A program made the translations under genes and the position numbers. A stretch of DNA of 64,000 nt from Candidatus Omnitrophota bacterium. Lineage in GTDB: Bacteria; Omnitrophota; Gorgyraeia; Zapsychrales; Aceulaceae. Below, piece by piece: positions 1-64,000 of the stretch. Each line of letters opens with the position of its first letter. The stretch's first letter is position 1. The notes under the pieces were generated by a model, which saw only the letters and a list, made by a program, of their open reading frames with translations, was not told where the DNA came from and did no database searches. The stretch is from assembly GCA_029564765.1 (NCBI GenBank), contig JAKQPK010000055.1, forward strand, positions 5,255 to 69,254, written 5' to 3'.

Positions 1-1404
1 AAATATTTGATAATGCGAATGGCCGAATCCCCAAATGACAGAAGCGGCAAGGCAAGCCAGGAAGATGTTTTTGAATAATTTTTTTCCATATTCAATGCCA
101 AAAAGCCGATACAGTGTTTCTTCGCATATGCTCGCGCGAAAGGCCACGATCAGGATCGTGACAAACGGCAAGATCGCTGACGACGCCTGGGTAACGTGAG
201 GCCGTTCGATCCAGACACCCCAGTATGTCTGGCCGATATGAAAAATGACCGATTGCAGGCCAAGCAGGATAAGTGTGATGGCATACCCCAGCGCGATCAT
301 TGCGGCTGTATGGCGCGAAAAGAACGTTGACTGAAGATAGTGAGCAAATCCCCTGCAACGGCTGGTATTTTCTTGCGCGATGGCCTCCCCTGCCATGGCT
401 GGAACGACCATCATGATAGCCAAAAAGGATCCTGTCACCAGAAGCCCTAAGGATAATTCAGAAAAGTAGACCTTTAAGGAAGATGTTGTCGGGTAATCAT
501 AAAGCATGTCCTGGATATTATTGAACTGAAAGATGATCAACAGCGCGCATAAAAGTACGCCAGCAGCAACATAAAATGGCTGGGTTATCTGCAGAATGAG
601 GTTTTGGCGTTTTGTGACCAGCGTATAGGTCGCCGCGATGATCAGAAGATAGGAGAAAAAAGAGAAAATATTCGTTAATATTCTTCCAGATTGCTTGGCA
701 TTGGCGATGAACCGCTTGAAATCATCCGGGACGTCGAAGACGTTGGTGTCAAAGGAGAGAATATCATTTCCGGACGCGCGGATCTTGATTAGCAGTTTTC
801 CAGTGCCGGCGTTCTTTTCCCTGCTCCAGGGAATGCTGACATTGTCTTTTTGCCAGCTGAACGAATGATCAGCGCGGTTATCGTATTCTTTGGTCGTTTT
901 TTCTTTGAGCGTATAACCGTTTAAATCGGCATGAAGCTGTTGGGAAAGAAACTGTTGGGCCAAAGCATAGGATTTTTCCACGCTTGCTTCAGGCCGGTGC
1001 GCTGTGTCCTCGATCAGGTGAAGAAAGCCTGTGATCTTTCCCGTGGAAGCGCTCACGCTGATGCGGTATTCTTCCTTCTTTCCTTCCTGAAAAAAGCGTA
1101 CGCGCCAAGAAAAAAGATCGAACCGATGTCCAGCGATAAATTCTTGTTCGCCAGCGAACCCCAAAGTTTTTTGCAGATAGCGATCAGCAGCGCTCTCGCT
1201 TCCTAAGACGACCGCCTGCGTGTAGATCTCGGGGTCAATGGCGCGCTGTTGGCGCAGATAGTCTCGCGCGGTTTTAAGCGCATCTTTTCTGGAAATCTTA
1301 AGGTCGATGAAGGAAAAGCTTGGGTAGCTAAAGCGTATCCATGCCCCAATGCCTAGAAAAGCAAGGATGAGATACAAAAGCCATTTCTTGCGTTCTTGGG
1401 TCAT
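1..1404 (-). CDS. CPBP-family intramembrane protease (Abi/CAAX-protease-like) with large N-terminal extracytoplasmic domain; partial, C-terminus beyond left edge
   Basis: Manual minus-strand translation from the ATG at 1404 gives 468 codons with no stop, running off position 1, so it is absent from the ORF track. It starts MTQERKKWLLYLILAFLGIGAW (TM helix), then a ~250-aa soluble region, multiple TM helices, and ends ...EETLYRLFG...SVIWGFGHSHYQIF, the EExxxR / FxxxH motifs of CPBP proteases. No other ORF of 60 aa or more covers 360-930. Confidence 0.55.
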   Translation of the reverse strand, partial: MTQERKKWLLYLILAFLGIGAWIRFSYPSFSFIDLKISRKDALKTARDYLRQQRAIDPEIYTQAVVLGSESAADRYLQKTLGFAGEQEFIAGHRFDLFSWRVRFFQEGKKEEYRISVSASTGKITGFLHLIEDTAHRPEASVEKSYALAQQFLSQQLHADLNGYTLKEKTTKEYDNRADHSFSWQKDNVSIPWSREKNAGTGKLLIKIRASGNDILSFDTNVFDVPDDFKRFIANAKQSGRILTNIFSFFSYLLIIAATYTLVTKRQNLILQITQPFYVAAGVLLCALLIIFQFNNIQDMLYDYPTTSSLKVYFSELSLGLLVTGSFLAIMMVVPAMAGEAIAQENTSRCRGFAHYLQSTFFSRHTAAMIALGYAITLILLGLQSVIFHIGQTYWGVWIERPHVTQASSAILPFVTILIVAFRASICEETLYRLFGIEYGKKLFKNIFLACLAASVIWGFGHSHYQIF

Positions 1405-1421
1405 GGCAGTGGATGTCGGAG

Positions 1422-2090
1422 TTAAAATAAGTTTATAACCTCTGGCGGCAGACGCTGTAATTCTTGATTGCCTAGGATCTTGATCGCCCAGCGTAAAAGA
1501 TCGATCTTTTGCTGTAATCGTTCATCCGCGGGGACATCATCTCTGATCTTGCGACGAGAGAGAAAAAGCATTCTACGTAGTGCGTTAAAAACGATCCGGG
1601 CTTCTCGGCTTCTGTTCTGGCCGGACTTGATGACATCGTTGACGTACGCATACGAAAGCTCGTTGACGACCTTATTGTAGTGGTCCATACGGGAGAGAAG
1701 CGGAGGCATCATGGATTCAAAATATTTATAACGGTCCATTTTGCAAAGCGCGTGCCGGATCTCGATCTCCACAAAAACAGATGAGGTGCGGTCAAGGCGT
1801 CTTAAGAGCGCTTTTTCAAAAAAGATCTTTTCCCTGGAAAAGACCGTCTGCGAGAATTTTTGATTGAAGACACGCACAGCGGCCGCACTTCGAAAGGCCG
1901 ATAATGTGTCATCGTTGATCATGGCCAAGAGGACGTCTTTGGGCTCGTCAGCATATTGCGCGGCATATCCTTCCAGCAGCTGCTTGTCATCGAACATGGC
2001 AGATGGATTATCAGATTGAGCGTAAGACAGCGCGATCAAGGCTAATGATAAAAATAACGGGCAAAGAGAAAGGAATGTAATCTTTTTCAT
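1422..2090 (-). CDS. hypothetical secreted/periplasmic protein (signal peptide)
   Basis: 222-aa ORF; N-terminal signal peptide MKKITFLSLCPLFLSLALIALSYAQ; no recognisable domain; its start coincides with the nadC stop. Confidence 0.5.
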   Translation of the reverse strand: MKKITFLSLCPLFLSLALIALSYAQSDNPSAMFDDKQLLEGYAAQYADEPKDVLLAMINDDTLSAFRSAAAVRVFNQKFSQTVFSREKIFFEKALLRRLDRTSSVFVEIEIRHALCKMDRYKYFESMMPPLLSRMDHYNKVVNELSYAYVNDVIKSGQNRSREARIVFNALRRMLFLSRRKIRDDVPADERLQQKIDLLRWAIKILGNQELQRLPPEVINLF

Positions 2091-2947
2091 TAAATAACGA
2101 TCTCCATAGAAATATTGACGGATTTTTTAGTGTGTGTTAGTGCTCCAATCGAAATGCGTTCGATCCCGGTCTTTGCAAAAGAACGGATGTTATCGAGGTT
2201 GACCCCTCCTGAAACTTCGAGCATTGGCACGCGCTTTCTTCGATCCTTTTTTGTAAAATCGATGATCCTTTTGATCTGGCTCGGTGACATGTTGTCCAGC
2301 AGGATCAGGTCGGGATTGGCCTCCCAGGCCTCCTGAAAGTCCTGAAAGGTCTCCACCTCAACGCCAATAGGTTTTTTGGTCCGCTGCTTAGCTTTTTTCA
2401 TCATATCGACGATCGATAAATGCGAGATCAGATGATGGTTGTCTTTGATCAGGATCATGTCGTTTAAGTTCATGCGATGGTTAACGCCTTTGGCGCAGCG
2501 GATCGCGTATTTTTCAGCGACTCGAAAACCTGGTGTTGTTTTTCGCGTATCAACGATTTGCGCCTGGTAAGGACGCGCTTTCTTTAAGAAAGCAGTTGTG
2601 TTGGTCGCGATCGCGGATAAATGACTGATAAAATTAAGGGCGACCCTCTCCCCTATCAGGATGGTTCGCGTTTTTCCATTGATCTCAACGATGCGTTTGT
2701 TGGCCGGTATAATGTCGCCATCTTTAAAGGCGCAACAGACATTTATTTTAGGATCGAGCTTCTGAAAGACGCGCTTGACGATCTGAGCGCCAACGATGGT
2801 CGCCTTTTCATGAGTTACCATGTAGGCGCGAGATGTTTTTTGCTTTGGAACGAACAGTTCTGTGGTGATGTCACCTGCGCCGATGTCTTCGCGCAAGGCC
2901 AAGTCGATCAATCGCTCAATATCGGGATGCAGTTTTTTAGGGTCCAT
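2090..2947 (-). CDS. nadC: nicotinate-nucleotide pyrophosphorylase (quinolinate phosphoribosyltransferase)
   Basis: 285 aa; N-terminus LALREDIGAGDITT and overall NadC-like sequence. Confidence 0.9.
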   Translation of the reverse strand: MDPKKLHPDIERLIDLALREDIGAGDITTELFVPKQKTSRAYMVTHEKATIVGAQIVKRVFQKLDPKINVCCAFKDGDIIPANKRIVEINGKTRTILIGERVALNFISHLSAIATNTTAFLKKARPYQAQIVDTRKTTPGFRVAEKYAIRCAKGVNHRMNLNDMILIKDNHHLISHLSIVDMMKKAKQRTKKPIGVEVETFQDFQEAWEANPDLILLDNMSPSQIKRIIDFTKKDRRKRVPMLEVSGGVNLDNIRSFAKTGIERISIGALTHTKKSVNISMEIVI

Positions 2948-2952
2948 TCGTT

Positions 2953-5589
2953 CTATGCCAGGTCGCCAAGGGTTTTTTCAAGTTCGCTGATCTTGGCTGA
3001 CAGCTCGGCGAACCGTGTTTTTTCTTTTTCGACAACGTCTTTAGGCGCTTTTTTAAGAAAAGAGGTATCGTTTAGGCGCTTAGAAAGATTCTCGCATGAG
3101 TGGCGGCAATTTTCAATTTCTGTTTCAATTCTTTTTTGTTCTTTCTCGACATCGATCAGGCCTTTAAGAGGAATGAAGATCTTTATTTTTCCGCATAAGG
3201 CGGTTGCCATATCCTTTGTCTTTACAGGTGCCTGTGATAGTCGCAGATCGTTAATGCCTGCCAACGTTTCGAGGACGGAGAAATTGCTTTCAAAGAAACG
3301 GTATTCATTAGCCGAACATTGCAGGATGCAGCAGAGGTCCGCGCCGTTGTTGATATGCCATTGCGCGCGAATATTACGGATGGCAGCGATCACGGCGAAT
3401 AGCCCTTCCATGCTTTGTTCCATGGCCGGGTTCTTGATGCGATGATCAATCGTTGGCCAGTTCTGCAAGGAAAGGATCTTTTTATCGCTGGTCATATTAT
3501 GATAGATCTCTTCGCTGATAAACGGCATGAAAGGATGCACTAAGCGTAAGGATTGGTCAAGAATGTAAAGAGAAACGATTTGAACTTCTTTTTCATTGAA
3601 ACGAGATTTGACCATCTCGAGATACCAATCGCAGACATTTTTCCATATGAAGTCATAGACCAGTGTTTCAGCTTCGGAGAAACGAAATCTTTCGATCGCA
3701 GTCTCAACATCCTGAGTAGTCGTCTGCAGCTTGGAGAGGATCCACTGACATGCCAGTGGAAGGTCCTTGGTTTTTAGTTTTTTAAAATTTTTATGCAGGT
3801 CTAAAGTCGAGATATCCGTGGTGTTCATCAGGATCAATCGGGAAGCGTTCCAGATCTTGTTGGCAAAGTTGCGGCCGATCTCGAATTTTTCTTTCGCGAT
3901 AAAAAGGTCTTGGCCTGAATTGACGATCAGGCTGAAGCGCAGCGCGTCCGCGCCGTATTCCTGAATGATCTCCAGAGGGTCGAGGGCGTTGCCGAGCGAT
4001 TTAGACATTTTTCGTCCTTGCGCATCGCGGACAGTCCCATGGATGTACACATCAGAGAACGGGATCTTTTTCTGGAATTCCATACCGGCCATGATCATGC
4101 GGGCAACCCAGAAAAAAATGATCTCAGGGGCTGTGAACAGTACTGACGTCGGATAAAAATATTTTAAGTCCGCGCTTCTTTTTGGCCAGCCCAGCGTCGC
4201 GAAAGGCCAAAGCCAGGAGGAGAACCAAGTGTCCAGCACATCAGGGTCCTGTCGGAGGTCTTTGCCCCGGCAGCAAGGACAGTGTCCAGGTTTTTGGTCC
4301 GTGACGATAGGACGGTCTTCCCCGCAGGCCTTGCAATACCATACTGGAATGCGATGCCCCCACCAGATCTGCCTTGAGATGCACCAGTCGCGGATGTTTT
4401 CCATCCAGTTAAGATAGGTCTTGGTCCAGCGTTCTGGATAAAATTTGATCTGCCCATTTTTGACAACGCGGATCGCTGGCTTGGCAAGCGGTTTCATTTT
4501 GACGAACCATTGCCGTGAAAGATATGGCTCGACGACCGTATGGCATCGGTAGCAATGGCCTACCGCGTGAAGGTGTTCATCAATTCTTTCAAGAAGGTTT
4601 TCTTTTTGAAGGGCTTCGATAACGGCAGTACGAGCTTTGAAGCGGTCGAGGCCGTTAAACTGCTTGGCATTCTCGTTCATGCGACCATCTTCATGAAGGA
4701 TGTTGATAGTTTCGAGATCATGACGTTGGCCCATCTGAAAATCATTAGGATCGTGGGCAGGAGTGACCTTTACAGCACCCGTCCCGAATTGCGGGTCAAC
4801 AAAATCATCCGCGATGATGCGTATCTCACGGTTGACCAGCGGCAGGATCAAGATTTTGCCGATAAGTTTTTTGTATCGCGCATCCTTAGGGTTTACGGCA
4901 ACAGCTGTGTCCCCGAGCATGGTTTCGGGGCGGGTTGTCGCGACGATCACATGCTCGCTTGGATCATCCTTGAGCGGATAGCGAATATGATACAAAGCGC
5001 CTTGTGTTTCTTTATGTTCAGCTTCTTCATCCGAAAGGGCTGTGTGGCAACGAGGACACCAGTTGATGATGTAGCGGCCGCGATAGATCAACCCTTTTTT
5101 GTAAAGCCGAATAAAAACTGTATTGACCGCTTTACTGTAGGGCTCATCCATGGTAAAGCGTGTGCGGTCCCAGTCACATGAGGATCCGAGTTTCTTGAGT
5201 TGATGAATGATCGTATCGCCATACTGCTTTTTCCAATCCCAAAGGCGCTGCAGGAATTCTTCGCGAGAGAGATCATGGCGCGTTTTTCCCTCTTTTGCCA
5301 GTTGTTTTTCGACAACATTCTGCGTGGCGATCCCGGCGTGATCTGTTCCGGGCATCCAGAGCGCTTCAAACCCTTTCATGCGTTTATAGCGGATCAAGAT
5401 GTCTTGCAGGGTGTTGTTAAGCGCGTGACCCATGTGCAGGATCCCGGTCACGTTCGGCGGAGGGATAACGATCGCAAAAGGGTTTTTCTTGCGGTTTGCC
5501 TGTGCGTGAAAGACATGATCTTTTTCCCATAGATCACGTCGAGAATCTTCAACAGTCTGCGGATTGTAGCGCGAGGAGATCGTATTCAT
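2953..5589 (-). CDS. valS: valyl-tRNA synthetase
   Basis: 878 aa; class-I HMGHA (PPPNVTGILHMGHALNNTLQD) and KMSKS motifs; C-terminal coiled coil typical of ValRS. Confidence 0.95.
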   Translation of the reverse strand: MNTISSRYNPQTVEDSRRDLWEKDHVFHAQANRKKNPFAIVIPPPNVTGILHMGHALNNTLQDILIRYKRMKGFEALWMPGTDHAGIATQNVVEKQLAKEGKTRHDLSREEFLQRLWDWKKQYGDTIIHQLKKLGSSCDWDRTRFTMDEPYSKAVNTVFIRLYKKGLIYRGRYIINWCPRCHTALSDEEAEHKETQGALYHIRYPLKDDPSEHVIVATTRPETMLGDTAVAVNPKDARYKKLIGKILILPLVNREIRIIADDFVDPQFGTGAVKVTPAHDPNDFQMGQRHDLETINILHEDGRMNENAKQFNGLDRFKARTAVIEALQKENLLERIDEHLHAVGHCYRCHTVVEPYLSRQWFVKMKPLAKPAIRVVKNGQIKFYPERWTKTYLNWMENIRDWCISRQIWWGHRIPVWYCKACGEDRPIVTDQKPGHCPCCRGKDLRQDPDVLDTWFSSWLWPFATLGWPKRSADLKYFYPTSVLFTAPEIIFFWVARMIMAGMEFQKKIPFSDVYIHGTVRDAQGRKMSKSLGNALDPLEIIQEYGADALRFSLIVNSGQDLFIAKEKFEIGRNFANKIWNASRLILMNTTDISTLDLHKNFKKLKTKDLPLACQWILSKLQTTTQDVETAIERFRFSEAETLVYDFIWKNVCDWYLEMVKSRFNEKEVQIVSLYILDQSLRLVHPFMPFISEEIYHNMTSDKKILSLQNWPTIDHRIKNPAMEQSMEGLFAVIAAIRNIRAQWHINNGADLCCILQCSANEYRFFESNFSVLETLAGINDLRLSQAPVKTKDMATALCGKIKIFIPLKGLIDVEKEQKRIETEIENCRHSCENLSKRLNDTSFLKKAPKDVVEKEKTRFAELSAKISELEKTLGDLA

Positions 5590-5595
5590 GACAGG

Positions 5596-7164
5596 CTATT
5601 TCTTCGTATCTTTTAAGAGCTTGTATTCAACGCTGTCGATCAAAGCTTCCCAGCTGGCTTCAATGATGTTTTCATGCACGCCGACGGTCGTCCAGGCGTC
5701 AGTATCATCTTGGGATTCGATCAAAACGCGGACTTTCGCGGCCGTTGCGGCCTTGGAGTCGATCACGCGCACCTTGTAATCCGTCAAGCGCATATGCTGT
5801 AAATTCGGGTAGAATTTGGTCAGGACTTTACGTAGGGCGCGGTCTAAGGCGTCAACAGGGCCATCCCCGTCTGAAGCCCCATATTCTTCTTGACCGTTGA
5901 TCTTAAGGCGCACGGAGGCTTCCGCGAACATTTTGCCATCGTTGCGTTTTTCAGTTGTGACCTTGAAGCTTTCAAGATCAAAGAAAGGCTTGTATTTTTT
6001 TAGCTGCCTTTTGAGCAGGATCTCGAACGAGGCATCTGCCGCTTCGAACTGATAACCTTGAAGCTCTTTTTCCTGCAAAAGCTCTAAGAGTTTCTTTGCT
6101 TCTTCAGATTTTTTATCGATCTTGATATCGAGCTTTTGGGCTTTCATGATAATAGGCATTTTACCCGCGAGTTCCGACGTCAAAAATCGACGATGATTGC
6201 CGATCACCTTTGGATCGAGATGTTCGTACGCCAAAGGATTCTTGAGCATGGCATCAATATGCACACCGGCTTTATGCGCGAATGCGGAATGACCCACAAG
6301 CGCGTGATTGTCCGGTAGTTTGACGTTGCTGATCTCGCTGATGAAATACGCGGCCTCGGTCAGATTCTTAAGTTTCGACTCAGGGATCGCCTTAAAATGT
6401 GTTTTTGTATGCAAGATGCCAATGATCGTTGTCAGATCCGCGTTGCCGCAGCGTTCCCCTAGCCCATTGAAGGTGCCTTGCACCTGCGTGCAGCCGGCTT
6501 CAACAGCGGCTAAGCTGTTGGCGACCGCCAGATCGAGATCGTTATGGCAATGAATGCCCAAAGGTATTTTGATATGCAGCCGGACATCTTTAAGGATGTT
6601 TGCCACCTCTAGCGGCAAGGCGCCTCCATTGGTGTCGCAGAGGATAATAAAGTCGGCTTTGGCATTTTGAGCGGTGATGAGCGTTTGTAGCGCGTATTCG
6701 GCATTACGTTTATATGCGTCAAAGAAATGCTCTGCGTCATAGAAAACTTTCTTGCCGCTTTCTTTCAAAAAAGTGATCGAGCTTTCGATCATCGCGAGAT
6801 TTTCTTCGAGCGTTGTTTTTAGGACGTCTTTGACATGCAGGTCTGAACTTTTGCCGAAGATCGTGATAACGGCTGCTCCGGAATCCACTAGCTCTTTTAA
6901 GTTGTTGTCATCAGATGCTTGAATGTTCGCGCGTCGAGTCGATCCAAATGCGGTGACGACAGAATTCTTCATCTTTTTTGTCTGCATGATCTTGAAGAAT
7001 TCTTTGTCCTTTGGATTGGATCCGGGCCATCCTCCTTCGATATAGTGCACGCCAAGCTCGTCAAGTTTTTCAGCAATGCGCACTTTATCGTTAACAGAGA
7101 AAGAAACTCCCTCGCTTTGGGATCCGTCACGTAAGGTTGTATCGTAGATCAGAATAGAAGGCAT
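5596..7164 (-). CDS. cimA: (R)-citramalate synthase / 2-isopropylmalate synthase family (CimA-type)
   Basis: 522 aa; N-terminus LIYDTTLRDGSQSEGVSFSVNDKVRIAEKLDELGVHYIEGGWPGSNPKDKEFF is typical of the CimA branch of the LeuA family; HxH metal site; C-terminal regulatory domain. Confidence 0.8.
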   Translation of the reverse strand: MPSILIYDTTLRDGSQSEGVSFSVNDKVRIAEKLDELGVHYIEGGWPGSNPKDKEFFKIMQTKKMKNSVVTAFGSTRRANIQASDDNNLKELVDSGAAVITIFGKSSDLHVKDVLKTTLEENLAMIESSITFLKESGKKVFYDAEHFFDAYKRNAEYALQTLITAQNAKADFIILCDTNGGALPLEVANILKDVRLHIKIPLGIHCHNDLDLAVANSLAAVEAGCTQVQGTFNGLGERCGNADLTTIIGILHTKTHFKAIPESKLKNLTEAAYFISEISNVKLPDNHALVGHSAFAHKAGVHIDAMLKNPLAYEHLDPKVIGNHRRFLTSELAGKMPIIMKAQKLDIKIDKKSEEAKKLLELLQEKELQGYQFEAADASFEILLKRQLKKYKPFFDLESFKVTTEKRNDGKMFAEASVRLKINGQEEYGASDGDGPVDALDRALRKVLTKFYPNLQHMRLTDYKVRVIDSKAATAAKVRVLIESQDDTDAWTTVGVHENIIEASWEALIDSVEYKLLKDTKK

Positions 7165-8390
7165 TAGGCAACCTGATCAAGGTTGAACTTTTTATGCAAG
7201 ATCTGAACAGCTTTGTCAGCCAAGGCCTGATCGATGATACATGAGGTATTGATCTCAGACGTGGTGATCATTTCAATGTTGATCTTGCTGTCTGCGAGCG
7301 TCTGGAACATCTTGGCAGCGACACCGCAATGCGAACGCATGCCAGAGCCGATGATCGAAACGCGGGCGATATCCTTGTCGGCGACCACGTCCCCAAAATT
7401 CATTTGCTTAGAAAGACCTTTTACGGTTTTCAGCGTTTTTTCCAGGTCTTTCTTGGAAACGGTAAAGGAAATATCGGTATGCTTGGTGTAGCTGACGTTC
7501 TGAACGATCGTGTCAACATTGATGCCAGCTTTTGAGATCGCGGTAAAGATCTTTGCGGCGATCCCTGGCTTATCAGGAACATTGCGGATGGTCACTTTTG
7601 CTTCTGACTTGTTGCATGTGATGCCCCGTACGGCAACGCTTTCCATTTTTTCATTCTTTTGAACAATCATGGTCCCTTCCTCCTTCGAAAAACTTGATCG
7701 AACATGTAGTGGAATATTATATTTTTTTGCGACTTCAATCGAACGTGCTTGCATGACCTGAGCGCCTAAGGCTGCCATTTCAAGCATTTCTTCGTGCGTG
7801 ATGTGAGAGATCTTACGGGCTTCTTTCACGATGCGTGGATCGGTCGTGTAGATCCCCTCCACATCGGTATAGATCTCGCAGACATCAGCGTTGAGAGCTT
7901 TAGCGAGCGCGACCGCTGTCAGATCAGAACCGCCACGACCTAAGGTCGTGATCTCGTCATCTGAGGCGACACCTTGGAATCCCGCGACAATAACGATCTG
8001 GTTTTTCACGAGGGCTTTGCGGATGCGTTTGGCATCGATCTTGATAATTTTGGCTTTTGTATGAACCTTGTCGGTGCGAATGCCAACTTGGGCACCGGTT
8101 AGGGATACGGCATCGAATCCCAGCTTTTTTACTGCCATGGCAAGCAGTGCTGAAGACGCCTGCTCACCTGTCGCCATCAGCATATCCATTTCCCTGTCGG
8201 GGGGCGTTGGATCAATAGCGAACGCCAGCGCTTCTAGTTCATCTGTCGTATCGCCGAGGGCTGAGACAACAACGACCACGTCCTGATTGTGTTGTTTATA
8301 GCTAGCGATACGACTGGCAACGTTTTTGATCCTGTCAATATTGGCGACCGATGAGCCACCAAATTTTTGAACAATAAGTTTTTTAGTCAT
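7164..8390 (-). CDS. lysC: aspartate kinase
   Basis: 408 aa; KFGGSSV N-terminal kinase motif; two C-terminal ACT domains. Confidence 0.9.
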   Translation of the reverse strand: MTKKLIVQKFGGSSVANIDRIKNVASRIASYKQHNQDVVVVVSALGDTTDELEALAFAIDPTPPDREMDMLMATGEQASSALLAMAVKKLGFDAVSLTGAQVGIRTDKVHTKAKIIKIDAKRIRKALVKNQIVIVAGFQGVASDDEITTLGRGGSDLTAVALAKALNADVCEIYTDVEGIYTTDPRIVKEARKISHITHEEMLEMAALGAQVMQARSIEVAKKYNIPLHVRSSFSKEEGTMIVQKNEKMESVAVRGITCNKSEAKVTIRNVPDKPGIAAKIFTAISKAGINVDTIVQNVSYTKHTDISFTVSKKDLEKTLKTVKGLSKQMNFGDVVADKDIARVSIIGSGMRSHCGVAAKMFQTLADSKINIEMITTSEINTSCIIDQALADKAVQILHKKFNLDQVA

Positions 8391-9999
8391 TCCTTCTCCT
8401 GTGTTTAAAGAGCGTCAAAACCTCAACGAGCAGCAGTAGAGCTGCTATTATAAGAATTATAGAGATAATTACAAGTAAAAATTCTTGATTCCTCCACTGG
8501 CTTGGCACCTTGATCGCAAGGGCTGTCAACGCCGTGATCAGCATGAATGCCGCGGGTAAGAGCGCGTATAAAAGGCCGGTTTTTCGTTTCTGCAGGATCC
8601 AGCATGTGATGACAATGAGAGCTAACGCAGCGACTAACTGGTTCGACGCCCCAAAAAGGGGCCAGATCTTTTTCCACAGAGGAAGATGTGCTGTGTCTTT
8701 GGCCATTGCCAGCGCGCCTGCGCACACAATCACGATAAATGTTGAGAAGAACCTGTTCTTAATAAAAGAGATCTCTTCTGTGATGTAGCGGGCAATGCGG
8801 GTAGCAGAATCAAGCGTTGTTAATATAAAGGCGTTAAGAATAAAGAGCGCTAAAAAATTTCCCCAGGGGCCTAGAAAGGATTTGGTTATCTGGCCGAATC
8901 CTTGCCCAAAAAGTGTGATAGGGTTAGTGTTAGCGGATCGATGCAGATAAAATTCTGGGAGTGAAAAACTTGAAGCAAAGACGAGGATCACCAGCGTCGC
9001 TAGAAACCCTTCTGTGAGCATCCCGCCGAAGCCGATTTTTTTTGCATCGCGTTCACTGATGATCTGTTTCGATGTTGTCCCCGAAGAGATCAGCGAATGA
9101 AACCCAGAAATAGCGCCGCAGGCAACCGTAATGAACATCATGGGCCACAGAGATCCTTGCGCGCTGCCAGTCGATATGAACGCGGGAGTTTGTGTTACAG
9201 GTTGCGTCAAGAGGATCCCCGTAAGCCCCAAAATAATTCCTGCGAATAATAAAAAACTTGATAAATAATCCCGCGGCTGCAGCAGATAGTTAACAGGCAA
9301 AACAGACGCAAAGAAAGAATAGGCAAGCAAAAGAAAGATCCAGATATTCCGGCCATTTGTCGCAATGCTGATCGGAAAGATATTCCCTAGAAAAACAAGC
9401 CCTGCCAAGGCGCAGAGTCCCAAGAATGTGACCGGTACGAGAGGACCTTTGAAGCGATATAAAGCGATCCCCACGCAGATGGCCACGGGGATGAGCCCAA
9501 AGGAAGGGATAACGATCTGGGCTTGCTGGGAAAATGTATCTGCCGCTAGATAGGTAAAGACCGCAACGATCAAGACTAGTGTGAGCCACAGAAAAATAGA
9601 AAAGATCAGTTTCGCCTTGCGCGAGATCGCTGTTGCGGCAATGTCCCCTATCGATGATCCTTTTTCACGGACGGAGATCATGAGCGCTCCGTAGTCATGG
9701 ATGCTGCCTAAGAAAATAGATCCGACAACAACCCATGCTAATGTGGGTGCCCAACCCCAGATCAGGCATGCCATGATCGGCCCAACGATCGGGCCTGCTC
9801 CGGCAATCGAGGAAAAGTGATGACCAAAAAGGACTAGTGCGTTCTTTGCTGGTATATAATCTACCGTATCTGTTTGCGTTAAGGCAGGGGTTGGACGCTT
9901 TTCATCAACATTCCAGAGGGTGTCGAGAGTTCTTCCGTATATGCGGTACGCCAGATAGAATAGGCAGAAAACAATAACTATAATGGAAAAAGCATTCAT
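8383..9999 (-). CDS. cstA: carbon starvation protein A (peptide/pyruvate transporter family)
   Basis: 538 aa polytopic membrane protein with CstA-like N-terminus (FGHHFSSIAGAGPIVGP). Confidence 0.8.
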   Translation of the reverse strand: MNAFSIIVIVFCLFYLAYRIYGRTLDTLWNVDEKRPTPALTQTDTVDYIPAKNALVLFGHHFSSIAGAGPIVGPIMACLIWGWAPTLAWVVVGSIFLGSIHDYGALMISVREKGSSIGDIAATAISRKAKLIFSIFLWLTLVLIVAVFTYLAADTFSQQAQIVIPSFGLIPVAICVGIALYRFKGPLVPVTFLGLCALAGLVFLGNIFPISIATNGRNIWIFLLLAYSFFASVLPVNYLLQPRDYLSSFLLFAGIILGLTGILLTQPVTQTPAFISTGSAQGSLWPMMFITVACGAISGFHSLISSGTTSKQIISERDAKKIGFGGMLTEGFLATLVILVFASSFSLPEFYLHRSANTNPITLFGQGFGQITKSFLGPWGNFLALFILNAFILTTLDSATRIARYITEEISFIKNRFFSTFIVIVCAGALAMAKDTAHLPLWKKIWPLFGASNQLVAALALIVITCWILQKRKTGLLYALLPAAFMLITALTALAIKVPSQWRNQEFLLVIISIILIIAALLLLVEVLTLFKHRRRND

Positions 10000-10004
10000 T
10001 TGAT

Positions 10005-11207
10005 CTAAAGATTTTTTTTGATAAAGAAAGACATGAGTTCTTCTCCGCTGTCAAAAAAGACCTTTGATCTTTCCGCTTCGCTTTCGCAAAAAGAAGAAGA
10101 GTTTGTTTTAGGGACCTTTTTCCCGAACATCACGAAGCATACGGGCTCCTTGGTGTGCGTGCGCTTGATAACAGGCGTGCGGTGGTCCGGCAGGATCAAG
10201 ATACGCACATCATCATGTTTTTTGGCATAATCTAGGATAGGCGCGACAACCTCATTATCGATGCGTTCCGTGCACGCGACCTTCATTTTAAGATCCCCGT
10301 TATGGCTTGCTTCATCTGTCGCTTCGATATGGATAAAAACAAAATCACGATGCGCTAAAGACCTTAACGCGTAGTCTGCCTTACCTCGGTAGTTTGTGTC
10401 ATAGTAGCCTGTCACGCCAGGAACGCTGATCACCTGAAGGCCAGCCAGCTTCCCTATTCCATTCACGAGATCAACGGCAGAGATCACGGAGCCGCTTAAT
10501 TGAAATTTTTCCTGAAATGACGGAAGGCGTGGCTTCTGTCCTTGACCCCAAAGCCAGATCATATTCGCTGGATTCTGGTTATTTGCTTGGCGCGCGAGGT
10601 TTACCGGATGGTCTTTGAGGATCTCCTGGGAGCCGCGCATCATTTTGATGATCTGCTCAGACCCATCCCCAGAAGGTAAAAACGATTTAATATCCTGGTT
10701 GAGAATATCATGAGGAGGCGTGCAGCGCAGTTGAGCTAGTGTTGCGGCCAGAGGTGTTTTGAGGGTTAGTAGATGACGATAGCTTTTTCCAGAATAGAAC
10801 CTGATTGAAGATGTCCCCAGTTTTTCATTCAATGTTGTAATGAGTTTCTCAGCTTCCTGAGAGCTGATGTGTCCTGCGCTATAATCGCTCATGATGTCAT
10901 TGGTAACGGTCACGACGTTACAGCGGAAAACGACCTCGTTATCCGTAAGCGTAATGTTTAAGTTCGCGGCCTCTAAGGGCGCGCGGCCCGAAAAACTTTT
11001 TTGAGGATCATAGCCTAAGGCAGACAGATTGCCAATATCTGAACCCGCGGGTAATCCTTCAGGAATGGTCTGAACAAGTCCGACAGTGCCGTTTTGGGCT
11101 AAGAAATCCATGTGCGGTGTTTTGGCGTATGCCAAGGGCGTTTGGCCGTTCAATTCTTCTACGGGATAATCAGCAACGCCATCCGGGACAATGACAATAT
11201 ATTTCAT
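10005..11207 (-). CDS. apgM: 2,3-bisphosphoglycerate-independent phosphoglycerate mutase, archaeal type
   Basis: 400 aa; N-terminus [15 protein letters not shown]...TPHMDFLA and metalloenzyme core of ApgM-type iPGM. Confidence 0.85.
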   Translation of the reverse strand: MKYIVIVPDGVADYPVEELNGQTPLAYAKTPHMDFLAQNGTVGLVQTIPEGLPAGSDIGNLSALGYDPQKSFSGRAPLEAANLNITLTDNEVVFRCNVVTVTNDIMSDYSAGHISSQEAEKLITTLNEKLGTSSIRFYSGKSYRHLLTLKTPLAATLAQLRCTPPHDILNQDIKSFLPSGDGSEQIIKMMRGSQEILKDHPVNLARQANNQNPANMIWLWGQGQKPRLPSFQEKFQLSGSVISAVDLVNGIGKLAGLQVISVPGVTGYYDTNYRGKADYALRSLAHRDFVFIHIEATDEASHNGDLKMKVACTERIDNEVVAPILDYAKKHDDVRILILPDHRTPVIKRTHTKEPVCFVMFGKKVPKTNSSSFCESEAERSKVFFDSGEELMSFFIKKNL

Positions 11208-11857
11208 ATTTTTTTCTTTAAAAGGTTGATGAGTTGTTGCGCGATCTTGGATCGAGAACCAGCTGGTCGGCTGAGACCAGTTTGTTTATCTAAAAGATAG
11301 CCGCAGTATTTTTGATCCATCAGCTTGTTGGCGAGAACCAGATCGCAATCCGCCTGCGCTATAAGCTGTTGAGCTTTTTTGATCAAGGAGGCCTTGGTGC
11401 TGTGTGTTTGCAATTTAAATCCAACCAAAAAAACGTTCGGATCTATTTTTTTTATGCGGTTGATCAGCTTGGGTGTTGGAACAAGGTCAAGGCGAAGACA
11501 AGAACGACCAGAGGAGATCTTTGTCCGGTAGGCTTTTTTGACCTGGTAATCACAGACAGCCGCCGCGTGGATCACGATGTCGTAGCGCTTTCGGGTTAGT
11601 TCTTGGGTTAGCAAAGCTGAAAGTTGTTGAAAATCAGTAAAGGGGCGTACGCGAACCTTGGGATCGCGAAAAGGATGCGTGACAGGTCCTTGCAGCATCG
11701 TTATCTTCGCACCTTTTTTTGATAGAAGCGCGCAAAGGATGTGCCCTAACTCGCCGGAAGAGGTATTGCTGATAACGCGAACGGGATCGATGCGTGTCCA
11801 TACTGGGCCGCATGTAATAAGGATCTTTTTATTAGTAAAGGACCGATCAGATTCCAA
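11204..11857 (-). CDS. coaB: phosphopantothenate--cysteine ligase (CoaB domain only)
   Basis: 217 aa; [27 protein letters not shown] matches the CoaB nucleotide-binding motif; no CoaC flavoprotein domain. Confidence 0.75.
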
Positions 11858-12896
11858 TTTCTTTTAATATGCTTTGAAGGGTTGGCTCCACAACAACAGG
11901 TTGCGCGATATTATTGATGACAAGATTGGGATCCTTTAAGCCGTGGCCTGTGAGCGTGCAAACAATGCTTCCTTTTTGGCCATGAAAGAAATTAGCATTA
12001 TGAAGCTTGAGAACACCAGCCACAGAGGCTGCGGAAGCCGGCTCTACAAAAACACCTTCTTTTTGAGCCAACAATTTGTAGGCGTCTAAGATCTCTTCAT
12101 CCGTGACTTTGTCAATTAGTCCCTGAGATTCATCGCGGGCCGCTTCTGCTGACTTCCAGCTGGCAGGGTTGCCGATCCGGATCGCCGTCGCGATCGTTTC
12201 AGGCTTATCGATGATGTGGCCGTCAACGATCGGAGCTGATTTTGCTGCTTGAAATCCAAGCATACGCGGCAAGCCAGTCTTTTTGATCTGGTGATATTCT
12301 TTGTATCCTTTCCAATATGCCGTAATGTTGCCAGCATTGCCAACGGGGATCGCGTGAAATGTTGGCGCATGCTGCAGAAAGTCGCAGATCTCAAAAGCAG
12401 CTGTTTTTTGTCCTTCAATGCGAAAGGGATTTAAGGAGTTCACAAGTTCGATCGGATATTTTGAAGTAATGTCCTTGACCAGAGTGAGCGCTTCATCGAA
12501 ATTTCCTCGAATGGCGATCACGTGCGCGCTATGGATCATGGCTTGAGCAAGCTTGCCCAAGGCGATGTTCCCATCTGGGATCAATACAATACACTTCATT
12601 TTAGCGCGCGCCGCGTAAGCGGCAGCTGATGCGGATGTGTTCCCTGTTGATGCGCACATGACCGCGACGGCTTTTTTTTCTGCCGCTTTTGAAATGGCCA
12701 TCGTCATTCCTCGGTCCTTGAAAGATCCTGTGGGGTTTGTGCCTTCATGCTTCAAGTAAACATCAAGACCGATCTTTTGGCTTAGAAAAGGAGCATGAAT
12801 AAACGGCGTATTCCCCTCCCTCAATGTGATGACTGGGGTTTTGTCGGTAACGGGTAAGAAATCACGATACTGAGCGATCAAGCCTTCCCATTTCAT
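11847..12896 (-). CDS. thrC: threonine synthase
   Basis: 349 aa; PLP-lysine motif [11 protein letters not shown]. Confidence 0.9.
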
Positions 12897-12897
12897 A

Positions 12898-14193
12898 TTA
12901 GAGGTTCTCCATGCGGATAGCCACAGGCTTGCTGCGGACGACAGACAGATTCGTTATTTTTTCTAAGGCTTGACGAAGCTGATTTTCTTTGGCGCGGTGT
13001 GTCAGCATGACAACAGGAACGGCGAAACGTTTTTTTTGCACTTTTTGGTTTACAGAATCGATGCTGATCCCATGCTTACCAAGAATGCCTGTGATCTTAG
13101 AAAGGACACCAGGCCGGTCGATCGCCATAAAACGAATGTAGAACTGTGTTTCGATCTGACTTATCTTGCGCAGTTTTACTGTGCGATCTTCAAAAGCGAT
13201 GCTGGAGGTGCGTATTTTAGCGATACGGTCCCCTTTTGTCGCGCAGTTGATCAGATCGCTGACAACTCCTGATGCGGCTGTCATCTGGCCTGCGCCTTGG
13301 CCATAGATCAGAATATCGCCGAGGGGATCGGTTTGCAAGAACACGGCATTGAAAACCCCATCGACAGATGCCAAAGGATGATCTTCGTCAATGAGCGTTG
13401 GGTGAACGCGCAGTTCTATACCGCCATCGACGTTCTTAGCGATCGCCAAGAGTTTGATCACAAGGCCGAGCTCTTTTGCATAGCGGATATCGTCGTGGGA
13501 GATCTGAGTGATCCCCTCAACGTGGATCTGCTCAAGGGCTACTGTTTTTCCAAGTGCGATACGGACAAGTACAGCAAGCTTGTGCGCTGCGTCCATGCCA
13601 TTAATATCCAGCGTTGGATTGCTTTCAGCATAGCCACATTTTTGGGCTTTGGCGAGGGCAGCTGAAAAAGTGCATAATGTTTCAGACATTTCACTTAAGA
13701 TAAAATTGGACGTCCCGTTAATGATCCCGTATAAACCTGTGAAACGATTGGAAGATAGGCCTTCAGTGATCGCATTGATGATCGGGACACCCGCGCCAAC
13801 CGTCGTTTCAAAATAAATATTACGTTTCTGGCGAAGGGCGTATTTGAATAATTCTGTGCCGTATTTAGCGATCACAGCTTTATTGGCAGTGACAACATGT
13901 TTTTTTTGTTTTAACGCTTCAAGGATGAATTCTTTGGCTGGATGCAGACCGCCGATCAGCTCAACAACGATCTGGATGCTGGGGTCAAGCAAGATATCGC
14001 TAGCGCGTGTGGTAAATATTTTTTTCTTGAGATTGAGTTTTTGAGCGATCGTCGGATTTTTATCACAGATTTTTTTGACGGCGATCTGGACATTGAACTT
14101 CTTTTGATAAAGTTCACGGTTTTTTTTAAGGATTTTAACAACCCCGCTTCCGACTGTTCCGCATCCGATCAAGCCAATATTGATTTTATTCAT
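12898..14193 (-). CDS. hom: homoserine dehydrogenase
   Basis: 431 aa; N-terminal GxGxxG ([13 protein letters not shown]), catalytic domain and C-terminal ACT domain. Confidence 0.9.
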
Positions 14194-14203
14194 AGGACAT
14201 CCT

Positions 14204-14575
14204 TTAGATCTGGGATTGAGACTTAGACTTGATGAACGCCTGTTCGATCTTTTTTAATATGTCTTCTGCCTCTGGAGTGCTTTCTTCGATGCGGACCCGT
14301 ACTTCATAAATGACGTTAGGGATCTTTTCTTTGCAATCGACAACCGTTGTCAGAACGCTGACTGATTCACCGAGATAAGGTGTTTTGATCATGGTCTGTA
14401 ACTTTGATCCTGGGGTCAAAGCCAGGCTACTTGAAAAACAAAATCCTCCCCGACTGATGTTCTTTAGTTGTGAGATGCTATGGTCGGCATCTGTTTTTCC
14501 GGCTTCATAGAAAGTGACAATAAAATGCTTTTCGATCCGCGGATGCTGACGACGTTCAGACGGAATACTTGCCAT
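14204..14575 (-). CDS. PilZ-domain protein (putative c-di-GMP receptor)
   Basis: RxxxR (RRQHPRI) and D/NxSxxG (NISRGGF) PilZ motifs. Start placed at the internal Met (MASIPSE...), which has an AAAGGAG RBS 6 nt upstream; the longer track ORF would overlap tRNA-Pro. Confidence 0.7.
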   Translation of the reverse strand: MASIPSERRQHPRIEKHFIVTFYEAGKTDADHSISQLKNISRGGFCFSSSLALTPGSKLQTMIKTPYLGESVSVLTTVVDCKEKIPNVIYEVRVRIEESTPEAEDILKKIEQAFIKSKSQSQI

Positions 14576-14598
14576 AACAACTCCTTTGTTTGTTAAAA

Positions 14599-14677
14599 TG
14601 GTCGGAGCGGTGAGATTTGAACTCACGACCACTTGAACCCCATTCAAGTGCGCTAATCCAAGCTGCGCTACGCTCCG
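14599..14677 (-). tRNA. tRNA-Pro (anticodon GGG)
   Basis: Reverse complement folds as a canonical cloverleaf: CGGAGCG acceptor, GCGC D-stem, anticodon loop AUGGGGU, T-arm GTGAG-TTCAAAT-CTCAC, encoded ACCA. Confidence 0.85.
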
Positions 14678-14682
14678 AAAAT

Positions 14683-15684
14683 TTATTCAGGTTTTAACCT
14701 CCGGCACATCAAAGCTGTGACGGCGTTACGGGGATCCTTGCCTTTATAAAGAACGCGAAATACTTCTTCAGTGATCGGCATGGCAATCCGATAGCGACGA
14801 CTTAGTTGATATACGGCCTTGGCCGTTGGTACGCCTTCGGCAACGTTTTTCATGCCTGCTAATATATCTTTTATTTTTTTACCTTGGCCAAGTTTCTCGC
14901 CGACTTGGCGGTTGCGGCTATTAGGGCTAAAGCATGTTGTTGCGAGGTCTCCTAAGCCGCTTAGTCCAAAGAAAGTATGCTTGGTCGCGCCTAACACTTC
15001 TCCTAAGCGTGCCATTTCAGCCAATCCTCTTGAAAGGATCGCGGCTTTCGTGTTAGTCCCAAACCCGAGACCATCGCATACACCGCAGGCGATCGCGATA
15101 ATGTTCTTTATGCTTCCGCCAATCTCTACGCCTATCATATCAGAGTTTGTGTAGATGCGAAAGGCTGGTGAGTTAAAAGTTCGCTGAAGTTTCTTCGCCA
15201 GGTCCGCATTGCGTGAAGCAATGACAGCAGTAGATGGCGATCCTTTCGCGACCTCGATCGCGATCGTTGGACCCGAGAGCACGGCAAGAGGAACAGTTCC
15301 AAGCATTTCATGGATGAGCTGAGACATGCGGGTAAGTTTTTTGCTATCGATCCCCTTAACAACACTCAGGAAAGGTTTTTGAGCGTAATTACATTTCTTG
15401 ATCTCTGAAAGCACCTCGCGGGCATATTGTGAAGGCGTGGCAAAAACGATCAGATCACAATCATTGATCGCTTCATGCAATGTTTGCGTGATGTTTATTG
15501 ACCGAGGTATGGGGATGCCAGCAAGAAATTTTGGATTCTGGCGTGTTCTTTGCATCTGCTGAGCGTAGGGTGCGAAAGCGCTCCACAGCGTTACAGACAA
15601 ACCTTTTTTTGCGAGATGGATGGCGAGGGTCGTTCCCCATCCCCCGTCACCGATGACGGATATATTTTTAAATGATGTTCTCAT
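14683..15684 (-). CDS. gpsA: NAD(P)H-dependent glycerol-3-phosphate dehydrogenase
   Basis: 333 aa; N-terminal Rossmann motif ISVIGDGGWGTTLA and GpsA-like body. Confidence 0.9.
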   Translation of the reverse strand: MRTSFKNISVIGDGGWGTTLAIHLAKKGLSVTLWSAFAPYAQQMQRTRQNPKFLAGIPIPRSINITQTLHEAINDCDLIVFATPSQYAREVLSEIKKCNYAQKPFLSVVKGIDSKKLTRMSQLIHEMLGTVPLAVLSGPTIAIEVAKGSPSTAVIASRNADLAKKLQRTFNSPAFRIYTNSDMIGVEIGGSIKNIIAIACGVCDGLGFGTNTKAAILSRGLAEMARLGEVLGATKHTFFGLSGLGDLATTCFSPNSRNRQVGEKLGQGKKIKDILAGMKNVAEGVPTAKAVYQLSRRYRIAMPITEEVFRVLYKGKDPRNAVTALMCRRLKPE

Positions 15685-15781
15685 AATTATTAATATTTAT
15701 ATTATTATATTCGATGACTTTGACCTTTCAAGGAAAAAGATGGAACCTTTTAGATGAGGCTCAGGGTGCCAAGAAAGTTCG

Positions 15782-16486
15782 TTACCGCCAGATAAAGATC
15801 TCGCGGAAGACCTCGAACATGTAAGCCGCACCCCAGCGCAGAACCTGAAGCTTACGCTCCCCGCCTTCACGCCTTGGCTCATCGCCAGGGATCTCGCTGA
15901 TCTTCAGATTTCTTTTTGCAGCCCGAATGGATAACAGGGGTTCTATCCCGATACGTGTGCGAAAGAGTTGTTCTTCGAATGAGTAGCTTTTGTCTTTATG
16001 AAGGTCTAGGTCGTAAACAAGCTGTGTCCTGTAGGCTCTGAAAATGACCATGGCGTCCGTATAATGTGCATTGTGAAAAAAGTTGATAAAGGTCGTGAAC
16101 AGTTTGTTACCAAATGCAGTTATGGCGTCATCATCGTAGCTCTTTGCTCCTTGTAGATAGCGGGAAACAATGACCATGTCAAAGCCTTCCTTGAGCTTGT
16201 TGATGCACTCCGGGATAAGCTCTGGGATGCTATTTCCGTCAGGGCTGAACGTAAGAACAATGTCCCCTTTAATATAAGGCAGGGCTTCTATATACGCGTG
16301 ACGAATACCTTTTTTTTGTTGGACGAGCACTTCATAGCCTTGGCTTCTGGCATAGTCAGCAGTCCCATCCGTTGACTGGCCATCGACAATGAGGATCTGA
16401 TCATACCATTCTTTTTTGATGCGCGGCATGATGGTCTTCATACCGTCGATCTCGTTGAGAGTTGGGATCAGAAGTGTAATTTTCAT
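15782..16486 (-). CDS. GT2-family polyprenyl-phosphate glycosyltransferase (Dpm1/ArnC-like)
   Basis: 234 aa soluble GT-A: LLIPTLNEIDG ... VDGQSTDGT ... DxD-containing core. Confidence 0.8.
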   Translation of the reverse strand: MKITLLIPTLNEIDGMKTIMPRIKKEWYDQILIVDGQSTDGTADYARSQGYEVLVQQKKGIRHAYIEALPYIKGDIVLTFSPDGNSIPELIPECINKLKEGFDMVIVSRYLQGAKSYDDDAITAFGNKLFTTFINFFHNAHYTDAMVIFRAYRTQLVYDLDLHKDKSYSFEEQLFRTRIGIEPLLSIRAAKRNLKISEIPGDEPRREGGERKLQVLRWGAAYMFEVFREIFIWR

Positions 16487-16507
16487 GAAATTAATGTTGT
16501 CATTTTA

Positions 16508-16581
16508 TGGAGCGAGAGAAGGGAATCGAACCCTCGCTACCAGCTTGGAAGGCTGGAGTTCTACCACTGAACTACTCTCGC
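16508..16581 (-). tRNA. tRNA-Gly (anticodon TCC)
   Basis: RC = GCGAGAGTAGTTCAGTGGTAGAACTCCAGCCTTCCAAGCTGGTAGCGAGGGTTCGATTCCCTTCTCTCGCTCCA; canonical arms; CCA encoded. Confidence 0.9.
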
Positions 16582-16598
16582 GTCGCTTTGTTATACGA

Positions 16599-16685
16599 TG
16601 GTGGGCAGAGAAGGATTCGAACCTCCGTAGCGCGATGCGCAACAGATTTACAGTCTGTCCTCGTTGACCGCTTGAGTATCTGCCC
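16599..16685 (-). tRNA. tRNA-Tyr (anticodon GTA), long variable arm
   Basis: RC = GGGCAGA...CAGACTGTAAATCTG...TGCGCATCGCGCTAC...GGAGGTTCGAATCCTTCTCTGCCCACCA; perfect acceptor stem; CCA encoded. Confidence 0.9.
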
Positions 16686-16707
16686 TTTATACGTGTCAAT
16701 GGAGCTG

Positions 16708-16816
16708 AGGAAATTGGCGCATCGTCTTCTTCTATCTTGGCCTATCGGAAAAGACGATGACCCCCGACACACAGCTCGGAAAACCTTCAAATTTTTAAGC
16801 TGGCGAGAGGCCTCGA
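16708..16816. repeat. copy 1 of a perfect 109-bp tandem direct repeat; contains an orphan 3' fragment (18 nt) of tRNA-Thr
   Basis: Identical to 16848..16956 (AGGAAATTGGCGCATCGTC...GCTGGCGAGAGGCCTCGA); the copies are separated by a 31-bp AT-rich spacer; each unit carries a 9-bp-stem hairpin (CATCGTCTT...AAGACGATG). Confidence 0.9.
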
Positions 16817-16847
16817 CACCAATTTTTCCTTCTTTTATTTAGTTTAG

Positions 16848-16956
16848 AAGGAAATTGGCGCATCGTCTTCTTCTATCTTGGCCTATCGGAAAAGACGATG
16901 ACCCCCGACACACAGCTCGGAAAACCTTCAAATTTTTAAGCTGGCGAGAGGCCTCG
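16848..16956. repeat. copy 2 of the 109-bp tandem direct repeat; its last 18 nt form the genuine 3' end of tRNA-Thr
   Basis: 100% identical to copy 1 by direct comparison. Confidence 0.9.
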
Positions 16957-17011
16957 AACCCCCGACCGGCTGATTACAAGTCAGCTGCTCTACCAACTGA
17001 GCTACGCCAGC
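16939..17011 (-). tRNA. tRNA-Thr (anticodon TGT)
   Basis: RC = GCTGGCGTAGCTCAGTTGGTAGAGCAGCTGACTTGTAATCAGCCGGTCGGGGGTTCGAGGCCTCTCGCCAGC; T-stem has two G:U pairs; CCA not encoded. Confidence 0.8.
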
Positions 17012-17145
17012 GTAGTAATTTCTATTTTACAGAACGGATGTTTATAGCAAATTTTCATACTTGTGTAAAGAAAGATTTTAACAAGAAATCATGGAATTTG
17101 AAAGAATTAATTGCGGGAACTCTTCTTCTTTGATAGGATTTCTCC

Positions 17146-18666
17146 ATGCCTGAACAAGTCCTTAAGTTTATCCAGCGTAGGGCCTATGCGATCACCTGCT
17201 CACTTCTTTTTTTAGCAGCTGTTATTGTCCGTATTTTGGCCGCCAGAGGCGATTTTGCGATGGATGAGATCTGGTCGCTACGCCTTGCCACAGAGAATGC
17301 TCAGCACATAACGGATATCATCTTTAAGATCAAGCATGACAACAATCATATATTGAATTCGGTCTGGATGTATGTCTTGGGGCCGCAGCAGATTTGGCAG
17401 CTGTATCGTATCCCGGCTGTGATCGGCGGAAGTCTTTGTGTTCTGTTTTCGTTTTTGATCGCTCGCCGACAAAGCCGTGCGCAAGGCATTGCAGCGTTGA
17501 TCCTTACAGGTTTTTGTTTTCCGCTTGTCTTTTATTCTTCGGAGGCACGCGGCTATGGACCCATGCTGGGCTTTGCCATGATCTCTTTTTATGCCATGAC
17601 ACGATTGATTGACGAGAGCAATCCTAGAGTGTTGCTGCGCCATGCCATTCTTTTTTGGAGTGCCGTTGTTCTTGGCCTCTTGTCACATTTAATTTTTATC
17701 TATATTTACATTGGGTTTGTCACCTGGTCATTGCAAGAATTCTTTACTCAAAAAGATAAATCGAGGATTGATCAAGCTAAAAGTTTTATTTATGTTCACA
17801 GTGTCCCGATAATCGCCGCAATCTTTCTTTATCACTTTTTTGTAAAGAGCATAACAGTTGGAGGTGGCCCAAACGATAGCTTTCTTTTTATCTTTTTTCA
17901 GATCTTAATAGTGACATTTGGTTTCCGTGGCCTTGAGCAGCACGCTTTTGTTCTTTGTTCCGCTGTTTTTGTTTCCTTCTTGATCTTGCTTTGGTTCATT
18001 CGGAAAGCGTATGGCAATGTTTGGATATTCTTTACGATGGGCATCCTCATCGCCCCAGCCCTTGTTCTCATCCTTTTCCCTTTTCCGCACATGAGCATGC
18101 GGTATTTCATTCCGAGCCTTTTGTTTTTTATGTATACCTTATCTTATTTTATTGATTTTTTGTGGGAAAGATCCTTAATGGGTAAAATAATAGCTTCTGC
18201 CATCCTTTTATTGTTTCTTTTTGGCCAGACAACGTATTTACCTAACTTTTTAAAATATGGGCGTGGACGTTTTGAGGAAGCCATTCGCTATATCTCCACT
18301 CTATCAAATGGAAAACCAATCAAAATCTCAAGCGATTCGGATTTTCGTACTGATTTAGTTCTTGATTTTTATAAAGAACGAATAAAAAATTCAGAAAACC
18401 TTGATCATGTAGCTTTCTTCTCCATTAAGGACGAAAAAGATCTGCCTGATATTTTTTTGATCCATTTTTTCAGATGCGCGCCGTGGGATACGGGGTGTCT
18501 GCCGCACGATGTGAATGAAGACACAACGATCACGCTTTCATTTAATGGCAGACACTGTCAGTTTTCTTATTTGAAGTCCTTTCCATGGCATGGCATATTG
18601 TCTGGATGTTCTTGGATCATATTAAAACGCGAAGGGGCTGTTTTCTTTAGTGAACCTATCTCATAA
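17146..18666 (+). CDS. GT-C-fold membrane glycosyltransferase (ArnT/PMT-like, GT39/GT83-like)
   Basis: 506 aa with about 11-13 TM helices; conserved D-E dipeptide in the first extracytoplasmic loop (GDFAMDEIWSLR), as in polyprenyl-phosphate-sugar-dependent GT-C enzymes; AGGA RBS. Confidence 0.65.
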   Translation: MPEQVLKFIQRRAYAITCSLLFLAAVIVRILAARGDFAMDEIWSLRLATENAQHITDIIFKIKHDNNHILNSVWMYVLGPQQIWQLYRIPAVIGGSLCVLFSFLIARRQSRAQGIAALILTGFCFPLVFYSSEARGYGPMLGFAMISFYAMTRLIDESNPRVLLRHAILFWSAVVLGLLSHLIFIYIYIGFVTWSLQEFFTQKDKSRIDQAKSFIYVHSVPIIAAIFLYHFFVKSITVGGGPNDSFLFIFFQILIVTFGFRGLEQHAFVLCSAVFVSFLILLWFIRKAYGNVWIFFTMGILIAPALVLILFPFPHMSMRYFIPSLLFFMYTLSYFIDFLWERSLMGKIIASAILLLFLFGQTTYLPNFLKYGRGRFEEAIRYISTLSNGKPIKISSDSDFRTDLVLDFYKERIKNSENLDHVAFFSIKDEKDLPDIFLIHFFRCAPWDTGCLPHDVNEDTTITLSFNGRHCQFSYLKSFPWHGILSGCSWIILKREGAVFFSEPIS

Positions 18667-18772
18667 AATAAATAGTTTGTTCGTTTAGGATTTGATTTTC
18701 TTATAGGGTTATGATACTCTATTTTTTATTTTGCTTTTAGAAACAATCATGCAACTTAACAAAGGAGAAGTC

Positions 18773-19978
18773 ATGAAAAAGATTGGCATTATTACCAGTG
18801 GCGGCGATTGCGGCGGTTTGAACGCGGTCGTTAAGGGTGTCGCCCAGATGGCACACCGCAAAGGCATTGCCTGCTATGTCATCCCTAATGGATACGCAGG
18901 ACTTTACAATTTAGTTGATTTTAACGATCTTGTTGAGCTCTCCCCTGAGCGTGTGGATTCTGTCAATTCGGCATTGGCGGGCTCCGAAGCCGGCCATTCA
19001 AGGGTCAAGATCTCAAAAATAAAAGATGATAAGAAGTACGATCGCATCAAGCAAGGCCTTAAGAAATTTGGTATCGATGGTCTTATCATTAGCGGCGGTG
19101 ACGATACGGGAAGCGTGATCGTCGACTTATCCAATCAGGGTATTAAATGTGTTCACGCGCCGAAAACGATGGATCTGGACCTGCAGACGTATTCTGTTGG
19201 CGCCGATTCGACCATTAGCCGTATCGCGACATTCGCCGAGGACCTTAAAACAACTGGGCGCACGCACAACCGCATCATTGTTATGGAGGTTTTTGGCCGT
19301 TATGCAGGACATACTGCTTTTCGCGGGGGTGTTGCGGCGGACGCGGATGCGATTTTGATCCCCGAGATACCCGTTGATTTTGATGTCTTATATCAACATA
19401 CTAAGAAGCGTTTCATTCGTCGTATCGAACAAAGCGATGTCAAGGCAGGTACTTATTTGATCATTGTTGCTGAAGGGTTAAAAAACTCGAATGGCGAAGA
19501 GCTTGTTGATGAGGCCGCTGGTGTTGACGCGTTTGGTCATAAGAAATTGGCTGGGGCCGGTAAATATGTTTGCCAAGAGCTGTCCAAGCGGTTTAAGCAA
19601 GATGCGGCTGTGAAAGATTTTATGAAGAAAGAAAAAATGTTCGTTGAAGGGCTCTACGATATCCCGGAAGTTCGCTCTGTCGCTCCAGGACATTTGGTCC
19701 GCTGTGGCCGCTCCTCTGCTTACGATGCTAATTTCGGTAAAGAAGCTGGAGCCGCAGCCGTGCTATTGCTGTCTTCTGGAGTTGATGGCGTGACCGTTGT
19801 TGGCATTAATGGTAAAAAGATCCGTTATATGGATACCAAAGAAGCTATTAAGCAACGCCATGTTGACTTGGATGTTGTCACGGTTCATGAAACGATGGGT
19901 ATTTGTTTTGGACGTGAGCGCCAGAGCGTTAATCCTGTTTTCGAGAAAGCGCAAGGACCGATCGAAAGACACTTATAA
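18773..19978 (+). CDS. pfk: 6-phosphofructokinase (ATP- or PPi-dependent PFK family)
   Basis: N-terminus KKIGIITSGGDCGGLNAVVKGV and GGDDTG motifs. Start set at the internal ATG preceded by AAAGGAGAAG, not at the track ORF start. Confidence 0.85.
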   Translation: MKKIGIITSGGDCGGLNAVVKGVAQMAHRKGIACYVIPNGYAGLYNLVDFNDLVELSPERVDSVNSALAGSEAGHSRVKISKIKDDKKYDRIKQGLKKFGIDGLIISGGDDTGSVIVDLSNQGIKCVHAPKTMDLDLQTYSVGADSTISRIATFAEDLKTTGRTHNRIIVMEVFGRYAGHTAFRGGVAADADAILIPEIPVDFDVLYQHTKKRFIRRIEQSDVKAGTYLIIVAEGLKNSNGEELVDEAAGVDAFGHKKLAGAGKYVCQELSKRFKQDAAVKDFMKKEKMFVEGLYDIPEVRSVAPGHLVRCGRSSAYDANFGKEAGAAAVLLLSSGVDGVTVVGINGKKIRYMDTKEAIKQRHVDLDVVTVHETMGICFGRERQSVNPVFEKAQGPIERHL

Positions 19979-19995
19979 GATCAGCTGAAGCAAAG

Positions 19996-20043
19996 CAAAA
20001 AAATAAGCGCTCGAGAAATTCTATCGAGCGCTTATTTATTGAT
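19996..20043. terminator. bidirectional rho-independent terminator between convergent pfk and pilin genes
   Basis: Perfect 14-bp inverted repeat AAATAAGCGCTCGA-gaaattcta-TCGAGCGCTTATTT, flanked by an A-run on one side and a T-run on the other. Confidence 0.65.
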
Positions 20044-20055
20044 AAACTTAAGAAT

Positions 20056-20436
20056 TTAGAAACCTGCCAAGGTACATCCTGATCCAGAACATGAAATAGT
20101 CCCATTGCGTACGATCGTAAGCGTGAACAAGCTCCCCGACCGAACAATAGTTGCGCATGCGCTGGCATCCGAACAGCTCGAAGAAACAGTGGGCATGGCA
20201 AAATATTTTGGCGTTGGGATCGTTACATCCAGGTCTGCAAGAGCGGTTGCAAATGCACTATTTTCAAGAAAATAGCGTTCTTGGGCTGATAATAGCGTCC
20301 CTAAGATGTATGTCCCTTCCGCGGCCTTTGATCTTTCAACCGCACCGGTGTATTTTGGGATAGAAACAGCTGCAAGAACAGCGATAATAATGATAACAAT
20401 GATGACCTCAATTAAGGTGAATCCTTTTTTGATCAT
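20056..20436 (-). CDS. type IV pilin / pseudopilin-like protein (prepilin N-terminal methylation motif)
   Basis: MIKKGFTLIEVIIVIIIIAVLAAV is the class-III signal with G-F-T-L-I-E; 126 aa; C-terminal Cys pair. Confidence 0.8.
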   Translation of the reverse strand: MIKKGFTLIEVIIVIIIIAVLAAVSIPKYTGAVERSKAAEGTYILGTLLSAQERYFLENSAFATALADLDVTIPTPKYFAMPTVSSSCSDASACATIVRSGSLFTLTIVRNGTISCSGSGCTLAGF

Positions 20437-20492
20437 TTTACCCCCTCCTTCTTTTCTAGTACTAAGTATACCATGATTACGAAAGTCAAAAA

Positions 20493-21347
20493 TTATTTAT
20501 CGAGATTTTTTATCGCGTCAGGAATTTTTTCAAGAATGTCGACGGCAGTCATAGGCGCTTTGCCTTTTTCTTTGGCGGCTAAGTCCCCTGCTTTTCCATG
20601 TAGAAAAACTGCGTATTTTGTGGCTGTAAAGGCGTCTATTTTTTGAGCTAAAAAAGAAGCGATCATCCCTGTCAAGACATCCCCGCTACCGGCCGTTGCC
20701 ATGCCCGCATTGCCCGTTGTGTTCACGTAACTCTTTTTATTAGAAGCGATAACAGTGCGATGACCTTTAAGCACAACAATGCAGCTGTGCTGGCGCGCAA
20801 AATTTTCAGCGATGTGCTTGCGTTCAGCGGCATTGTTACTGATAGGTTTTCTGACCAGCCGCCTCATTTCTCCAGGGTGCGGTGTAAGTATTTTGACGTT
20901 CGTTTGTTTTTTTAGGATGATCGATCGTCTGGCGATGGCATTAAGAGCATCAGCATCGATCACAAGAGGGATATCAAAGGAGGCAACGATCTTTAATATC
21001 AATCTTTGAGTCGAGGGATTCTGTGATAATCCTGGACCAAGAGCGATCACAGCATATCGATGAAGTTCTTTTTTAAGAGCGAAATATGCATTGACGGACA
21101 ATGTTTGCTCTTTTGTTTGGGCTAGCGGCAGAGTCATAATAACAGGTGAGATCTTTTTTTGAGCCGCAAGATTAAGTTCTTTGGGGATCCCGAGGGTAAC
21201 AAGGCCAGCTCCTGCGCGCATGGCTGCCTGACAGGTTAATGCGGCAGCCCCTAACATGCGAGCGCTTCCGGCCAGGATGAGCACATGGCCGAAATCATTC
21301 TTGTGTTGGCAGGGGTTATGTCGTGATAATGGCGCTGGCAACTGCAT
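20493..21347 (-). CDS. nnr: ADP-dependent (S)-NAD(P)H-hydrate dehydratase (YjeF C-terminal domain)
   Basis: GHVLILAGSARMLGAAALTCQAAMRAGAGLVTLGIP carbohydrate-kinase-like motif. Start placed at the internal Met to limit overlap with acpS; exact start uncertain. Confidence 0.75.
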   Translation of the reverse strand: MQLPAPLSRHNPCQHKNDFGHVLILAGSARMLGAAALTCQAAMRAGAGLVTLGIPKELNLAAQKKISPVIMTLPLAQTKEQTLSVNAYFALKKELHRYAVIALGPGLSQNPSTQRLILKIVASFDIPLVIDADALNAIARRSIILKKQTNVKILTPHPGEMRRLVRKPISNNAAERKHIAENFARQHSCIVVLKGHRTVIASNKKSYVNTTGNAGMATAGSGDVLTGMIASFLAQKIDAFTATKYAVFLHGKAGDLAAKEKGKAPMTAVDILEKIPDAIKNLDK

Positions 21348-21666
21348 ATTGTTTTGTGTGGGACATTGATAGAAGGATCTTTTGTCTGAAATCCTTTTTG
21401 TGGAATATGCAGGATGGTTTTCCGTTGTGCTGGTTGATGATCTCGATATCCTTCCATCCGACATCAGAATTTTCCCCTAAGGCTTTTAAAACCGCTTCTT
21501 TTGCGGCGAACCGCGCCGCAAAATGCTGGTCCGGAAATCGGCGTTTTCGCGCATAAGCGATCTCTTGGTCCGTGAAGACGTGCCTGAGAAAATCATCACC
21601 CCAGCGTTCGACCGCTTTAGCGATGCGTTCCACTTCAATGATATCTATTCCCTGTCCAAGGATCAT
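21316..21666 (-). CDS. acpS: holo-[acyl-carrier-protein] synthase
   Basis: 116 aa; MILGQGIDIIEVERI...FAAKEAVLKALG is an AcpS signature. Confidence 0.85.
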   Translation of the reverse strand: MILGQGIDIIEVERIAKAVERWGDDFLRHVFTDQEIAYARKRRFPDQHFAARFAAKEAVLKALGENSDVGWKDIEIINQHNGKPSCIFHKKDFRQKILLSMSHTKQYAVASAIITT

Positions 21667-22382
21667 TTGTTTCCAGTGATTGTTAACATTTGTTGAGTTG
21701 CCTTTGGCAAGCCGACAAAAAGCGCGCGGGCGATGATCGCGTGGCCAATATTTAATTCTTCGATCCCTTTGATAGACGCGATCGCGCGTGTATTGGTGTA
21801 GTTGAGCCCGTGGCCGGCATTGACGATGAGCTTAAGCGCGTTGCCTAATGTGACGGCGTTGCGAATACGTTCCAGCTCACGGCGTATTTGTGTTTTTGTT
21901 TTTGCGTTGGCATAGCAACCCGTGTGCAATTCGATACTGTGCGCGCCGGTTTCTTTAGATCGTAAGATCTGTTTTTCTTCAGGAGCAATAAAAAGGCTTA
22001 CGCAAATACCACGGGCGGATAACGCCGCAACTGTTTTTTTGATCTCAGTGAAATTCTTAACGACGTCGAGACCGCCTTCTGTCGTGATCTCTTGCCGTTT
22101 CTCTGGGACCAGTGTCGCTTGGTCAGGCTTGATGCGGCACGCGATCTCAACGATCGCGGGGTGGATCGACATTTCAAGGTTGAAGCGTGTGCGTACGGTT
22201 TTTTTTAACGCAGAGACATCTTTATCGTTGATATGACGCCTGTCTTCACGTAAATGGGCGACGATACTGTGAGCTCCAGCTTTTTCGCAAGCAATAGCCG
22301 CATCGACAGGGTTTGGATATATGTCTCGACGGGCTTGACGCACTGTTGCGACATGGTCAATATTGACACCGAGTTTTGGCAT
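21663..22382 (-). CDS. pdxJ: pyridoxine 5'-phosphate synthase
   Basis: MPKLGVNIDHVATVRQARR... PdxJ N-terminus; start set at the internal Met. Confidence 0.9.
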   Translation of the reverse strand: MPKLGVNIDHVATVRQARRDIYPNPVDAAIACEKAGAHSIVAHLREDRRHINDKDVSALKKTVRTRFNLEMSIHPAIVEIACRIKPDQATLVPEKRQEITTEGGLDVVKNFTEIKKTVAALSARGICVSLFIAPEEKQILRSKETGAHSIELHTGCYANAKTKTQIRRELERIRNAVTLGNALKLIVNAGHGLNYTNTRAIASIKGIEELNIGHAIIARALFVGLPKATQQMLTITGNK

Positions 22383-22503
22383 AGAAAATATTTTATGGGT
22401 AGTATGCCAGCAGGATCTCTTGCACATAGAGCCAGGTGATAATCGCAAGCCCTAAGGCAATGATCTTTAGCATGAGGTTATGTGTGAGCCATCCACGTAT
22501 CAT

Positions 22504-23271
22504 TTATTTCTGCCTTATCAAGAAATTCTTAAGAGTCGCAAGGAAGCGTTCTTTATTGACAACAGGGATGAACCGTCCTTCGGTCGCGATCGAGATGTTG
22601 CCCGTTTCTTCAGAAACCATGACCACGATCGCATCGGTCTGTTCGCTCAAGCCTAAGGCTGCCCGATGACGTGTGCCGATGATCTTGCTGAGATTGATGT
22701 TTTCGGATAGCGGAAAAAGACATGCCGCTGCCAAGATGCGGTCGTTACGTATGATGATGCCTCCATCATGCAGCGGCGACGTTGTCACGAAGATGCTTTG
22801 GATCAGCTCGGAAGAGACCTTTCCATCTATGGCCACGCCACTGTCGATGTATGTTTTTAATTTTGTTTCTCTTTCGAGAGCGATCAGGCAACCGATCTTG
22901 CGCTGCGCGAGCTTATAAACAGAAGCGGACATTTCATCAAGCATGGCAACAACCTCAGATTCTTCAAGGCTCGCGCTGAACAGATGTTGTTGGCCTAAGC
23001 GGGCAAGTCCGTGACGGATCTCTTGCTGAAAAAGGATGAGGAACCCTAAGATGGACATTCCCAGGAGGTTTCGCAATAACCAGTTGATCGTTTCAAGCCC
23101 CAAGAGCTGAAAGATCAAGAATCCCGCGAGAAGATAAATAAGACCTTTGAGAACTTGAAAAGCCCTCGTGCCTTCAAAAAAAACAAGGACCTGGTAGAAA
23201 ACGAACCACAAGATCAGGATCTCAGCGATCGGTTTTATGAGAATAGCGATAATAGCCAGCGGAGATGTCAT
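22504..23271 (-). CDS. cdaA: diadenylate cyclase (c-di-AMP synthase), membrane-anchored
   Basis: Three N-terminal TM helices plus a DAC domain (DGGIIIRNDRI ... RHRAALGLSEQTDAIVVMVSEETGNISIA). Confidence 0.85.
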   Translation of the reverse strand: MTSPLAIIAILIKPIAEILILWFVFYQVLVFFEGTRAFQVLKGLIYLLAGFLIFQLLGLETINWLLRNLLGMSILGFLILFQQEIRHGLARLGQQHLFSASLEESEVVAMLDEMSASVYKLAQRKIGCLIALERETKLKTYIDSGVAIDGKVSSELIQSIFVTTSPLHDGGIIIRNDRILAAACLFPLSENINLSKIIGTRHRAALGLSEQTDAIVVMVSEETGNISIATEGRFIPVVNKERFLATLKNFLIRQK

Positions 23272-24191
23272 TATTGATTCCGGAAATTTTTAGGTTTTGT
23301 GATCGCGTCTGCTACTCGCGCAACATCACGCATAGAAGCAATGTCATGGACACGGATGATATGTGCTCCTGACAAGATCGCGCTGCTGACCGTCGCTGCT
23401 GTCCCCCATGTTCTTTTTTGTGGGTCCGTATGCCCAAGGACCTTTCCGATAAAAGATTTACGGGAGGTTCCGATCAGTATCGGTAAGCGCAAAGACGAGA
23501 ATTTTCTTAAATGCTTTAGAATGATTAAATTATGCTCTGTCGTTTTGCAGAAACCAATACCAGGATCAATAATTATTCTATCTGAATTAATCCCGCTTTC
23601 CAAGCATTTTTGCACAGATTTTCGCAATTCATCAATAATTTCTACGATAAGATTACCGTAGTGAATATGCTGTTGCATTGTGCGCGGCGTGTTGCGCATG
23701 TGCATGAGAACGACTGCAACATTTGTTCTCTTAAGGATGTCCAACATCTTTTTGTTGATGGAGGTCCCTTGGATCATGTTGACAATGGAAGCCCCTGCAT
23801 CGATCGCTTGCCGCGCCACTAATGGTTTGTAAGTGTCGATAGAGATAGGAATTGCTGTTTTCTTTGCGAGAAGGCGGATAAGAGGGATCACCCGCTGCAG
23901 CTCCTGTTCGATGGTAACGGTTTGAGCTCCTGGCCGCGTTGACTCTCCCCCAACGTCAATGATATCAGCACCTTGCTTGATCAGTTTTAAAGCGTGCGCA
24001 AGATGCGCGCGAGGGTCGTTGGATCCTTTACGCAAGAGACCATCGTGACTGAAAGAATCCGGAGTGACATTCACGATCCCCATCAGAAGGGTTTTTTTGC
24101 CTAACGACAGAGTAGTATCGCGAGCTCTAAGGTTAAAACATCGGCGGGCGTGATCGAGGGTTCTGTTGACGATCTTTCGGGAAGCTGTCAT
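23271..24191 (-). CDS. folP: dihydropteroate synthase
   Basis: GIVNVTPDSFSHDG pterin-binding motif; 306 aa. Confidence 0.85.
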   Translation of the reverse strand: MTASRKIVNRTLDHARRCFNLRARDTTLSLGKKTLLMGIVNVTPDSFSHDGLLRKGSNDPRAHLAHALKLIKQGADIIDVGGESTRPGAQTVTIEQELQRVIPLIRLLAKKTAIPISIDTYKPLVARQAIDAGASIVNMIQGTSINKKMLDILKRTNVAVVLMHMRNTPRTMQQHIHYGNLIVEIIDELRKSVQKCLESGINSDRIIIDPGIGFCKTTEHNLIILKHLRKFSSLRLPILIGTSRKSFIGKVLGHTDPQKRTWGTAATVSSAILSGAHIIRVHDIASMRDVARVADAITKPKNFRNQ

Positions 24192-24206
24192 GATTTTCCC
24201 CGAGAT

Positions 24207-26135
24207 CTATGCTGAAGGGTTTGTATGGCTTGCGGATCGTTGTTCAGCAGCTATGGGCATGCCAAGAAGGATTCTAGCTTCTTCAACATCAAGAATCTCT
24301 TTTTCTTTTAATTTTGCTACGATGATCTCAACCTTTTCACGGTTTTCATCTAGGAGTTTTTTTGCGCGATGATAGGAATCATCGATAAAGAACCGGATCT
24401 CGTCATCGATCGCTTTAGCGGTTGCTTCGCTATAATTTTTTTGCTCGACCATATCTCGACCGAGGAAAAGCTGGTTATGATGATTGCCGAGGGTGAGCGT
24501 TCCGAGTTTTTCACTCATGCCAAACTCACAGATCATGGCACGGGCGATCCCGGTTGCCTGCTCCAGATCGCTTTGCGCGCCGGTCGTAATATCACTGAGA
24601 AAGATCTCTTCGCTGGCCCTTCCTCCTAATGCGATAACGATCTTCGCGAGCAGTTCTTTGCGGCTCCAATTTTGCTTATCTTCCAGTGGCGGAGTGATCG
24701 TATATCCTCCAGCCATGCCGCGCGGGATGATCGAAACTTTTGTGAAGGGGTCAGCCCCTTCTACCAGTAGTGATAAGATAGCGTGCCCTGCTTCATGATA
24801 TGCGGTGATCTCTTTTTCGCGCTTGGAAACGATCCGACTTTTCTTTTCAGGGCCCATGGTCACGCGTTCGATGGCAGCTTGCATTTCTTCATATTCCACA
24901 AAGTCTTTATTTTTTCTGGCTGCTAAAAGTGCGGCCTCATTACACGCGTTCGCCAGGTCAGCGCCTGAAAAATAGACTGTCTGCTGGGCAATGCGCTTAA
25001 GATCCACATTAGGGCCAAGCTTAATGTTGCGGGTATGGACTTTGAGGATTTCTTCGCGTCCGATGATATCTGGGAGCGGAACAACGACTTGACGGTCAAA
25101 GCGTCCCGGCCGCAACAATGCCGGATCAAGTGTATCCGGTCGATTCGTGGCCGCCATGACGATCAGCCCTCCATGTGTGTCAAATCCGTCCATTTCCACA
25201 AGCAGTGCATTTAATGTCTGTTCGCGCTCATCGTGGCCTCCTCCGATTCCTGAAAAACGAAGGCGACCGACCGCGTCGATTTCATCAATAAAGATAATAC
25301 ATCCTTTGCCGGATGTTTTTGATGCTTTGCGCGCTTGCTCAAAAAGATCGCGTACGCGGGAGGCACCCACGCCAACGAACATTTCAACGAAATCCGATCC
25401 GCTCAAAGAAAAGAAAGGGACATCTGCTTCCCCAGCAACCGCTTTGGCAAGGAGTGTTTTTCCCGTTCCCGGCCGTCCGATCAACAAGACTCCTTTTGGG
25501 ATCTTTCCGCCAAGGCGTTCGAACTTCTTCGGGTCTTTTAAGAATTGAATGATCTCCTGCAGCTCTTCTTTCGCTTCATCGACACCGGCCACATCATTAA
25601 AAGTGATCTTTGGGTTCTTGTCATCATTAATGCGGGCTCTTGATTTACCAAACGACCAAAGGCGGTTTCCCATCTGCGCTCCCCGGTTTGATAGAAACCA
25701 GAAGAAGATGATCAGGATCAATATGGGCCCGATAGAAAATATGAGACTTGACCAGAACGTGTTCGCGATCGTAACCTTAAAATTAGATACATTCTGGCGA
25801 ATGAGGTCGAGCAATGCTTTATCATCCGCAGGGATAGTGACACGAAACCGAGAGCCGTCTTTCAGGGTTCCCTCGAGTTGGTTATCGGTCATGGTCAAGG
25901 ACTGGACCGTTTCTGCTTTTTGGCTATCTTTGACCAAAGCATAAAATTCGCTATAAGCGAGCTCTTTTGATGCGGTGACGCCGTTGTTCATGTTGGTCTG
26001 GCTGAACAACATCATAGCCAAGAAAATAAGCCCGATCCAGAGCCAGAAACTATTAGGCCGGTCTTTGCGTGTTGGCGGACGCTTGAGCGCTTTTTTGTTC
26101 TTTGCTTTGTATTCTTGCTTGTTGTTATTTTCCAT
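24207..26135 (-). CDS. ftsH: ATP-dependent zinc metalloprotease FtsH
   Basis: 642 aa; AAA Walker A and B motifs, SRH, HEAGHA zinc site, N-terminal TM and periplasmic domain. Confidence 0.95.
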
Positions 26136-26206
26136 GAGATCTCTATAGGTTAAATGTGAGGATATTATATCGTTTTTTTTGTTTTAATCAATGGTCTTGT
26201 TGTTTA

Positions 26207-27193
26207 TCATTTTGCGAAGATGACGCGGTTTTGCTCTTTGATCACGCGCATGTTGTTGGGCAAGTGGGCGATTGATCGAGATGGACGCCGGTTGATCAGA
26301 TCGATCACCTCATCAATATGTGCTGTCGTGAGCTTGCGCGTATGCCCAAGAAGTTTTTCTATGGCTAGGCGAATGACTTCTGATAAAAGGGCTTGATGAA
26401 AGTTTTTGAGCGATCGTAGATCGATCGCGATGCTTGTTTTTTTGCGGCCTCGCGACAAGGAAGCATTTTCAAGGGCATGCAGGCCTTCTTGGTGGATATA
26501 ATCATACATGCAATTGAGATGTTGTGAGAAGTTCGCCAGCGTATTCACGATCTGCGGATTGTATTCGCTCTTGATCAGCGGAAGAAGATGCAGGCGGATC
26601 TTGTTGCGCAGGAATTTTGTGTTTCTATTAGATGCGTCTTGAAACGATCGGATATTGTTTATTTTCAAGAATTCTTCGATTTCTTGGCGGGTAGAGGTCA
26701 GGAGCGGGCGAACCACCTTTTGCCCGTAAAGGATCCTTGATGGCAGAATGCCGCGAGCCCCATCGACCCCTGTTCCTCTCAAAAATCGCATTAAAACGGT
26801 CTCGGCGAGATCATCTTGGTGATGTCCAAGCGCAATGACTTGAGATCTTGTTCGTCGTGCGACAGAACATAAAAATTTTAGCCGCTCTTCCCTGGCTTTT
26901 TCTTCGAGAGATCTTTTTGTGTCCTTGATCTTAATATTTTTTGTAAAGAAAGGCAGGTTAAATTTTTTGGCGGCTTGCCGCACATATTTTTGTTCATGAA
27001 CGGCACGGCTTCTTAATCCATGATTAAGATGGGCAACAATCATTTTTATCCCAAAAGATATCTGGAACTCACTGAGGATGTACAAAAGGGCCATAGAATC
27101 TGGCCCGCCGGAGACACCAACGACGACCTTGTTTCCTGGGGAAAAAAGTTGTTGCGCTAAACAAAAGCGGGTGATTTTTTCAAGGAATTTCAT
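26207..27193 (-). CDS. tilS: tRNA(Ile)-lysidine synthase
   Basis: PP-loop motif VGVSGGPDSMAL; 328 aa. Confidence 0.9.
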   Translation of the reverse strand: MKFLEKITRFCLAQQLFSPGNKVVVGVSGGPDSMALLYILSEFQISFGIKMIVAHLNHGLRSRAVHEQKYVRQAAKKFNLPFFTKNIKIKDTKRSLEEKAREERLKFLCSVARRTRSQVIALGHHQDDLAETVLMRFLRGTGVDGARGILPSRILYGQKVVRPLLTSTRQEIEEFLKINNIRSFQDASNRNTKFLRNKIRLHLLPLIKSEYNPQIVNTLANFSQHLNCMYDYIHQEGLHALENASLSRGRKKTSIAIDLRSLKNFHQALLSEVIRLAIEKLLGHTRKLTTAHIDEVIDLINRRPSRSIAHLPNNMRVIKEQNRVIFAK

Positions 27194-27292
27194 GGATCAT
27201 TTGAACTCATTAAACCATCGTCTACCAAAGATGGCGATGAGGGTTAATAAAAGGATGATAGCTATCAGAGCAAGCCAATCCTGCAGCATGAG

Positions 27293-27832
27293 TTAATTTC
27301 CTTGGAGGCCACGTTTTTCTTTTTTTGCTTCCAAGTAGGCGGCGCGAAGTTCGTTTTTGTATTTCGTGTTAGGCGGTGTGATGGTAAGATTCGAAAAGCC
27401 TTGCCGAAGGATTTCCGCGTTCACAAAGGTCCCGTCTTTTAAGAAGATATAGCCAAGGATGTATCCTTGTCGATCGCGATAAAGGGCATCGAATTCCAAA
27501 AGGATGTCTTGGCCGGTTAGCATTTCGCGCAATGTATCGTAGACGATCTCTTCAAAAGAAATGATAGGGTCTTCTTTTTCGATAATAATATTGTATTCAT
27601 TGCGAGGGACTTCTTTTGTCCTTGGACGCTCAACAGGGACCAAACCGATCATGCGGATCTTCCGCCCGTCAACAAGGCGGACCGTCGCAGAATCTATAAG
27701 CGATTCGATGCGGGCCTGCTCTTTGCTGGCAGAGCCTGTTATAAGGGTTCGGTTCTGGGCGTAGACATAAAGATTCGCCGTTGCAAGGACGAGATGAAGC
27801 GTGATTAAGGTAAGGAGTGTTTTTTTATACAT
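27293..27832 (-). CDS. secreted staphylococcal-nuclease-like (thermonuclease/SNase) protein
   Basis: Signal peptide; VRLVDGRKIRMIGLVPVE and YRDRQGYILGYIFLKDG...NAEILRQGFS match SNase catalytic-core patterns. Confidence 0.55.
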   Translation of the reverse strand: MYKKTLLTLITLHLVLATANLYVYAQNRTLITGSASKEQARIESLIDSATVRLVDGRKIRMIGLVPVERPRTKEVPRNEYNIIIEKEDPIISFEEIVYDTLREMLTGQDILLEFDALYRDRQGYILGYIFLKDGTFVNAEILRQGFSNLTITPPNTKYKNELRAAYLEAKKEKRGLQGN

Positions 27833-27849
27833 CAGTAAAAGCCTTTTGT

Positions 27850-28416
27850 CTAGCGAATAGCTTTTTCGAAGTCTTCGATCTGCTGCAAGATTTTTTGCTT
27901 GTTTTCTCGGGTTTTCTTTAAGCGTTCTTCAGATTTATTGACCAAATCATCTAAGCGTTGTTGCTGGCTTTGCATATTTGTTTTTGCCTTTTCGAATTCA
28001 TCATCAAAGCTTTTTTGTAGATCTTCTAGTTTCTTCTTTTCTTGATCGAGGTTTTCTTGAGCGTGCTTGACCTTGCGCTTTGCCCGTTCAATACGCTCTT
28101 GAAGCTTGTTTTTTTCTTGGTCTATTCTTCCATCTTTATCCTTGATAAAGTCATTTAATCTTTCTTCTGCTTTTTTTACGTCTTCCCTGGCTTTTTCTTC
28201 TTTGAGCCTTGCTTCGCTGAGTTTTTCGATATGCTTATCAAGTTCTTTTTTTTGATCAGATGTTAGCTTTTTTTGTTGCAGGCGCCACAGGGATAGATCT
28301 TCGTTGATGTTCTTGTCATAAAATGTTTTTTTAGCATCTTGGGCGCTCGCGCGGGAAGCGCACAAGGCCAAAATGATCACAGCGGAGAAAAGAAAAGATA
28401 TGCGTGCAGAGTTCAT
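27850..28416 (-). CDS. secreted K/E/Q-rich coiled-coil protein
   Basis: 188 aa; signal peptide, then a continuous heptad-like charged sequence (…EEKAREDVKKAEERL…QERIERAKRKVKHAQENLDQEKKKLEDLQ…). Confidence 0.5.
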   Translation of the reverse strand: MNSARISFLFSAVIILALCASRASAQDAKKTFYDKNINEDLSLWRLQQKKLTSDQKKELDKHIEKLSEARLKEEKAREDVKKAEERLNDFIKDKDGRIDQEKNKLQERIERAKRKVKHAQENLDQEKKKLEDLQKSFDDEFEKAKTNMQSQQQRLDDLVNKSEERLKKTRENKQKILQQIEDFEKAIR

Positions 28417-28529
28417 AGTTTTATGGTGGCGCGATCATGCACCACATAAGAATCGATCTCTTAAAAGAACCTCCAATAATCGAGGCCAATATACCATCAA
28501 TGCCACCACCCAAAGTGATCTTAGAAAAC

Positions 28530-31500
28530 CTAATTCTTGCAGAACACCCCGGAATCAGCCGAAACTCCCGGGTCGATATTGCTGATCAAACGTAAAACCA
28601 TGTTACAGTTGGCTCCCGCCGGAACACTCCAAACATACCCCAGCGGAGCATTCGGCGCCGGAGTTCCTGCGCTTGAGTCAGTAGTGATGGTATCTGGAAA
28701 AGTCGCGCCGCCATCTGATGAAAGTTTAATGGTCATATACGGCCCTACCCCGCTGACCGTCCATGTGATCTCATAAAAGCCAGAGATCGTGTCTCCAGCT
28801 GAAGGCGCTGTCACCGCTATGCTCGCACCACCGCCACTCGCGATCGTAAAGTTGCTGTCAGATGTGTCATACACGCTCGCGTCAGACGCATCGGAGATTC
28901 GCACGCGCACCATCGAACTCGGATCATTGGCAACAGTCCACGTATAACTGCCGCTTGAGGCGGAGGTTGACGCGATGATCGTATTCGGATAGGAAGCCCC
29001 ACTGTTAGTTGAGTATTCGATCTTCACATTCGAAACGGAACCACTCGTCGTCCAGGTGATGTTTTTTGAGGATGAGACATTCCAGGACTCGCCGCCATTA
29101 GGGCTCGTCAATGTCACGCTATTGGTGGCTGCCGTAACACCGCCCGCATCCAGGATAGTGCCAGCCCCGGGCTGTGTTGGATTGCGCTCCGCAGCCGCGG
29201 TCCTGATCTGATCGACCACGCTCGCGCTCAGCCCACTTGCCTGGGCGATCTGGGGCGACAGGGTCGCATAAATAAGATTGCCGCGCAGATTCTGGATCTT
29301 CATCTGGCCATCTTCCATCACAAAAATCATGGTCGTATTGCCGCTCGTCTTTTGCTGCAGACCCGTTTTTCGGGGAGTCTGGTCTTTATCCCATTTTGTT
29401 TCCGCGATGTAGGCATTGCCGCGTTTTTCAATACGATTGATATAGATCGTGAGGCGGATATCGGTGAACATGTCAAAATCGAACCGCACACCTTCTTCGA
29501 GGAAGCCCTTGTTCCCTAAATAAGACCTTGAAATAAGCTGAGCGAACGCTGACGGATCTTTTTTCTCATAAGTTTCAGCCAGTTGCTTGATGCTCTGTGC
29601 GACCATTTGTTGCACATTAAGATCGCGATAAATGATATTCAGATTAGGGAATAAAGGAATGGTCAGCTCATCGGCGAGCGTACTGCGGATCTTGAGCACA
29701 GGATTATACGTTTTATCCGGGATCATGGTGATCGTGCTCATGATATCCGCCCTCAAAGGCAATTCGGCCCACGTCCGGCCGCCATCCTCGGAAAAAAGAA
29801 TGCGGTCCAGCCTATCAATGCTATTCAATCGGGCCGTGATCTCGATCTCTCCCTGCTTGAGATCATCCGGCAGCAAAATAAGTTCCCCGAACATCATAGG
29901 GATCGCCCGGCTGTTGATCCGGGCATTAAAGACCTGATACGTCTGAGATGTGAAATTTCGCTCTTCGCGCAAGCGCTGTGCCTCGGCACTCTTGCGGGCG
30001 GCAGCCTCTTCTTGCTCGCGCTGGGAATCATCTTCTGCTTTTTTAAGAGCCCACTCTTTTTCCTGCTTTTCAATATCCTTTTTTGCCTTTTCAATAGCCA
30101 GATCAACTTCCTGTTCTAGCTCAGTCCAGTCCTTAATAACTTTCTCGGTCTTTTCGGTCTTAACCCACCCGACGTACACACTCAAGTTGCTGCGCAGTGT
30201 CTGGGTCTTGAATGTCTCAAGATTTTCCAGCTTTTCCTTGTACCAACCATGCTGTTCAATGGACTTGAATCGTTTCCTCGCGTCATCCAGATTCTTCTGT
30301 GCCCGAACGATAGAAGCATCAAATTCTTTCTGAACAATCGCATAGCGCTCTTCATAAAGAGCAATGCGTGCCGGAATAGTTTTCAGCCCGTTGATCATGG
30401 TCTTGGCCTTATCATTGAACCCGCCATGGTATTTAATAGACTTATTGATTCCTGAAAAAAGCTTTTCCATTTGGGCAACAAGAGCGGAAGACTCAGCCCA
30501 GGTTTCTTTCAATTGCGCCAGGTATTGCACACCTTTGCTCTTTTCCGGCTCAACGCTCATAAAGCCAGCCGCGCCGTCACCTCGGAACAATTGCAACACA
30601 TGCTCTGCTTCCTTTTGCATCGTTCTCTCGAGCACTGAACTGAGCACCGGAGAATCCGAAATTCCGGTCATAAGCCTGTTCAATGTCAGGGCCATGCGGT
30701 CAACGGAATCATAAAAGTCCATCTCAGTGATGAGCCTGTTAATAAGTTGCAGCGATTTGTCACTCTGCGCCAAGCCATCCGCTAACCCCATATCTTTCAA
30801 GAAAATTCCAGTATCTTCAGCGGAAGATATTATTGGAATATTCGCAATGATGCGCCGATAACCCCCGGCAAGAACGCCGTCGCCCTGTACCTTGCCCAAT
30901 ATTTTCAAAATAGCCGGAGAGGCAACATCTTTCAACATGAGCTCATATCTATACCCAGGCTTTTTCTCTATGACCTGCAGACTTTTGGGTACAGTGGCCT
31001 CAAATTTTCTGATCAGGGCCTGTACGGAAGTTTCATAATTTTCATACGCCTTCTTCGCCAATGATATTATTTCAGGATAAAGCTCTTTGTTCTTCTGCAG
31101 GTCATCCTTGATCTGCTTCAGAGACTCCATTGATCTGATGGCGTCACCGGGATTGTGGAACATGAAAAACTGCTCTTTGTGCTGCGTCCAAGCATCCACC
31201 TCTTGGGTACGATCAACAATACCGCCCGCGATGCTCTGATATGCCGTCATATCCTCCTTAAAAGCGGCCTCCATCCGAATGATATCCGTTGCTATTTCCT
31301 CCGTCAATTTATCCAGCGTGGCGCTCATGGTCATCACACGATCCTTGACCTCGAACAGAACGACCTGCTCTTCTTTGGCAAGGATATCAGCATCCTGCCT
31401 GTGCCCATTGCCAAAAACATAACTAATATTGGCGTAAGGAAAGGTCATAGCTGACCAAGCCTGATTAATACGGTGGTATTCAGCATAAAGTGCCTCACGC

Positions 31501-32915
31501 TCGGCCGGCGAAAGGTAAGCGCGATCCTTAGCCCTGACAGCATCATACTGAGGGCGATAAATGGCTGCTGCTTGAGCGGACACTTTTTCTCCCTCTTTGA
31601 TCAGATCCTGGATTTTATTCCAGGAATCCTCTAGAGCTTTCTTGCGCACTTCCTGATAACGCTCTATGCCCGCCTCAACCTCCTTGACATCATATCCGTC
31701 AGTGCCAGCCTCTTTAAATGGATCGAACGCATCACGCAAGGCATTGAGAACGCCCTGACGATCAATAGCACAGCTTTCATACTTGAACACCGGGCTTGCC
31801 CGCGCATATAACGCATCGTTACGATTAGCGATCTCTTGCGCCTCGTCGACGACCTCTTTGTAGTCCTCTTTCTTATATTCATACACTTTCGATTTAAAAC
31901 TATCGATAGCGGCAAGAACCGGCGAAGCATCCTTACCGGCAGTGTCGATCGCGCCCTGAACGCCACTGGCAGCTGCCTTGGCATCACTGTCGAGCGCTTC
32001 GAGCTTGGCGCGGACCTGTTGTTCGATCTCGATCCTTTTCTGGATCTCGGACTTCATCTTTTCAAGCGCGGCAATAATGGCCGCCTTCATATTATCGCCT
32101 TCATTGTCCTTACCCTTTAGATACCAGCCGCTGTACGCCAGCTGCTCATCCCATTCCTTTTGCACATAGCTTGGGATATCCGTCGCCATGATCCAGTCCT
32201 TAAACGCCTTGGGATTTGATCGTGGATTGCGTCCATCGAGGATCACATTCATTTTGGATTCCAGCGCCGTATCGAACGCATAGCCCACCACATAATTCCC
32301 GAGGGCCTCGACCGCAGCCTGCGCCAGGCGATAATAACCCCAACCGGGAATGAAATATTCCATGACCTTATCGCCGATCTGCTTGCCCAGTTCGCGGCAG
32401 CCTTCCTCAGCGCCCTTGGTGCTCCATGTCGAATACACATTCCATGCAATTTCGGCAGAAGCGATGCCGGCCTTCACGCCGTTCATTTTCGTATCAAGCT
32501 TGGATTTGATATCAATATCTGCCGCTGACCAGACTGCGCTCACGGCCTTGCCATCAACGATCGCCTGATGCATCATGGAAGGCACGGCGGCCTTGAAAAG
32601 ATCGGCCCGCGCTCTTGCCTGGATATAATTGAGCATCTTGTCCTTAACAGCGTCCTTGGCTCGGGACGCGGTCTCTTCCCAAACACGCTCTTTACCCTGC
32701 TTGAGGATATACTCCAGCTTCTGCTCAGTGGTCATGCTGTTCATGGCCGTGATATCTTTAACGAAGTTCGTATAGGAGGTGATCAGCGCTTTGGCAGCCT
32801 TGCCTGTGGCCGTCTCTTCAAACGGAGCATCTTTCGCCCAAAGCGGCTGGCCCGAACAAAGGGACAAGATCGTTACGCATGTGGTCAAGAACAGGATTTT
32901 TTTCATATGTCTCAC
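28530..32915 (-). CDS. giant (1,461 aa) secreted surface protein with coiled-coil-rich body and two C-terminal S/T-rich Ig-like repeats
   Basis: Signal peptide MRHMKKILFLTTCVTILSLCSGQPLWA. Long helical/coiled-coil segments. C-terminal tandem repeats of about 95 aa (SPNGGESWNV…ITWTTSG…VKIEYSTNSGASY…GSYTWTV…VRVRI, then APSAGDTISGFYEITWTVSG…IKLSSDGGATFPDTI…GYVWSVPAG…MVLRLI). No recognisable export-class motif. Confidence 0.7.
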   Translation of the reverse strand: MRHMKKILFLTTCVTILSLCSGQPLWAKDAPFEETATGKAAKALITSYTNFVKDITAMNSMTTEQKLEYILKQGKERVWEETASRAKDAVKDKMLNYIQARARADLFKAAVPSMMHQAIVDGKAVSAVWSAADIDIKSKLDTKMNGVKAGIASAEIAWNVYSTWSTKGAEEGCRELGKQIGDKVMEYFIPGWGYYRLAQAAVEALGNYVVGYAFDTALESKMNVILDGRNPRSNPKAFKDWIMATDIPSYVQKEWDEQLAYSGWYLKGKDNEGDNMKAAIIAALEKMKSEIQKRIEIEQQVRAKLEALDSDAKAAASGVQGAIDTAGKDASPVLAAIDSFKSKVYEYKKEDYKEVVDEAQEIANRNDALYARASPVFKYESCAIDRQGVLNALRDAFDPFKEAGTDGYDVKEVEAGIERYQEVRKKALEDSWNKIQDLIKEGEKVSAQAAAIYRPQYDAVRAKDRAYLSPAEREALYAEYHRINQAWSAMTFPYANISYVFGNGHRQDADILAKEEQVVLFEVKDRVMTMSATLDKLTEEIATDIIRMEAAFKEDMTAYQSIAGGIVDRTQEVDAWTQHKEQFFMFHNPGDAIRSMESLKQIKDDLQKNKELYPEIISLAKKAYENYETSVQALIRKFEATVPKSLQVIEKKPGYRYELMLKDVASPAILKILGKVQGDGVLAGGYRRIIANIPIISSAEDTGIFLKDMGLADGLAQSDKSLQLINRLITEMDFYDSVDRMALTLNRLMTGISDSPVLSSVLERTMQKEAEHVLQLFRGDGAAGFMSVEPEKSKGVQYLAQLKETWAESSALVAQMEKLFSGINKSIKYHGGFNDKAKTMINGLKTIPARIALYEERYAIVQKEFDASIVRAQKNLDDARKRFKSIEQHGWYKEKLENLETFKTQTLRSNLSVYVGWVKTEKTEKVIKDWTELEQEVDLAIEKAKKDIEKQEKEWALKKAEDDSQREQEEAAARKSAEAQRLREERNFTSQTYQVFNARINSRAIPMMFGELILLPDDLKQGEIEITARLNSIDRLDRILFSEDGGRTWAELPLRADIMSTITMIPDKTYNPVLKIRSTLADELTIPLFPNLNIIYRDLNVQQMVAQSIKQLAETYEKKDPSAFAQLISRSYLGNKGFLEEGVRFDFDMFTDIRLTIYINRIEKRGNAYIAETKWDKDQTPRKTGLQQKTSGNTTMIFVMEDGQMKIQNLRGNLIYATLSPQIAQASGLSASVVDQIRTAAAERNPTQPGAGTILDAGGVTAATNSVTLTSPNGGESWNVSSSKNITWTTSGSVSNVKIEYSTNSGASYPNTIIASTSASSGSYTWTVANDPSSMVRVRISDASDASVYDTSDSNFTIASGGGASIAVTAPSAGDTISGFYEITWTVSGVGPYMTIKLSSDGGATFPDTITTDSSAGTPAPNAPLGYVWSVPAGANCNMVLRLISNIDPGVSADSGVFCKN

Positions 32916-32930
32916 ATAAAGATTAATTGA

Positions 32931-33392
32931 TTAAAAAGGATTATTGCCGCTAATCTGATATAAAAGCCAATTGCCATCATCCTGGTGTTTGAATACGACT
33001 TCCGCTTCGCCTTTGGAAAGGACGGCTTCTGTGGCGCCCTGGGGCTGTGCACGCTTCTCCCAATTAAACCGCGCCGACAACGTCTTTTTTCCGGCATCGA
33101 AAAACGCCTGGTTAATGAAGTAGTTAAGCTCAAGCACCTTCCCGGCATTGACATTACGGTCGATCTGATCGATAAGCTTATCGCGTAACGGCGCATCCTG
33201 GGCGATGTTCATCAGAAACATATCTTTGAAATAATTCTGGTAGGCCAATACTATCCCGGCGATCAACTTGTTGGTCAGAACAAATGCCTCATCCGCCTGC
33301 GGGGCTTCAGCCTGCGGCCGAACTGCATCCTTAGCATGGCCGTATCCGGCAAGAAAAAAAAGGCTCAGTATCAAAACGAATATTTTCTTCAT
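32931..33392 (-). CDS. small secreted/periplasmic protein (possible NTF2-like fold)
   Basis: 153 aa; signal peptide; the segment LELNYFINQAFFDAGKKTLSARFNWEKR resembles LTIYINRIEKRGNAYIAETKWDKD inside the giant protein. Confidence 0.45.
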   Translation of the reverse strand: MKKIFVLILSLFFLAGYGHAKDAVRPQAEAPQADEAFVLTNKLIAGIVLAYQNYFKDMFLMNIAQDAPLRDKLIDQIDRNVNAGKVLELNYFINQAFFDAGKKTLSARFNWEKRAQPQGATEAVLSKGEAEVVFKHQDDGNWLLYQISGNNPF

Positions 33393-33409
33393 GGCTCTCT
33401 TTTCTTTAG

Positions 33410-35155
33410 TTAAAAGTTGGATACGAATTTTGCGATAACGCGCTGTTCATTATACGTTTGATTTCCGTCCTCATGGACATAGCGATTGCGTTCAGCGCGT
33501 ACAATAAAGCGCGTCGCATGTTTTTTATTGATCAGATAATCAAATTCCGAGAACGTGCGGTTATTAAAATAATCCGTCCCAGGCTTTGACCTGTTGCTAT
33601 CGGCAAGAGTATTGCCCAGGCGAATAGTGAAACGCTGTGACGCCTCATAGGTCGCGTTTAACCCAAGATTGAAATTAATGTCCTTCTTCTGTGAGGTCTT
33701 GGTAGAGCGCAGATCCAGGGCTGGATCCAACGAACAGTAAAACCTCCGGCCGAAAAGTTTATAGTCTTTGGCAAAATTCAAGCCGACCCGATGAAAATAA
33801 TCCGAAGCCGTTCTATTGGCTTTATCTGTAAAGGCACGATATTCGTAATTAGCCCCAACGCTGGCACTGCCGATCGTATCATTAACAGAAAAACCGCCAG
33901 TACGTGTAACACCGCTGGCCGTGTTGCCCGGATCATCGGATGATCTGATCTGATAATTGACGTACGGCCGAAAAGAAAAGCTGGTCCGGGACGCGAATGG
34001 ACGCGATGCCCAGACAACATACTTTTCATCATTAATAGTGCGCTTTGTAAGCGAACTCCCCCTTAAATGGTCCCAGTAATAATTCTCGGTAAGGCTCAGC
34101 GTGTTGCTGGCATTGAGAGCGATGTCGAATGTCACCTGATGTTGGACCATATCCGGGGAGGCAGAGCCAACATCTGTGTAAAATTTCGGCTGAACGTAAT
34201 TATAAAGGTAGCGGGTCTGGATCTTGCCCATATTAAGTGTCGGTTGCAAACGCACAGCATAAGCTTCTTCAGAGTTCTTATCAGCCTCAAGATCAGGTGC
34301 ATGTTCACTGCGGGCAATCTCATAATTCATGGAGAGATACTTTTGCAAGGAAAGCGCGCCATCAATACTTGTCACATGATTACGGATCTGCTTGGAGTTG
34401 GAGGTGCGTTCAAGTGTCGAAGAATCATCCTGGGTAGTCACATGCTGCAGACCAACCCTAAAATTTGAAAAGACAGAGGAATCACGAAAAAAATTTTGAT
34501 CCATCTTGAATCCAAAGATATTCCGTTGAAACTTCTCTGTCGCAACGTCCGCTCCGTAAGCGCGCGCGATAACACCTTTATACCTCTGATCCTCCGACGG
34601 ATTGGTCTCAAAGCTTAGCCCTTCGAGAGAAGTCCCAAGCGTGAACTGACTGAACTCCGCATAAGAATCAGCAAATTCCACAATATTTTTTGGATTATAA
34701 ATTTTCGTAGATATTTGTTTCATCCGGACATCCCCACGCTGCTCGATGCGGTTATTGTCGGTTTTGCGAAGAAATATCTGCCCTTCAAAATTATAGTCTT
34801 TGGGAAGCTTTGCGCCAATATTAAGTCGCAGTTCAGTAAGATAATCCGTTCCCCTGCGAAGAAATGACTTGGATGTATTGCCCGAAATATTGTTCCAGGA
34901 TATTTCCTGAGCAATGTTCCCGGTGATGCGTCCGGAACGATCATTCAGCTCTCGCCCAGATGTAAAATCAAAAAGATCGTGGAAACGTTGTTTGAGGGAA
35001 TAAGAAGGATTGACCACGGCCGATGAAGCGGCTGCACCACTTAAATAAAAAACCTCAGCCGCGTGCGCTGAAGACGAAATAAATGAGCTTATAATAATAA
35101 ACCCAAAAAAAATCCTTAGGTGTGACCTGTTAAAAAGAATCATGTTAAATTCCAC
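33410..35155 (-). CDS. outer-membrane beta-barrel protein (unknown family)
   Basis: 581 aa; signal peptide; rich in Tyr/Asn/Ser/Thr/Gly with alternating hydrophobic pattern; C-terminus ...RVIAKFVSNF ends in Phe (OMP beta-signal). Confidence 0.55.
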   Translation of the reverse strand: MEFNMILFNRSHLRIFFGFIIISSFISSSAHAAEVFYLSGAAASSAVVNPSYSLKQRFHDLFDFTSGRELNDRSGRITGNIAQEISWNNISGNTSKSFLRRGTDYLTELRLNIGAKLPKDYNFEGQIFLRKTDNNRIEQRGDVRMKQISTKIYNPKNIVEFADSYAEFSQFTLGTSLEGLSFETNPSEDQRYKGVIARAYGADVATEKFQRNIFGFKMDQNFFRDSSVFSNFRVGLQHVTTQDDSSTLERTSNSKQIRNHVTSIDGALSLQKYLSMNYEIARSEHAPDLEADKNSEEAYAVRLQPTLNMGKIQTRYLYNYVQPKFYTDVGSASPDMVQHQVTFDIALNASNTLSLTENYYWDHLRGSSLTKRTINDEKYVVWASRPFASRTSFSFRPYVNYQIRSSDDPGNTASGVTRTGGFSVNDTIGSASVGANYEYRAFTDKANRTASDYFHRVGLNFAKDYKLFGRRFYCSLDPALDLRSTKTSQKKDINFNLGLNATYEASQRFTIRLGNTLADSNRSKPGTDYFNNRTFSEFDYLINKKHATRFIVRAERNRYVHEDGNQTYNEQRVIAKFVSNF

Positions 35156-35354
35156 AAATAATATATTTTTTATTATTATAAATGGTCATCTTGTTTCGTA
35201 AACTAAATTAAAATATATTTCCCTTTTCGTAGCAGGTTATAAGGCATCAACAAGGAACCTCATGGGGCTTCATTCCTTCGAAGCCGAATGCCCTGCTCCG
35301 CCGAAGCGAAGCCCGCCATGGCTTCACAGAGGCGAGCAAAGAGCGATGCATAAA

Positions 35355-35431
35355 TGGTGGCGGCGAGTGGATTTAAACCACTGACCAATCGGGTATGAAC
35401 CGAGTGCTCTATCGGGCTGAGCTACGCCGCC
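35355..35431 (-). tRNA. tRNA with CAU anticodon (Met, or Ile2 if lysidinylated); atypical D- and T-loops
   Basis: RC = GGCGGCGTAGCTCAGCCCGATAGAGCACTCGGTTCATACCCGATTGGTCAGTGGTTTAAATCCACTCGCCGCCACCA. Good acceptor, anticodon and T stems; anticodon loop UUCAUAC. D-loop lacks G18G19 and T-loop is TTTAAAT (no C56). Confidence 0.7.
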
Positions 35432-35487
35432 GCAAGTGTTGCATTGTACGGCATTCTTTCAGTGATGGCAAGTTTTTTTATCTGTGT

Positions 35488-35790
35488 TTACAAATGATAA
35501 AAAATGATATAGAGAAACAAGATCACGACAGCCGCTGAAATAATGTAAAAATCATTGAAGTAAAAGAAGTCTTTGATGCGTTCGTTGGAAGTGTATTCGA
35601 ATTGGGTGTTTTCCGCCGCGACAGTTCCCCCGTTTTTGATACCCATCAGGTCATTGCGCTTGAAGCGAATGAATTGTCCTGCGATGCGATACGATTGGAG
35701 CTTGCCTTGTTCGACAAGCTCCATAATTTTCTTTTCAGATACTTTTAGGATCTGCGCGGCTTCGCGCACAGAAATAAATTGGTCAGACAT
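35488..35790 (-). CDS. excisionase-type HTH (HTH_17-like) DNA-binding protein with C-terminal transmembrane anchor
   Basis: N-terminal ISVREAAQILKVSEKKIMELVEQGKLQSYRIAGQFIRFKRNDL fits the excisionase/MerR-like HTH; C-terminal hydrophobic helix FYIISAAVVILFLYIIFY. Confidence 0.6.
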   Translation of the reverse strand: MSDQFISVREAAQILKVSEKKIMELVEQGKLQSYRIAGQFIRFKRNDLMGIKNGGTVAAENTQFEYTSNERIKDFFYFNDFYIISAAVVILFLYIIFYHL

Positions 35791-35810
35791 AGTATTGACG
35801 TTAAGATTTT

Positions 35811-36332
35811 TTACCCTTTAGCTTTTTCAAGCGTTATCCAGTGATCGATCTTTGCCCGGTCAAATTTCCAGGCATCATCGGTTTTAATCCCGGGAAGCGT
35901 ACCTGCGTTGGCCATTTCCACGACCGATGAAATATCAAGCTCAAGATATCGAGCTGTTTCTTCCAGGGAAAGCTGTTCGTTGAGCATGCGGCATTGGCCT
36001 TCAAAAATAGCGCCTTCTACAATGTTCAGCTTGGGCGTTGAAATATTACCCATGAGCTCCGCGGAAGGCATTAATACTAACATCTTTGAAGCAAGGACAT
36101 CACCTTGGATCTTTCCTGCTACGATAACGTTCTCACCGGTGATCCTGGCCTCAACTCGAGCGGTTTCTCCAACAGTCAGCGTTCCTTTTGTTTCCAGTGA
36201 CCCAACAAAAAGTCCATTGATGCGCAGATTAACAGGGTCACTAAAAGAAAGGGTTCCTTTCATTTCAGCGTTTATCTCAATGAGTTTTTGTTCTGCTTCG
36301 TTCTTGCCTCGTCGGTCGCGTAAAGCCATCAT
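35811..36332 (-). CDS. bactofilin fused to a C-terminal excisionase-type HTH domain
   Basis: Bactofilin beta-helical repeat pattern (LTVGETARVEARITGENVIVAGKIQGDVLASKMLVLMPSAELMGNISTPKLNIVEGAIFEG), followed by LSLEETARYLELDISSVVEMANAGTLPGIKTDDAWKFDRAKIDHWI (HTH_17-like). Confidence 0.7.
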   Translation of the reverse strand: MMALRDRRGKNEAEQKLIEINAEMKGTLSFSDPVNLRINGLFVGSLETKGTLTVGETARVEARITGENVIVAGKIQGDVLASKMLVLMPSAELMGNISTPKLNIVEGAIFEGQCRMLNEQLSLEETARYLELDISSVVEMANAGTLPGIKTDDAWKFDRAKIDHWITLEKAKG

Positions 36333-36349
36333 ATGCCTCCTTGCCGCGT

Positions 36350-36817
36350 TTATTTTTCTGCCTGATCAGGAAAGATTTTCTCAAGTTTCTTTTCGATCGA
36401 ACGTAGTCCGTATAAAACCCAAAAGACGATAAAGGTCGCGATAAATGCTGCCGTATAATATCCTGCCCCAACGGCCATGCCAATACAAGAAACAACCCAC
36501 ATGCTAGCGGATGTCGTCAAACCACTTACGACATTATCACCGCTACGTATGATCGTCCCCGCGCACAAGAATCCGACACCCGTCACAATAGCAGCGATAA
36601 TGCGCGTCGGATCGGTTTGGTGGACATAACTATGTATATCAGAAACGTAATATGAAGTCAACACGAGTAGCGTAGATCCTACGCCGATAAGGATGTGCGT
36701 GCGAAGCCCCGCCCCTTTGTGACGTAAAAAGCGTTCTGCTCCTATGACACCTGAAAGGATGACCGCTAAAATGATCTTGATGATAATATCGAGGGTCTCC
36801 AGGAAAATTTGCGGCAT
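36350..36817 (-). CDS. MgtC/SapB-family membrane protein
   Basis: 155 aa; AVILSGVIGAERFLRHKGAGLRTHILIGVGS is an MgtC-family signature; four TM helices. Confidence 0.8.
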   Translation of the reverse strand: MPQIFLETLDIIIKIILAVILSGVIGAERFLRHKGAGLRTHILIGVGSTLLVLTSYYVSDIHSYVHQTDPTRIIAAIVTGVGFLCAGTIIRSGDNVVSGLTTSASMWVVSCIGMAVGAGYYTAAFIATFIVFWVLYGLRSIEKKLEKIFPDQAEK

Positions 36818-36830
36818 GGGATCTCTCCTT

Positions 36831-37811
36831 TTATATTGTTTGTTGTTGGATGATATGGAACCCTAACCCAGCGATCATCGAGGCATTGTCTATGCACAAA
36901 CGAAGATCGGGAAAAAAAACTTTTATGCCTTGATCTTGGCCTGCCTGCAAAAGGCGCCTGCGAAGCTCTGAGTTCGCGGCGACCCCACCGCCAACAAGAA
37001 TTGTTCTTGCTTTTTTGCGTTGACAGGCGTCTATCGTTTTCTTGACCAGGACATCAACGACACTTTTTTGGAAGCTGTACGCGATCTTTTTAACTGGAAG
37101 TTTATTGTGATGGTCTTTATGATGATGCGCTAGATAGTAGATAGCGGTTTTGATCCCGCTAAAACTGAAATCGTAACTTCCAGGAAGTTGCGCGCAGGGA
37201 AAAGTAAATTCTGTGTTTTTGCCTTGCTGAGCTAAACGGTCGATCGCAGGGCCTCCAGGATAGCCAAGACCTAGAATGCGTGATACTTTATCGTACGTTT
37301 CCCCTGCCGCGTCATCGCGGGTCTGTCCGATCAACTCGATCGAGCGAAAATTTTTGATGAAAAAAAGGTTGGTGTGCCCTCCAGACACGATCAGCCCGAC
37401 CGCCGGAAGTTCAGGTGTTTGTGGGCGTCCAGATGTCCGCTGAAAGACTAGAAAGTTAGCGTAAATATGGGCCATGATGTGATCGACCTTGACAAGAGGA
37501 ATATTGTGGCTATATGCAAGTCCTTGGGCAAATGAGATCCCCACCAGCAGCGATCCGATAAGTCCAGGACTAGCTGTCACAGCGACGCCATCAAGCTGAG
37601 AGATCTTTTTACGTGCCGTTTTAAGGGCTTCATCGACAACCGTGTGAATAGACTCTAGCTGTTTACGCGAAGCGATCTCTGGGATAATGCCACCATATTT
37701 CTTATGATGTACTAGGCTGGAGGAAACGACATGGGAAAGAATGTCGCGGCCGTTTGCAACGACGGAAGCCGCTGTTTCATCACAGGAAGTTTCAATGCCC
37801 AAAATGATCAT
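36831..37811 (-). CDS. tsaD: tRNA N6-adenosine threonylcarbamoyltransferase
   Basis: MIILGIETSCDETAASVV... Kae1/TsaD N-terminus; 326 aa. Confidence 0.9.
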   Translation of the reverse strand: MIILGIETSCDETAASVVANGRDILSHVVSSSLVHHKKYGGIIPEIASRKQLESIHTVVDEALKTARKKISQLDGVAVTASPGLIGSLLVGISFAQGLAYSHNIPLVKVDHIMAHIYANFLVFQRTSGRPQTPELPAVGLIVSGGHTNLFFIKNFRSIELIGQTRDDAAGETYDKVSRILGLGYPGGPAIDRLAQQGKNTEFTFPCAQLPGSYDFSFSGIKTAIYYLAHHHKDHHNKLPVKKIAYSFQKSVVDVLVKKTIDACQRKKARTILVGGGVAANSELRRRLLQAGQDQGIKVFFPDLRLCIDNASMIAGLGFHIIQQQTI

Positions 37812-38650
37812 GGTCTATCGTGGTCCGATAATGTTTGTTGATGTTCGATCATTTCCTTCACGGTCAAGAAATGAAAACCTTTTTCAGTCAGGATCTTGCT
37901 TTGTTCTCGTAAGATCTGCAACGTTAAGGTATGCGCGTGACCGATCCCGATGGCGTACCCACGTGTTTGCGCTAAAGACGAGAGTTGATTGAATTGGCGT
38001 TCGATCGCGGAACGATCCATGGCATTGTCAAGAAAGACGTCGCGTTTTACAAATGGCAGCGACATTTTTTTTGCGAGCGCAGAGCAAGCAGACCGCTCTG
38101 TTACGTAGCTATCCACGAAAAAAAGATCTTTTTTCTTTAAATACCGAAAGATCGTTTCCATGAGGCTTTTTGTTTCTGTAGCTTTGGAGCCCATGTGATT
38201 ATTGACGCCTGTTGCCATTGGGACCGACAGCAGGTTCTCGTCGATTAACGTACGTATTTTTTGGTCGCTCATGGACGCCGCGAGAAGGTAATCCTTGGGA
38301 TAGTGATCCAAGGTCTTGTGCGGTTCAAGAGGTAAATGGAGCATGATTTCTTTTCCGTTCTTGGCGGCAGCTTGGGCTGAAGCCTTGCTGTATGGAAGCT
38401 TGGGGAGGACCGCTACCGCAAAAGGGATCTTGATCGTTCTTAAGAACGAAAGGACGTTTGCGTTGTAGCCCCAATCATCAATGATGATCGCGATGTATCC
38501 CTTGGCAGGTTTTATCTTTTTGGTTTTCACAGCAGATCGCTGGTAGGCTGTTTTTGTAAGCACGATCATCGAGATCACGGTGATCGCAGCCACCATCGTG
38601 ATAAACGCTGCTTGAAGATGTCGTTGGTCCAGGGCTCTTTTGTTGTGCAT
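37808..38650 (-). CDS. divergent polysaccharide deacetylase family protein
   Basis: N-terminal TM anchor; YIAIIIDDWGYN motif of the divergent polysaccharide deacetylase family. Confidence 0.65.
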   Translation of the reverse strand: MHNKRALDQRHLQAAFITMVAAITVISMIVLTKTAYQRSAVKTKKIKPAKGYIAIIIDDWGYNANVLSFLRTIKIPFAVAVLPKLPYSKASAQAAAKNGKEIMLHLPLEPHKTLDHYPKDYLLAASMSDQKIRTLIDENLLSVPMATGVNNHMGSKATETKSLMETIFRYLKKKDLFFVDSYVTERSACSALAKKMSLPFVKRDVFLDNAMDRSAIERQFNQLSSLAQTRGYAIGIGHAHTLTLQILREQSKILTEKGFHFLTVKEMIEHQQTLSDHDRP

Positions 38651-38658
38651 GAAAACTA

Positions 38659-39969
38659 TTATTTTTTAAAGATCTTGATCCCTTTGATCACATTGATCGC
38701 GGCCTGGACCTGATTATCATCGAGAAGACGTTTTTTTGTTTCTTCAAGCTTGTTTGATTCTGAGGATGGCGTTGCGCCATTTTGAACACTATTAAAGATC
38801 TCCTCTGCTTTCTTTTGTGTTTTTTCAGCTTCTTTTTTTTCTTCTGCAAGCTCTTTTACTGAGGGGTCAACGGTAATGTCCGGTTCAATGCCAATACCGT
38901 GAATGGAGATATCCGCTGGTGTGTAGTATTTACTGGTCGTTAGTTTTAATCCGGTGCCATCGGGCAAAGGTATCACGGACTGGACAGACCCCTTACCAAA
39001 AGATTTGGCTCCGATGATGATCGCGCGCTTATTATCTTTTAGGGCGCCAGCTAAGATCTCGCTTCCGGAAGCACTCCCTTCATTGATCAAAACAGCCATG
39101 GGCCACTGCAGGAACATACCGCTGCGATTAGCAGATTTCGCGACACTGTTTTGTGAAGGATTGCGGGATTTTGTTGAAACAATGATCTGCCCTTCGGGCA
39201 GGAATTCTTGCGTGATCTCGATCGCGATGTTCAACAATCCTCCGGGATTGTTGCGCAGGTCAAGGATCAGGCTATCGGCTCCTTTTTGTTTGAGCTGTTC
39301 CAGTGCCTTGTGGAATTCTTTATAGGATTCTTCTCGGAACTCTGTCAGGCGGATATAGCCAATATTGTCCTTTAAGATCATGATGTCTTTAACATCGTGA
39401 ATGCGGATGATCTCGCGGGTGATCGCTAGGTCTAGGATCTTCCCTTCGCTTTCACGGAAAATAGTGATCTTGACGTTCGTGCCGGGTTTGCCTCTTAGCT
39501 TCTTGACAGCTTCGCTTAATGTGATGTCTTTAGTCGATTCATCATCGATCTTGACGATCTTGTCCAACGATTTGATACCTGCGCGCCAGGCAGGTGTGTC
39601 CTCGAGAGGCGTGACGACCGTCAAAAGATTATCCTTGATGGAGATCTCAATACCAAGCCCTCCGAACTTGCCTTCTGTTTCGGTCTTGAGATCGGTAAAA
39701 TCTTCCGGTGTCAAGAATTGGCTATGGGGGTCCAGCGAGCTTAACATTCCTTTAAGGGACCCGTAGATCAGGTCTTTTGGGGTTGGCTCTTCAACATAGG
39801 CAGCCTGGACCGTTGTCAAGGCATAACTAAAAAGTTCGATCTGGGAATAAAGGTCATTCTTTCTGACCTCTTCTTTTTTATCGATCTCGCCGATCGCGAA
39901 AGTTGCAGAGGCGAGAACAACAGCGGCGCATAGGATGATGAGCGTAAATTTCTTAAAACGATTAACCAT
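38659..39969 (-). CDS. ctpA: carboxyl-terminal processing protease (S41) with PDZ domain
   Basis: LINEGSASGSEILAGALKDNKRAIIIGAKSFGKGSVQ catalytic region; signal/anchor; PDZ segment. Confidence 0.85.
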   Translation of the reverse strand: MVNRFKKFTLIILCAAVVLASATFAIGEIDKKEEVRKNDLYSQIELFSYALTTVQAAYVEEPTPKDLIYGSLKGMLSSLDPHSQFLTPEDFTDLKTETEGKFGGLGIEISIKDNLLTVVTPLEDTPAWRAGIKSLDKIVKIDDESTKDITLSEAVKKLRGKPGTNVKITIFRESEGKILDLAITREIIRIHDVKDIMILKDNIGYIRLTEFREESYKEFHKALEQLKQKGADSLILDLRNNPGGLLNIAIEITQEFLPEGQIIVSTKSRNPSQNSVAKSANRSGMFLQWPMAVLINEGSASGSEILAGALKDNKRAIIIGAKSFGKGSVQSVIPLPDGTGLKLTTSKYYTPADISIHGIGIEPDITVDPSVKELAEEKKEAEKTQKKAEEIFNSVQNGATPSSESNKLEETKKRLLDDNQVQAAINVIKGIKIFKK

Positions 39970-41422
39970 TTTGGAACCTCCCCTTGATCAATTCACCTAT
40001 TTTCTTAGGATTTGCTTTTCCTTGAGTCTTTTTCATGGCCTGTCCAACAAGAAAACCGATGGCGCTCTCTTTGCCGCCTTTGATCTGTTCGACGATAGAG
40101 GCATTTTCTACCAGGACCGTGTCTATAATAGCGCCAAGGGCGTTGTCATCTGATACTTGTCGTAACCCTTTTTCCTCAATGATCGACATGCATGTTCGCC
40201 CTGTGTCTAGCATGATCGTCAGGATCTCCTTGCCAACCAGATTGCTCACAACACCTTCTTCCACATTCTTGATCAGACCGACAAAATAACCACTGGTAAG
40301 ACGCATTTCTGATATATTTATTTTGCGTTTATTCAATTCTTGCTTAAGAACGCTCGTGATCCAGTTACAGATCTTTTTAGGGGCGTTCCATTGCATGACG
40401 CAATCCTCAAAGAATTTTGCCAGCTGCTTGTCTTGCACTAGAACGTTGGCATCGTAATCAGACAGCTGATATTGCCGGATAAACCGATCCAGCTTTTCAA
40501 GTGGAAATTCCGGCAATGTTTTGCGCACTTTTTCAATATCATTTTCTGTGATGGTAAACGGCACCAGGTCAGGCTCCGGAAAGTAGCGATAGTCATGAGC
40601 TTCTTCCTTGCTGCGCATCGAGAATGTCATCTGTTTTTCGTCGTTCCACAAGCGGGTCTCTTGAACAATGCGTTCACCCGCCTCGACCATCTTGATCTGA
40701 CGCGCGACCTCATAGTCAATAGCAGCTTTGACCGCTTTAAAGGAGTTGAGGTTCTTTAATTCGGTCTTTGTCCCGAATTCTTGATTGCCGGCTTCGCGTA
40801 TCGAGACGTTCGCGTCGCAGCGTAAGCTCCCCTTTTCCATATCGCAATCTGAGACATCCAGGTATTCCATCAGAAGTTTCAGGCTTGTCAGGTAATCATA
40901 GGCCTCCTGCGACGAGCGCATATCAGGCTCGCTGACGATCTCTACTAGCGGGATACCTGTTCGATTGTAATCAACAAGGCTGCATTTTATTTCTGGGCTA
41001 TGGATCAGCTTTCCAGCATCTTCTTCCATGTGCGCGCGCGTAATACCGATCTTTTTTGTTTGCTCACCTGTTGTGATCGTTAGAGATCCTTTCTTGGCGA
41101 TCGGAAAGTCGTATTGAGAGATCTGGTATGCCTTGGGCAGGTCAGGATAATAATAGTTTTTCCGGTCGAACTTAACGAAGGTGTTGATCGCGCAATTAAG
41201 TGCAAGACCTATTTTCATGCCATATTCGAGAACTTTTTGATTCAAGACCGGCAAAGAGCCTGGAAGCCCTAAGCATACCGGGCATGTTTGGCTATTGGCA
41301 TCCTTACCAAAATGCGTCACGCAGCCACAGAAGATCTTTGTTCGCGTATCAAGCTGTAGGTGGACCTCAAGGCCTATGACGGTTTCATACGTTTTCATAA
41401 GACCACCTTCCGCTTGTGCCAC
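39962..41422 (-). CDS. gatB: Asp-tRNA(Asn)/Glu-tRNA(Gln) amidotransferase subunit B
   Basis: 486 aa; [13 protein letters not shown]... GatB N-terminus. Confidence 0.95.
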
Positions 41423-42831
41423 TCAGTCCCCTGCTCATAGGTGTGCGCGATGCGGAATAACATTTCCTCATCAAAGGGTTTTCCCATGATCTGAAGCCCG
41501 ATCGGAAGGCCGTTTTTTGAGAATCCGCAAGGAATAGATAGCGCTGGGATCCCTGCTAAATTAACGGAGATCGTATAAATGTCTGAAAGGTACATGGATA
41601 GTGGATCAGAAGTTTTTTCCCCGATCTTAAACGCAGTTGTCGGCGCTGTGGGCGTTATGATGGCATCGCAGGATCTGAAGGCCTCATCAAAGTCTTTCTT
41701 GATGAGCGTACGGACTTTTTGCGCTTTTAGATAGTAGGCATCATAGTATCCTGATGAGAGCGCGTAGGTGCCAAGCATGATGCGTCGTTTTGCTTCAGCG
41801 CCAAAGCCCTGATCACGAGTTTCTTCGTACATGTCAATGATCGGCGTGCGTCGTTGCTGTTGCGGTTGACAGCGCAGTCCATATTGGACGCCATCATATC
41901 TAGCCAAATTAGAACTTGCCTCTGCTGTCGCCAAAATGTAGTATGTCGCAACCGCATATTCTGTGTGCGGCAAAGAGATATCAATGAATTGCGCGCCATG
42001 GCCTTTTAGATGCTCAATGGCGGCCAACACGCTGTCTTTTACTTCCGCATCCATCCCGTCGATAAAATATTCTTTGGGGATGCCGATCTTGATGTTTTTC
42101 ACGTCCTTTGTAAGCGCGCGCGTAAAATCAGGGACAGGAAGATTGGCAGACGTTGAATCTTTTTCATCATGGCCAGCGATCAGGTTCAGGAGTAGCGCGC
42201 AATCTTCCACATCTTTCGTGATCGGCCCGATCTGATCAAGGCTGGAAGCAAAGGCGATAAGCCCATAGCGCGAAACACGGCCATAGGTTGGCTTGAGGCC
42301 AACAACCCCGCAAAAGCTTGCGGGTTGACGAATGGACCCTCCTGTGTCGGATCCTAAGGCCCAGATCGCTTCATGAGCAGCTACTGCGGCCGCAGATCCG
42401 CCGCTAGATCCTCCTGGAACACAATCGAGGTTCCATGGGTTACGAGTGACCCCGTAATAGGAGCTTTCTGTGGACGATCCAAAAGCAAATTCATCCATAT
42501 TCGCGTGCCCTAAGATGATCGATCCTGAGTCTTTTAGTTTTGTGATGACCGTGGCATCATACGGAGGGCGAAAACCTTCAAGAATGCGCGATGAGCATGT
42601 CGTAAGATAATCTTTAATGCAGATATTATCTTTGATAGCAATGGGAATAGGATATTTTCCGTCCATAGCCTTAGGCGTAATGGCAGGATCGGCGCTATGG
42701 GCATAAGCGTGGATCTTTTTGTCCTTGTTTTGGATCGTTTCTTGCAAACATTGATAGACGGAGTCAGGCGTTATTGTTTTAGCTTGGAACCCTTGCAATA
42801 TTTCATGGGCTGTCAGCTCATTGAGCTTCAT
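41395..42831 (-). CDS. gatA: Asp-tRNA(Asn)/Glu-tRNA(Gln) amidotransferase subunit A
   Basis: 478 aa; amidase signature [13 protein letters not shown]. Confidence 0.95.
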
Positions 42832-43115
42832 TCGATCACCTGCGGCACTTTAAATGAACCCTTACCATCATTATCAGTGGAAAACTTCATGATATCTTTA
42901 GGGTTAAGCGACGGCTTTTCGATATCTTGACGGAAAACATTTTCGATGGGCAAGACGTGGCTTGTTGGCTTTACAGCGGATACGTTGAGCTTGTTTAATT
43001 TTTCGATATATCCTAGGATGCCTTCAAGGTCGTTGGTGAGTTTTTCGACTTCACTTTCTTGAAGATGAATGCGGGATAAGTGAGCTATATATTGAACGTC
43101 TTTTCGCGTGATCAT
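42828..43115 (-). CDS. gatC: Asp-tRNA(Asn)/Glu-tRNA(Gln) amidotransferase subunit C
   Basis: 95 aa; position and sequence ([16 protein letters not shown]...) fit gatCAB. Confidence 0.85.
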
Positions 43116-43212
43116 GTTTAGTATTAATATAATTTAAAATAAAATAACAAGGTCATATATTATCATCAAATCATATAGTTGACAAGGTAAAATGAGGAGG
43201 TTTTGGGATGCC

Positions 43213-43605
43213 TTAACTAATTGCGGCGCTTAGTTTTGCGCGCATGTCTTCAGGAAGTGCCGATGGTTTAAAATCAAGGGTAAGGCAAACAAGATTGACC
43301 TCTGCCTCAACAATAAGGCGATCGGTCGATTTTTCAATTATCTTTTGCGCGAAAATAAGCTGTGCCGCGGTCATTTTTTTAAGTTCTGCTGTGCAAGATA
43401 GGATCTCTCCATATCGCGCGGGGCTTCGATAAATAATGGTGCATTGGCGCACGGCGTATAGATTGCCTTTTTTTTGGAATTCTTCGACGCTCAATCCTCT
43501 TTGCTCTAAGAATTCTGTGCGCGCTTCTTCCAAATAGTTTAAATAGCGGCCATAATAAACAACCCCGCCAGCGTCTGTATCGTGATAGTATATTCTTTTT
43601 TCCAT
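43213..43605 (-). CDS. acyl-CoA thioesterase, YbgC/4HBT hot-dog fold
   Basis: 130 aa; YYHDTDAGGVVYYGRYLNYLEEARTEFL hot-dog thioesterase N-terminus. Confidence 0.75.
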   Translation of the reverse strand: MEKRIYYHDTDAGGVVYYGRYLNYLEEARTEFLEQRGLSVEEFQKKGNLYAVRQCTIIYRSPARYGEILSCTAELKKMTAAQLIFAQKIIEKSTDRLIVEAEVNLVCLTLDFKPSALPEDMRAKLSAAIS

Positions 43606-43808
43606 GAAAGTCCTTTTAGTTGTTTAAGATGTTCTTAGTTTTATCATCTTCCTCGAGGGATGTCAAGAAAGAGAAGCAAAAAATTGTTAAAAATTTTCAT
43701 TCTGTGTCTTGTCAAGCATGCAAGGATATGATATATTTAATTTAGCCACGGACCCAAGAGATTGGGTAAGCGGCTTTTTTTATTGAACTTATAAAAGAAA
43801 GAAACTCC

Positions 43809-44186
43809 ATGGCCCCCAACAACGATCCTCATGATGATTCACGCTATTTTCCGCGCTGGGAAGTAGCGAACAAGGTTACCTACAAGCACGAAAATGGTGT
43901 TAATTTTCATGAATGCGTGAGTCACGATATCAGCAATACAGGGCTTTGCATGAGGACATATGAGCGGATCAAGCCTAATCAGAGGCTTTCTATGACCATT
44001 GAGCTTGCCGATGGCGTTTCTATCCAGGTTGGTGGGCGTTCTTTGTGGCAAAAAGATGGTGACAAAGATTTTCTAGTAGGCGTGCGCTTTGAAGATATCA
44101 GCGAGAAAGTCCAGGATATGATCTTTAATTGCGCGTTTGAATCCCATCCCCAGCAGTTCCAGCAAAAGTGGTTTGACGGGGTCTAA
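43809..44186 (+). CDS. PilZ-domain protein (putative c-di-GMP receptor)
   Basis: RxxxR (RYFPRW) and DxSxxG (DISNTG) motifs; 125 aa; one of only three plus-strand genes. Confidence 0.7.
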   Translation: MAPNNDPHDDSRYFPRWEVANKVTYKHENGVNFHECVSHDISNTGLCMRTYERIKPNQRLSMTIELADGVSIQVGGRSLWQKDGDKDFLVGVRFEDISEKVQDMIFNCAFESHPQQFQQKWFDGV

Positions 44187-45016
44187 TCACTTCTTCGCGG
44201 CCTCTTGAGATCCTTCAATTCTTCCTCAACAACATTACTTAAGGTGACGTAGTCGTTGGTCGATAAGTTCTCTGCGCGCTGCGATCGATCGATCCTCGCT
44301 TTTTTGAGGATCATGTCAAGGTCAGATTTTGGCGCCAGAACTCCCAGCGCGTTGATCAGTTTTTTTCGCCGCTGCTGAAAGGCTATCCGAATGATATAGC
44401 GAAACAGTGTTTCGTTCTTCGCGCAAGGATGAATGTCTGACCTGAAGGATATCTTTAAAAAGACGGATTCGACTTTTGGCGCTGGAATAAAAGCTGTATT
44501 CTTTATTTTAAACAGGATCTCTGGATGAGCGTAGTATTGAACGGCACAGCTTAACGCGCTGTAATCCTCTTCCCCTGCTGTGGCGATCAAGCGCATGCCG
44601 AACTCTTTTTGGACCATGACAAAAGCTTCGTGGATATGCGTGCGATTCTCGATAAATCTTTCAATGATGGGCGATGAGATGTTGTACGGTAAATTCCCAA
44701 TGATCTTTACCCTCGGGATCGACGATGGAAAACAAAAATCAAGAATATCTTCATTGATGATCAGTGCCGATCTAAGGCAAGGATCTTGCCGGAGTTGATC
44801 GGCCAGACGCTTGTCTTTCTCGATCGCGCAAAAGGACTGGACCTTAGGAGCGATCTGCTGTGTGAGAGCGCCTAAGCCGGGACCGACCTCCAGGACATGA
44901 TCTGATGGCTTCAGACAGCAAGCGTCAATGATCTTGCGGATTATGTTTTTATCCTGCAGAAAGTTTTGGCCTAGATTTTTTCGAGGGATTATGGGCAAAG
45001 GCTTGGAAGGTCTCAT
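44183..45016 (-). CDS. rsmA: 16S rRNA (adenine1518/1519-N6)-dimethyltransferase
   Basis: LGQNFL, VLEVGPGLGALT (SAM) and NLPYNISS motifs; start set at the internal Met abutting the pdxA stop. Confidence 0.9.
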   Translation of the reverse strand: MRPSKPLPIIPRKNLGQNFLQDKNIIRKIIDACCLKPSDHVLEVGPGLGALTQQIAPKVQSFCAIEKDKRLADQLRQDPCLRSALIINEDILDFCFPSSIPRVKIIGNLPYNISSPIIERFIENRTHIHEAFVMVQKEFGMRLIATAGEEDYSALSCAVQYYAHPEILFKIKNTAFIPAPKVESVFLKISFRSDIHPCAKNETLFRYIIRIAFQQRRKKLINALGVLAPKSDLDMILKKARIDRSQRAENLSTNDYVTLSNVVEEELKDLKRPRRSD

Positions 45017-45954
45017 CGCGATAAGCGAATGGCCAGATCGATCGATGCACACATTGAGGAGGGATCAGCCGCGTTCTTTCCTGCAATGTCAAAGGCAGTG
45101 CCATGTGCTGGCGACGTGCGAATAATTGGAAGTCCGATCGTAAAGTTGACGAGTTTATAGAAATTCGATGTTTTAATAGGGGTAAGGCCTTGATCGTGAT
45201 ACATGGCAATGATCGCGTCGTAGCGATCGGCGTTGTCCTTGTAAAAAAGCGTGTCAGCCGCAAAAGGACCCTGGATCCTGGGAAGGCGGGTTTTCATTTC
45301 TCGGATCACGGGAGAAATAACGCTTACCTCTTCTTTGCCGATATGCCCGCCTTCACCCGCATGCGGATTAAGGCCGCAGATGGCGATCTTAGGATGTGCG
45401 ATCCGAAAATAGTTTTGCAGAGATCTCGCGGTCAGCGTGATCGTTTTGCGAATGAGCTTCCGTGAGATCGCACTAGCGACATCTTTTAAGGGTATGTGCC
45501 TGGTCGCGATGACGACTTTCAGATCATCAAGAACGAACATCATGTCAAAATCTTTTACTTTGAAGGCTTGCGCTAGGTATTCCGTATGGCCTTTGAAAGA
45601 AGGGTCACCAAGCTGTACGGCTTCTTTACATAATGGGGCTGTAACGATCGCGGATAATTTTCTTGCCTTCAAAAGTCCGATGGCCACATCCAGATATTCA
45701 ATAGCAGCTTTTCCGCATGCGCGGTCTATTTTTCCAATAGGCGCGTGGGATGATAATATATTTTTCATATCAAGGAAATTCGTGTTAGGCGGCAACTTTT
45801 TTTGATAACGGCGAAAAATACGATAGTCACCGATGATCAGAAAATCGGCTAGCTTATGAAACGAAGTCTGGGCGAGAGCTTTTGCGGTGATCTCGGGGCC
45901 GATCCCTGCCGGATCCCCCATAGTAATACCGATCGTTGGTCGAGAACGTGCCAT
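45013..45954 (-). CDS. pdxA: 4-hydroxythreonine-4-phosphate dehydrogenase
   Basis: IGITMGDPAGIGPEI N-terminus; 313 aa. Confidence 0.9.
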   Translation of the reverse strand: MARSRPTIGITMGDPAGIGPEITAKALAQTSFHKLADFLIIGDYRIFRRYQKKLPPNTNFLDMKNILSSHAPIGKIDRACGKAAIEYLDVAIGLLKARKLSAIVTAPLCKEAVQLGDPSFKGHTEYLAQAFKVKDFDMMFVLDDLKVVIATRHIPLKDVASAISRKLIRKTITLTARSLQNYFRIAHPKIAICGLNPHAGEGGHIGKEEVSVISPVIREMKTRLPRIQGPFAADTLFYKDNADRYDAIIAMYHDQGLTPIKTSNFYKLVNFTIGLPIIRTSPAHGTAFDIAGKNAADPSSMCASIDLAIRLSR

Positions 45955-45960
45955 ATAGCC

Positions 45961-46926
45961 TTAATCTTTTATTTCGATAAAAGCTTCTGCGCGTAATTTC
46001 TTTAACCATTGCTCACGGCGCGCGTTATATTCTTGCTGAAAGAGAAAATTGTAAATCTTGTCTTTGACCTCTGGCAAGCTTGATTGTGTTGGCGGTGTTT
46101 TTTCTGTCACTTGAAAGATGTAGATGCCGTTGTCCAAGGCGACCAAGGGCGACAGGTCGTTGATGTTCAGCGAGAAAACAGCTTTCTCGATCTCTGGAAG
46201 GGCTTGGCCTTTTTTGAAAGTATTTTGAGCGAAAGTGCCGGAGAATTTCTGCGCAACTTCACTGAAACCTTGAGGATACTCTGAGAGCTTTTGAGGGTCT
46301 TTAAGGATCTCATAAGCCGCGCGCGCGTTTTGCTGCGCGGTATGTTGATCATCGCCATAGGCAAAAAAAGCAGAATTGAGGGAGATCTGTTCTGGAGTTA
46401 AGAATTGTTCACGGTTGTTTTCATAGTAGTCGGTTACCTGCTGAGGGCGCACGACGATCTTTTCTTTGATCTCAATGTTTTCGGCATAGTATGCCTTGAA
46501 TTGATCGAGGAGTTTTTGCCGTAGGTCATTTAAGGTCATGCCTTGGACGATAAGCTCATCTTGGAATTCTTTTTCCGATGCATAATTCGTACGGATCTCT
46601 TTTAGACGTTTTTCAACCGCTTCCGGACGGATCTTAAGCTCTATTTTTTGGGCATAATGAACTTTTAGCTTTTCATCGATCAGCCGCTCAAGTCCGTTCG
46701 TCTGATAATCGTCCATAATCTTCTTGATCTCTTGCGGGTCCTGGATCGTTGAGGTGACGCTCATGTAGATCATTGATAAGAATTCATGCAGGTCTTTGAG
46801 CGTGATGATATCATCGTTAACGATCGCGATGATCCCGTCGTTGATAGCGCCGCATACCTGGGCCGATGGCGCGATGAGCCATGTGAGCGTAAGGATCAGA
46901 AGAAAAAGACAGCGTTTAGTTTTCAT
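45961..46926 (-). CDS. surA: SurA-like periplasmic chaperone / peptidyl-prolyl isomerase
   Basis: Signal peptide, SurA N-terminal domain, degenerate parvulin-like C-terminus; conserved surA-pdxA-rsmA order. Confidence 0.65.
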   Translation of the reverse strand: MKTKRCLFLLILTLTWLIAPSAQVCGAINDGIIAIVNDDIITLKDLHEFLSMIYMSVTSTIQDPQEIKKIMDDYQTNGLERLIDEKLKVHYAQKIELKIRPEAVEKRLKEIRTNYASEKEFQDELIVQGMTLNDLRQKLLDQFKAYYAENIEIKEKIVVRPQQVTDYYENNREQFLTPEQISLNSAFFAYGDDQHTAQQNARAAYEILKDPQKLSEYPQGFSEVAQKFSGTFAQNTFKKGQALPEIEKAVFSLNINDLSPLVALDNGIYIFQVTEKTPPTQSSLPEVKDKIYNFLFQQEYNARREQWLKKLRAEAFIEIKD

Positions 46927-48805
46927 GTGATGGTATTCCTTGTTTTAAATGTTCAACGGCTTCTTTTAAAAGTCTGCAATAAAGGTCAAACCCAATGGAA
47001 GCGATATAGCCATGCTGCTGCTCCCCTAAAAGATTACCAGCGCCTCGGATCTGCAGGTCTTCAAAGGCGATATTAAATCCTGAGCCAAGCCCGCTGAATT
47101 TCTGAAGCGCGTCCAGCCGAGAGCGAGCGACTGAAGAGATCTCGTGCCGGGGTGGTGTTAGAAAATACGCGTAGGCTTTCTTTTCAAATCGGCCTACCCT
47201 GCCGCGTAGCTGGTGCAGGTCCGAAAGCCCAAAATGGTCCGCGTTATTGACAATGAGCGTGTTCGCGTTAGGAATATCAATGCCAGACTCAATGATCGTT
47301 GTGCACGCGAGAACATCGATCTCGCCTTTTAAGAATTGTAGCATAATGCTTTCTAGCAAGCGGCCTGGCATTTGGCCGTGCGCTACGCAAACCCTGGCGC
47401 GAGGAACCAGCCTTTTTATCATATTACCAACTTTTTCGATATCTTCAACCCGATTGTGAAGAAAAAAGATCTGGCCCTTTCGCCTGAGTTCTTTTTCGAT
47501 CGCATCTTTGACAAGCTCTTCATCGAACTCTACGATGTGCGTTGAAATGGGGACGCGATTTTGCGGTGGCGTGTTGATCGCGGACATATCTTTAGCCCCA
47601 GTGAGCGCCATGTAGAGCGTCCGTGGGATCGGTGTTGCGCTCAATGTCAGGACGTCCACCAGAAGCCGGAAGTGCTTGAGCCGTTCCTTAGCCTTGACCC
47701 CAAAACGCTGTTCTTCGTCGATGATCACAAGGCCAAGGTCTTTAAAATGCACATCCTTAGATAGTAATCGGTGTGTTCCAATGACGATATCGACCTTTCC
47801 GTTCTCAAGGCCCGCGACAATATCTTTTTGTTCGCGTTTTGTCCGAAAGCGATTGAGCATCGCAACTTGGACTGGAAAGTTCTTGGTGCGCTTTGAAAAA
47901 TTGTAATAATGTTGCTCAGCGAGGATAGTTGTTGGGACGAGGATCGCGACTTGCTTGCTCGCTGTCACGGCTTTAAAGCTGGCTCGTAGGGCGATCTCGG
48001 TCTTGCCGTAGCCCACATCCCCGCAAATAAGCCTATCCATAGGAGATATTGAGTTCATGTCCTGTTGGACCTCTTGCCAGGCTTTGATCTGATCCGGGGT
48101 TTCTGTATATGGAAAAGTTCTCTCGAATTCTTTCAGCCAAGGTGTCTGCGCTGGGAATGCGAATCCGGAAAGACTGGCCCGTAAGGCTTGTATATGCAAT
48201 AGTTCTGCCGCAAAACGTTGGATGCGCTTTTGAATACGTGAGCGGAGTTTTTTCCATTCGCCGGACCCCAGCTTGTAAACGCGAGGAGGCTTTTTGTGAA
48301 AGCCTACATATTTTTGGACAAGGTGGATATCTTTCTTGGGAACATAGAGTTTATCGCCTTGCGCGTATTCTACAACAAGATGTTCTTGCTCTTGCTGGCT
48401 GAAAGGGGTCTGTTCAATGCCTAAGAATTTTCCGATCCCATAATGATTGTGAACGACATAATCCCCTTGCTGAATATCAACAAAGGTGTTAAGCGGTGTT
48501 TCCGCACTGAAAATTTCGGCTTTTGTTTTTTTGTAAGGCAGGATAATGACGATCTGGTGTTGCCACAGGATCTTCCCTGAGGTAAGGTCAAAGGTTGTGA
48601 TCGACTCTATCGTGTCGTTGTTGACATCGATGCGGATGGGTGCGTCAAAATTGGAAGGAAAAACATCGATAATGCTGCCGCGATGGCTAAGGTCGCCCTC
48701 AGACTGCACGGCCTTAGCGTATTTGTATCCAAAGCGTGTTAATTCAGCGAGAACAACGTCTAAAGATACGATCTGCGCAACAAAGAGTTTCAGCGACTGA
48801 AACAT
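46916..48805 (-). CDS. mfd: transcription-repair coupling factor, short form lacking the N-terminal UvrB-homology module
   Basis: 629 aa; Walker [30 protein letters not shown] helicase motifs; N-terminus begins near the Mfd GSIIDVFP motif; secDF ends 10 bp upstream, so there is no room for a longer N-terminus. Confidence 0.8.
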
Positions 48806-48814
48806 GAAGGTATA

Positions 48815-51022
48815 TTATTTTCGACCAGTTTTTTTCTGCAAAGCCAACACTAAGGGTGTTGCGATAAAGATCGTGGAATAAATACCTGCAACAAAGCCGA
48901 TGATAAGGCTTAAGGCGAATGTGTTTAGGACCTCGCCACCAAAAAAGAAGAGAATAACGACCACGATCAGCGAGGTCAATGATGTGATGATCGTTCGGCT
49001 CAAGGTTTCATTAACGCTGATGTTGAGGGTCTCGCGAAGCGTCGTTTTCTTTAGCTTGTGCAGATTTTCACGGACCCGGTCGTAAATAACGATCGTATCG
49101 TTGATCGAATAACCTGTGATGGTAAGAAGCGCCGTAACGACCAGAAGGTCGATCTGTCGGTTCATGAGCATTAAGATCCCGACTGTAACAACAACATCGT
49201 GCAATAAAGCGACGACTCCCGCGGTAGCAAAATCAAAATGCTTGAACCGGAACCCGACATAGATCAAGATGCCCGCGAGGGCGAAAAGGATCGCCATTAA
49301 GGCTTTTTTGCGCAAGGCGTGGCCGACGACAGGCCCCACTTTCTCAACGCGTAAGATCTGAAAAGGATTGTCAGAAAGTTTTGTTTGGAATGTCTCGATG
49401 GTTTTGTCGTAGTTATCATCGTTGGAGCGGACAATGACCGTTGTTGGGTCTTTTTCAAACTGTTGAATGACAAAGTTCGTTACGCCGTTCTCGGTCAGGG
49501 CTGTTCTCAGCTCGTTGGCGTGTACTGGTTTCTCGAATTGATACTCCTGGATCTGCCCGCCAGAGAAATCGATCCCGTATGCCGCATCTTTTTTGGACCA
49601 GAAGGAATACATGCCAATGATAATGATGACAAGGGAAATCGCGTAACAAAAGTGGCGAATAGCGATAAAGTCAAATTTTGCGTTGTTCAGCAATGAGAGG
49701 CTTTTGAATGACTTAAGCCAGCGTTTTTGCACTAAGAATTCAAGTATCGCTCTCGATATGAAAAGAGCTGTGAACATGCTTGATAAAAGGCCGATCGCTA
49801 GGGTGATCGCGAAGCCTTTGATAGGCCCTGACCCGAATTGAAACAACATAAACGCGGCGATCAAGGACGTTAGATTAGAATCAAAGATGGCCGTGAAAGC
49901 TTTATTGAACCCATTCGTGACGGCAGCCTGAAGTGGACGGCCGTTGGCCATCTCTTCACGGATACGCTCGTTGATCAAAACATTGGCGTCAACCGCCATG
50001 CCAAGGGTCAAGATGATACCTGCGATGCCTGGCAAGGTCAGGGTCGCTTGAAAATCCGGCAGCATGACATTTAAAAAACCCATGATCCCAGTGATAATGA
50101 AAAGATTGCAGACCAATGCCAGATCAGCAACCAATCCTGATGCAAAATAATAAATGACCATGAAAACAACAACGGCCAGAAGACCAAAGATAGTCGCCTT
50201 GAGGCCAGCGTCAATGGAGTCTTTGCCAAGAAGAGGCCCTACGGTTCTTTCTTCTTCGATCTGCATAGGCGCAGGCAAGGCTCCAGATCTGAGCGATAGC
50301 GCCAACAAATTTGCTTCATCAAATGTGAACATCCCTGTGATCTCAGCGTTACCGCTAAGAATAGGCTCTTTAATATTGGGAGCGGATAAGACTTCCCCGT
50401 CGAGAACGATCGCCAGCCGGCGGTTAGTGTTCTTCTGAGTGATCGAGGCGAATTTTTTAGAGCCTTCAGAGTTAAATGAGAGTGAGATCCGCGGCTGGCC
50501 GAAAGCCTGTTGATCGAAATCCACGCGGGCATCCGCGACCGTTTCTCCGCTTAAGGCGGTGGCTTTTTCAACAAGGACCGGATATCGGTCCTTGTCAGTT
50601 TTTACATATTTTAAGTCATGGGCGTCGTCAACTTCTCCAGCTAGAGCCTTGCTAAGCAGGGCCTGATCATCACTAACAAGCTTGAATTCAAGTTGGGCGA
50701 CCTTACCGATAATGGATAGCGCCTTATCCCGGTCCGTGACACCCGGAAGCTGGATCAATATCTGGTCCTCCCCTTGCCGCTGGATGACCGTTTCACCGAC
50801 ACCGAGACCATCGATACGGTTTCGAAGGATCTCCATCGCCCGCTGAACAGCGTCTTTTTTGGCATCATCCGTTAATTTCTCGGTTTGCACGCGTAAGACC
50901 AAGTGCATACCACCCTTCAAATCCAGCCCAAGATTGATGCGTTTTTCTAAAGGGAAAGAAAAATAAAGGCAAGCGGCCAAGACCGCAGCAATGATCAAAA
51001 AACGTTTTTGCAGGCTTTTCAT
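48815..51022 (-). CDS. secDF: protein translocase subunit SecDF (fused)
   Basis: 735 aa; two 6-TM bundles with periplasmic domains. Confidence 0.9.
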   Translation of the reverse strand: MKSLQKRFLIIAAVLAACLYFSFPLEKRINLGLDLKGGMHLVLRVQTEKLTDDAKKDAVQRAMEILRNRIDGLGVGETVIQRQGEDQILIQLPGVTDRDKALSIIGKVAQLEFKLVSDDQALLSKALAGEVDDAHDLKYVKTDKDRYPVLVEKATALSGETVADARVDFDQQAFGQPRISLSFNSEGSKKFASITQKNTNRRLAIVLDGEVLSAPNIKEPILSGNAEITGMFTFDEANLLALSLRSGALPAPMQIEEERTVGPLLGKDSIDAGLKATIFGLLAVVVFMVIYYFASGLVADLALVCNLFIITGIMGFLNVMLPDFQATLTLPGIAGIILTLGMAVDANVLINERIREEMANGRPLQAAVTNGFNKAFTAIFDSNLTSLIAAFMLFQFGSGPIKGFAITLAIGLLSSMFTALFISRAILEFLVQKRWLKSFKSLSLLNNAKFDFIAIRHFCYAISLVIIIIGMYSFWSKKDAAYGIDFSGGQIQEYQFEKPVHANELRTALTENGVTNFVIQQFEKDPTTVIVRSNDDNYDKTIETFQTKLSDNPFQILRVEKVGPVVGHALRKKALMAILFALAGILIYVGFRFKHFDFATAGVVALLHDVVVTVGILMLMNRQIDLLVVTALLTITGYSINDTIVIYDRVRENLHKLKKTTLRETLNISVNETLSRTIITSLTSLIVVVILFFFGGEVLNTFALSLIIGFVAGIYSTIFIATPLVLALQKKTGRK

Positions 51023-51045
51023 AGATATTCCTTCGGTTTTAAGGA

Positions 51046-51336
51046 TTACGAGGCGAGGTTGGCCTTTTCCACGCGCGCAACGGCCGTGCGGTCGATCTCA
51101 AGCTTGACATTGTCATCGACACGGATCGTCACTGTTTTTTCCTTGATGTTGACGATCGTTCCGTGAATGCCTCCGCTGGTAACGATCGTGTCGTTCTTTT
51201 TAAGTTCTTCAAGCATTTTTTGGAACTTTTTTTGCTGTTCTTTCTGAGGTTTGATCACCAGAAAATAAAAGATGCCAAAGATCAGCAGATACGGAAAAAG
51301 CGCAATGATCGGGTTGATAGATGCTTCAGGTCCCAT
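51046..51336 (-). CDS. yajC: preprotein translocase subunit YajC
   Basis: 96 aa; single TM; upstream of secDF. Confidence 0.85.
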   Translation of the reverse strand: MGPEASINPIIALFPYLLIFGIFYFLVIKPQKEQQKKFQKMLEELKKNDTIVTSGGIHGTIVNIKEKTVTIRVDDNVKLEIDRTAVARVEKANLAS

Positions 51337-51374
51337 AGAAAACCTCGCTATGTTAAGTGCTTAGGTTAATAGCC

Positions 51375-51623
51375 TTATTTTTTTCGTAATTTCTTGGAGA
51401 GAGTCCGAACAGTATCGCTCATGACAGCACCTTGCGCGACCCATTTGTCTAGCTTCTCGGTATTTACTGCCAAGGCGGCAGGTTTCTTGGAGGGGTCATA
51501 ATGCCCGATGATCTCAAGGACTTTTCCATCGCGTTTACGACTTTTCGGGATCGCGACAATGCGGTAATTGGAAACTTTATTGATCGACTTTCCAATACGC
51601 TGTAAACGAATACATACTTCCAT
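51375..51623 (-). CDS. rpsP: 30S ribosomal protein S16
   Basis: IRLQRIGKS...YRIVAIPKSRKRDGKVLEIIGHYDP...WVAQGAVMSDTV matches the S16 pattern; start set at the internal Met. Confidence 0.8.
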   Translation of the reverse strand: MEVCIRLQRIGKSINKVSNYRIVAIPKSRKRDGKVLEIIGHYDPSKKPAALAVNTEKLDKWVAQGAVMSDTVRTLSKKLRKK

Positions 51624-51703
51624 GACAAACACCTCTTTCTTATTACAAATATAGTTAATAATAGGTATATATTAACGGTTTTTTTGAATATTGCAACGGG
51701 TTT

Positions 51704-53215
51704 TTATATGAAATGTTCATGCGCCATGGCGATCGCGGAGAGCTGGGCCTTGGCTTTGTTCTTTGTTTCGATGTATTCCTTGCGCGGGTCAGAATCCGCG
51801 ACAATGCCGGCTCCTGCTTGAAAATATGCTGTTTTGCCCTTGATAAGGATCGTACGGATGGTAATACAAGTATCAAGGTTGTGATCGAATCCAAAATATC
51901 CAACTGCGCCGGCATAGGGTCCGCGCGCCAGCGGTTCTAAGCGGTCAATGATCTCCATGGCGCGAATTTTTGGCGCCCCAGAAACTGTTCCTGCTGGGAA
52001 TGTAGCCTCAAGAACATCAAAAGGGGTCCTGCTTTTTGCCAGGCTACCTTTGACATTGCTGACGATATGCATGACATGGGAATAATTCTCGATTTTCATG
52101 AATTCGGAGACCTTGACCGTCCCTTGAGCGCAAACACGCCCGAGGTCGTTACGCCCAAGATCGACCAGCATGACATGCTCTGCGCGTTCCTTAGGGTCTT
52201 GTAAAAGTTCTTGCGCTAAGGCAATGTCTTGTTTTTCATCCTTGCCCCGCGGACGGGTTCCAGCGATAGGCCGTGTTTCGACAATGTTGTTCTCGCAGCG
52301 GACCAGCAATTCCGGCGAGGAGCCAACGATATATGTGTCCGCGAATTTCAAGAAATACATATACGGCGAGGGATTGACCGCTCTGAGCGCGCGATAGATG
52401 TTCAGAGGGTCCGTGGCGATTGGTGTTTGGAAGCGTTGAGATAAAACGACTTGAATGATATCCCCCTGATGGATATGCTTTTTTGCGGCAACAACAGCTT
52501 TTTGAAATTGTTTTTCAGTCAAAGTTGATGATACGCGCAACTTGAAAGGCTTTTGCGGTTTCTTAGCTAATGCGCTCTGAGGCGTTCTTGAGCGGAGCGC
52601 GGCAATAACGCATGCGATGCGTTTTCGGGCTGAAGCGTAGATCTTTTGTTTTTGTTTTCGCAACGCGTTATGCGGCACGTACGCATTGCAGACGATCTTT
52701 ATTTTATGGCTGAGATGGTCAAAAATGATCAGATCGTTGACCAGGGCTAAGACGACATCTTGTGTCTTCAGGTCATCTTTAGGCTGATCTGGAAGTTTTT
52801 CGAAAAATCTAACAGTATCGTATCCGATGTAGCCGATCAGCCCACCGCAGAATTTCGGCACACCTTTAACAGGGACAAATTGATAAGCCGAAAGGATCTC
52901 TTGCGCGTGCGTTAATGGTGTTTTGAGGATCGAGAATTTCTTTACTTGAGGGGTTCTTGAAGAAAAGGAAATAATTTCCCCGTTTGTGCCTTTACTTTTA
53001 AAGATCAGTTGTGGGTCCTTGGCTAAGAATGAGTATCGGCATACTTTTTCTGTGCCTTCTACAGATTCTAGAAGAATGGCGTATCGTGAGTTGCGCGCGA
53101 GCTTGAAGTACGCAGAGACAGGGGTTTCTAGGTCCCCTAGTATTTCTTGGCATACAGGGATCAAGTTGCCGTGTTTTGTGAGCGTGATAAATTCTTTTTC
53201 CGTCGGAGAGATCAT
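51704..53215 (-). CDS. chorismate-binding enzyme, anthranilate/aminodeoxychorismate synthase component I family (TrpE/PabB-like)
   Basis: About 503 aa from the internal start; C-terminal chorismate-binding core (…PAGTVSGAPKIRAMEII…GPYAGAVGYF…). Confidence 0.75.
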   Translation of the reverse strand: MISPTEKEFITLTKHGNLIPVCQEILGDLETPVSAYFKLARNSRYAILLESVEGTEKVCRYSFLAKDPQLIFKSKGTNGEIISFSSRTPQVKKFSILKTPLTHAQEILSAYQFVPVKGVPKFCGGLIGYIGYDTVRFFEKLPDQPKDDLKTQDVVLALVNDLIIFDHLSHKIKIVCNAYVPHNALRKQKQKIYASARKRIACVIAALRSRTPQSALAKKPQKPFKLRVSSTLTEKQFQKAVVAAKKHIHQGDIIQVVLSQRFQTPIATDPLNIYRALRAVNPSPYMYFLKFADTYIVGSSPELLVRCENNIVETRPIAGTRPRGKDEKQDIALAQELLQDPKERAEHVMLVDLGRNDLGRVCAQGTVKVSEFMKIENYSHVMHIVSNVKGSLAKSRTPFDVLEATFPAGTVSGAPKIRAMEIIDRLEPLARGPYAGAVGYFGFDHNLDTCITIRTILIKGKTAYFQAGAGIVADSDPRKEYIETKNKAKAQLSAIAMAHEHFI

Positions 53216-53220
53216 AGCCT

Positions 53221-53565
53221 TTAAATTTTGCGATAGAAGCAGCTCTTTTTTCCCGTGTGACAGGCAGCGCCGACTTGACGCACAAGGATCAAAAGCGTGT
53301 CCAGATCGCAATCATAGAATATTGATTTGACATATTGAAAATGGCCCGAGGTCATTCCTTTGACCCAGAATTCTTTGCGTGAACGTGACCAAAAACATGT
53401 CTTTCCGCCTTTGATCGTTTTTTTCAATGAGGCCAGGTTCATATAGGCCAGCATGAGCACATCCTTTGTTCGGTAATCTTGCACAATGGCTGGAAGAAGG
53501 CCGTCTGCGTTAAAGCGTAGCTGGCCTAGTGTTCGTGTTGTGATGCGTCGTGTTTCATTGTTCAT
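53221..53565 (-). CDS. hisI: phosphoribosyl-AMP cyclohydrolase
   Basis: 114 aa; [20 protein letters not shown]...[18 protein letters not shown]...C..D.D HisI core. The start overlaps the hisF stop (ATGA); the upstream part of the track ORF is a spurious extension. Confidence 0.85.
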
Positions 53566-54317
53566 GATCGGACCTCGATAGATTTTGATTTTAAGAATTG
53601 TTTGACTTGCGGGATCGGGATCTCCCCGTAATGAAAGATCGATGCAGCCAAAGCCGCGTCCGCGGCTGTTTTGGTGAAAACATCCCAAAAATGCTCCAAG
53701 GTTCCCGCGCCTCCGGAGGCGATCACGGGAATGTTCACGGCACTGCAAATAGCGTCCGTTAGTTCTAGGTCGTAGCCATCTTTTGTCCCGTCCTTGTCCA
53801 TGCTGGTCAGAAGGATCTCTCCAGCACCAAGCTCTTGGGCTTCTTTTGCCCAAAGGATCGCGTTGCGTGGGGTCAAGGTCCTTCCTCCGTGCGTGTAGAC
53901 TTGCCAGCTGTTACCTTGCCGTTTAGCGTCAATGGCAACAACGATGCACTGACTGCCAAATTTTTCCGCAGCATCTTTGATCAATTTTGGGTTCTGCACG
54001 GCGGCAGTGTTGAGGGAGACTTTGTCCGCGCCGGCGTTGAGCAGGTCGCGAATATTCTGAACAGAGTCGATCCCTCCCCCGACCGTTAACGGCATAAAGA
54101 CTTGTTCTGCCGTGTGGCGTACGACGTCTAAGAAGATGGGCCGTTTTTCGTGGCTGGCAGTGATATCAAGAAAAACGATCTCATCGGCCTGAGCCTTGTC
54201 ATAGGTCTTGGCGCATTCTACTGGATCACCCGCGTCGCGAAGGTGGACAAAATTAATGCCCTTAACGACACGGCCGTCCTTAACATCTAAACATGGGATT
54301 ATTCTTTTTTTGAGCAT
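53562..54317 (-). CDS. hisF: imidazole glycerol phosphate synthase, cyclase subunit
   Basis: [18 protein letters not shown]-terminus; 251 aa. Confidence 0.95.
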
Positions 54318-55030
54318 AGCTGGATCGCGTCCGAAAGGTTGATCGTTTGTTCATACAGCGCTTTGCCAATGATCACGCCGTAAAGATTTTTTGCGTTGAC
54401 GTATGCCAGTTGCTTAATATCATCGATCTGCGATATCCCTCCCGAAGCGATAACATTGACAGAGGTTGACGCTAGGATCTCGGCTAAACTTTTCAGGTTA
54501 GGCCCTTGGAGCATGCCGTCAGTCGCGATGTCCGTATAAATGAGCGTTCGAAGGCCAAGACGCTCAAGTTCAGGAATGATCGATAGAGCTGAGACATGAG
54601 AAACCGTGGTCCAGCCTTTTATCGCTACATATCCGTTGACACAGTCGAGGCTGACGGCGACCTTATCACCATAAGTTGATAAAATATCCTTCAGAAATTC
54701 TTTGTCCTCGATCGCTCTTGTCCCGATAATGATCCGCATTAATCCAAAGCCAAGGACTTCCTGAACCGTTTCCATGGCGCGAATACCGCCGCCCATCTGG
54801 ACATTGACGCCAATTTCTCTTTGGATCTTTTGGATGATCGCAAGATTCTGTGGCTTTCCTTTTTCGGCCCCATCAAGGTCGACGATGTGGATCAAGGTCG
54901 CGCCCTGCTGCTTCCAGCGCTGGGCAACAGATAAAGGATCTTGGTCGTAGACCTTTTCTTTAGCGAATTGGCCTTGCGTTAAGCGAACGACCTTGCCGTT
55001 TTTGATATCGATTGCGGGAATGATGATCAT
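54299..55030 (-). CDS. hisA: 1-(5-phosphoribosyl)-5-[(5-phosphoribosylamino)methylideneamino]imidazole-4-carboxamide isomerase
   Basis: [18 protein letters not shown]-terminus; 243 aa. Confidence 0.9.
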
Positions 55031-55632
55031 ATGGAAAAAGCGCAGAAATTCTTTAAAATGGTCAGGCCTGCCTCCTGACTTTTTTCAGGATGAAATTGCA
55101 CCGCGAACAGATTATCTTTCCAGACCGATGAAGTGAACGCAAGACCATAATCCGTTGTTGTCGCGATAATATCTTTTTGTTGCGGCTCCACAAAAAACGA
55201 ATGGCAGAAATAAGCGTGCGTCAGCGGTTGAATATTTTTGAGAAAAGGACATGCGGTTCTTTTGATCGCAAGCTCGTTCCAGCCCATGTGTGGGACCTTG
55301 AGGTTTTGAAATCTTTTTACTTTGCCAGCAAGGATCCCGAGCGTTTTGATCGTTCCTCCCTCACAGCTTTCATCAAAAAGAAGCTGAAGCCCAAGACAAA
55401 TGCCCAAAAAAGGTTTTCCGTCCTTTATTGCCTTTTTGATCGGGTCAACAAGGTTCAGTGCTGATAATCGCTGGATAGCGGGAGCGATCGCCCCTACACC
55501 CGGCAAAATGATTTTATCGGCCTTAAGGATATCCTCAGGCTGATCAGTAACCTGCGCGCGCGCTCCGACATGCTCCAAGGCCTTGTGAACGCTGCGCAAA
55601 TTTCCTGAACCATAATCTATGATCGCGATCAT
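55027..55632 (-). CDS. hisH: imidazole glycerol phosphate synthase, glutaminase subunit
   Basis: IAIIDYGSGNLRSV; class-I GATase triad region. Confidence 0.9.
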   Translation of the reverse strand: MIAIIDYGSGNLRSVHKALEHVGARAQVTDQPEDILKADKIILPGVGAIAPAIQRLSALNLVDPIKKAIKDGKPFLGICLGLQLLFDESCEGGTIKTLGILAGKVKRFQNLKVPHMGWNELAIKRTACPFLKNIQPLTHAYFCHSFFVEPQQKDIIATTTDYGLAFTSSVWKDNLFAVQFHPEKSQEAGLTILKNFCAFSI

Positions 55633-56249
55633 CAGTCAATAATTCCCTTGGTCGACGGGATGCCTTGACGGCGCTGGTCGATCTGAGCGGCCTGGTCAAG
55701 GGCAAGCCCAAGGGCTTTAAAGATCGTTTCAAGGTTTGTGTGCAGATCTTCGCAGATATTTTTGATATCAACGATGATATTAGCGCCCAAATGATGCGCG
55801 AACGATTCTAAAAAGTGTTCTAAGTGGGTCAAAGAATACCCTTCTTGAGAGCCTGCTTTTAAAGCCCCTTGCGTGTTCAGCCGGAAATAGCCACGCCCGC
55901 TAAGATCAAGGATCACTTCCGTGAACGTTGATTCCATGGGAGCCGCGCCAAAGCCAAAACGGCGAATACGTTGCCGATCCCCTAAGGCTTTTCTGAAGAT
56001 CTTCCCGAGGACAATGCCAATATCTTCGTTCACGTGATGGATATCAATGTTCGTATCGGCTTTCTTGACCTCGAGGTCAATATCAAAGTGTCCATGAAAA
56101 GCAAAGAGCTCCAGCATATGATCCAAGATGCCGATATTGGTCTTGATCTTTGAATTGCCACAACCATCAATATTGACCTTAGCGACAATTTCTGTTTCTG
56201 AACTTTTTCGATTTTCTGCGGCAGTCCTTGCTTTTTTAAATGTTAACAT
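55632..56249 (-). CDS. hisB: imidazoleglycerol-phosphate dehydratase
   Basis: 205 aa; HHxxE-type IGPD motifs (DIHHVNEDIG, HHLGANII). Confidence 0.9.
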   Translation of the reverse strand: MLTFKKARTAAENRKSSETEIVAKVNIDGCGNSKIKTNIGILDHMLELFAFHGHFDIDLEVKKADTNIDIHHVNEDIGIVLGKIFRKALGDRQRIRRFGFGAAPMESTFTEVILDLSGRGYFRLNTQGALKAGSQEGYSLTHLEHFLESFAHHLGANIIVDIKNICEDLHTNLETIFKALGLALDQAAQIDQRRQGIPSTKGIID

Positions 56250-56263
56250 ACGACTTACCTTTC

Positions 56264-57487
56264 TTATTGAAAGCGAATTTGTATGGAATCGTTGTGTTTT
56301 TTCAAGCCCTCTAAGAGCGCGACTTTTTCAAGAGGATCACGGATGCGTTCTAAGGCTTTTTTGGAATAGCAAATAATGTGACTTGTTTTCGTAAAATCCG
56401 ATAGGCAGATCCCTGAAAAGAACCGCGCGGTGCCCATCGTTGGCAGTACATGGCTTGGGCCAGCGATGTAGTCACCTACCGCTGTTGGGCTAAATGGCCC
56501 CAAAAAGATCGCTCCCGCATGCTTGATCCTTGAGGCGATACTGACAGCATTGTTGCTGAGGATCTGAAGATGTTCAGGGGCGATCTTGTTGGCCACATCG
56601 ATCGCCTCGTCAATGTTCTTCACATAAACGATATAGCCGTTGGGGATGTGTTTTTTTAGTTGGCGCACAAGCTTGCGGGATGTGGTGATCAGGATCGCCA
56701 ATCCTCCGACGTGTTCCGCTTGAGATTCAAGGTCCGCTAAAATATACGCGGGGTTACTGTTTCGGCTTGCGATAATCGCTAATTCGCTTGGGCCCGCGAG
56801 CATGTCAATATCGACATAACCAAAAAGTTGTCGTTTAGCTTCTGTCACGTACATGTTCCCTGGCCCGATGATCTTGTCGACCTTGGGGATCGTTTTTGTT
56901 CCAAGCGCTAATGCCGCGATAGCTTGGGCGCCCCCGATCTTGTATATTTCATCGACCTTAAGGAGATTCGCGACCGCGAGAATATAGGGGTTAATATGCC
57001 CTGTCTTGTCTGGAGGTGCCACTAAAACGATACGTTTTACGCCAGCGATCTTGGCCGGGATGACCGTCATATAGACGGATGAGACCAAGGGCGCTGTCCC
57101 TGCCGGGATGTACACACCGACAGAATCCAAAGGCAGGATCTTTTCTTTAAGCAAGACACCATCTTCATTTTTTACTCGACGAGGCTTCTTCAGCTGTTTT
57201 TCATAAAAACGAGAAACATTATTAATGATCAGCTTAAGCGTTCCCACGAATTCACTCGTGATATTTTGGAAAGCCCCGCTGATTTCGGCTTCGGCGACAC
57301 GGATCTGTTTTTGCGTCAGTTTTACGTTGTCGAAGCGGCGGGTGTACTTCAAGACCGCTTCATCACCGTTGATCTTGATATCGTCAATGATCCGCCTTAC
57401 TTTTTCTTCAATGTGTTTCTTGCGCGCGTAGAGATTGCGGTCGCACAATCTTTCAAGGCCTGTTGAGGGTGATCTTAGGATCTTCAT
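56264..57487 (-). CDS. hisD: histidinol dehydrogenase
   Basis: 407 aa; HisD core (…GGAQAIAALALGT…SQAEH…). Confidence 0.9.
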   Translation of the reverse strand: MKILRSPSTGLERLCDRNLYARKKHIEEKVRRIIDDIKINGDEAVLKYTRRFDNVKLTQKQIRVAEAEISGAFQNITSEFVGTLKLIINNVSRFYEKQLKKPRRVKNEDGVLLKEKILPLDSVGVYIPAGTAPLVSSVYMTVIPAKIAGVKRIVLVAPPDKTGHINPYILAVANLLKVDEIYKIGGAQAIAALALGTKTIPKVDKIIGPGNMYVTEAKRQLFGYVDIDMLAGPSELAIIASRNSNPAYILADLESQAEHVGGLAILITTSRKLVRQLKKHIPNGYIVYVKNIDEAIDVANKIAPEHLQILSNNAVSIASRIKHAGAIFLGPFSPTAVGDYIAGPSHVLPTMGTARFFSGICLSDFTKTSHIICYSKKALERIRDPLEKVALLEGLKKHNDSIQIRFQ

Positions 57488-60138
57488 AGGAGTTGTTTTA
57501 TCAGATTTTCAATGTATTGAAAAGTTTTATTTAGGTCTTGGCGTTCTTTGCTGCCAGCCTGCGCTAATTGAGGACGTCCGCCCCCGCTGCCGGCTATGCT
57601 TTCAGAAACTTTCGCAATGATTTCATTGGCTTTAATATTCTTTGCGATCAGATCATCTGTGACGGCTGTCACCAAAGCTGTCCCGCTGGCCGCTGTGCTT
57701 ACGCCAACGGTGATCACAGCAGATCTCGCTTTTTGCTTGATCATGTCCGTGATCTTTTTGAGCATGTCCATATCAATGCTGTCATCGCTAAAATCTTTAG
57801 AGATGCATTTTACATCCTTGATCATGGTTGCGTTTTTGATCATTTCATCCAGCGATGCCGTGATCGCCTGAAGCCTGGCGGCAGAAAGATTTTTTTCAAG
57901 CTCTTTTATTCTTTTGGCTTGATTCTCCAGGCGAGCAACGATCTCTTCTTTGGGAGCCTTGAGGATATTTGCCGCTTGGGCGATCTTGCGCTCGAGGTCA
58001 TGAATAAGCGCGATCGCGTAGCGGCCTGTGGTCGCTTCCATGCGGCGCACACCTTGCGCGACAGCGCCTTCGCTAAGGATCTTGAACAGGCCGATCTCTG
58101 CGACGTTGCCCAAATGGGTCCCGCCACATAACTCCTTGGATGTTTCACCTACTGAAACAACGCGCACCTTTTGATGATATTTTTCGGCAAAAAAGGCAAG
58201 GGCTCCCTGCTTTGTTGCCTCCAAAAGAGACATTTCGGCTTTCTTTACGGGTGTGCATTCACGAATACGATCGTTGACAAAATCTTCGACCTTGATAATC
58301 TCATCATCGGTAAGCGCTTTTGGATGAGTGAAGTCAAAACGTAATCGATCATTGGAGACCAAGGAACCTTGTTGCTGAACATGGGTTCCCAATATTTTTC
58401 TTAAGGCGGATTGCAGAACGTGTGTTGCCGTATGATTGCGCATGATATCCATGCGGCGTTCTCGATCGATCTGCGCGACAACCGCATCTCCTTGCGCGAG
58501 TGTTCCTTCTTTGACGATGCCAACATGGACAAAGACATCATTGATCTTGTATGTATGGTCGATATCAATGATCGCTTGACTTGTCGTAAGGGTTCCTGTA
58601 TCCGCGATCTGCCCGCCCGATTCTGCGTAAAAGGGTGTTTCGCTCAACACGACTTGTACTTGCGCAGGTGCGGAGATCTTTTCAACCCCCTGTGATCCTG
58701 AGAACAGCTTTATGATCTTTGTTTTTGTTTCGTTCTTTTCATATCCGCAAAACTGTGTTTTAGGGACGCGGGTAAGATCGATGTCGCATGTTGTGAACAC
58801 ATCCCCTGTCATTTTACTTGCCGCTCGTGATTTTTCACGCTGTTGATTCATCTTGATCTCAGATTCACTTAATCCTTGACGGATCGTGTTTTGCGTTATG
58901 CCAACGATCTCTGCCGTGGCGCGTATCGCTGAATACGTCAGGCCGTAGGTGTCACGATATTTAAAGAAAATATCTGCAAGTTTTTTAGTGTCGGTATCAT
59001 TTTTGATCTGTTCAAGTTCTTTTTTGAGCTCAGGGATACGCTCGTTCCTTACTTTGTGATACGCCATTTCCGTTTTTTGTATCCAGGAGGCGATATTCTC
59101 CTGCTTGTCGCTAAGTTCTTTGTAGGGGTCTTTCATGGCCTCAACGACTGACGGAACAAGCTGGTGAATAAAAGAAGCACGAGATTTTGACAGAAGAATA
59201 TCCGTGATATCCGCGATCAACTTTTTGATCACGTATCCGCGGCCTTCATTCGACGGGATGACACCATCAGCGATCCCAAAGACGATCGCGCGCATGTGAT
59301 CTGCCATGACATAGCGTTCTTTTGTCGATAGAGTGATCGCGTGCTTACGGGCGTTGGCGTCGATCGCGGATAGGATCGGCACAAATAGGTCGATCTCAAA
59401 ATTGGTGTTTTTTCCCTGAACGACCGCGGCGAGGCGCTCGAGGCCCATGCCGGTATCAATATTTTTATTGGGCAACGGTTTTAAAAGTCCATCTTCTTGG
59501 CGGTCGTATTGAGTAAAAACAAGGTTCCAGATCTCCGCGAAGCGTCCGCAATCACATGCCGGGCTGCAATTTGTTCGTTTGCAGCCAACTTCAGGGCCGT
59601 AATCAAAGAAGATCTCAGAGCATGGACCGCAAGGGCCGTTGGGGCCTTTTGTTTTAGCTTCTGATGGCCAGAAATTGCTTTTATCCCCTAGCTCAACGAT
59701 CCTGGAAGAGGCGATCTTGATATCTTTTAGCCAGATGTCCTTGGCTTCTTTATCGTCTTTGTAGACAGAGACCCAAAGCTTGCTCTCAGAGATTTGTATG
59801 ACGCGCGTGAGGAATTCCCAGGCCCAGGCGATCGCTTCTTTTTTGAAATAATCGCCAAAGGAGAAATTGCCCAGCATTTCAAAGAAGGTATGGTGAAAGG
59901 CGGTAACGCCAACCTGCGCGAGATCGTCCGTGCGAAGGCATTTTTGAGAAGTCACTGCTCGGGTGTAATGATCGACCTGCCCTAAGAATTGTTTTTTGAA
60001 TTGCTGCATCCCTGCGGTCGTAAAGAGAACTGTTGGGTCCTCTTTGGGCACCAGCGAGTCGCTAGCGATGATCGCGTGTTTTTTTCCAGCAAAGAACTCG
60101 ATGAACTTTTTTCGTATTTCAATCGTGGTCATGATCAA
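57484..60138 (-). CDS. alaS: alanyl-tRNA synthetase
   Basis: 884 aa; class-II AlaRS N-terminus (FIEFFAGKKHAIIASDSLVP), editing domain, C-Ala domain. Confidence 0.95.
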   Translation of the reverse strand: MIMTTIEIRKKFIEFFAGKKHAIIASDSLVPKEDPTVLFTTAGMQQFKKQFLGQVDHYTRAVTSQKCLRTDDLAQVGVTAFHHTFFEMLGNFSFGDYFKKEAIAWAWEFLTRVIQISESKLWVSVYKDDKEAKDIWLKDIKIASSRIVELGDKSNFWPSEAKTKGPNGPCGPCSEIFFDYGPEVGCKRTNCSPACDCGRFAEIWNLVFTQYDRQEDGLLKPLPNKNIDTGMGLERLAAVVQGKNTNFEIDLFVPILSAIDANARKHAITLSTKERYVMADHMRAIVFGIADGVIPSNEGRGYVIKKLIADITDILLSKSRASFIHQLVPSVVEAMKDPYKELSDKQENIASWIQKTEMAYHKVRNERIPELKKELEQIKNDTDTKKLADIFFKYRDTYGLTYSAIRATAEIVGITQNTIRQGLSESEIKMNQQREKSRAASKMTGDVFTTCDIDLTRVPKTQFCGYEKNETKTKIIKLFSGSQGVEKISAPAQVQVVLSETPFYAESGGQIADTGTLTTSQAIIDIDHTYKINDVFVHVGIVKEGTLAQGDAVVAQIDRERRMDIMRNHTATHVLQSALRKILGTHVQQQGSLVSNDRLRFDFTHPKALTDDEIIKVEDFVNDRIRECTPVKKAEMSLLEATKQGALAFFAEKYHQKVRVVSVGETSKELCGGTHLGNVAEIGLFKILSEGAVAQGVRRMEATTGRYAIALIHDLERKIAQAANILKAPKEEIVARLENQAKRIKELEKNLSAARLQAITASLDEMIKNATMIKDVKCISKDFSDDSIDMDMLKKITDMIKQKARSAVITVGVSTAASGTALVTAVTDDLIAKNIKANEIIAKVSESIAGSGGGRPQLAQAGSKERQDLNKTFQYIENLIKQLL

Positions 60139-60607
60139 TTACCTGTATTGACTGAAGAACTAGGCTTTCTTCAAACCCCCTGCGCATTAAATAACCATAA
60201 AGACGTCTTTTAAGGACTGAAGGCTCTAAATTTTTATAACGCGCAAGCCGTTTATTAGCGATCTGCTCAACGACACCCGCTTCATCAACGCTTTTTAAGC
60301 ATTCGGACAGGGTTTTTACGATGATCGTATCCGAAATGCCTTTCTGGCGCAACTCGCATCGGATGCGATGTCGTCCCAAGCCCTTGAATAGGCGCATTTT
60401 GATCCAGTCCCGCGCGAACTGCTGATCATTGATAAGCTCAAGGGTTTTTAGGTATTGAACGAGCTTGTTGATGATCTTGGACGGATATCTTTTTTGTTTT
60501 AGCCTTTGGGCGATCTCTGCTTGGCTTCTTTGACGTATTCTTAGAAGGCGAAAGCAGTAAGTTTTTCCTTTTTGGAGCAGAATATCGTTATCACGCGGTA
60601 CGGTCAC
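60119..60607 (-). CDS. recX: RecA regulator RecX
   Basis: 162 aa helical-repeat protein immediately downstream of recA. Confidence 0.8.
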   Translation of the reverse strand: MTVPRDNDILLQKGKTYCFRLLRIRQRSQAEIAQRLKQKRYPSKIINKLVQYLKTLELINDQQFARDWIKMRLFKGLGRHRIRCELRQKGISDTIIVKTLSECLKSVDEAGVVEQIANKRLARYKNLEPSVLKRRLYGYLMRRGFEESLVLQSIQVIDHDHD

Positions 60608-60609
60608 GA

Positions 60610-61626
60610 TTATTTTGCGATAGACATCTTTTCGCGGATCTTTTTCTCGATCTGGGTTAAGATCTTGGGATTTTCCTTTAAGAATACCTTGGCGCTATCA
60701 CGTCCCTGTCCGATCTTTTCATTTTCATAGGAAAACCAAGATCCTGACTTGACGATCAACCCTTCCTTGATCCCTAAGTCTAAGATGTCGCTTGTTCGTG
60801 AAATGCCTTCATCAAAATAGATCTCAAATAACGCTTCACGGAAAGGTGCCGCGACCTTGTTTTTGACGATCTTGGCCTTGACAACATTTCCGACAACGTC
60901 TTCGCCTTTTTTAATGCTTTCGACCCGGCGAAGATCAATGCGCACTGATGCGTAGAATTTGAGTGCGCGTCCGCCTGTTGTTGTTTCTGGAGAACCGAAC
61001 ATGACACCGATCTTCATGCGGATCTGGTTGATAAAAATAACACATGTTTTTGATTTGCTGATCGTTGCCGTGAGTTTGCGAAGCGCTTGGGACATCAATC
61101 TTGCTTGAAGCCCCATGTGAGAGTCCCCCATTTCCCCTTCGATCTCCGCGCGAGGCGTAAGGGCCGCGACAGAATCAATGACGACGAGGTCAACGGCATT
61201 GGAACGGACAAGTGTTTCCGCGATCTCAAGGGCTTGCTCTCCGGTATCTGGCTGGGATACGAGAAGATCATCCAATTTGACCCCTAAGGTTTTGGCATAG
61301 TTTGAATCAAAGGCATGTTCCGCATCAATGAAAGCAGCAACACCACCTTGTTTTTGGATCTGATTGATAATGCTTAAGGTCAAGGTTGTTTTACCGGAGG
61401 ATTCAGGGCCGTAGATCTCGATCACGCGTCCTTTAGGAACTCCGCCGACGCCAATGGCGGCGTCCAAGGCTAAAGAGCCTGTCGGGATCGCTTCGATCTG
61501 GACAGCGACGTTTTGGCTTAAGGTCATGATCGATCCCTTGCCAAATTGTTTTTCGATCTGACTTAAGGCGAGTTCAAGAGCTTTTTTCTTATCGGCGTGA
61601 ATTTCAGTCTTCTTCTCTTCTTTCAT
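60610..61626 (-). CDS. recA: recombinase RecA
   Basis: Walker [10 protein letters not shown]; [15 protein letters not shown]. Start set at the Met preceded by AAAGGGGGA. Confidence 0.95.
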
Positions 61627-61729
61627 AAATCCCCCTTTGATGTTGTGAAGCTGAATTATACATGAGGCTTTTTGAGTTGTCAAATGCTAAGCCATAGACC
61701 AGAGCATATTATATATATACTTATAGTTA

Positions 61730-62467
61730 TTATGACCGTAGTCGCAGGGATAGAAAGCCAATAGCGGCAATAGCCGCAGTCTCGACCTTTAAAACATTCG
61801 GCCCAAGCGTGACAGGGATGGCTCCCCGGCTGAGCGCAAGTTGTGCTTCTTCTTTGGTAAAATCCCCTTCAGGACCAATGAATACGACGATGCGCTCTTT
61901 TGACCTTAGCAGGTCAGATGCAATCTCTGGGAGCTTCTGGCTCGGGGCTTGAAGGGCTCCAAAGAGCGCAAGATCATTTTTTGATATCAGGTCTAGGGCT
62001 TGCGCAAACGTCATTACAGAGTGGACCTTGGGAAGAAATGCTCTTTGAGATTGTTTGCAGGCATTGATCGCTACTTCTTCATAGCGGCGATGGCATCGCG
62101 CAAGAGTTTCAGAGGCTTTAGAGATCTCTGTACGTGTTGTTCTTAAAGGGATGATCTCGTCGATCCCAAGCTCGGTGCATTTTTCAATAATGGTCTCGAA
62201 TTTTGATCGTTTAGGGATAGCACAAGCAAGGGTTAAGAGAGGATGCTGTTGTCGCACTTCTTCTAATGAATTGATCCTAAAAGTAACTTTGTGAGACGAA
62301 GCGGAAATGATCGTCGCACTGGCCTGAAGGCCTTTGCCATTAAAAACAAAAACATCATCATTGAGCTTAAAACGCAAGACATTGATGAGATGATGGATCT
62401 CATCTTTGTCTAAGAGAACAGTTTCCTTTTGGGAAAGGATGAAGTTTGGAATGTAACAACGCGTCAT
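61730..62467 (-). CDS. rsmE: 16S rRNA (uracil1498-N3)-methyltransferase
   Basis: 245 aa; RsmE-like PUA N-terminus and SPOUT core. Confidence 0.85.
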   Translation of the reverse strand: MTRCYIPNFILSQKETVLLDKDEIHHLINVLRFKLNDDVFVFNGKGLQASATIISASSHKVTFRINSLEEVRQQHPLLTLACAIPKRSKFETIIEKCTELGIDEIIPLRTTRTEISKASETLARCHRRYEEVAINACKQSQRAFLPKVHSVMTFAQALDLISKNDLALFGALQAPSQKLPEIASDLLRSKERIVVFIGPEGDFTKEEAQLALSRGAIPVTLGPNVLKVETAAIAAIGFLSLRLRS

Positions 62468-62489
62468 TCTAACCAGTCAGCAAGCTTTT

Positions 62490-63542
62490 CTATTTTCGAG
62501 GCTCTGGTACCTTTCCAGCTGCTGGATCAAGGACGCACTCACAATCTTTGAGAATATATCCTTCTTGAGAGCAATCAATAGGACATTCAGCATCAGGGTT
62601 GACACCTATCAATTTATCTCCATATTCTTTGAGCTCAGGATATAGTTCAGTTAATTGTTCCCATGTTTGCGGATTTTCTTCGACCCATTTTATAAATTCA
62701 TCAGGGCTTGATTCGAGCATCCTTATAACTTCATTGTAGGTCGATTCTAATTCTTCTTTTGTGAGAGGGCTATCATTCTGAACTATTTCTTCCAATTCTG
62801 GATATTGTTCAAGAAGTTTTTGCCACATATCAGGATTTTCTTCGATCCATTTAGCAAGCTCTTCAGGGTTTGAATCGCTTAGCTCAATAAGCTTGTTATA
62901 AGTTTCTTGGATGATGGGATCAATATTCGGATCTGGTTCAGTAATGGGATCAAGAGGATCGTCAACCGTAGGCACGCCACCTGTCCCACCGTTACCAGGA
63001 TCGGGTTCTTCAATAGGATCATCAGGCGTAGGCACGTCCCCTGTTCCAGGATCTGTCCCAACGCCTCCGGTTCCAGGATCTGTCCCAACTCCTCCGGTTC
63101 CGCCGCCATTTCCACCTTGACATGTTCCACCACCCGGCTGCGTTGAGCCACCTGTTGTTGTATTCAATGTAAGGCCTGAGCAGCTAGCCCCAGAGCAGTT
63201 AATATTGCCGCTTGAATTAATAACGAGCGAATAATTTCCATTGTTTTTTGCGAATGTTGCTAATTGTGAGGCGTTATTCGCAACACCTATGCTGAATCCG
63301 GAAGGCACATTGACGATCGTGTCAAGCTGGGCGAGCGTAGCCGCGTACTGACCATTATTAAGAAAATAGCGTTTTTGCGCACAATAGATCTCGTAAAGAG
63401 TTTTTTCAGCTGCTTTGACACGCTGATTTTCGATCGCGCGCGGCAGTTGAGGCACAACAAGAGCTGTTAATAGACCGACAATGACAACAACGATGGTGAT
63501 CTCGATAGCAGAGAAGCCTTTAGATGTTCTGAAAGATCTCAT
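62490..63542 (-). CDS. type IV pilin-like protein with long repeat-containing C-terminal extension (paralogue of 20056..20436)
   Basis: Class-III signal KGFSAIEITIVVVIVGLL. The pilin domain resembles the 20056 gene (KRYFLNNGQYAATLAQLD vs ERYFLENSAFATALADLD; NCSGASCSG vs SCSGSGCT). It is followed by a G/T/P/D-rich linker, two acidic helical repeats of about 45 aa (…EELAKWIEENPDMWQKLLEQYPELEE… / …DEFIKWVEENPQTWEQLTELYPELKE…) and a Cys-rich tail. Confidence 0.7.
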   Translation of the reverse strand: MRSFRTSKGFSAIEITIVVVIVGLLTALVVPQLPRAIENQRVKAAEKTLYEIYCAQKRYFLNNGQYAATLAQLDTIVNVPSGFSIGVANNASQLATFAKNNGNYSLVINSSGNINCSGASCSGLTLNTTTGGSTQPGGGTCQGGNGGGTGGVGTDPGTGGVGTDPGTGDVPTPDDPIEEPDPGNGGTGGVPTVDDPLDPITEPDPNIDPIIQETYNKLIELSDSNPEELAKWIEENPDMWQKLLEQYPELEEIVQNDSPLTKEELESTYNEVIRMLESSPDEFIKWVEENPQTWEQLTELYPELKEYGDKLIGVNPDAECPIDCSQEGYILKDCECVLDPAAGKVPEPRK

Positions 63543-63640
63543 TTTTTCCTCCCAAGTTATAATTAAATAACAATAATAACTACACTTTTCTAATTAAAGT
63601 ATAGCATATATAGAGTAGTTTCGCTGAAAACAAAATAAAA

Positions 63641-63713
63641 TGGACCGAGGGGGAGTCGAACCCCCGACCTTCTGATTGCGAACCAGACATTCTCCCAGCT
63701 GAACTATCGGCCC
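63641..63713 (-). tRNA. tRNA-Ala (anticodon CGC)
   Basis: RC = GGGCCGATAGTTCAGCTGGGAGAATGTCTGGTTCGCAATCAGAAGGTCGGGGGTTCGACTCCCCCTCGGTCCA; G3:U70 alanine identity pair; CCA not encoded. Confidence 0.85.
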
Positions 63714-63734
63714 ATAAAATTTGATCATTTTGAT

Positions 63735-64000
63735 CTAAGGAATCGTGCTTGAGAAACTTGGAAGATTAAAAACAGAGGTAAGCGTGTATTCAGGGTTTGT
63801 TAGATCATCTGCCGGCTGGCCCGTGTTGAATCGGCCAGCAAGTTTTACTCTTACTGAAAAAAGATTCGTCGCAGGATTATTCTGGAGAGTTGCCTCGAAA
63901 ACGGTGATGTTCTTGAATCTCTGGATCTCTGAGCTGCAGTTTGTGCTGGAATTTGCCGCAGTACAATATCTTACAATAAATTGAAGTGGATCATATTCGT
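63735..64000 (-). CDS. C-terminal fragment of an unknown protein (N-terminus beyond right edge)
   Basis: The minus-strand frame is open from the window edge for 87 codons (…NCSSEIQRFKNITVFEATLQNNPATNLFSVRVKLAGRFNTGQPADDLTNPEYTLTSVFNLPSFSSTIP*), with its stop at 63735-63737; not in the ORF track because it lacks a start inside the window. Confidence 0.3.
   Translation of the reverse strand, partial: EYDPLQFIVRYCTAANSSTNCSSEIQRFKNITVFEATLQNNPATNLFSVRVKLAGRFNTGQPADDLTNPEYTLTSVFNLPSFSSTIP

What the first reader, a model, noticed from the sequence alone, without database searches (positions are those of the whole stretch)
62490..63542. Pilin-like protein with an unusual C-terminal extension, paralogous to a minimal pilin 42 kb away; no pilus assembly genes in the window
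Seen in sequence: both genes (20056..20436 and 62490..63542) begin with a class-III prepilin signal (G-F-T/S-L/A-I-E) and share a conserved core (…RYFL.N…A..LA.LD…; …C.G..C…). The second one continues with a Gly/Thr/Pro/Asp-rich linker, then two acidic helical repeats of about 45 aa (…WIEENPDMWQKLLEQYPELEE… and …WVEENPQTWEQLTELYPELKE…), then a Cys-rich tail (…AECPIDCSQEGYILKDCECV…). Neither gene is next to pilB/pilC/pilD/pilQ or gsp genes here. Inference: a tip-located or minor-pilin-like adhesin whose C-terminal module is displayed at the end of a type-IV filament or pseudopilus. The module appears novel.
Basis: partly seen in the sequence, partly recalled or inferred. Interest (0 to 1): 0.55.

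Follow-up and report, generated by a model that had tools for sequence, protein, structure and literature searches.

The report
Pilin carrying a helical-repeat head
This is a real but rare type IV pilin of an uncultured Omnitrophota bacterium that carries an extra acidic helical-repeat domain on a long flexible tether, and it sits at the end of a complete pilus-assembly gene cluster lying just beyond the window edge.

Summary
The gene 62490..63542 (minus strand, 350 aa) is real and under purifying selection. All described parts are present.
- Prepilin signal MRSFRTSKG|FSAIE, with Gly-1, Phe+1 and Glu+5 invariant in four orthologues.
- Small pilin core, 36% identical to the 126-aa orphan pilin at 20056..20436.
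- An 80-aa Gly/Thr/Pro/Asp linker.
- Two 42-aa helical repeats, 50% identical to each other.
- A Cys-rich tail, which is not conserved.

The "orphan" impression is a window-edge artefact. On longer contigs with the identical gene, the same strand carries a full type-4-filament cluster immediately upstream:
- a PilM/GspL-like fusion, a secretin, a PilB/GspE-type ATPase and a PilC/GspF platform;
- three major pilins and five minor pilin-like genes;
- tRNA-Ala, then this gene.

The last minor pilin's 3' end is in the window (63735..64000).

The C-terminal module is not wholly novel. It scores at the Pfam threshold for the ubiquilin/STI1-like domain and shares its pattern of Pro-capped 11-residue helices, but it has Trp/Tyr/Leu where ubiquilin STI1 has its Met-rich groove, and it has no structural match.

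It fits the known class of "modular pilins", with a module type not catalogued there. The family is very narrow: one 50%-identity cluster among 1.84 billion representatives. Display on the filament and ligand binding are inferred, not shown.

The parts
62490..63542 (-). Complete gene for the 350-aa modular prepilin, stop codon included
   Evidence: ORF. An identical protein occurs on 12 public contigs. Four orthologues are 51-100% identical. dN/dS is 0.12-0.19 in pilin, linker and module.
63548..63553 (-). Shine-Dalgarno-like GGGAGG, 5 nt upstream of the ATG
   Evidence: Read directly from the sequence.
63516..63542 (-). Class III (prepilin) leader peptide MRSFRTSKG, aa 1-9, with predicted cleavage after Gly9
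   Evidence: Sequence. G9, F10 and E14 are invariant. TIGR02532 scores 16.9 bits against a cut-off of 16.3.
63162..63515 (-). Mature pilin module, aa 10-127: hydrophobic alpha1N (FSAIEITIVVVIVGLLTALVVP, with Gly14 and Pro22 in mature numbering), alpha1C, a beta-sheet, and the C116-x4-C121 loop
   Evidence: The GspG model matches the N-terminal half at E 1e-10. The core is 36% identical to the orphan pilin. A profile of the core finds only 99-164-aa pilins. AF2 gives helix plus 4-5 strands, but at low confidence.
62922..63161 (-). Gly/Thr/Pro/Asp-rich acidic linker, aa 128-207, containing the invariant Cys141
   Evidence: Composition and net charge of -13. AF2 pLDDT is below 50, with no secondary structure. 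Length varies among the orthologues.
63043..63101 (-). 27-bp tandem repeat, 2.2 copies, encoding TGGVGTDPG units within the linker
   Evidence: Tandem Repeats Finder, 96% matches.
62769..62921 (-). Helical repeat 1, aa 208-258: four short helices, the last three opening with Pro-containing caps (SNPEE, ENPDM, QYPEL)
   Evidence: Self-alignment. AF2 helices at pLDDT 70-87. Pfam UBQLN1 hit over aa 212-260.
62607..62768 (-). Helical repeat 2, aa 259-312, with the same four-helix pattern
   Evidence: 21 of 42 residues identical to repeat 1. AF2 helices. W, Y, N, P and E are invariant across the orthologues.
62493..62606 (-). Variable tail, aa 313-350, with four Cys (320, 324, 334, 336), predicted as a small beta-hairpin
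   Evidence: Not conserved in P0003 and P0004. dN/dS 0.68.
63640..63714 (-). tRNA-Ala (CGC) between the last minor pilin gene and the modular pilin gene
   Evidence: ARAGORN. It holds the same position in the orthologous loci L002, L007 and L009.
63735..64000 (-). 3' end of a 198-aa pilin-like gene (A|LTFTE signal) cut by the window edge. It is the last of five minor pilin-like genes in the upstream type-4-filament cluster.
   Evidence: The window tail is identical to L002 from position 9543. ORF L002 9212..9808. The orthologue in L009 is 74% identical.
20056..20436 (-). Orphan 126-aa minimal pilin (G|FTLIE), the closest paralogue of the pilin module
   Evidence: Pfam N_methyl scores 29.9 bits. 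Pilin_GH (27.9) and ComP_DUS (27.0) fall just under their cut-offs. It lies between a carbohydrate-kinase gene and a PFK gene.

Best explanation
The gene encodes a modular type IV pilin that belongs to the type-4-filament (T4aP-like/T2SS-like) gene cluster immediately upstream of it.

Proposed mechanism:
1. The prepilin inserts into the inner membrane through its hydrophobic N-terminal helix.
2. A prepilin peptidase cuts after Gly9 and methylates Phe1.
3. The small pilin module is polymerised as a low-abundance subunit into a filament made mainly of the three near-identical 134-142-aa major pilins. Assembly is driven by the neighbouring PilB/GspE-type ATPase, PilC/GspF platform, PilM/GspL-like alignment protein and secretin.
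4. The 80-residue acidic Gly/Thr/Pro/Asp linker holds a roughly 12-kDa head away from the filament surface.
5. The head consists of two STI1-like four-helix repeats and most likely acts as a protein-binding module that extends what the filament can bind.

Shown:
- the signal motif and the homology of the pilin core;
- the repeat architecture;
- conserved synteny with the machinery;
- purifying selection on pilin, linker and module.

Inferred: processing, incorporation into the filament, surface display and ligand binding.
For: Signal and core:
- The class III signal has invariant G-1, F+1 and E+5.
- The pilin core is homologous to ordinary short pilins.

Gene context:
- On contigs carrying the identical gene, the same strand reads: PilM_2/T2SSL fusion, two small genes, secretin, MshEN+T2SSE ATPase, T2SSF platform, three N_methyl pilins, five pilin-like genes, tRNA-Ala, then this gene.
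- The same order is found in the 75%-identical orthologue's locus.
- It is also found in the 57%-identical orthologue as far as its contig reaches.

Selection:
- dN/dS is 0.17 in the pilin module, 0.12 in the linker and 0.19 in the helical module.

Module:
- It is predicted as 2 x 4 helices at pLDDT 70-87.
- UBQLN1/STI1-like Pfam hits occur in all four orthologues.
- hhalign to a ubiquilin STI1 region gives 88% probability.
- STI1 domains are peptide-binding helical hands (PMC13083928).

Precedent:
- The "pilin carrier plus grafted effector module" design is established. PMC8179133 reports more than 1,200 modular pilins and shows PilB of S. sanguinis to be an adhesin.
Against: - There is no direct evidence of expression, processing or assembly.
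- A prepilin peptidase and a retraction ATPase were not located. The upstream walk failed.
- A tRNA gene separates this gene from the minor pilin genes. It is followed after 22 bp by rsmE-recA-recX on the same strand, so co-regulation with the pilus cluster is not shown. No consensus promoter or terminator was found on its strand.
- The AF2 model of the pilin module is of low confidence.
- The STI1 resemblance sits at threshold, and the full-length protein scores below it (24.5 against 27).
- The Met-rich groove that defines ubiquilin STI1 function is absent: there are 2 Met in 105 residues.
- Foldseek found no similar solved or viral structure.
Confidence: 0.6

Rival explanations
1. It is a pseudopilus-tip subunit of a T2SS-like machine, a positional analogue of GspK. 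The neighbouring cluster would be a secretion system whose short periplasmic pseudopilus carries this protein at its tip. The tethered chaperone-like helical module would then work inside the periplasm or secretin vestibule, for example by engaging exoproteins, and would not be a surface adhesin.
For: - The gene order D-E-F-G(x3), followed by a run of small pseudopilin-like genes ending with the largest (350 aa, similar in length to GspK), resembles gspD-K operons.
- The platform scores best as GspF, 330 bits against 305 for PilC. The ATPase scores nearly as well as GspE as it does as PilB.
- The first gene is a PilM/GspL-type fusion.
- The 115-aa gene weakly matches XpsI/GspI.
- STI1-type domains are client-binding modules (PMC13083928).
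Against: - There was no T2SSK Pfam hit at E <= 1.
- Glu5 is conserved, whereas GspK characteristically lacks it.
- The module is a C-terminal add-on and not an insertion in the beta-sheet.
- The ATPase aligns end to end with the PilB model and has the MshEN c-di-GMP-binding N-terminus.
- The secretin aligns end to end with the PilQ model but only over its C-terminal half with GspD.
- Omnitrophota are reported to encode type-4a pili almost universally (PMC10066038).
Confidence: 0.15
2. It is a pilin-like membrane anchor that is never polymerised. The N-terminal helix would simply tether a periplasmic protein to the inner membrane. The linker and NP-capped helical repeats would act as a spacer or a regulatory or structural element of the envelope or of the machinery.
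For: - Very similar NP-capped 11-residue helical repeats fill the central region of DotG/IcmE-like (TrbI-domain) type IVB secretion proteins.
- The tRNA gene and the tight spacing to rsmE loosen the link to the pilin operon.
- The module has no detectable adhesin-type domain.
Against: - The full polymerisation signature is strictly conserved: G-1, F+1, E+5, plus Gly14 and Pro22 of the mature protein.
- The pilin globular core is under purifying selection.
- Its position at the end of a run of nine pilin genes is conserved in all loci that extend that far.
Confidence: 0.15
3. It is a DNA-uptake (competence) pilin, functionally linked to the recA-recX genes just downstream.
For: - The paralogous pilin core scores just under the threshold of Pfam ComP_DUS, 27.0 against 27.3. 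The modular pilin hits it weakly at E 0.03.
- The gene is followed by rsmE, recA and recX on the same strand in all four orthologous loci.
Against: - The C-terminal 220 residues carry a net charge of about -37, which is unsuited to binding DNA.
- ComP_DUS hits are generic to this class of small pilins.
- Nearly every gene in the 64-kb window is on the same strand, so co-orientation carries little weight.
- The recA/recX/alaS neighbourhood consists of housekeeping genes.
Confidence: 0.04

Closest known systems
Modular type IV pilins (Raynaud et al. 2021, PMC8179133), e.g. Streptococcus sanguinis PilB (vWA module) and PilC (lectin module)
   Same: - An N-terminal class III signal and a small pilin module.
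- A linker followed by a C-terminal non-pilin module.
- The gene is encoded with the filament machinery and the other minor pilins.
   Different: - The module is all-alpha, strongly acidic and STI1-like, whereas the best-known examples carry a beta-rich adhesin or lectin domain.
- The linker is very long (80 aa) and low-complexity, not short.
- The host is a diderm with a secretin.
- This module type is not among the 264 published architectures.
- No function has been shown.
GspK, the tip pseudopilin of type II secretion systems
   Same: - It is the largest pilin-like protein (about 330-350 aa) and the last in a series of pseudopilin genes downstream of the D-E-F-G genes.
- It carries an additional alpha-helical domain.
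   Different: - There is no T2SSK domain hit.
- Glu5 is present.
- The extra domain is appended through a linker, not inserted into the pilin beta-sheet.
- The pilin core is closest to small GspG/PilA-like pilins.
STI1 / ubiquilin-1-like domain (Pfam PF23195, PF17830; structure of the Dsk2 STI1 domain, PMC13083928)
   Same: - Runs of short, roughly 11-residue helices, each opening with an (N/D/S/Y)-P cap and with hydrophobic residues at positions 4, 5, 8 and 9.
- Pfam UBQLN1 is hit by all four orthologues.
- hhalign aligns 81 columns at 88% probability.
   Different: - The protein is bacterial, exported and fused to a pilin.
- Trp, Tyr, Leu and Ile stand where ubiquilin has a Met-rich groove.
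- It is highly acidic.
- It is arranged as two tandem four-helix units rather than one six-helix hand.
- No Foldseek match was found to any solved structure.
- Homology versus convergence of a simple helix-cap repeat is unresolved.
CofB / TcpB minor pilins of type IVb pili
   Same: [quoted passage not shown]
   Different: - The extra domains of CofB are beta-repeat and beta-sandwich domains that trimerise.
- It belongs to a T4b system with a long leader peptide.
- No sequence similarity was detected here.
Central repeat region of DotG/IcmE-like (VirB10/TrbI family) type IVB secretion proteins
   Same: They are the best non-family hits of the module profile (E 4e-14 to 1e-6). They consist of the same NPxLxxxLxxx helical repeats and also hit UBQLN1, STI1 and XPC-binding Pfam models.
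   Different: - They have many more repeats and are basic to neutral (rich in Lys and Ala).
- They are embedded in an envelope-spanning secretion component.
- They have no pilin module.

Membership tests
Type IV pilin / prepilin (class III signal peptide; TIGR02532, PF07963, IPR012902) | Short basic leader ending in Gly(-1), then Phe(+1) and Glu(+5) | tested here: met
   The signal is MRSFRTSKG|FSAIE. G9, F10 and E14 are invariant in four orthologues.
Type IV pilin / prepilin (class III signal peptide; TIGR02532, PF07963, IPR012902) | A stretch of about 20 hydrophobic residues forming alpha1N, with the helix-breaking Gly14 and Pro22 typical of T4a pilins and pseudopilins | tested here: met
   The mature N-terminus is FSAIEITIVVVIVGLLTALVVP, with G at mature position 14 and P at 22 (read).
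Type IV pilin / prepilin (class III signal peptide; TIGR02532, PF07963, IPR012902) | Score above the curated threshold of the motif models | tested here: inconclusive
   TIGR02532 scores 16.9 against 16.3, a pass. Pfam N_methyl scores 16.6 against 21.2, a fail. The GspG model matches the N-terminal 77 residues at E 1e-10 but falls below its equivalog cut-off.
Type IV pilin / prepilin (class III signal peptide; TIGR02532, PF07963, IPR012902) | Globular alpha-beta pilin fold with a C-terminal disulfide | tested here: inconclusive
   AF2 predicts a long helix plus 4-5 strands, but pLDDT is below 56. C116 and C121 are invariant. A profile of the core retrieves 122 ordinary pilins.
Type IV pilin / prepilin (class III signal peptide; TIGR02532, PF07963, IPR012902) | Cleavage and N-methylation by a prepilin peptidase, followed by polymerisation into a filament | not testable with these tools
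   This needs biochemistry. A prepilin peptidase gene was not located within reach.
Modular pilins (PMC8179133) | An N-terminal pilin module fused through a linker to an extra domain that is not specific to type IV pilus biology | tested here: met
   The architecture is pilin 10-127, linker 128-207, helical module 208-312. The module's relatives occur in non-pilin proteins.
Modular pilins (PMC8179133) | The extra module has a direct role in a filament-mediated function | not testable with these tools
   No experimental system exists for this uncultured lineage.
GspK (T2SS minor pseudopilin K) | T2SSK domain, with an alpha-domain inserted in the pilin beta-sheet | tested here: not met
   There was no T2SSK or GspK hit at E <= 1 in Pfam or NCBIfam. 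The extra domain is C-terminal.
GspK (T2SS minor pseudopilin K) | Absence of Glu5 | tested here: not met
   Glu5 (E14 of the precursor) is invariant.
STI1 / ubiquilin-1-like domain (PF23195, PF17830) | Score at or above the Pfam gathering threshold | tested here: inconclusive
   The full-length protein scores 24.5 against 27. The isolated module scores 28.3 against 27, and all four orthologues hit, best E 6.7e-7. STI1-HOP_DP was not hit.
STI1 / ubiquilin-1-like domain (PF23195, PF17830) | Short helices joined by Pro-containing turns into a helical hand | tested here: inconclusive
   The Pro-capped 10-17-residue helices are present. Their three-dimensional arrangement is uncertain (pTM 0.38), and Foldseek found no match in the PDB.
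STI1 / ubiquilin-1-like domain (PF23195, PF17830) | Methionine-rich hydrophobic groove that binds hydrophobic helices (PMC13083928) | tested here: not met
   There are only 2 Met in the 105-residue module. The conserved hydrophobic residues are Trp, Tyr, Leu and Ile.
PilY1 / PilC tip adhesins | C-terminal beta-propeller domain (IPR008707) in a non-pilin protein | tested here: not met
   No such hit was found. The protein is itself a pilin.
Type IVa pilus versus type II secretion system (the neighbouring machinery) | Equivalog-level assignment of the ATPase, platform and secretin, and presence of a PilT retraction ATPase | tested here: inconclusive
   - ATPase: PilB 627.7 (cut-off 675.65) against GspE 601 (cut-off 630.25).
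- Platform: GspF 330 against PilC 305.
- Secretin: PilQ 193 against GspD 180.
All are below their cut-offs. No PilT or PilD lies in the 10 kb seen.

The most novel reading that the evidence does not exclude
A bacterial type-4 filament of an ultra-small, possibly host-dependent Omnitrophota bacterium displays, on a long acidic tether, a true homologue of the eukaryotic STI1 "helical hand". STI1 is a chaperone-type domain that grips hydrophobic or amphipathic helices. The filament would use it outside the cytoplasm to capture protein segments, for example on a host or prey surface, or secretion substrates at a pseudopilus tip. That would be the first exported, filament-borne STI1-type client-binding domain. 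It would also be a new functional class of modular pilin.
Probability: 0.1. Interest if true: 0.7.

Novelty: new variant of a known kind. Interest (0 to 1): 0.35.

Why it matters
Modular pilins are thought to explain how simple type IV filaments acquire diverse functions. Most catalogued modules are beta-rich adhesin, lectin or enzyme domains.

An all-helical, strongly acidic, STI1-like module on an 80-residue tether is not in the published catalogue. It would extend the known range of what filaments can present.

Omnitrophota are uncultured nanobacteria for which type IV pili are proposed to mediate attachment to hosts or prey (PMC10066038). A lineage-specific head on a pilin is therefore a concrete candidate for a host-recognition determinant.

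The practical impact is limited. The family is confined to one narrow lineage (four sequences), and no function is shown.

Tried and rejected
Searches that found nothing useful:
- **PDB sequence-profile search** returned only spurious helical proteins, such as a designed TIM barrel and spectrin.
- **PHROGs** gave nothing meaningful for the module or for P0029.
- **P0029.** This is the only non-pilin protein with a convincing single-repeat match (hhalign 94.7%). It sits on a 1.9-kb contig with no informative neighbours.
- **Promoter and terminator scans** were uninformative.

The upstream walk for prepilin peptidase and PilT failed four ways:
- The metagenome scan with the PilM fragment found nothing.
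- The metagenome scan with the ATPase returned only hits of 56% identity or less from other organisms.
- The last homologue search returned only a partial PilM on a 2.5-kb contig.

Other checks:
- The GTDB genome scan found a single species, the source of P0002.
- I considered and rejected horizontal insertion at the tRNA, because there is no GC or skew anomaly.
- I considered and rejected GspK and PilY1 membership.
- The full-length AF2 model was too poor (mean pLDDT 49.6) to support statements about the pilin fold.
Full report
**1. The observation**

The ORF at 62490..63542 lies on the minus strand and encodes 350 aa. A GGGAGG ribosome-binding site sits 5 nt upstream of its ATG.

Its N-terminus, MRSFRTSKG|FSAIEITIVVVIVGLLTALVVP, is a canonical class III (prepilin) signal. 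It has a short basic leader, Gly at -1, Phe at +1 and Glu at +5, and Gly14 and Pro22 in the mature helix. TIGR02532 passes its cut-off narrowly (16.9 against 16.3). The GspG model matches the first 77 residues at E 1e-10. Pfam N_methyl is below threshold.

The second gene, 20056..20436 (minus strand, 126 aa, MIKKG|FTLIE), is a clear minimal pilin. N_methyl scores 29.9 bits, and Pilin_GH and ComP_DUS fall just under their thresholds.

The two globular cores are 36% identical over 99 residues, E 3e-13. The shared residues include the RYF motif, LD, and the C-S-G-x-x-C loop (alignment A3).

The remainder of the large protein is as described:
- An 80-residue linker with 24 Gly, 14 Thr, 13 Pro and 10 Asp, net charge -13.
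- Two repeats that share 21 of 42 residues, score 138 against 31 +/- 6 for shuffles.
- A tail with four Cys.

A 27-bp tandem repeat encodes part of the linker.

**2. It is a real, constrained gene of a very narrow family**

A search of 5.8 billion clustered proteins found four members:
- the identical protein, labelled by NCBI as a Candidatus Omnitrophota MAG protein;
- three others at 75%, 57% and 51% identity.

All four share the architecture pilin, linker, two repeats. G9, F10, E14, four Cys (54, 116, 121, 141) and the W, Y, N, P and E pattern of both repeats are invariant.

The Cys-rich tail is missing from two orthologues and reduced in a third. Between the two closest orthologues, dN/dS is 0.17 (pilin), 0.12 (linker), 0.19 (module) and 0.68 (tail).

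An exhaustive HMMER search of 1.84 billion 50%-identity representatives with the module profile found one true family cluster. A scan of one genome per GTDB species found a single species.

**3. The "orphan" status is a window-edge artefact**

The identical protein is on contigs of up to 233 kb. The window's last 1.5 kb is identical to locus L002 from position 9543. Upstream, on the same strand, L002 carries the following:
- a 533-aa PilM_2/T2SSL fusion;
- two small membrane or periplasmic proteins;
- a secretin;
- a 570-aa ATPase with an MshEN N-terminus and a T2SSE domain;
- a T2SSF platform protein;
- three near-identical major pilins of 134, 134 and 142 aa, 76-87% identical;
- five further pilin-like genes of 139, 156, 115, 133 and 198 aa;
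- tRNA-Ala, then the modular pilin.

The 3' end of the 198-aa gene is window 63735..64000.

The same order holds for the 75% orthologue. For the 57% orthologue the contig reaches only as far as the 198-aa homologue (74% identical) and the same tRNA-Ala. The 51% orthologue's contig starts just upstream of the gene.

Inside the window itself there are indeed no assembly genes. It holds only the orphan pilin and two PilZ-domain proteins.

**4. What the machinery is**

The ATPase aligns end to end with the PilB model (627.7 bits) and nearly as well with GspE (601). The platform scores best as GspF. The secretin aligns end to end with PilQ but only over its C-terminal half with GspD. All scores are below the equivalog cut-offs.

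The gene order D-E-F-G-minor pilins is T2SS- or MSHA-like, whereas the ATPase and secretin architectures are T4P-like. I therefore call it a type-4-filament cluster, more likely a T4aP-like pilus. This agrees with the report that type-4a pili are nearly universal in Omnitrophota (PMC10066038).

PilD and PilT were not found within the 10 kb visible. Four attempts to walk further upstream failed.

**5. The pilin module**

Among the ten pilin-like genes, the modular pilin's core is closest to the orphan 126-aa pilin, then to the 139-, 156- and 133-aa minor pilins.

A profile of the globular core retrieved 122 proteins, all 99-164 aa. They are ordinary short pilins of Omnitrophota, Planctomycetota and Phycisphaerae. 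The extension is therefore a lineage-specific fusion onto a common small pilin scaffold.

**6. The C-terminal module**

AF2 predicts two units of four helices each. pLDDT is 70-87 in the helices, with mean 73 and pTM 0.38 for the isolated module. The Cys tail is predicted as a small beta-hairpin.

The sequence reads as a series of roughly 11-residue helices, each opened by an (N/S/Y)-P cap:
- NPEELAKWIEE
- NPDMWQKLLEQ
- YPELEEIVQND

The evidence that this pattern is STI1-like is as follows:
- It is the pattern of STI1/ubiquilin domains.
- Pfam UBQLN1 (PF23195) is hit by all four orthologues, best E 6.7e-7. The isolated module scores 28.3 bits against a gathering score of 27, and the full-length protein 24.5.
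- The module profile's weaker hits are ubiquilins and DotG/IcmE-like TrbI proteins. The central NPxLxxxLxxx repeats of the latter also hit the UBQLN1, STI1-HOP_DP and XPC-binding models.
- hhalign to a ubiquilin STI1 region gives 88% probability over 81 columns.

The solved STI1 domain is a six-helix "hand" with Pro-mediated turns and a Met-rich groove that binds hydrophobic helices (PMC13083928). The present module differs in three ways:
- It has only 2 Met in 105 residues and uses Trp, Tyr, Leu and Ile in that role.
- It is very acidic.
- It has no Foldseek match in the PDB or BFVD.

Homology versus convergence of a simple helix-cap repeat is therefore unresolved.

One unannotated 272-aa metagenomic protein, P0029, has a convincing single-repeat match (hhalign 94.7%) but no informative context.

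**7. Mechanism**

The best-supported reading (about 0.6) is a modular minor pilin of the adjacent filament system:
1. A prepilin peptidase cleaves after Gly9.
2. The subunit is incorporated through alpha1N and Glu5.
3. The long acidic linker holds the two-repeat helical head away from the filament.
4. The head serves as a protein-binding module.

Conserved Glu5 argues that it polymerises like a normal subunit. Tip location is possible but not specifically supported, and with an 80-residue tether shaft incorporation is equally feasible.

The rivals are:
- a GspK-position pseudopilus-tip subunit acting in the periplasm (0.15);
- a non-polymerised pilin-anchored periplasmic protein (0.15);
- a competence pilin linked to recA/recX (0.04), disfavoured by a net charge of about -37 over the C-terminal 220 residues.

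**8. Comparison with what is known, and novelty**

The design "pilin carrier plus grafted effector module" is established. PMC8179133 reports more than 1,200 modular pilins in 264 InterPro architectures, in both monoderms and diderms. GspK and CofB are structural precedents.

No STI1 or ubiquilin-type architecture appears in that catalogue. The catalogue depends on InterPro signatures, which this module barely triggers.

The finding is therefore a new variant of a known kind: a rare, lineage-restricted modular pilin with an unusual all-helical, acidic, STI1-like head.

It is moderately interesting for pilus biology and for Omnitrophota host interaction. It is not categorically new, and its function remains inferred.

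Noticed in passing
window 63735..64000 (-); L002 9212..9808: The window's last 266 bases are the 3' end of a 198-aa pilin-like gene (signal A|LTFTE). It is the final member of a run of five minor pilin-like genes belonging to a complete type-4-filament cluster just outside the window.
   Followed up: yes
L002 7469..9808: All five small pilin-like genes upstream have Ala, not Gly, at the -1 cleavage position: A|FTFIE, A|ITLME, A|VSLVE, A|LTMTE and A|LTFTE. The major pilins, the orphan pilin and the modular pilin have G|F. The L009 orthologue of the 198-aa gene has Gly at -1.
   Followed up: partly
L002 6104..7420: There are three tandem major-pilin genes of 134, 134 and 142 aa, 76-87% identical to each other. 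This suggests recent duplication or antigenic or functional diversification of the filament's main subunit.
   Followed up: partly
window 63640..63714 (-): A tRNA-Ala (CGC) sits between the last minor pilin gene and the modular pilin gene. It is conserved at that position in three orthologous loci. There is no GC or skew anomaly around it.
   Followed up: yes
window 14204..14575 (-) and 43809..44186 (+): Two stand-alone PilZ-domain (c-di-GMP receptor) genes lie in the window. The pilus ATPase outside the window also carries a c-di-GMP-binding MshEN N-terminus, which hints at c-di-GMP control of the filament.
   Followed up: no
window 28530..32915 (-), 32931..33392 (-), 33410..35155 (-): A 1461-aa ORF and its two upstream neighbours (153 and 581 aa) have no Pfam family on record. 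Large uncharacterised ORFs are a noted feature of Omnitrophota.
   Followed up: no
window 1..64000: Almost every gene in the 64-kb window is on the minus strand. Same-strand adjacency, such as pilin-rsmE-recA-recX-alaS-his, is therefore weak evidence for operon membership.
   Followed up: partly
window 63043..63101 (-); L007 orthologue: The linker contains a 27-bp tandem repeat of 2.2 copies. The 75% orthologue carries an extra linker block, so linker length appears to evolve by repeat expansion and contraction.
   Followed up: partly
proteins P0006, P0008, P0010, P0012, P0013: DotG/IcmE-like proteins (TrbI/VirB10 domain) of type IVB secretion systems have central regions built from NPxLxxxLxxx helical repeats. 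These regions score strongly on the eukaryotic UBQLN1, STI1 and XPC-binding Pfam models (up to 81 bits).
   Followed up: partly
(profile search with alignment A3): The profile search with the pilin cores did not list the four modular pilins P0001-P0004, even though their sequences were rows of the query alignment. This looks like a tool behaviour and remains unexplained.
   Followed up: no
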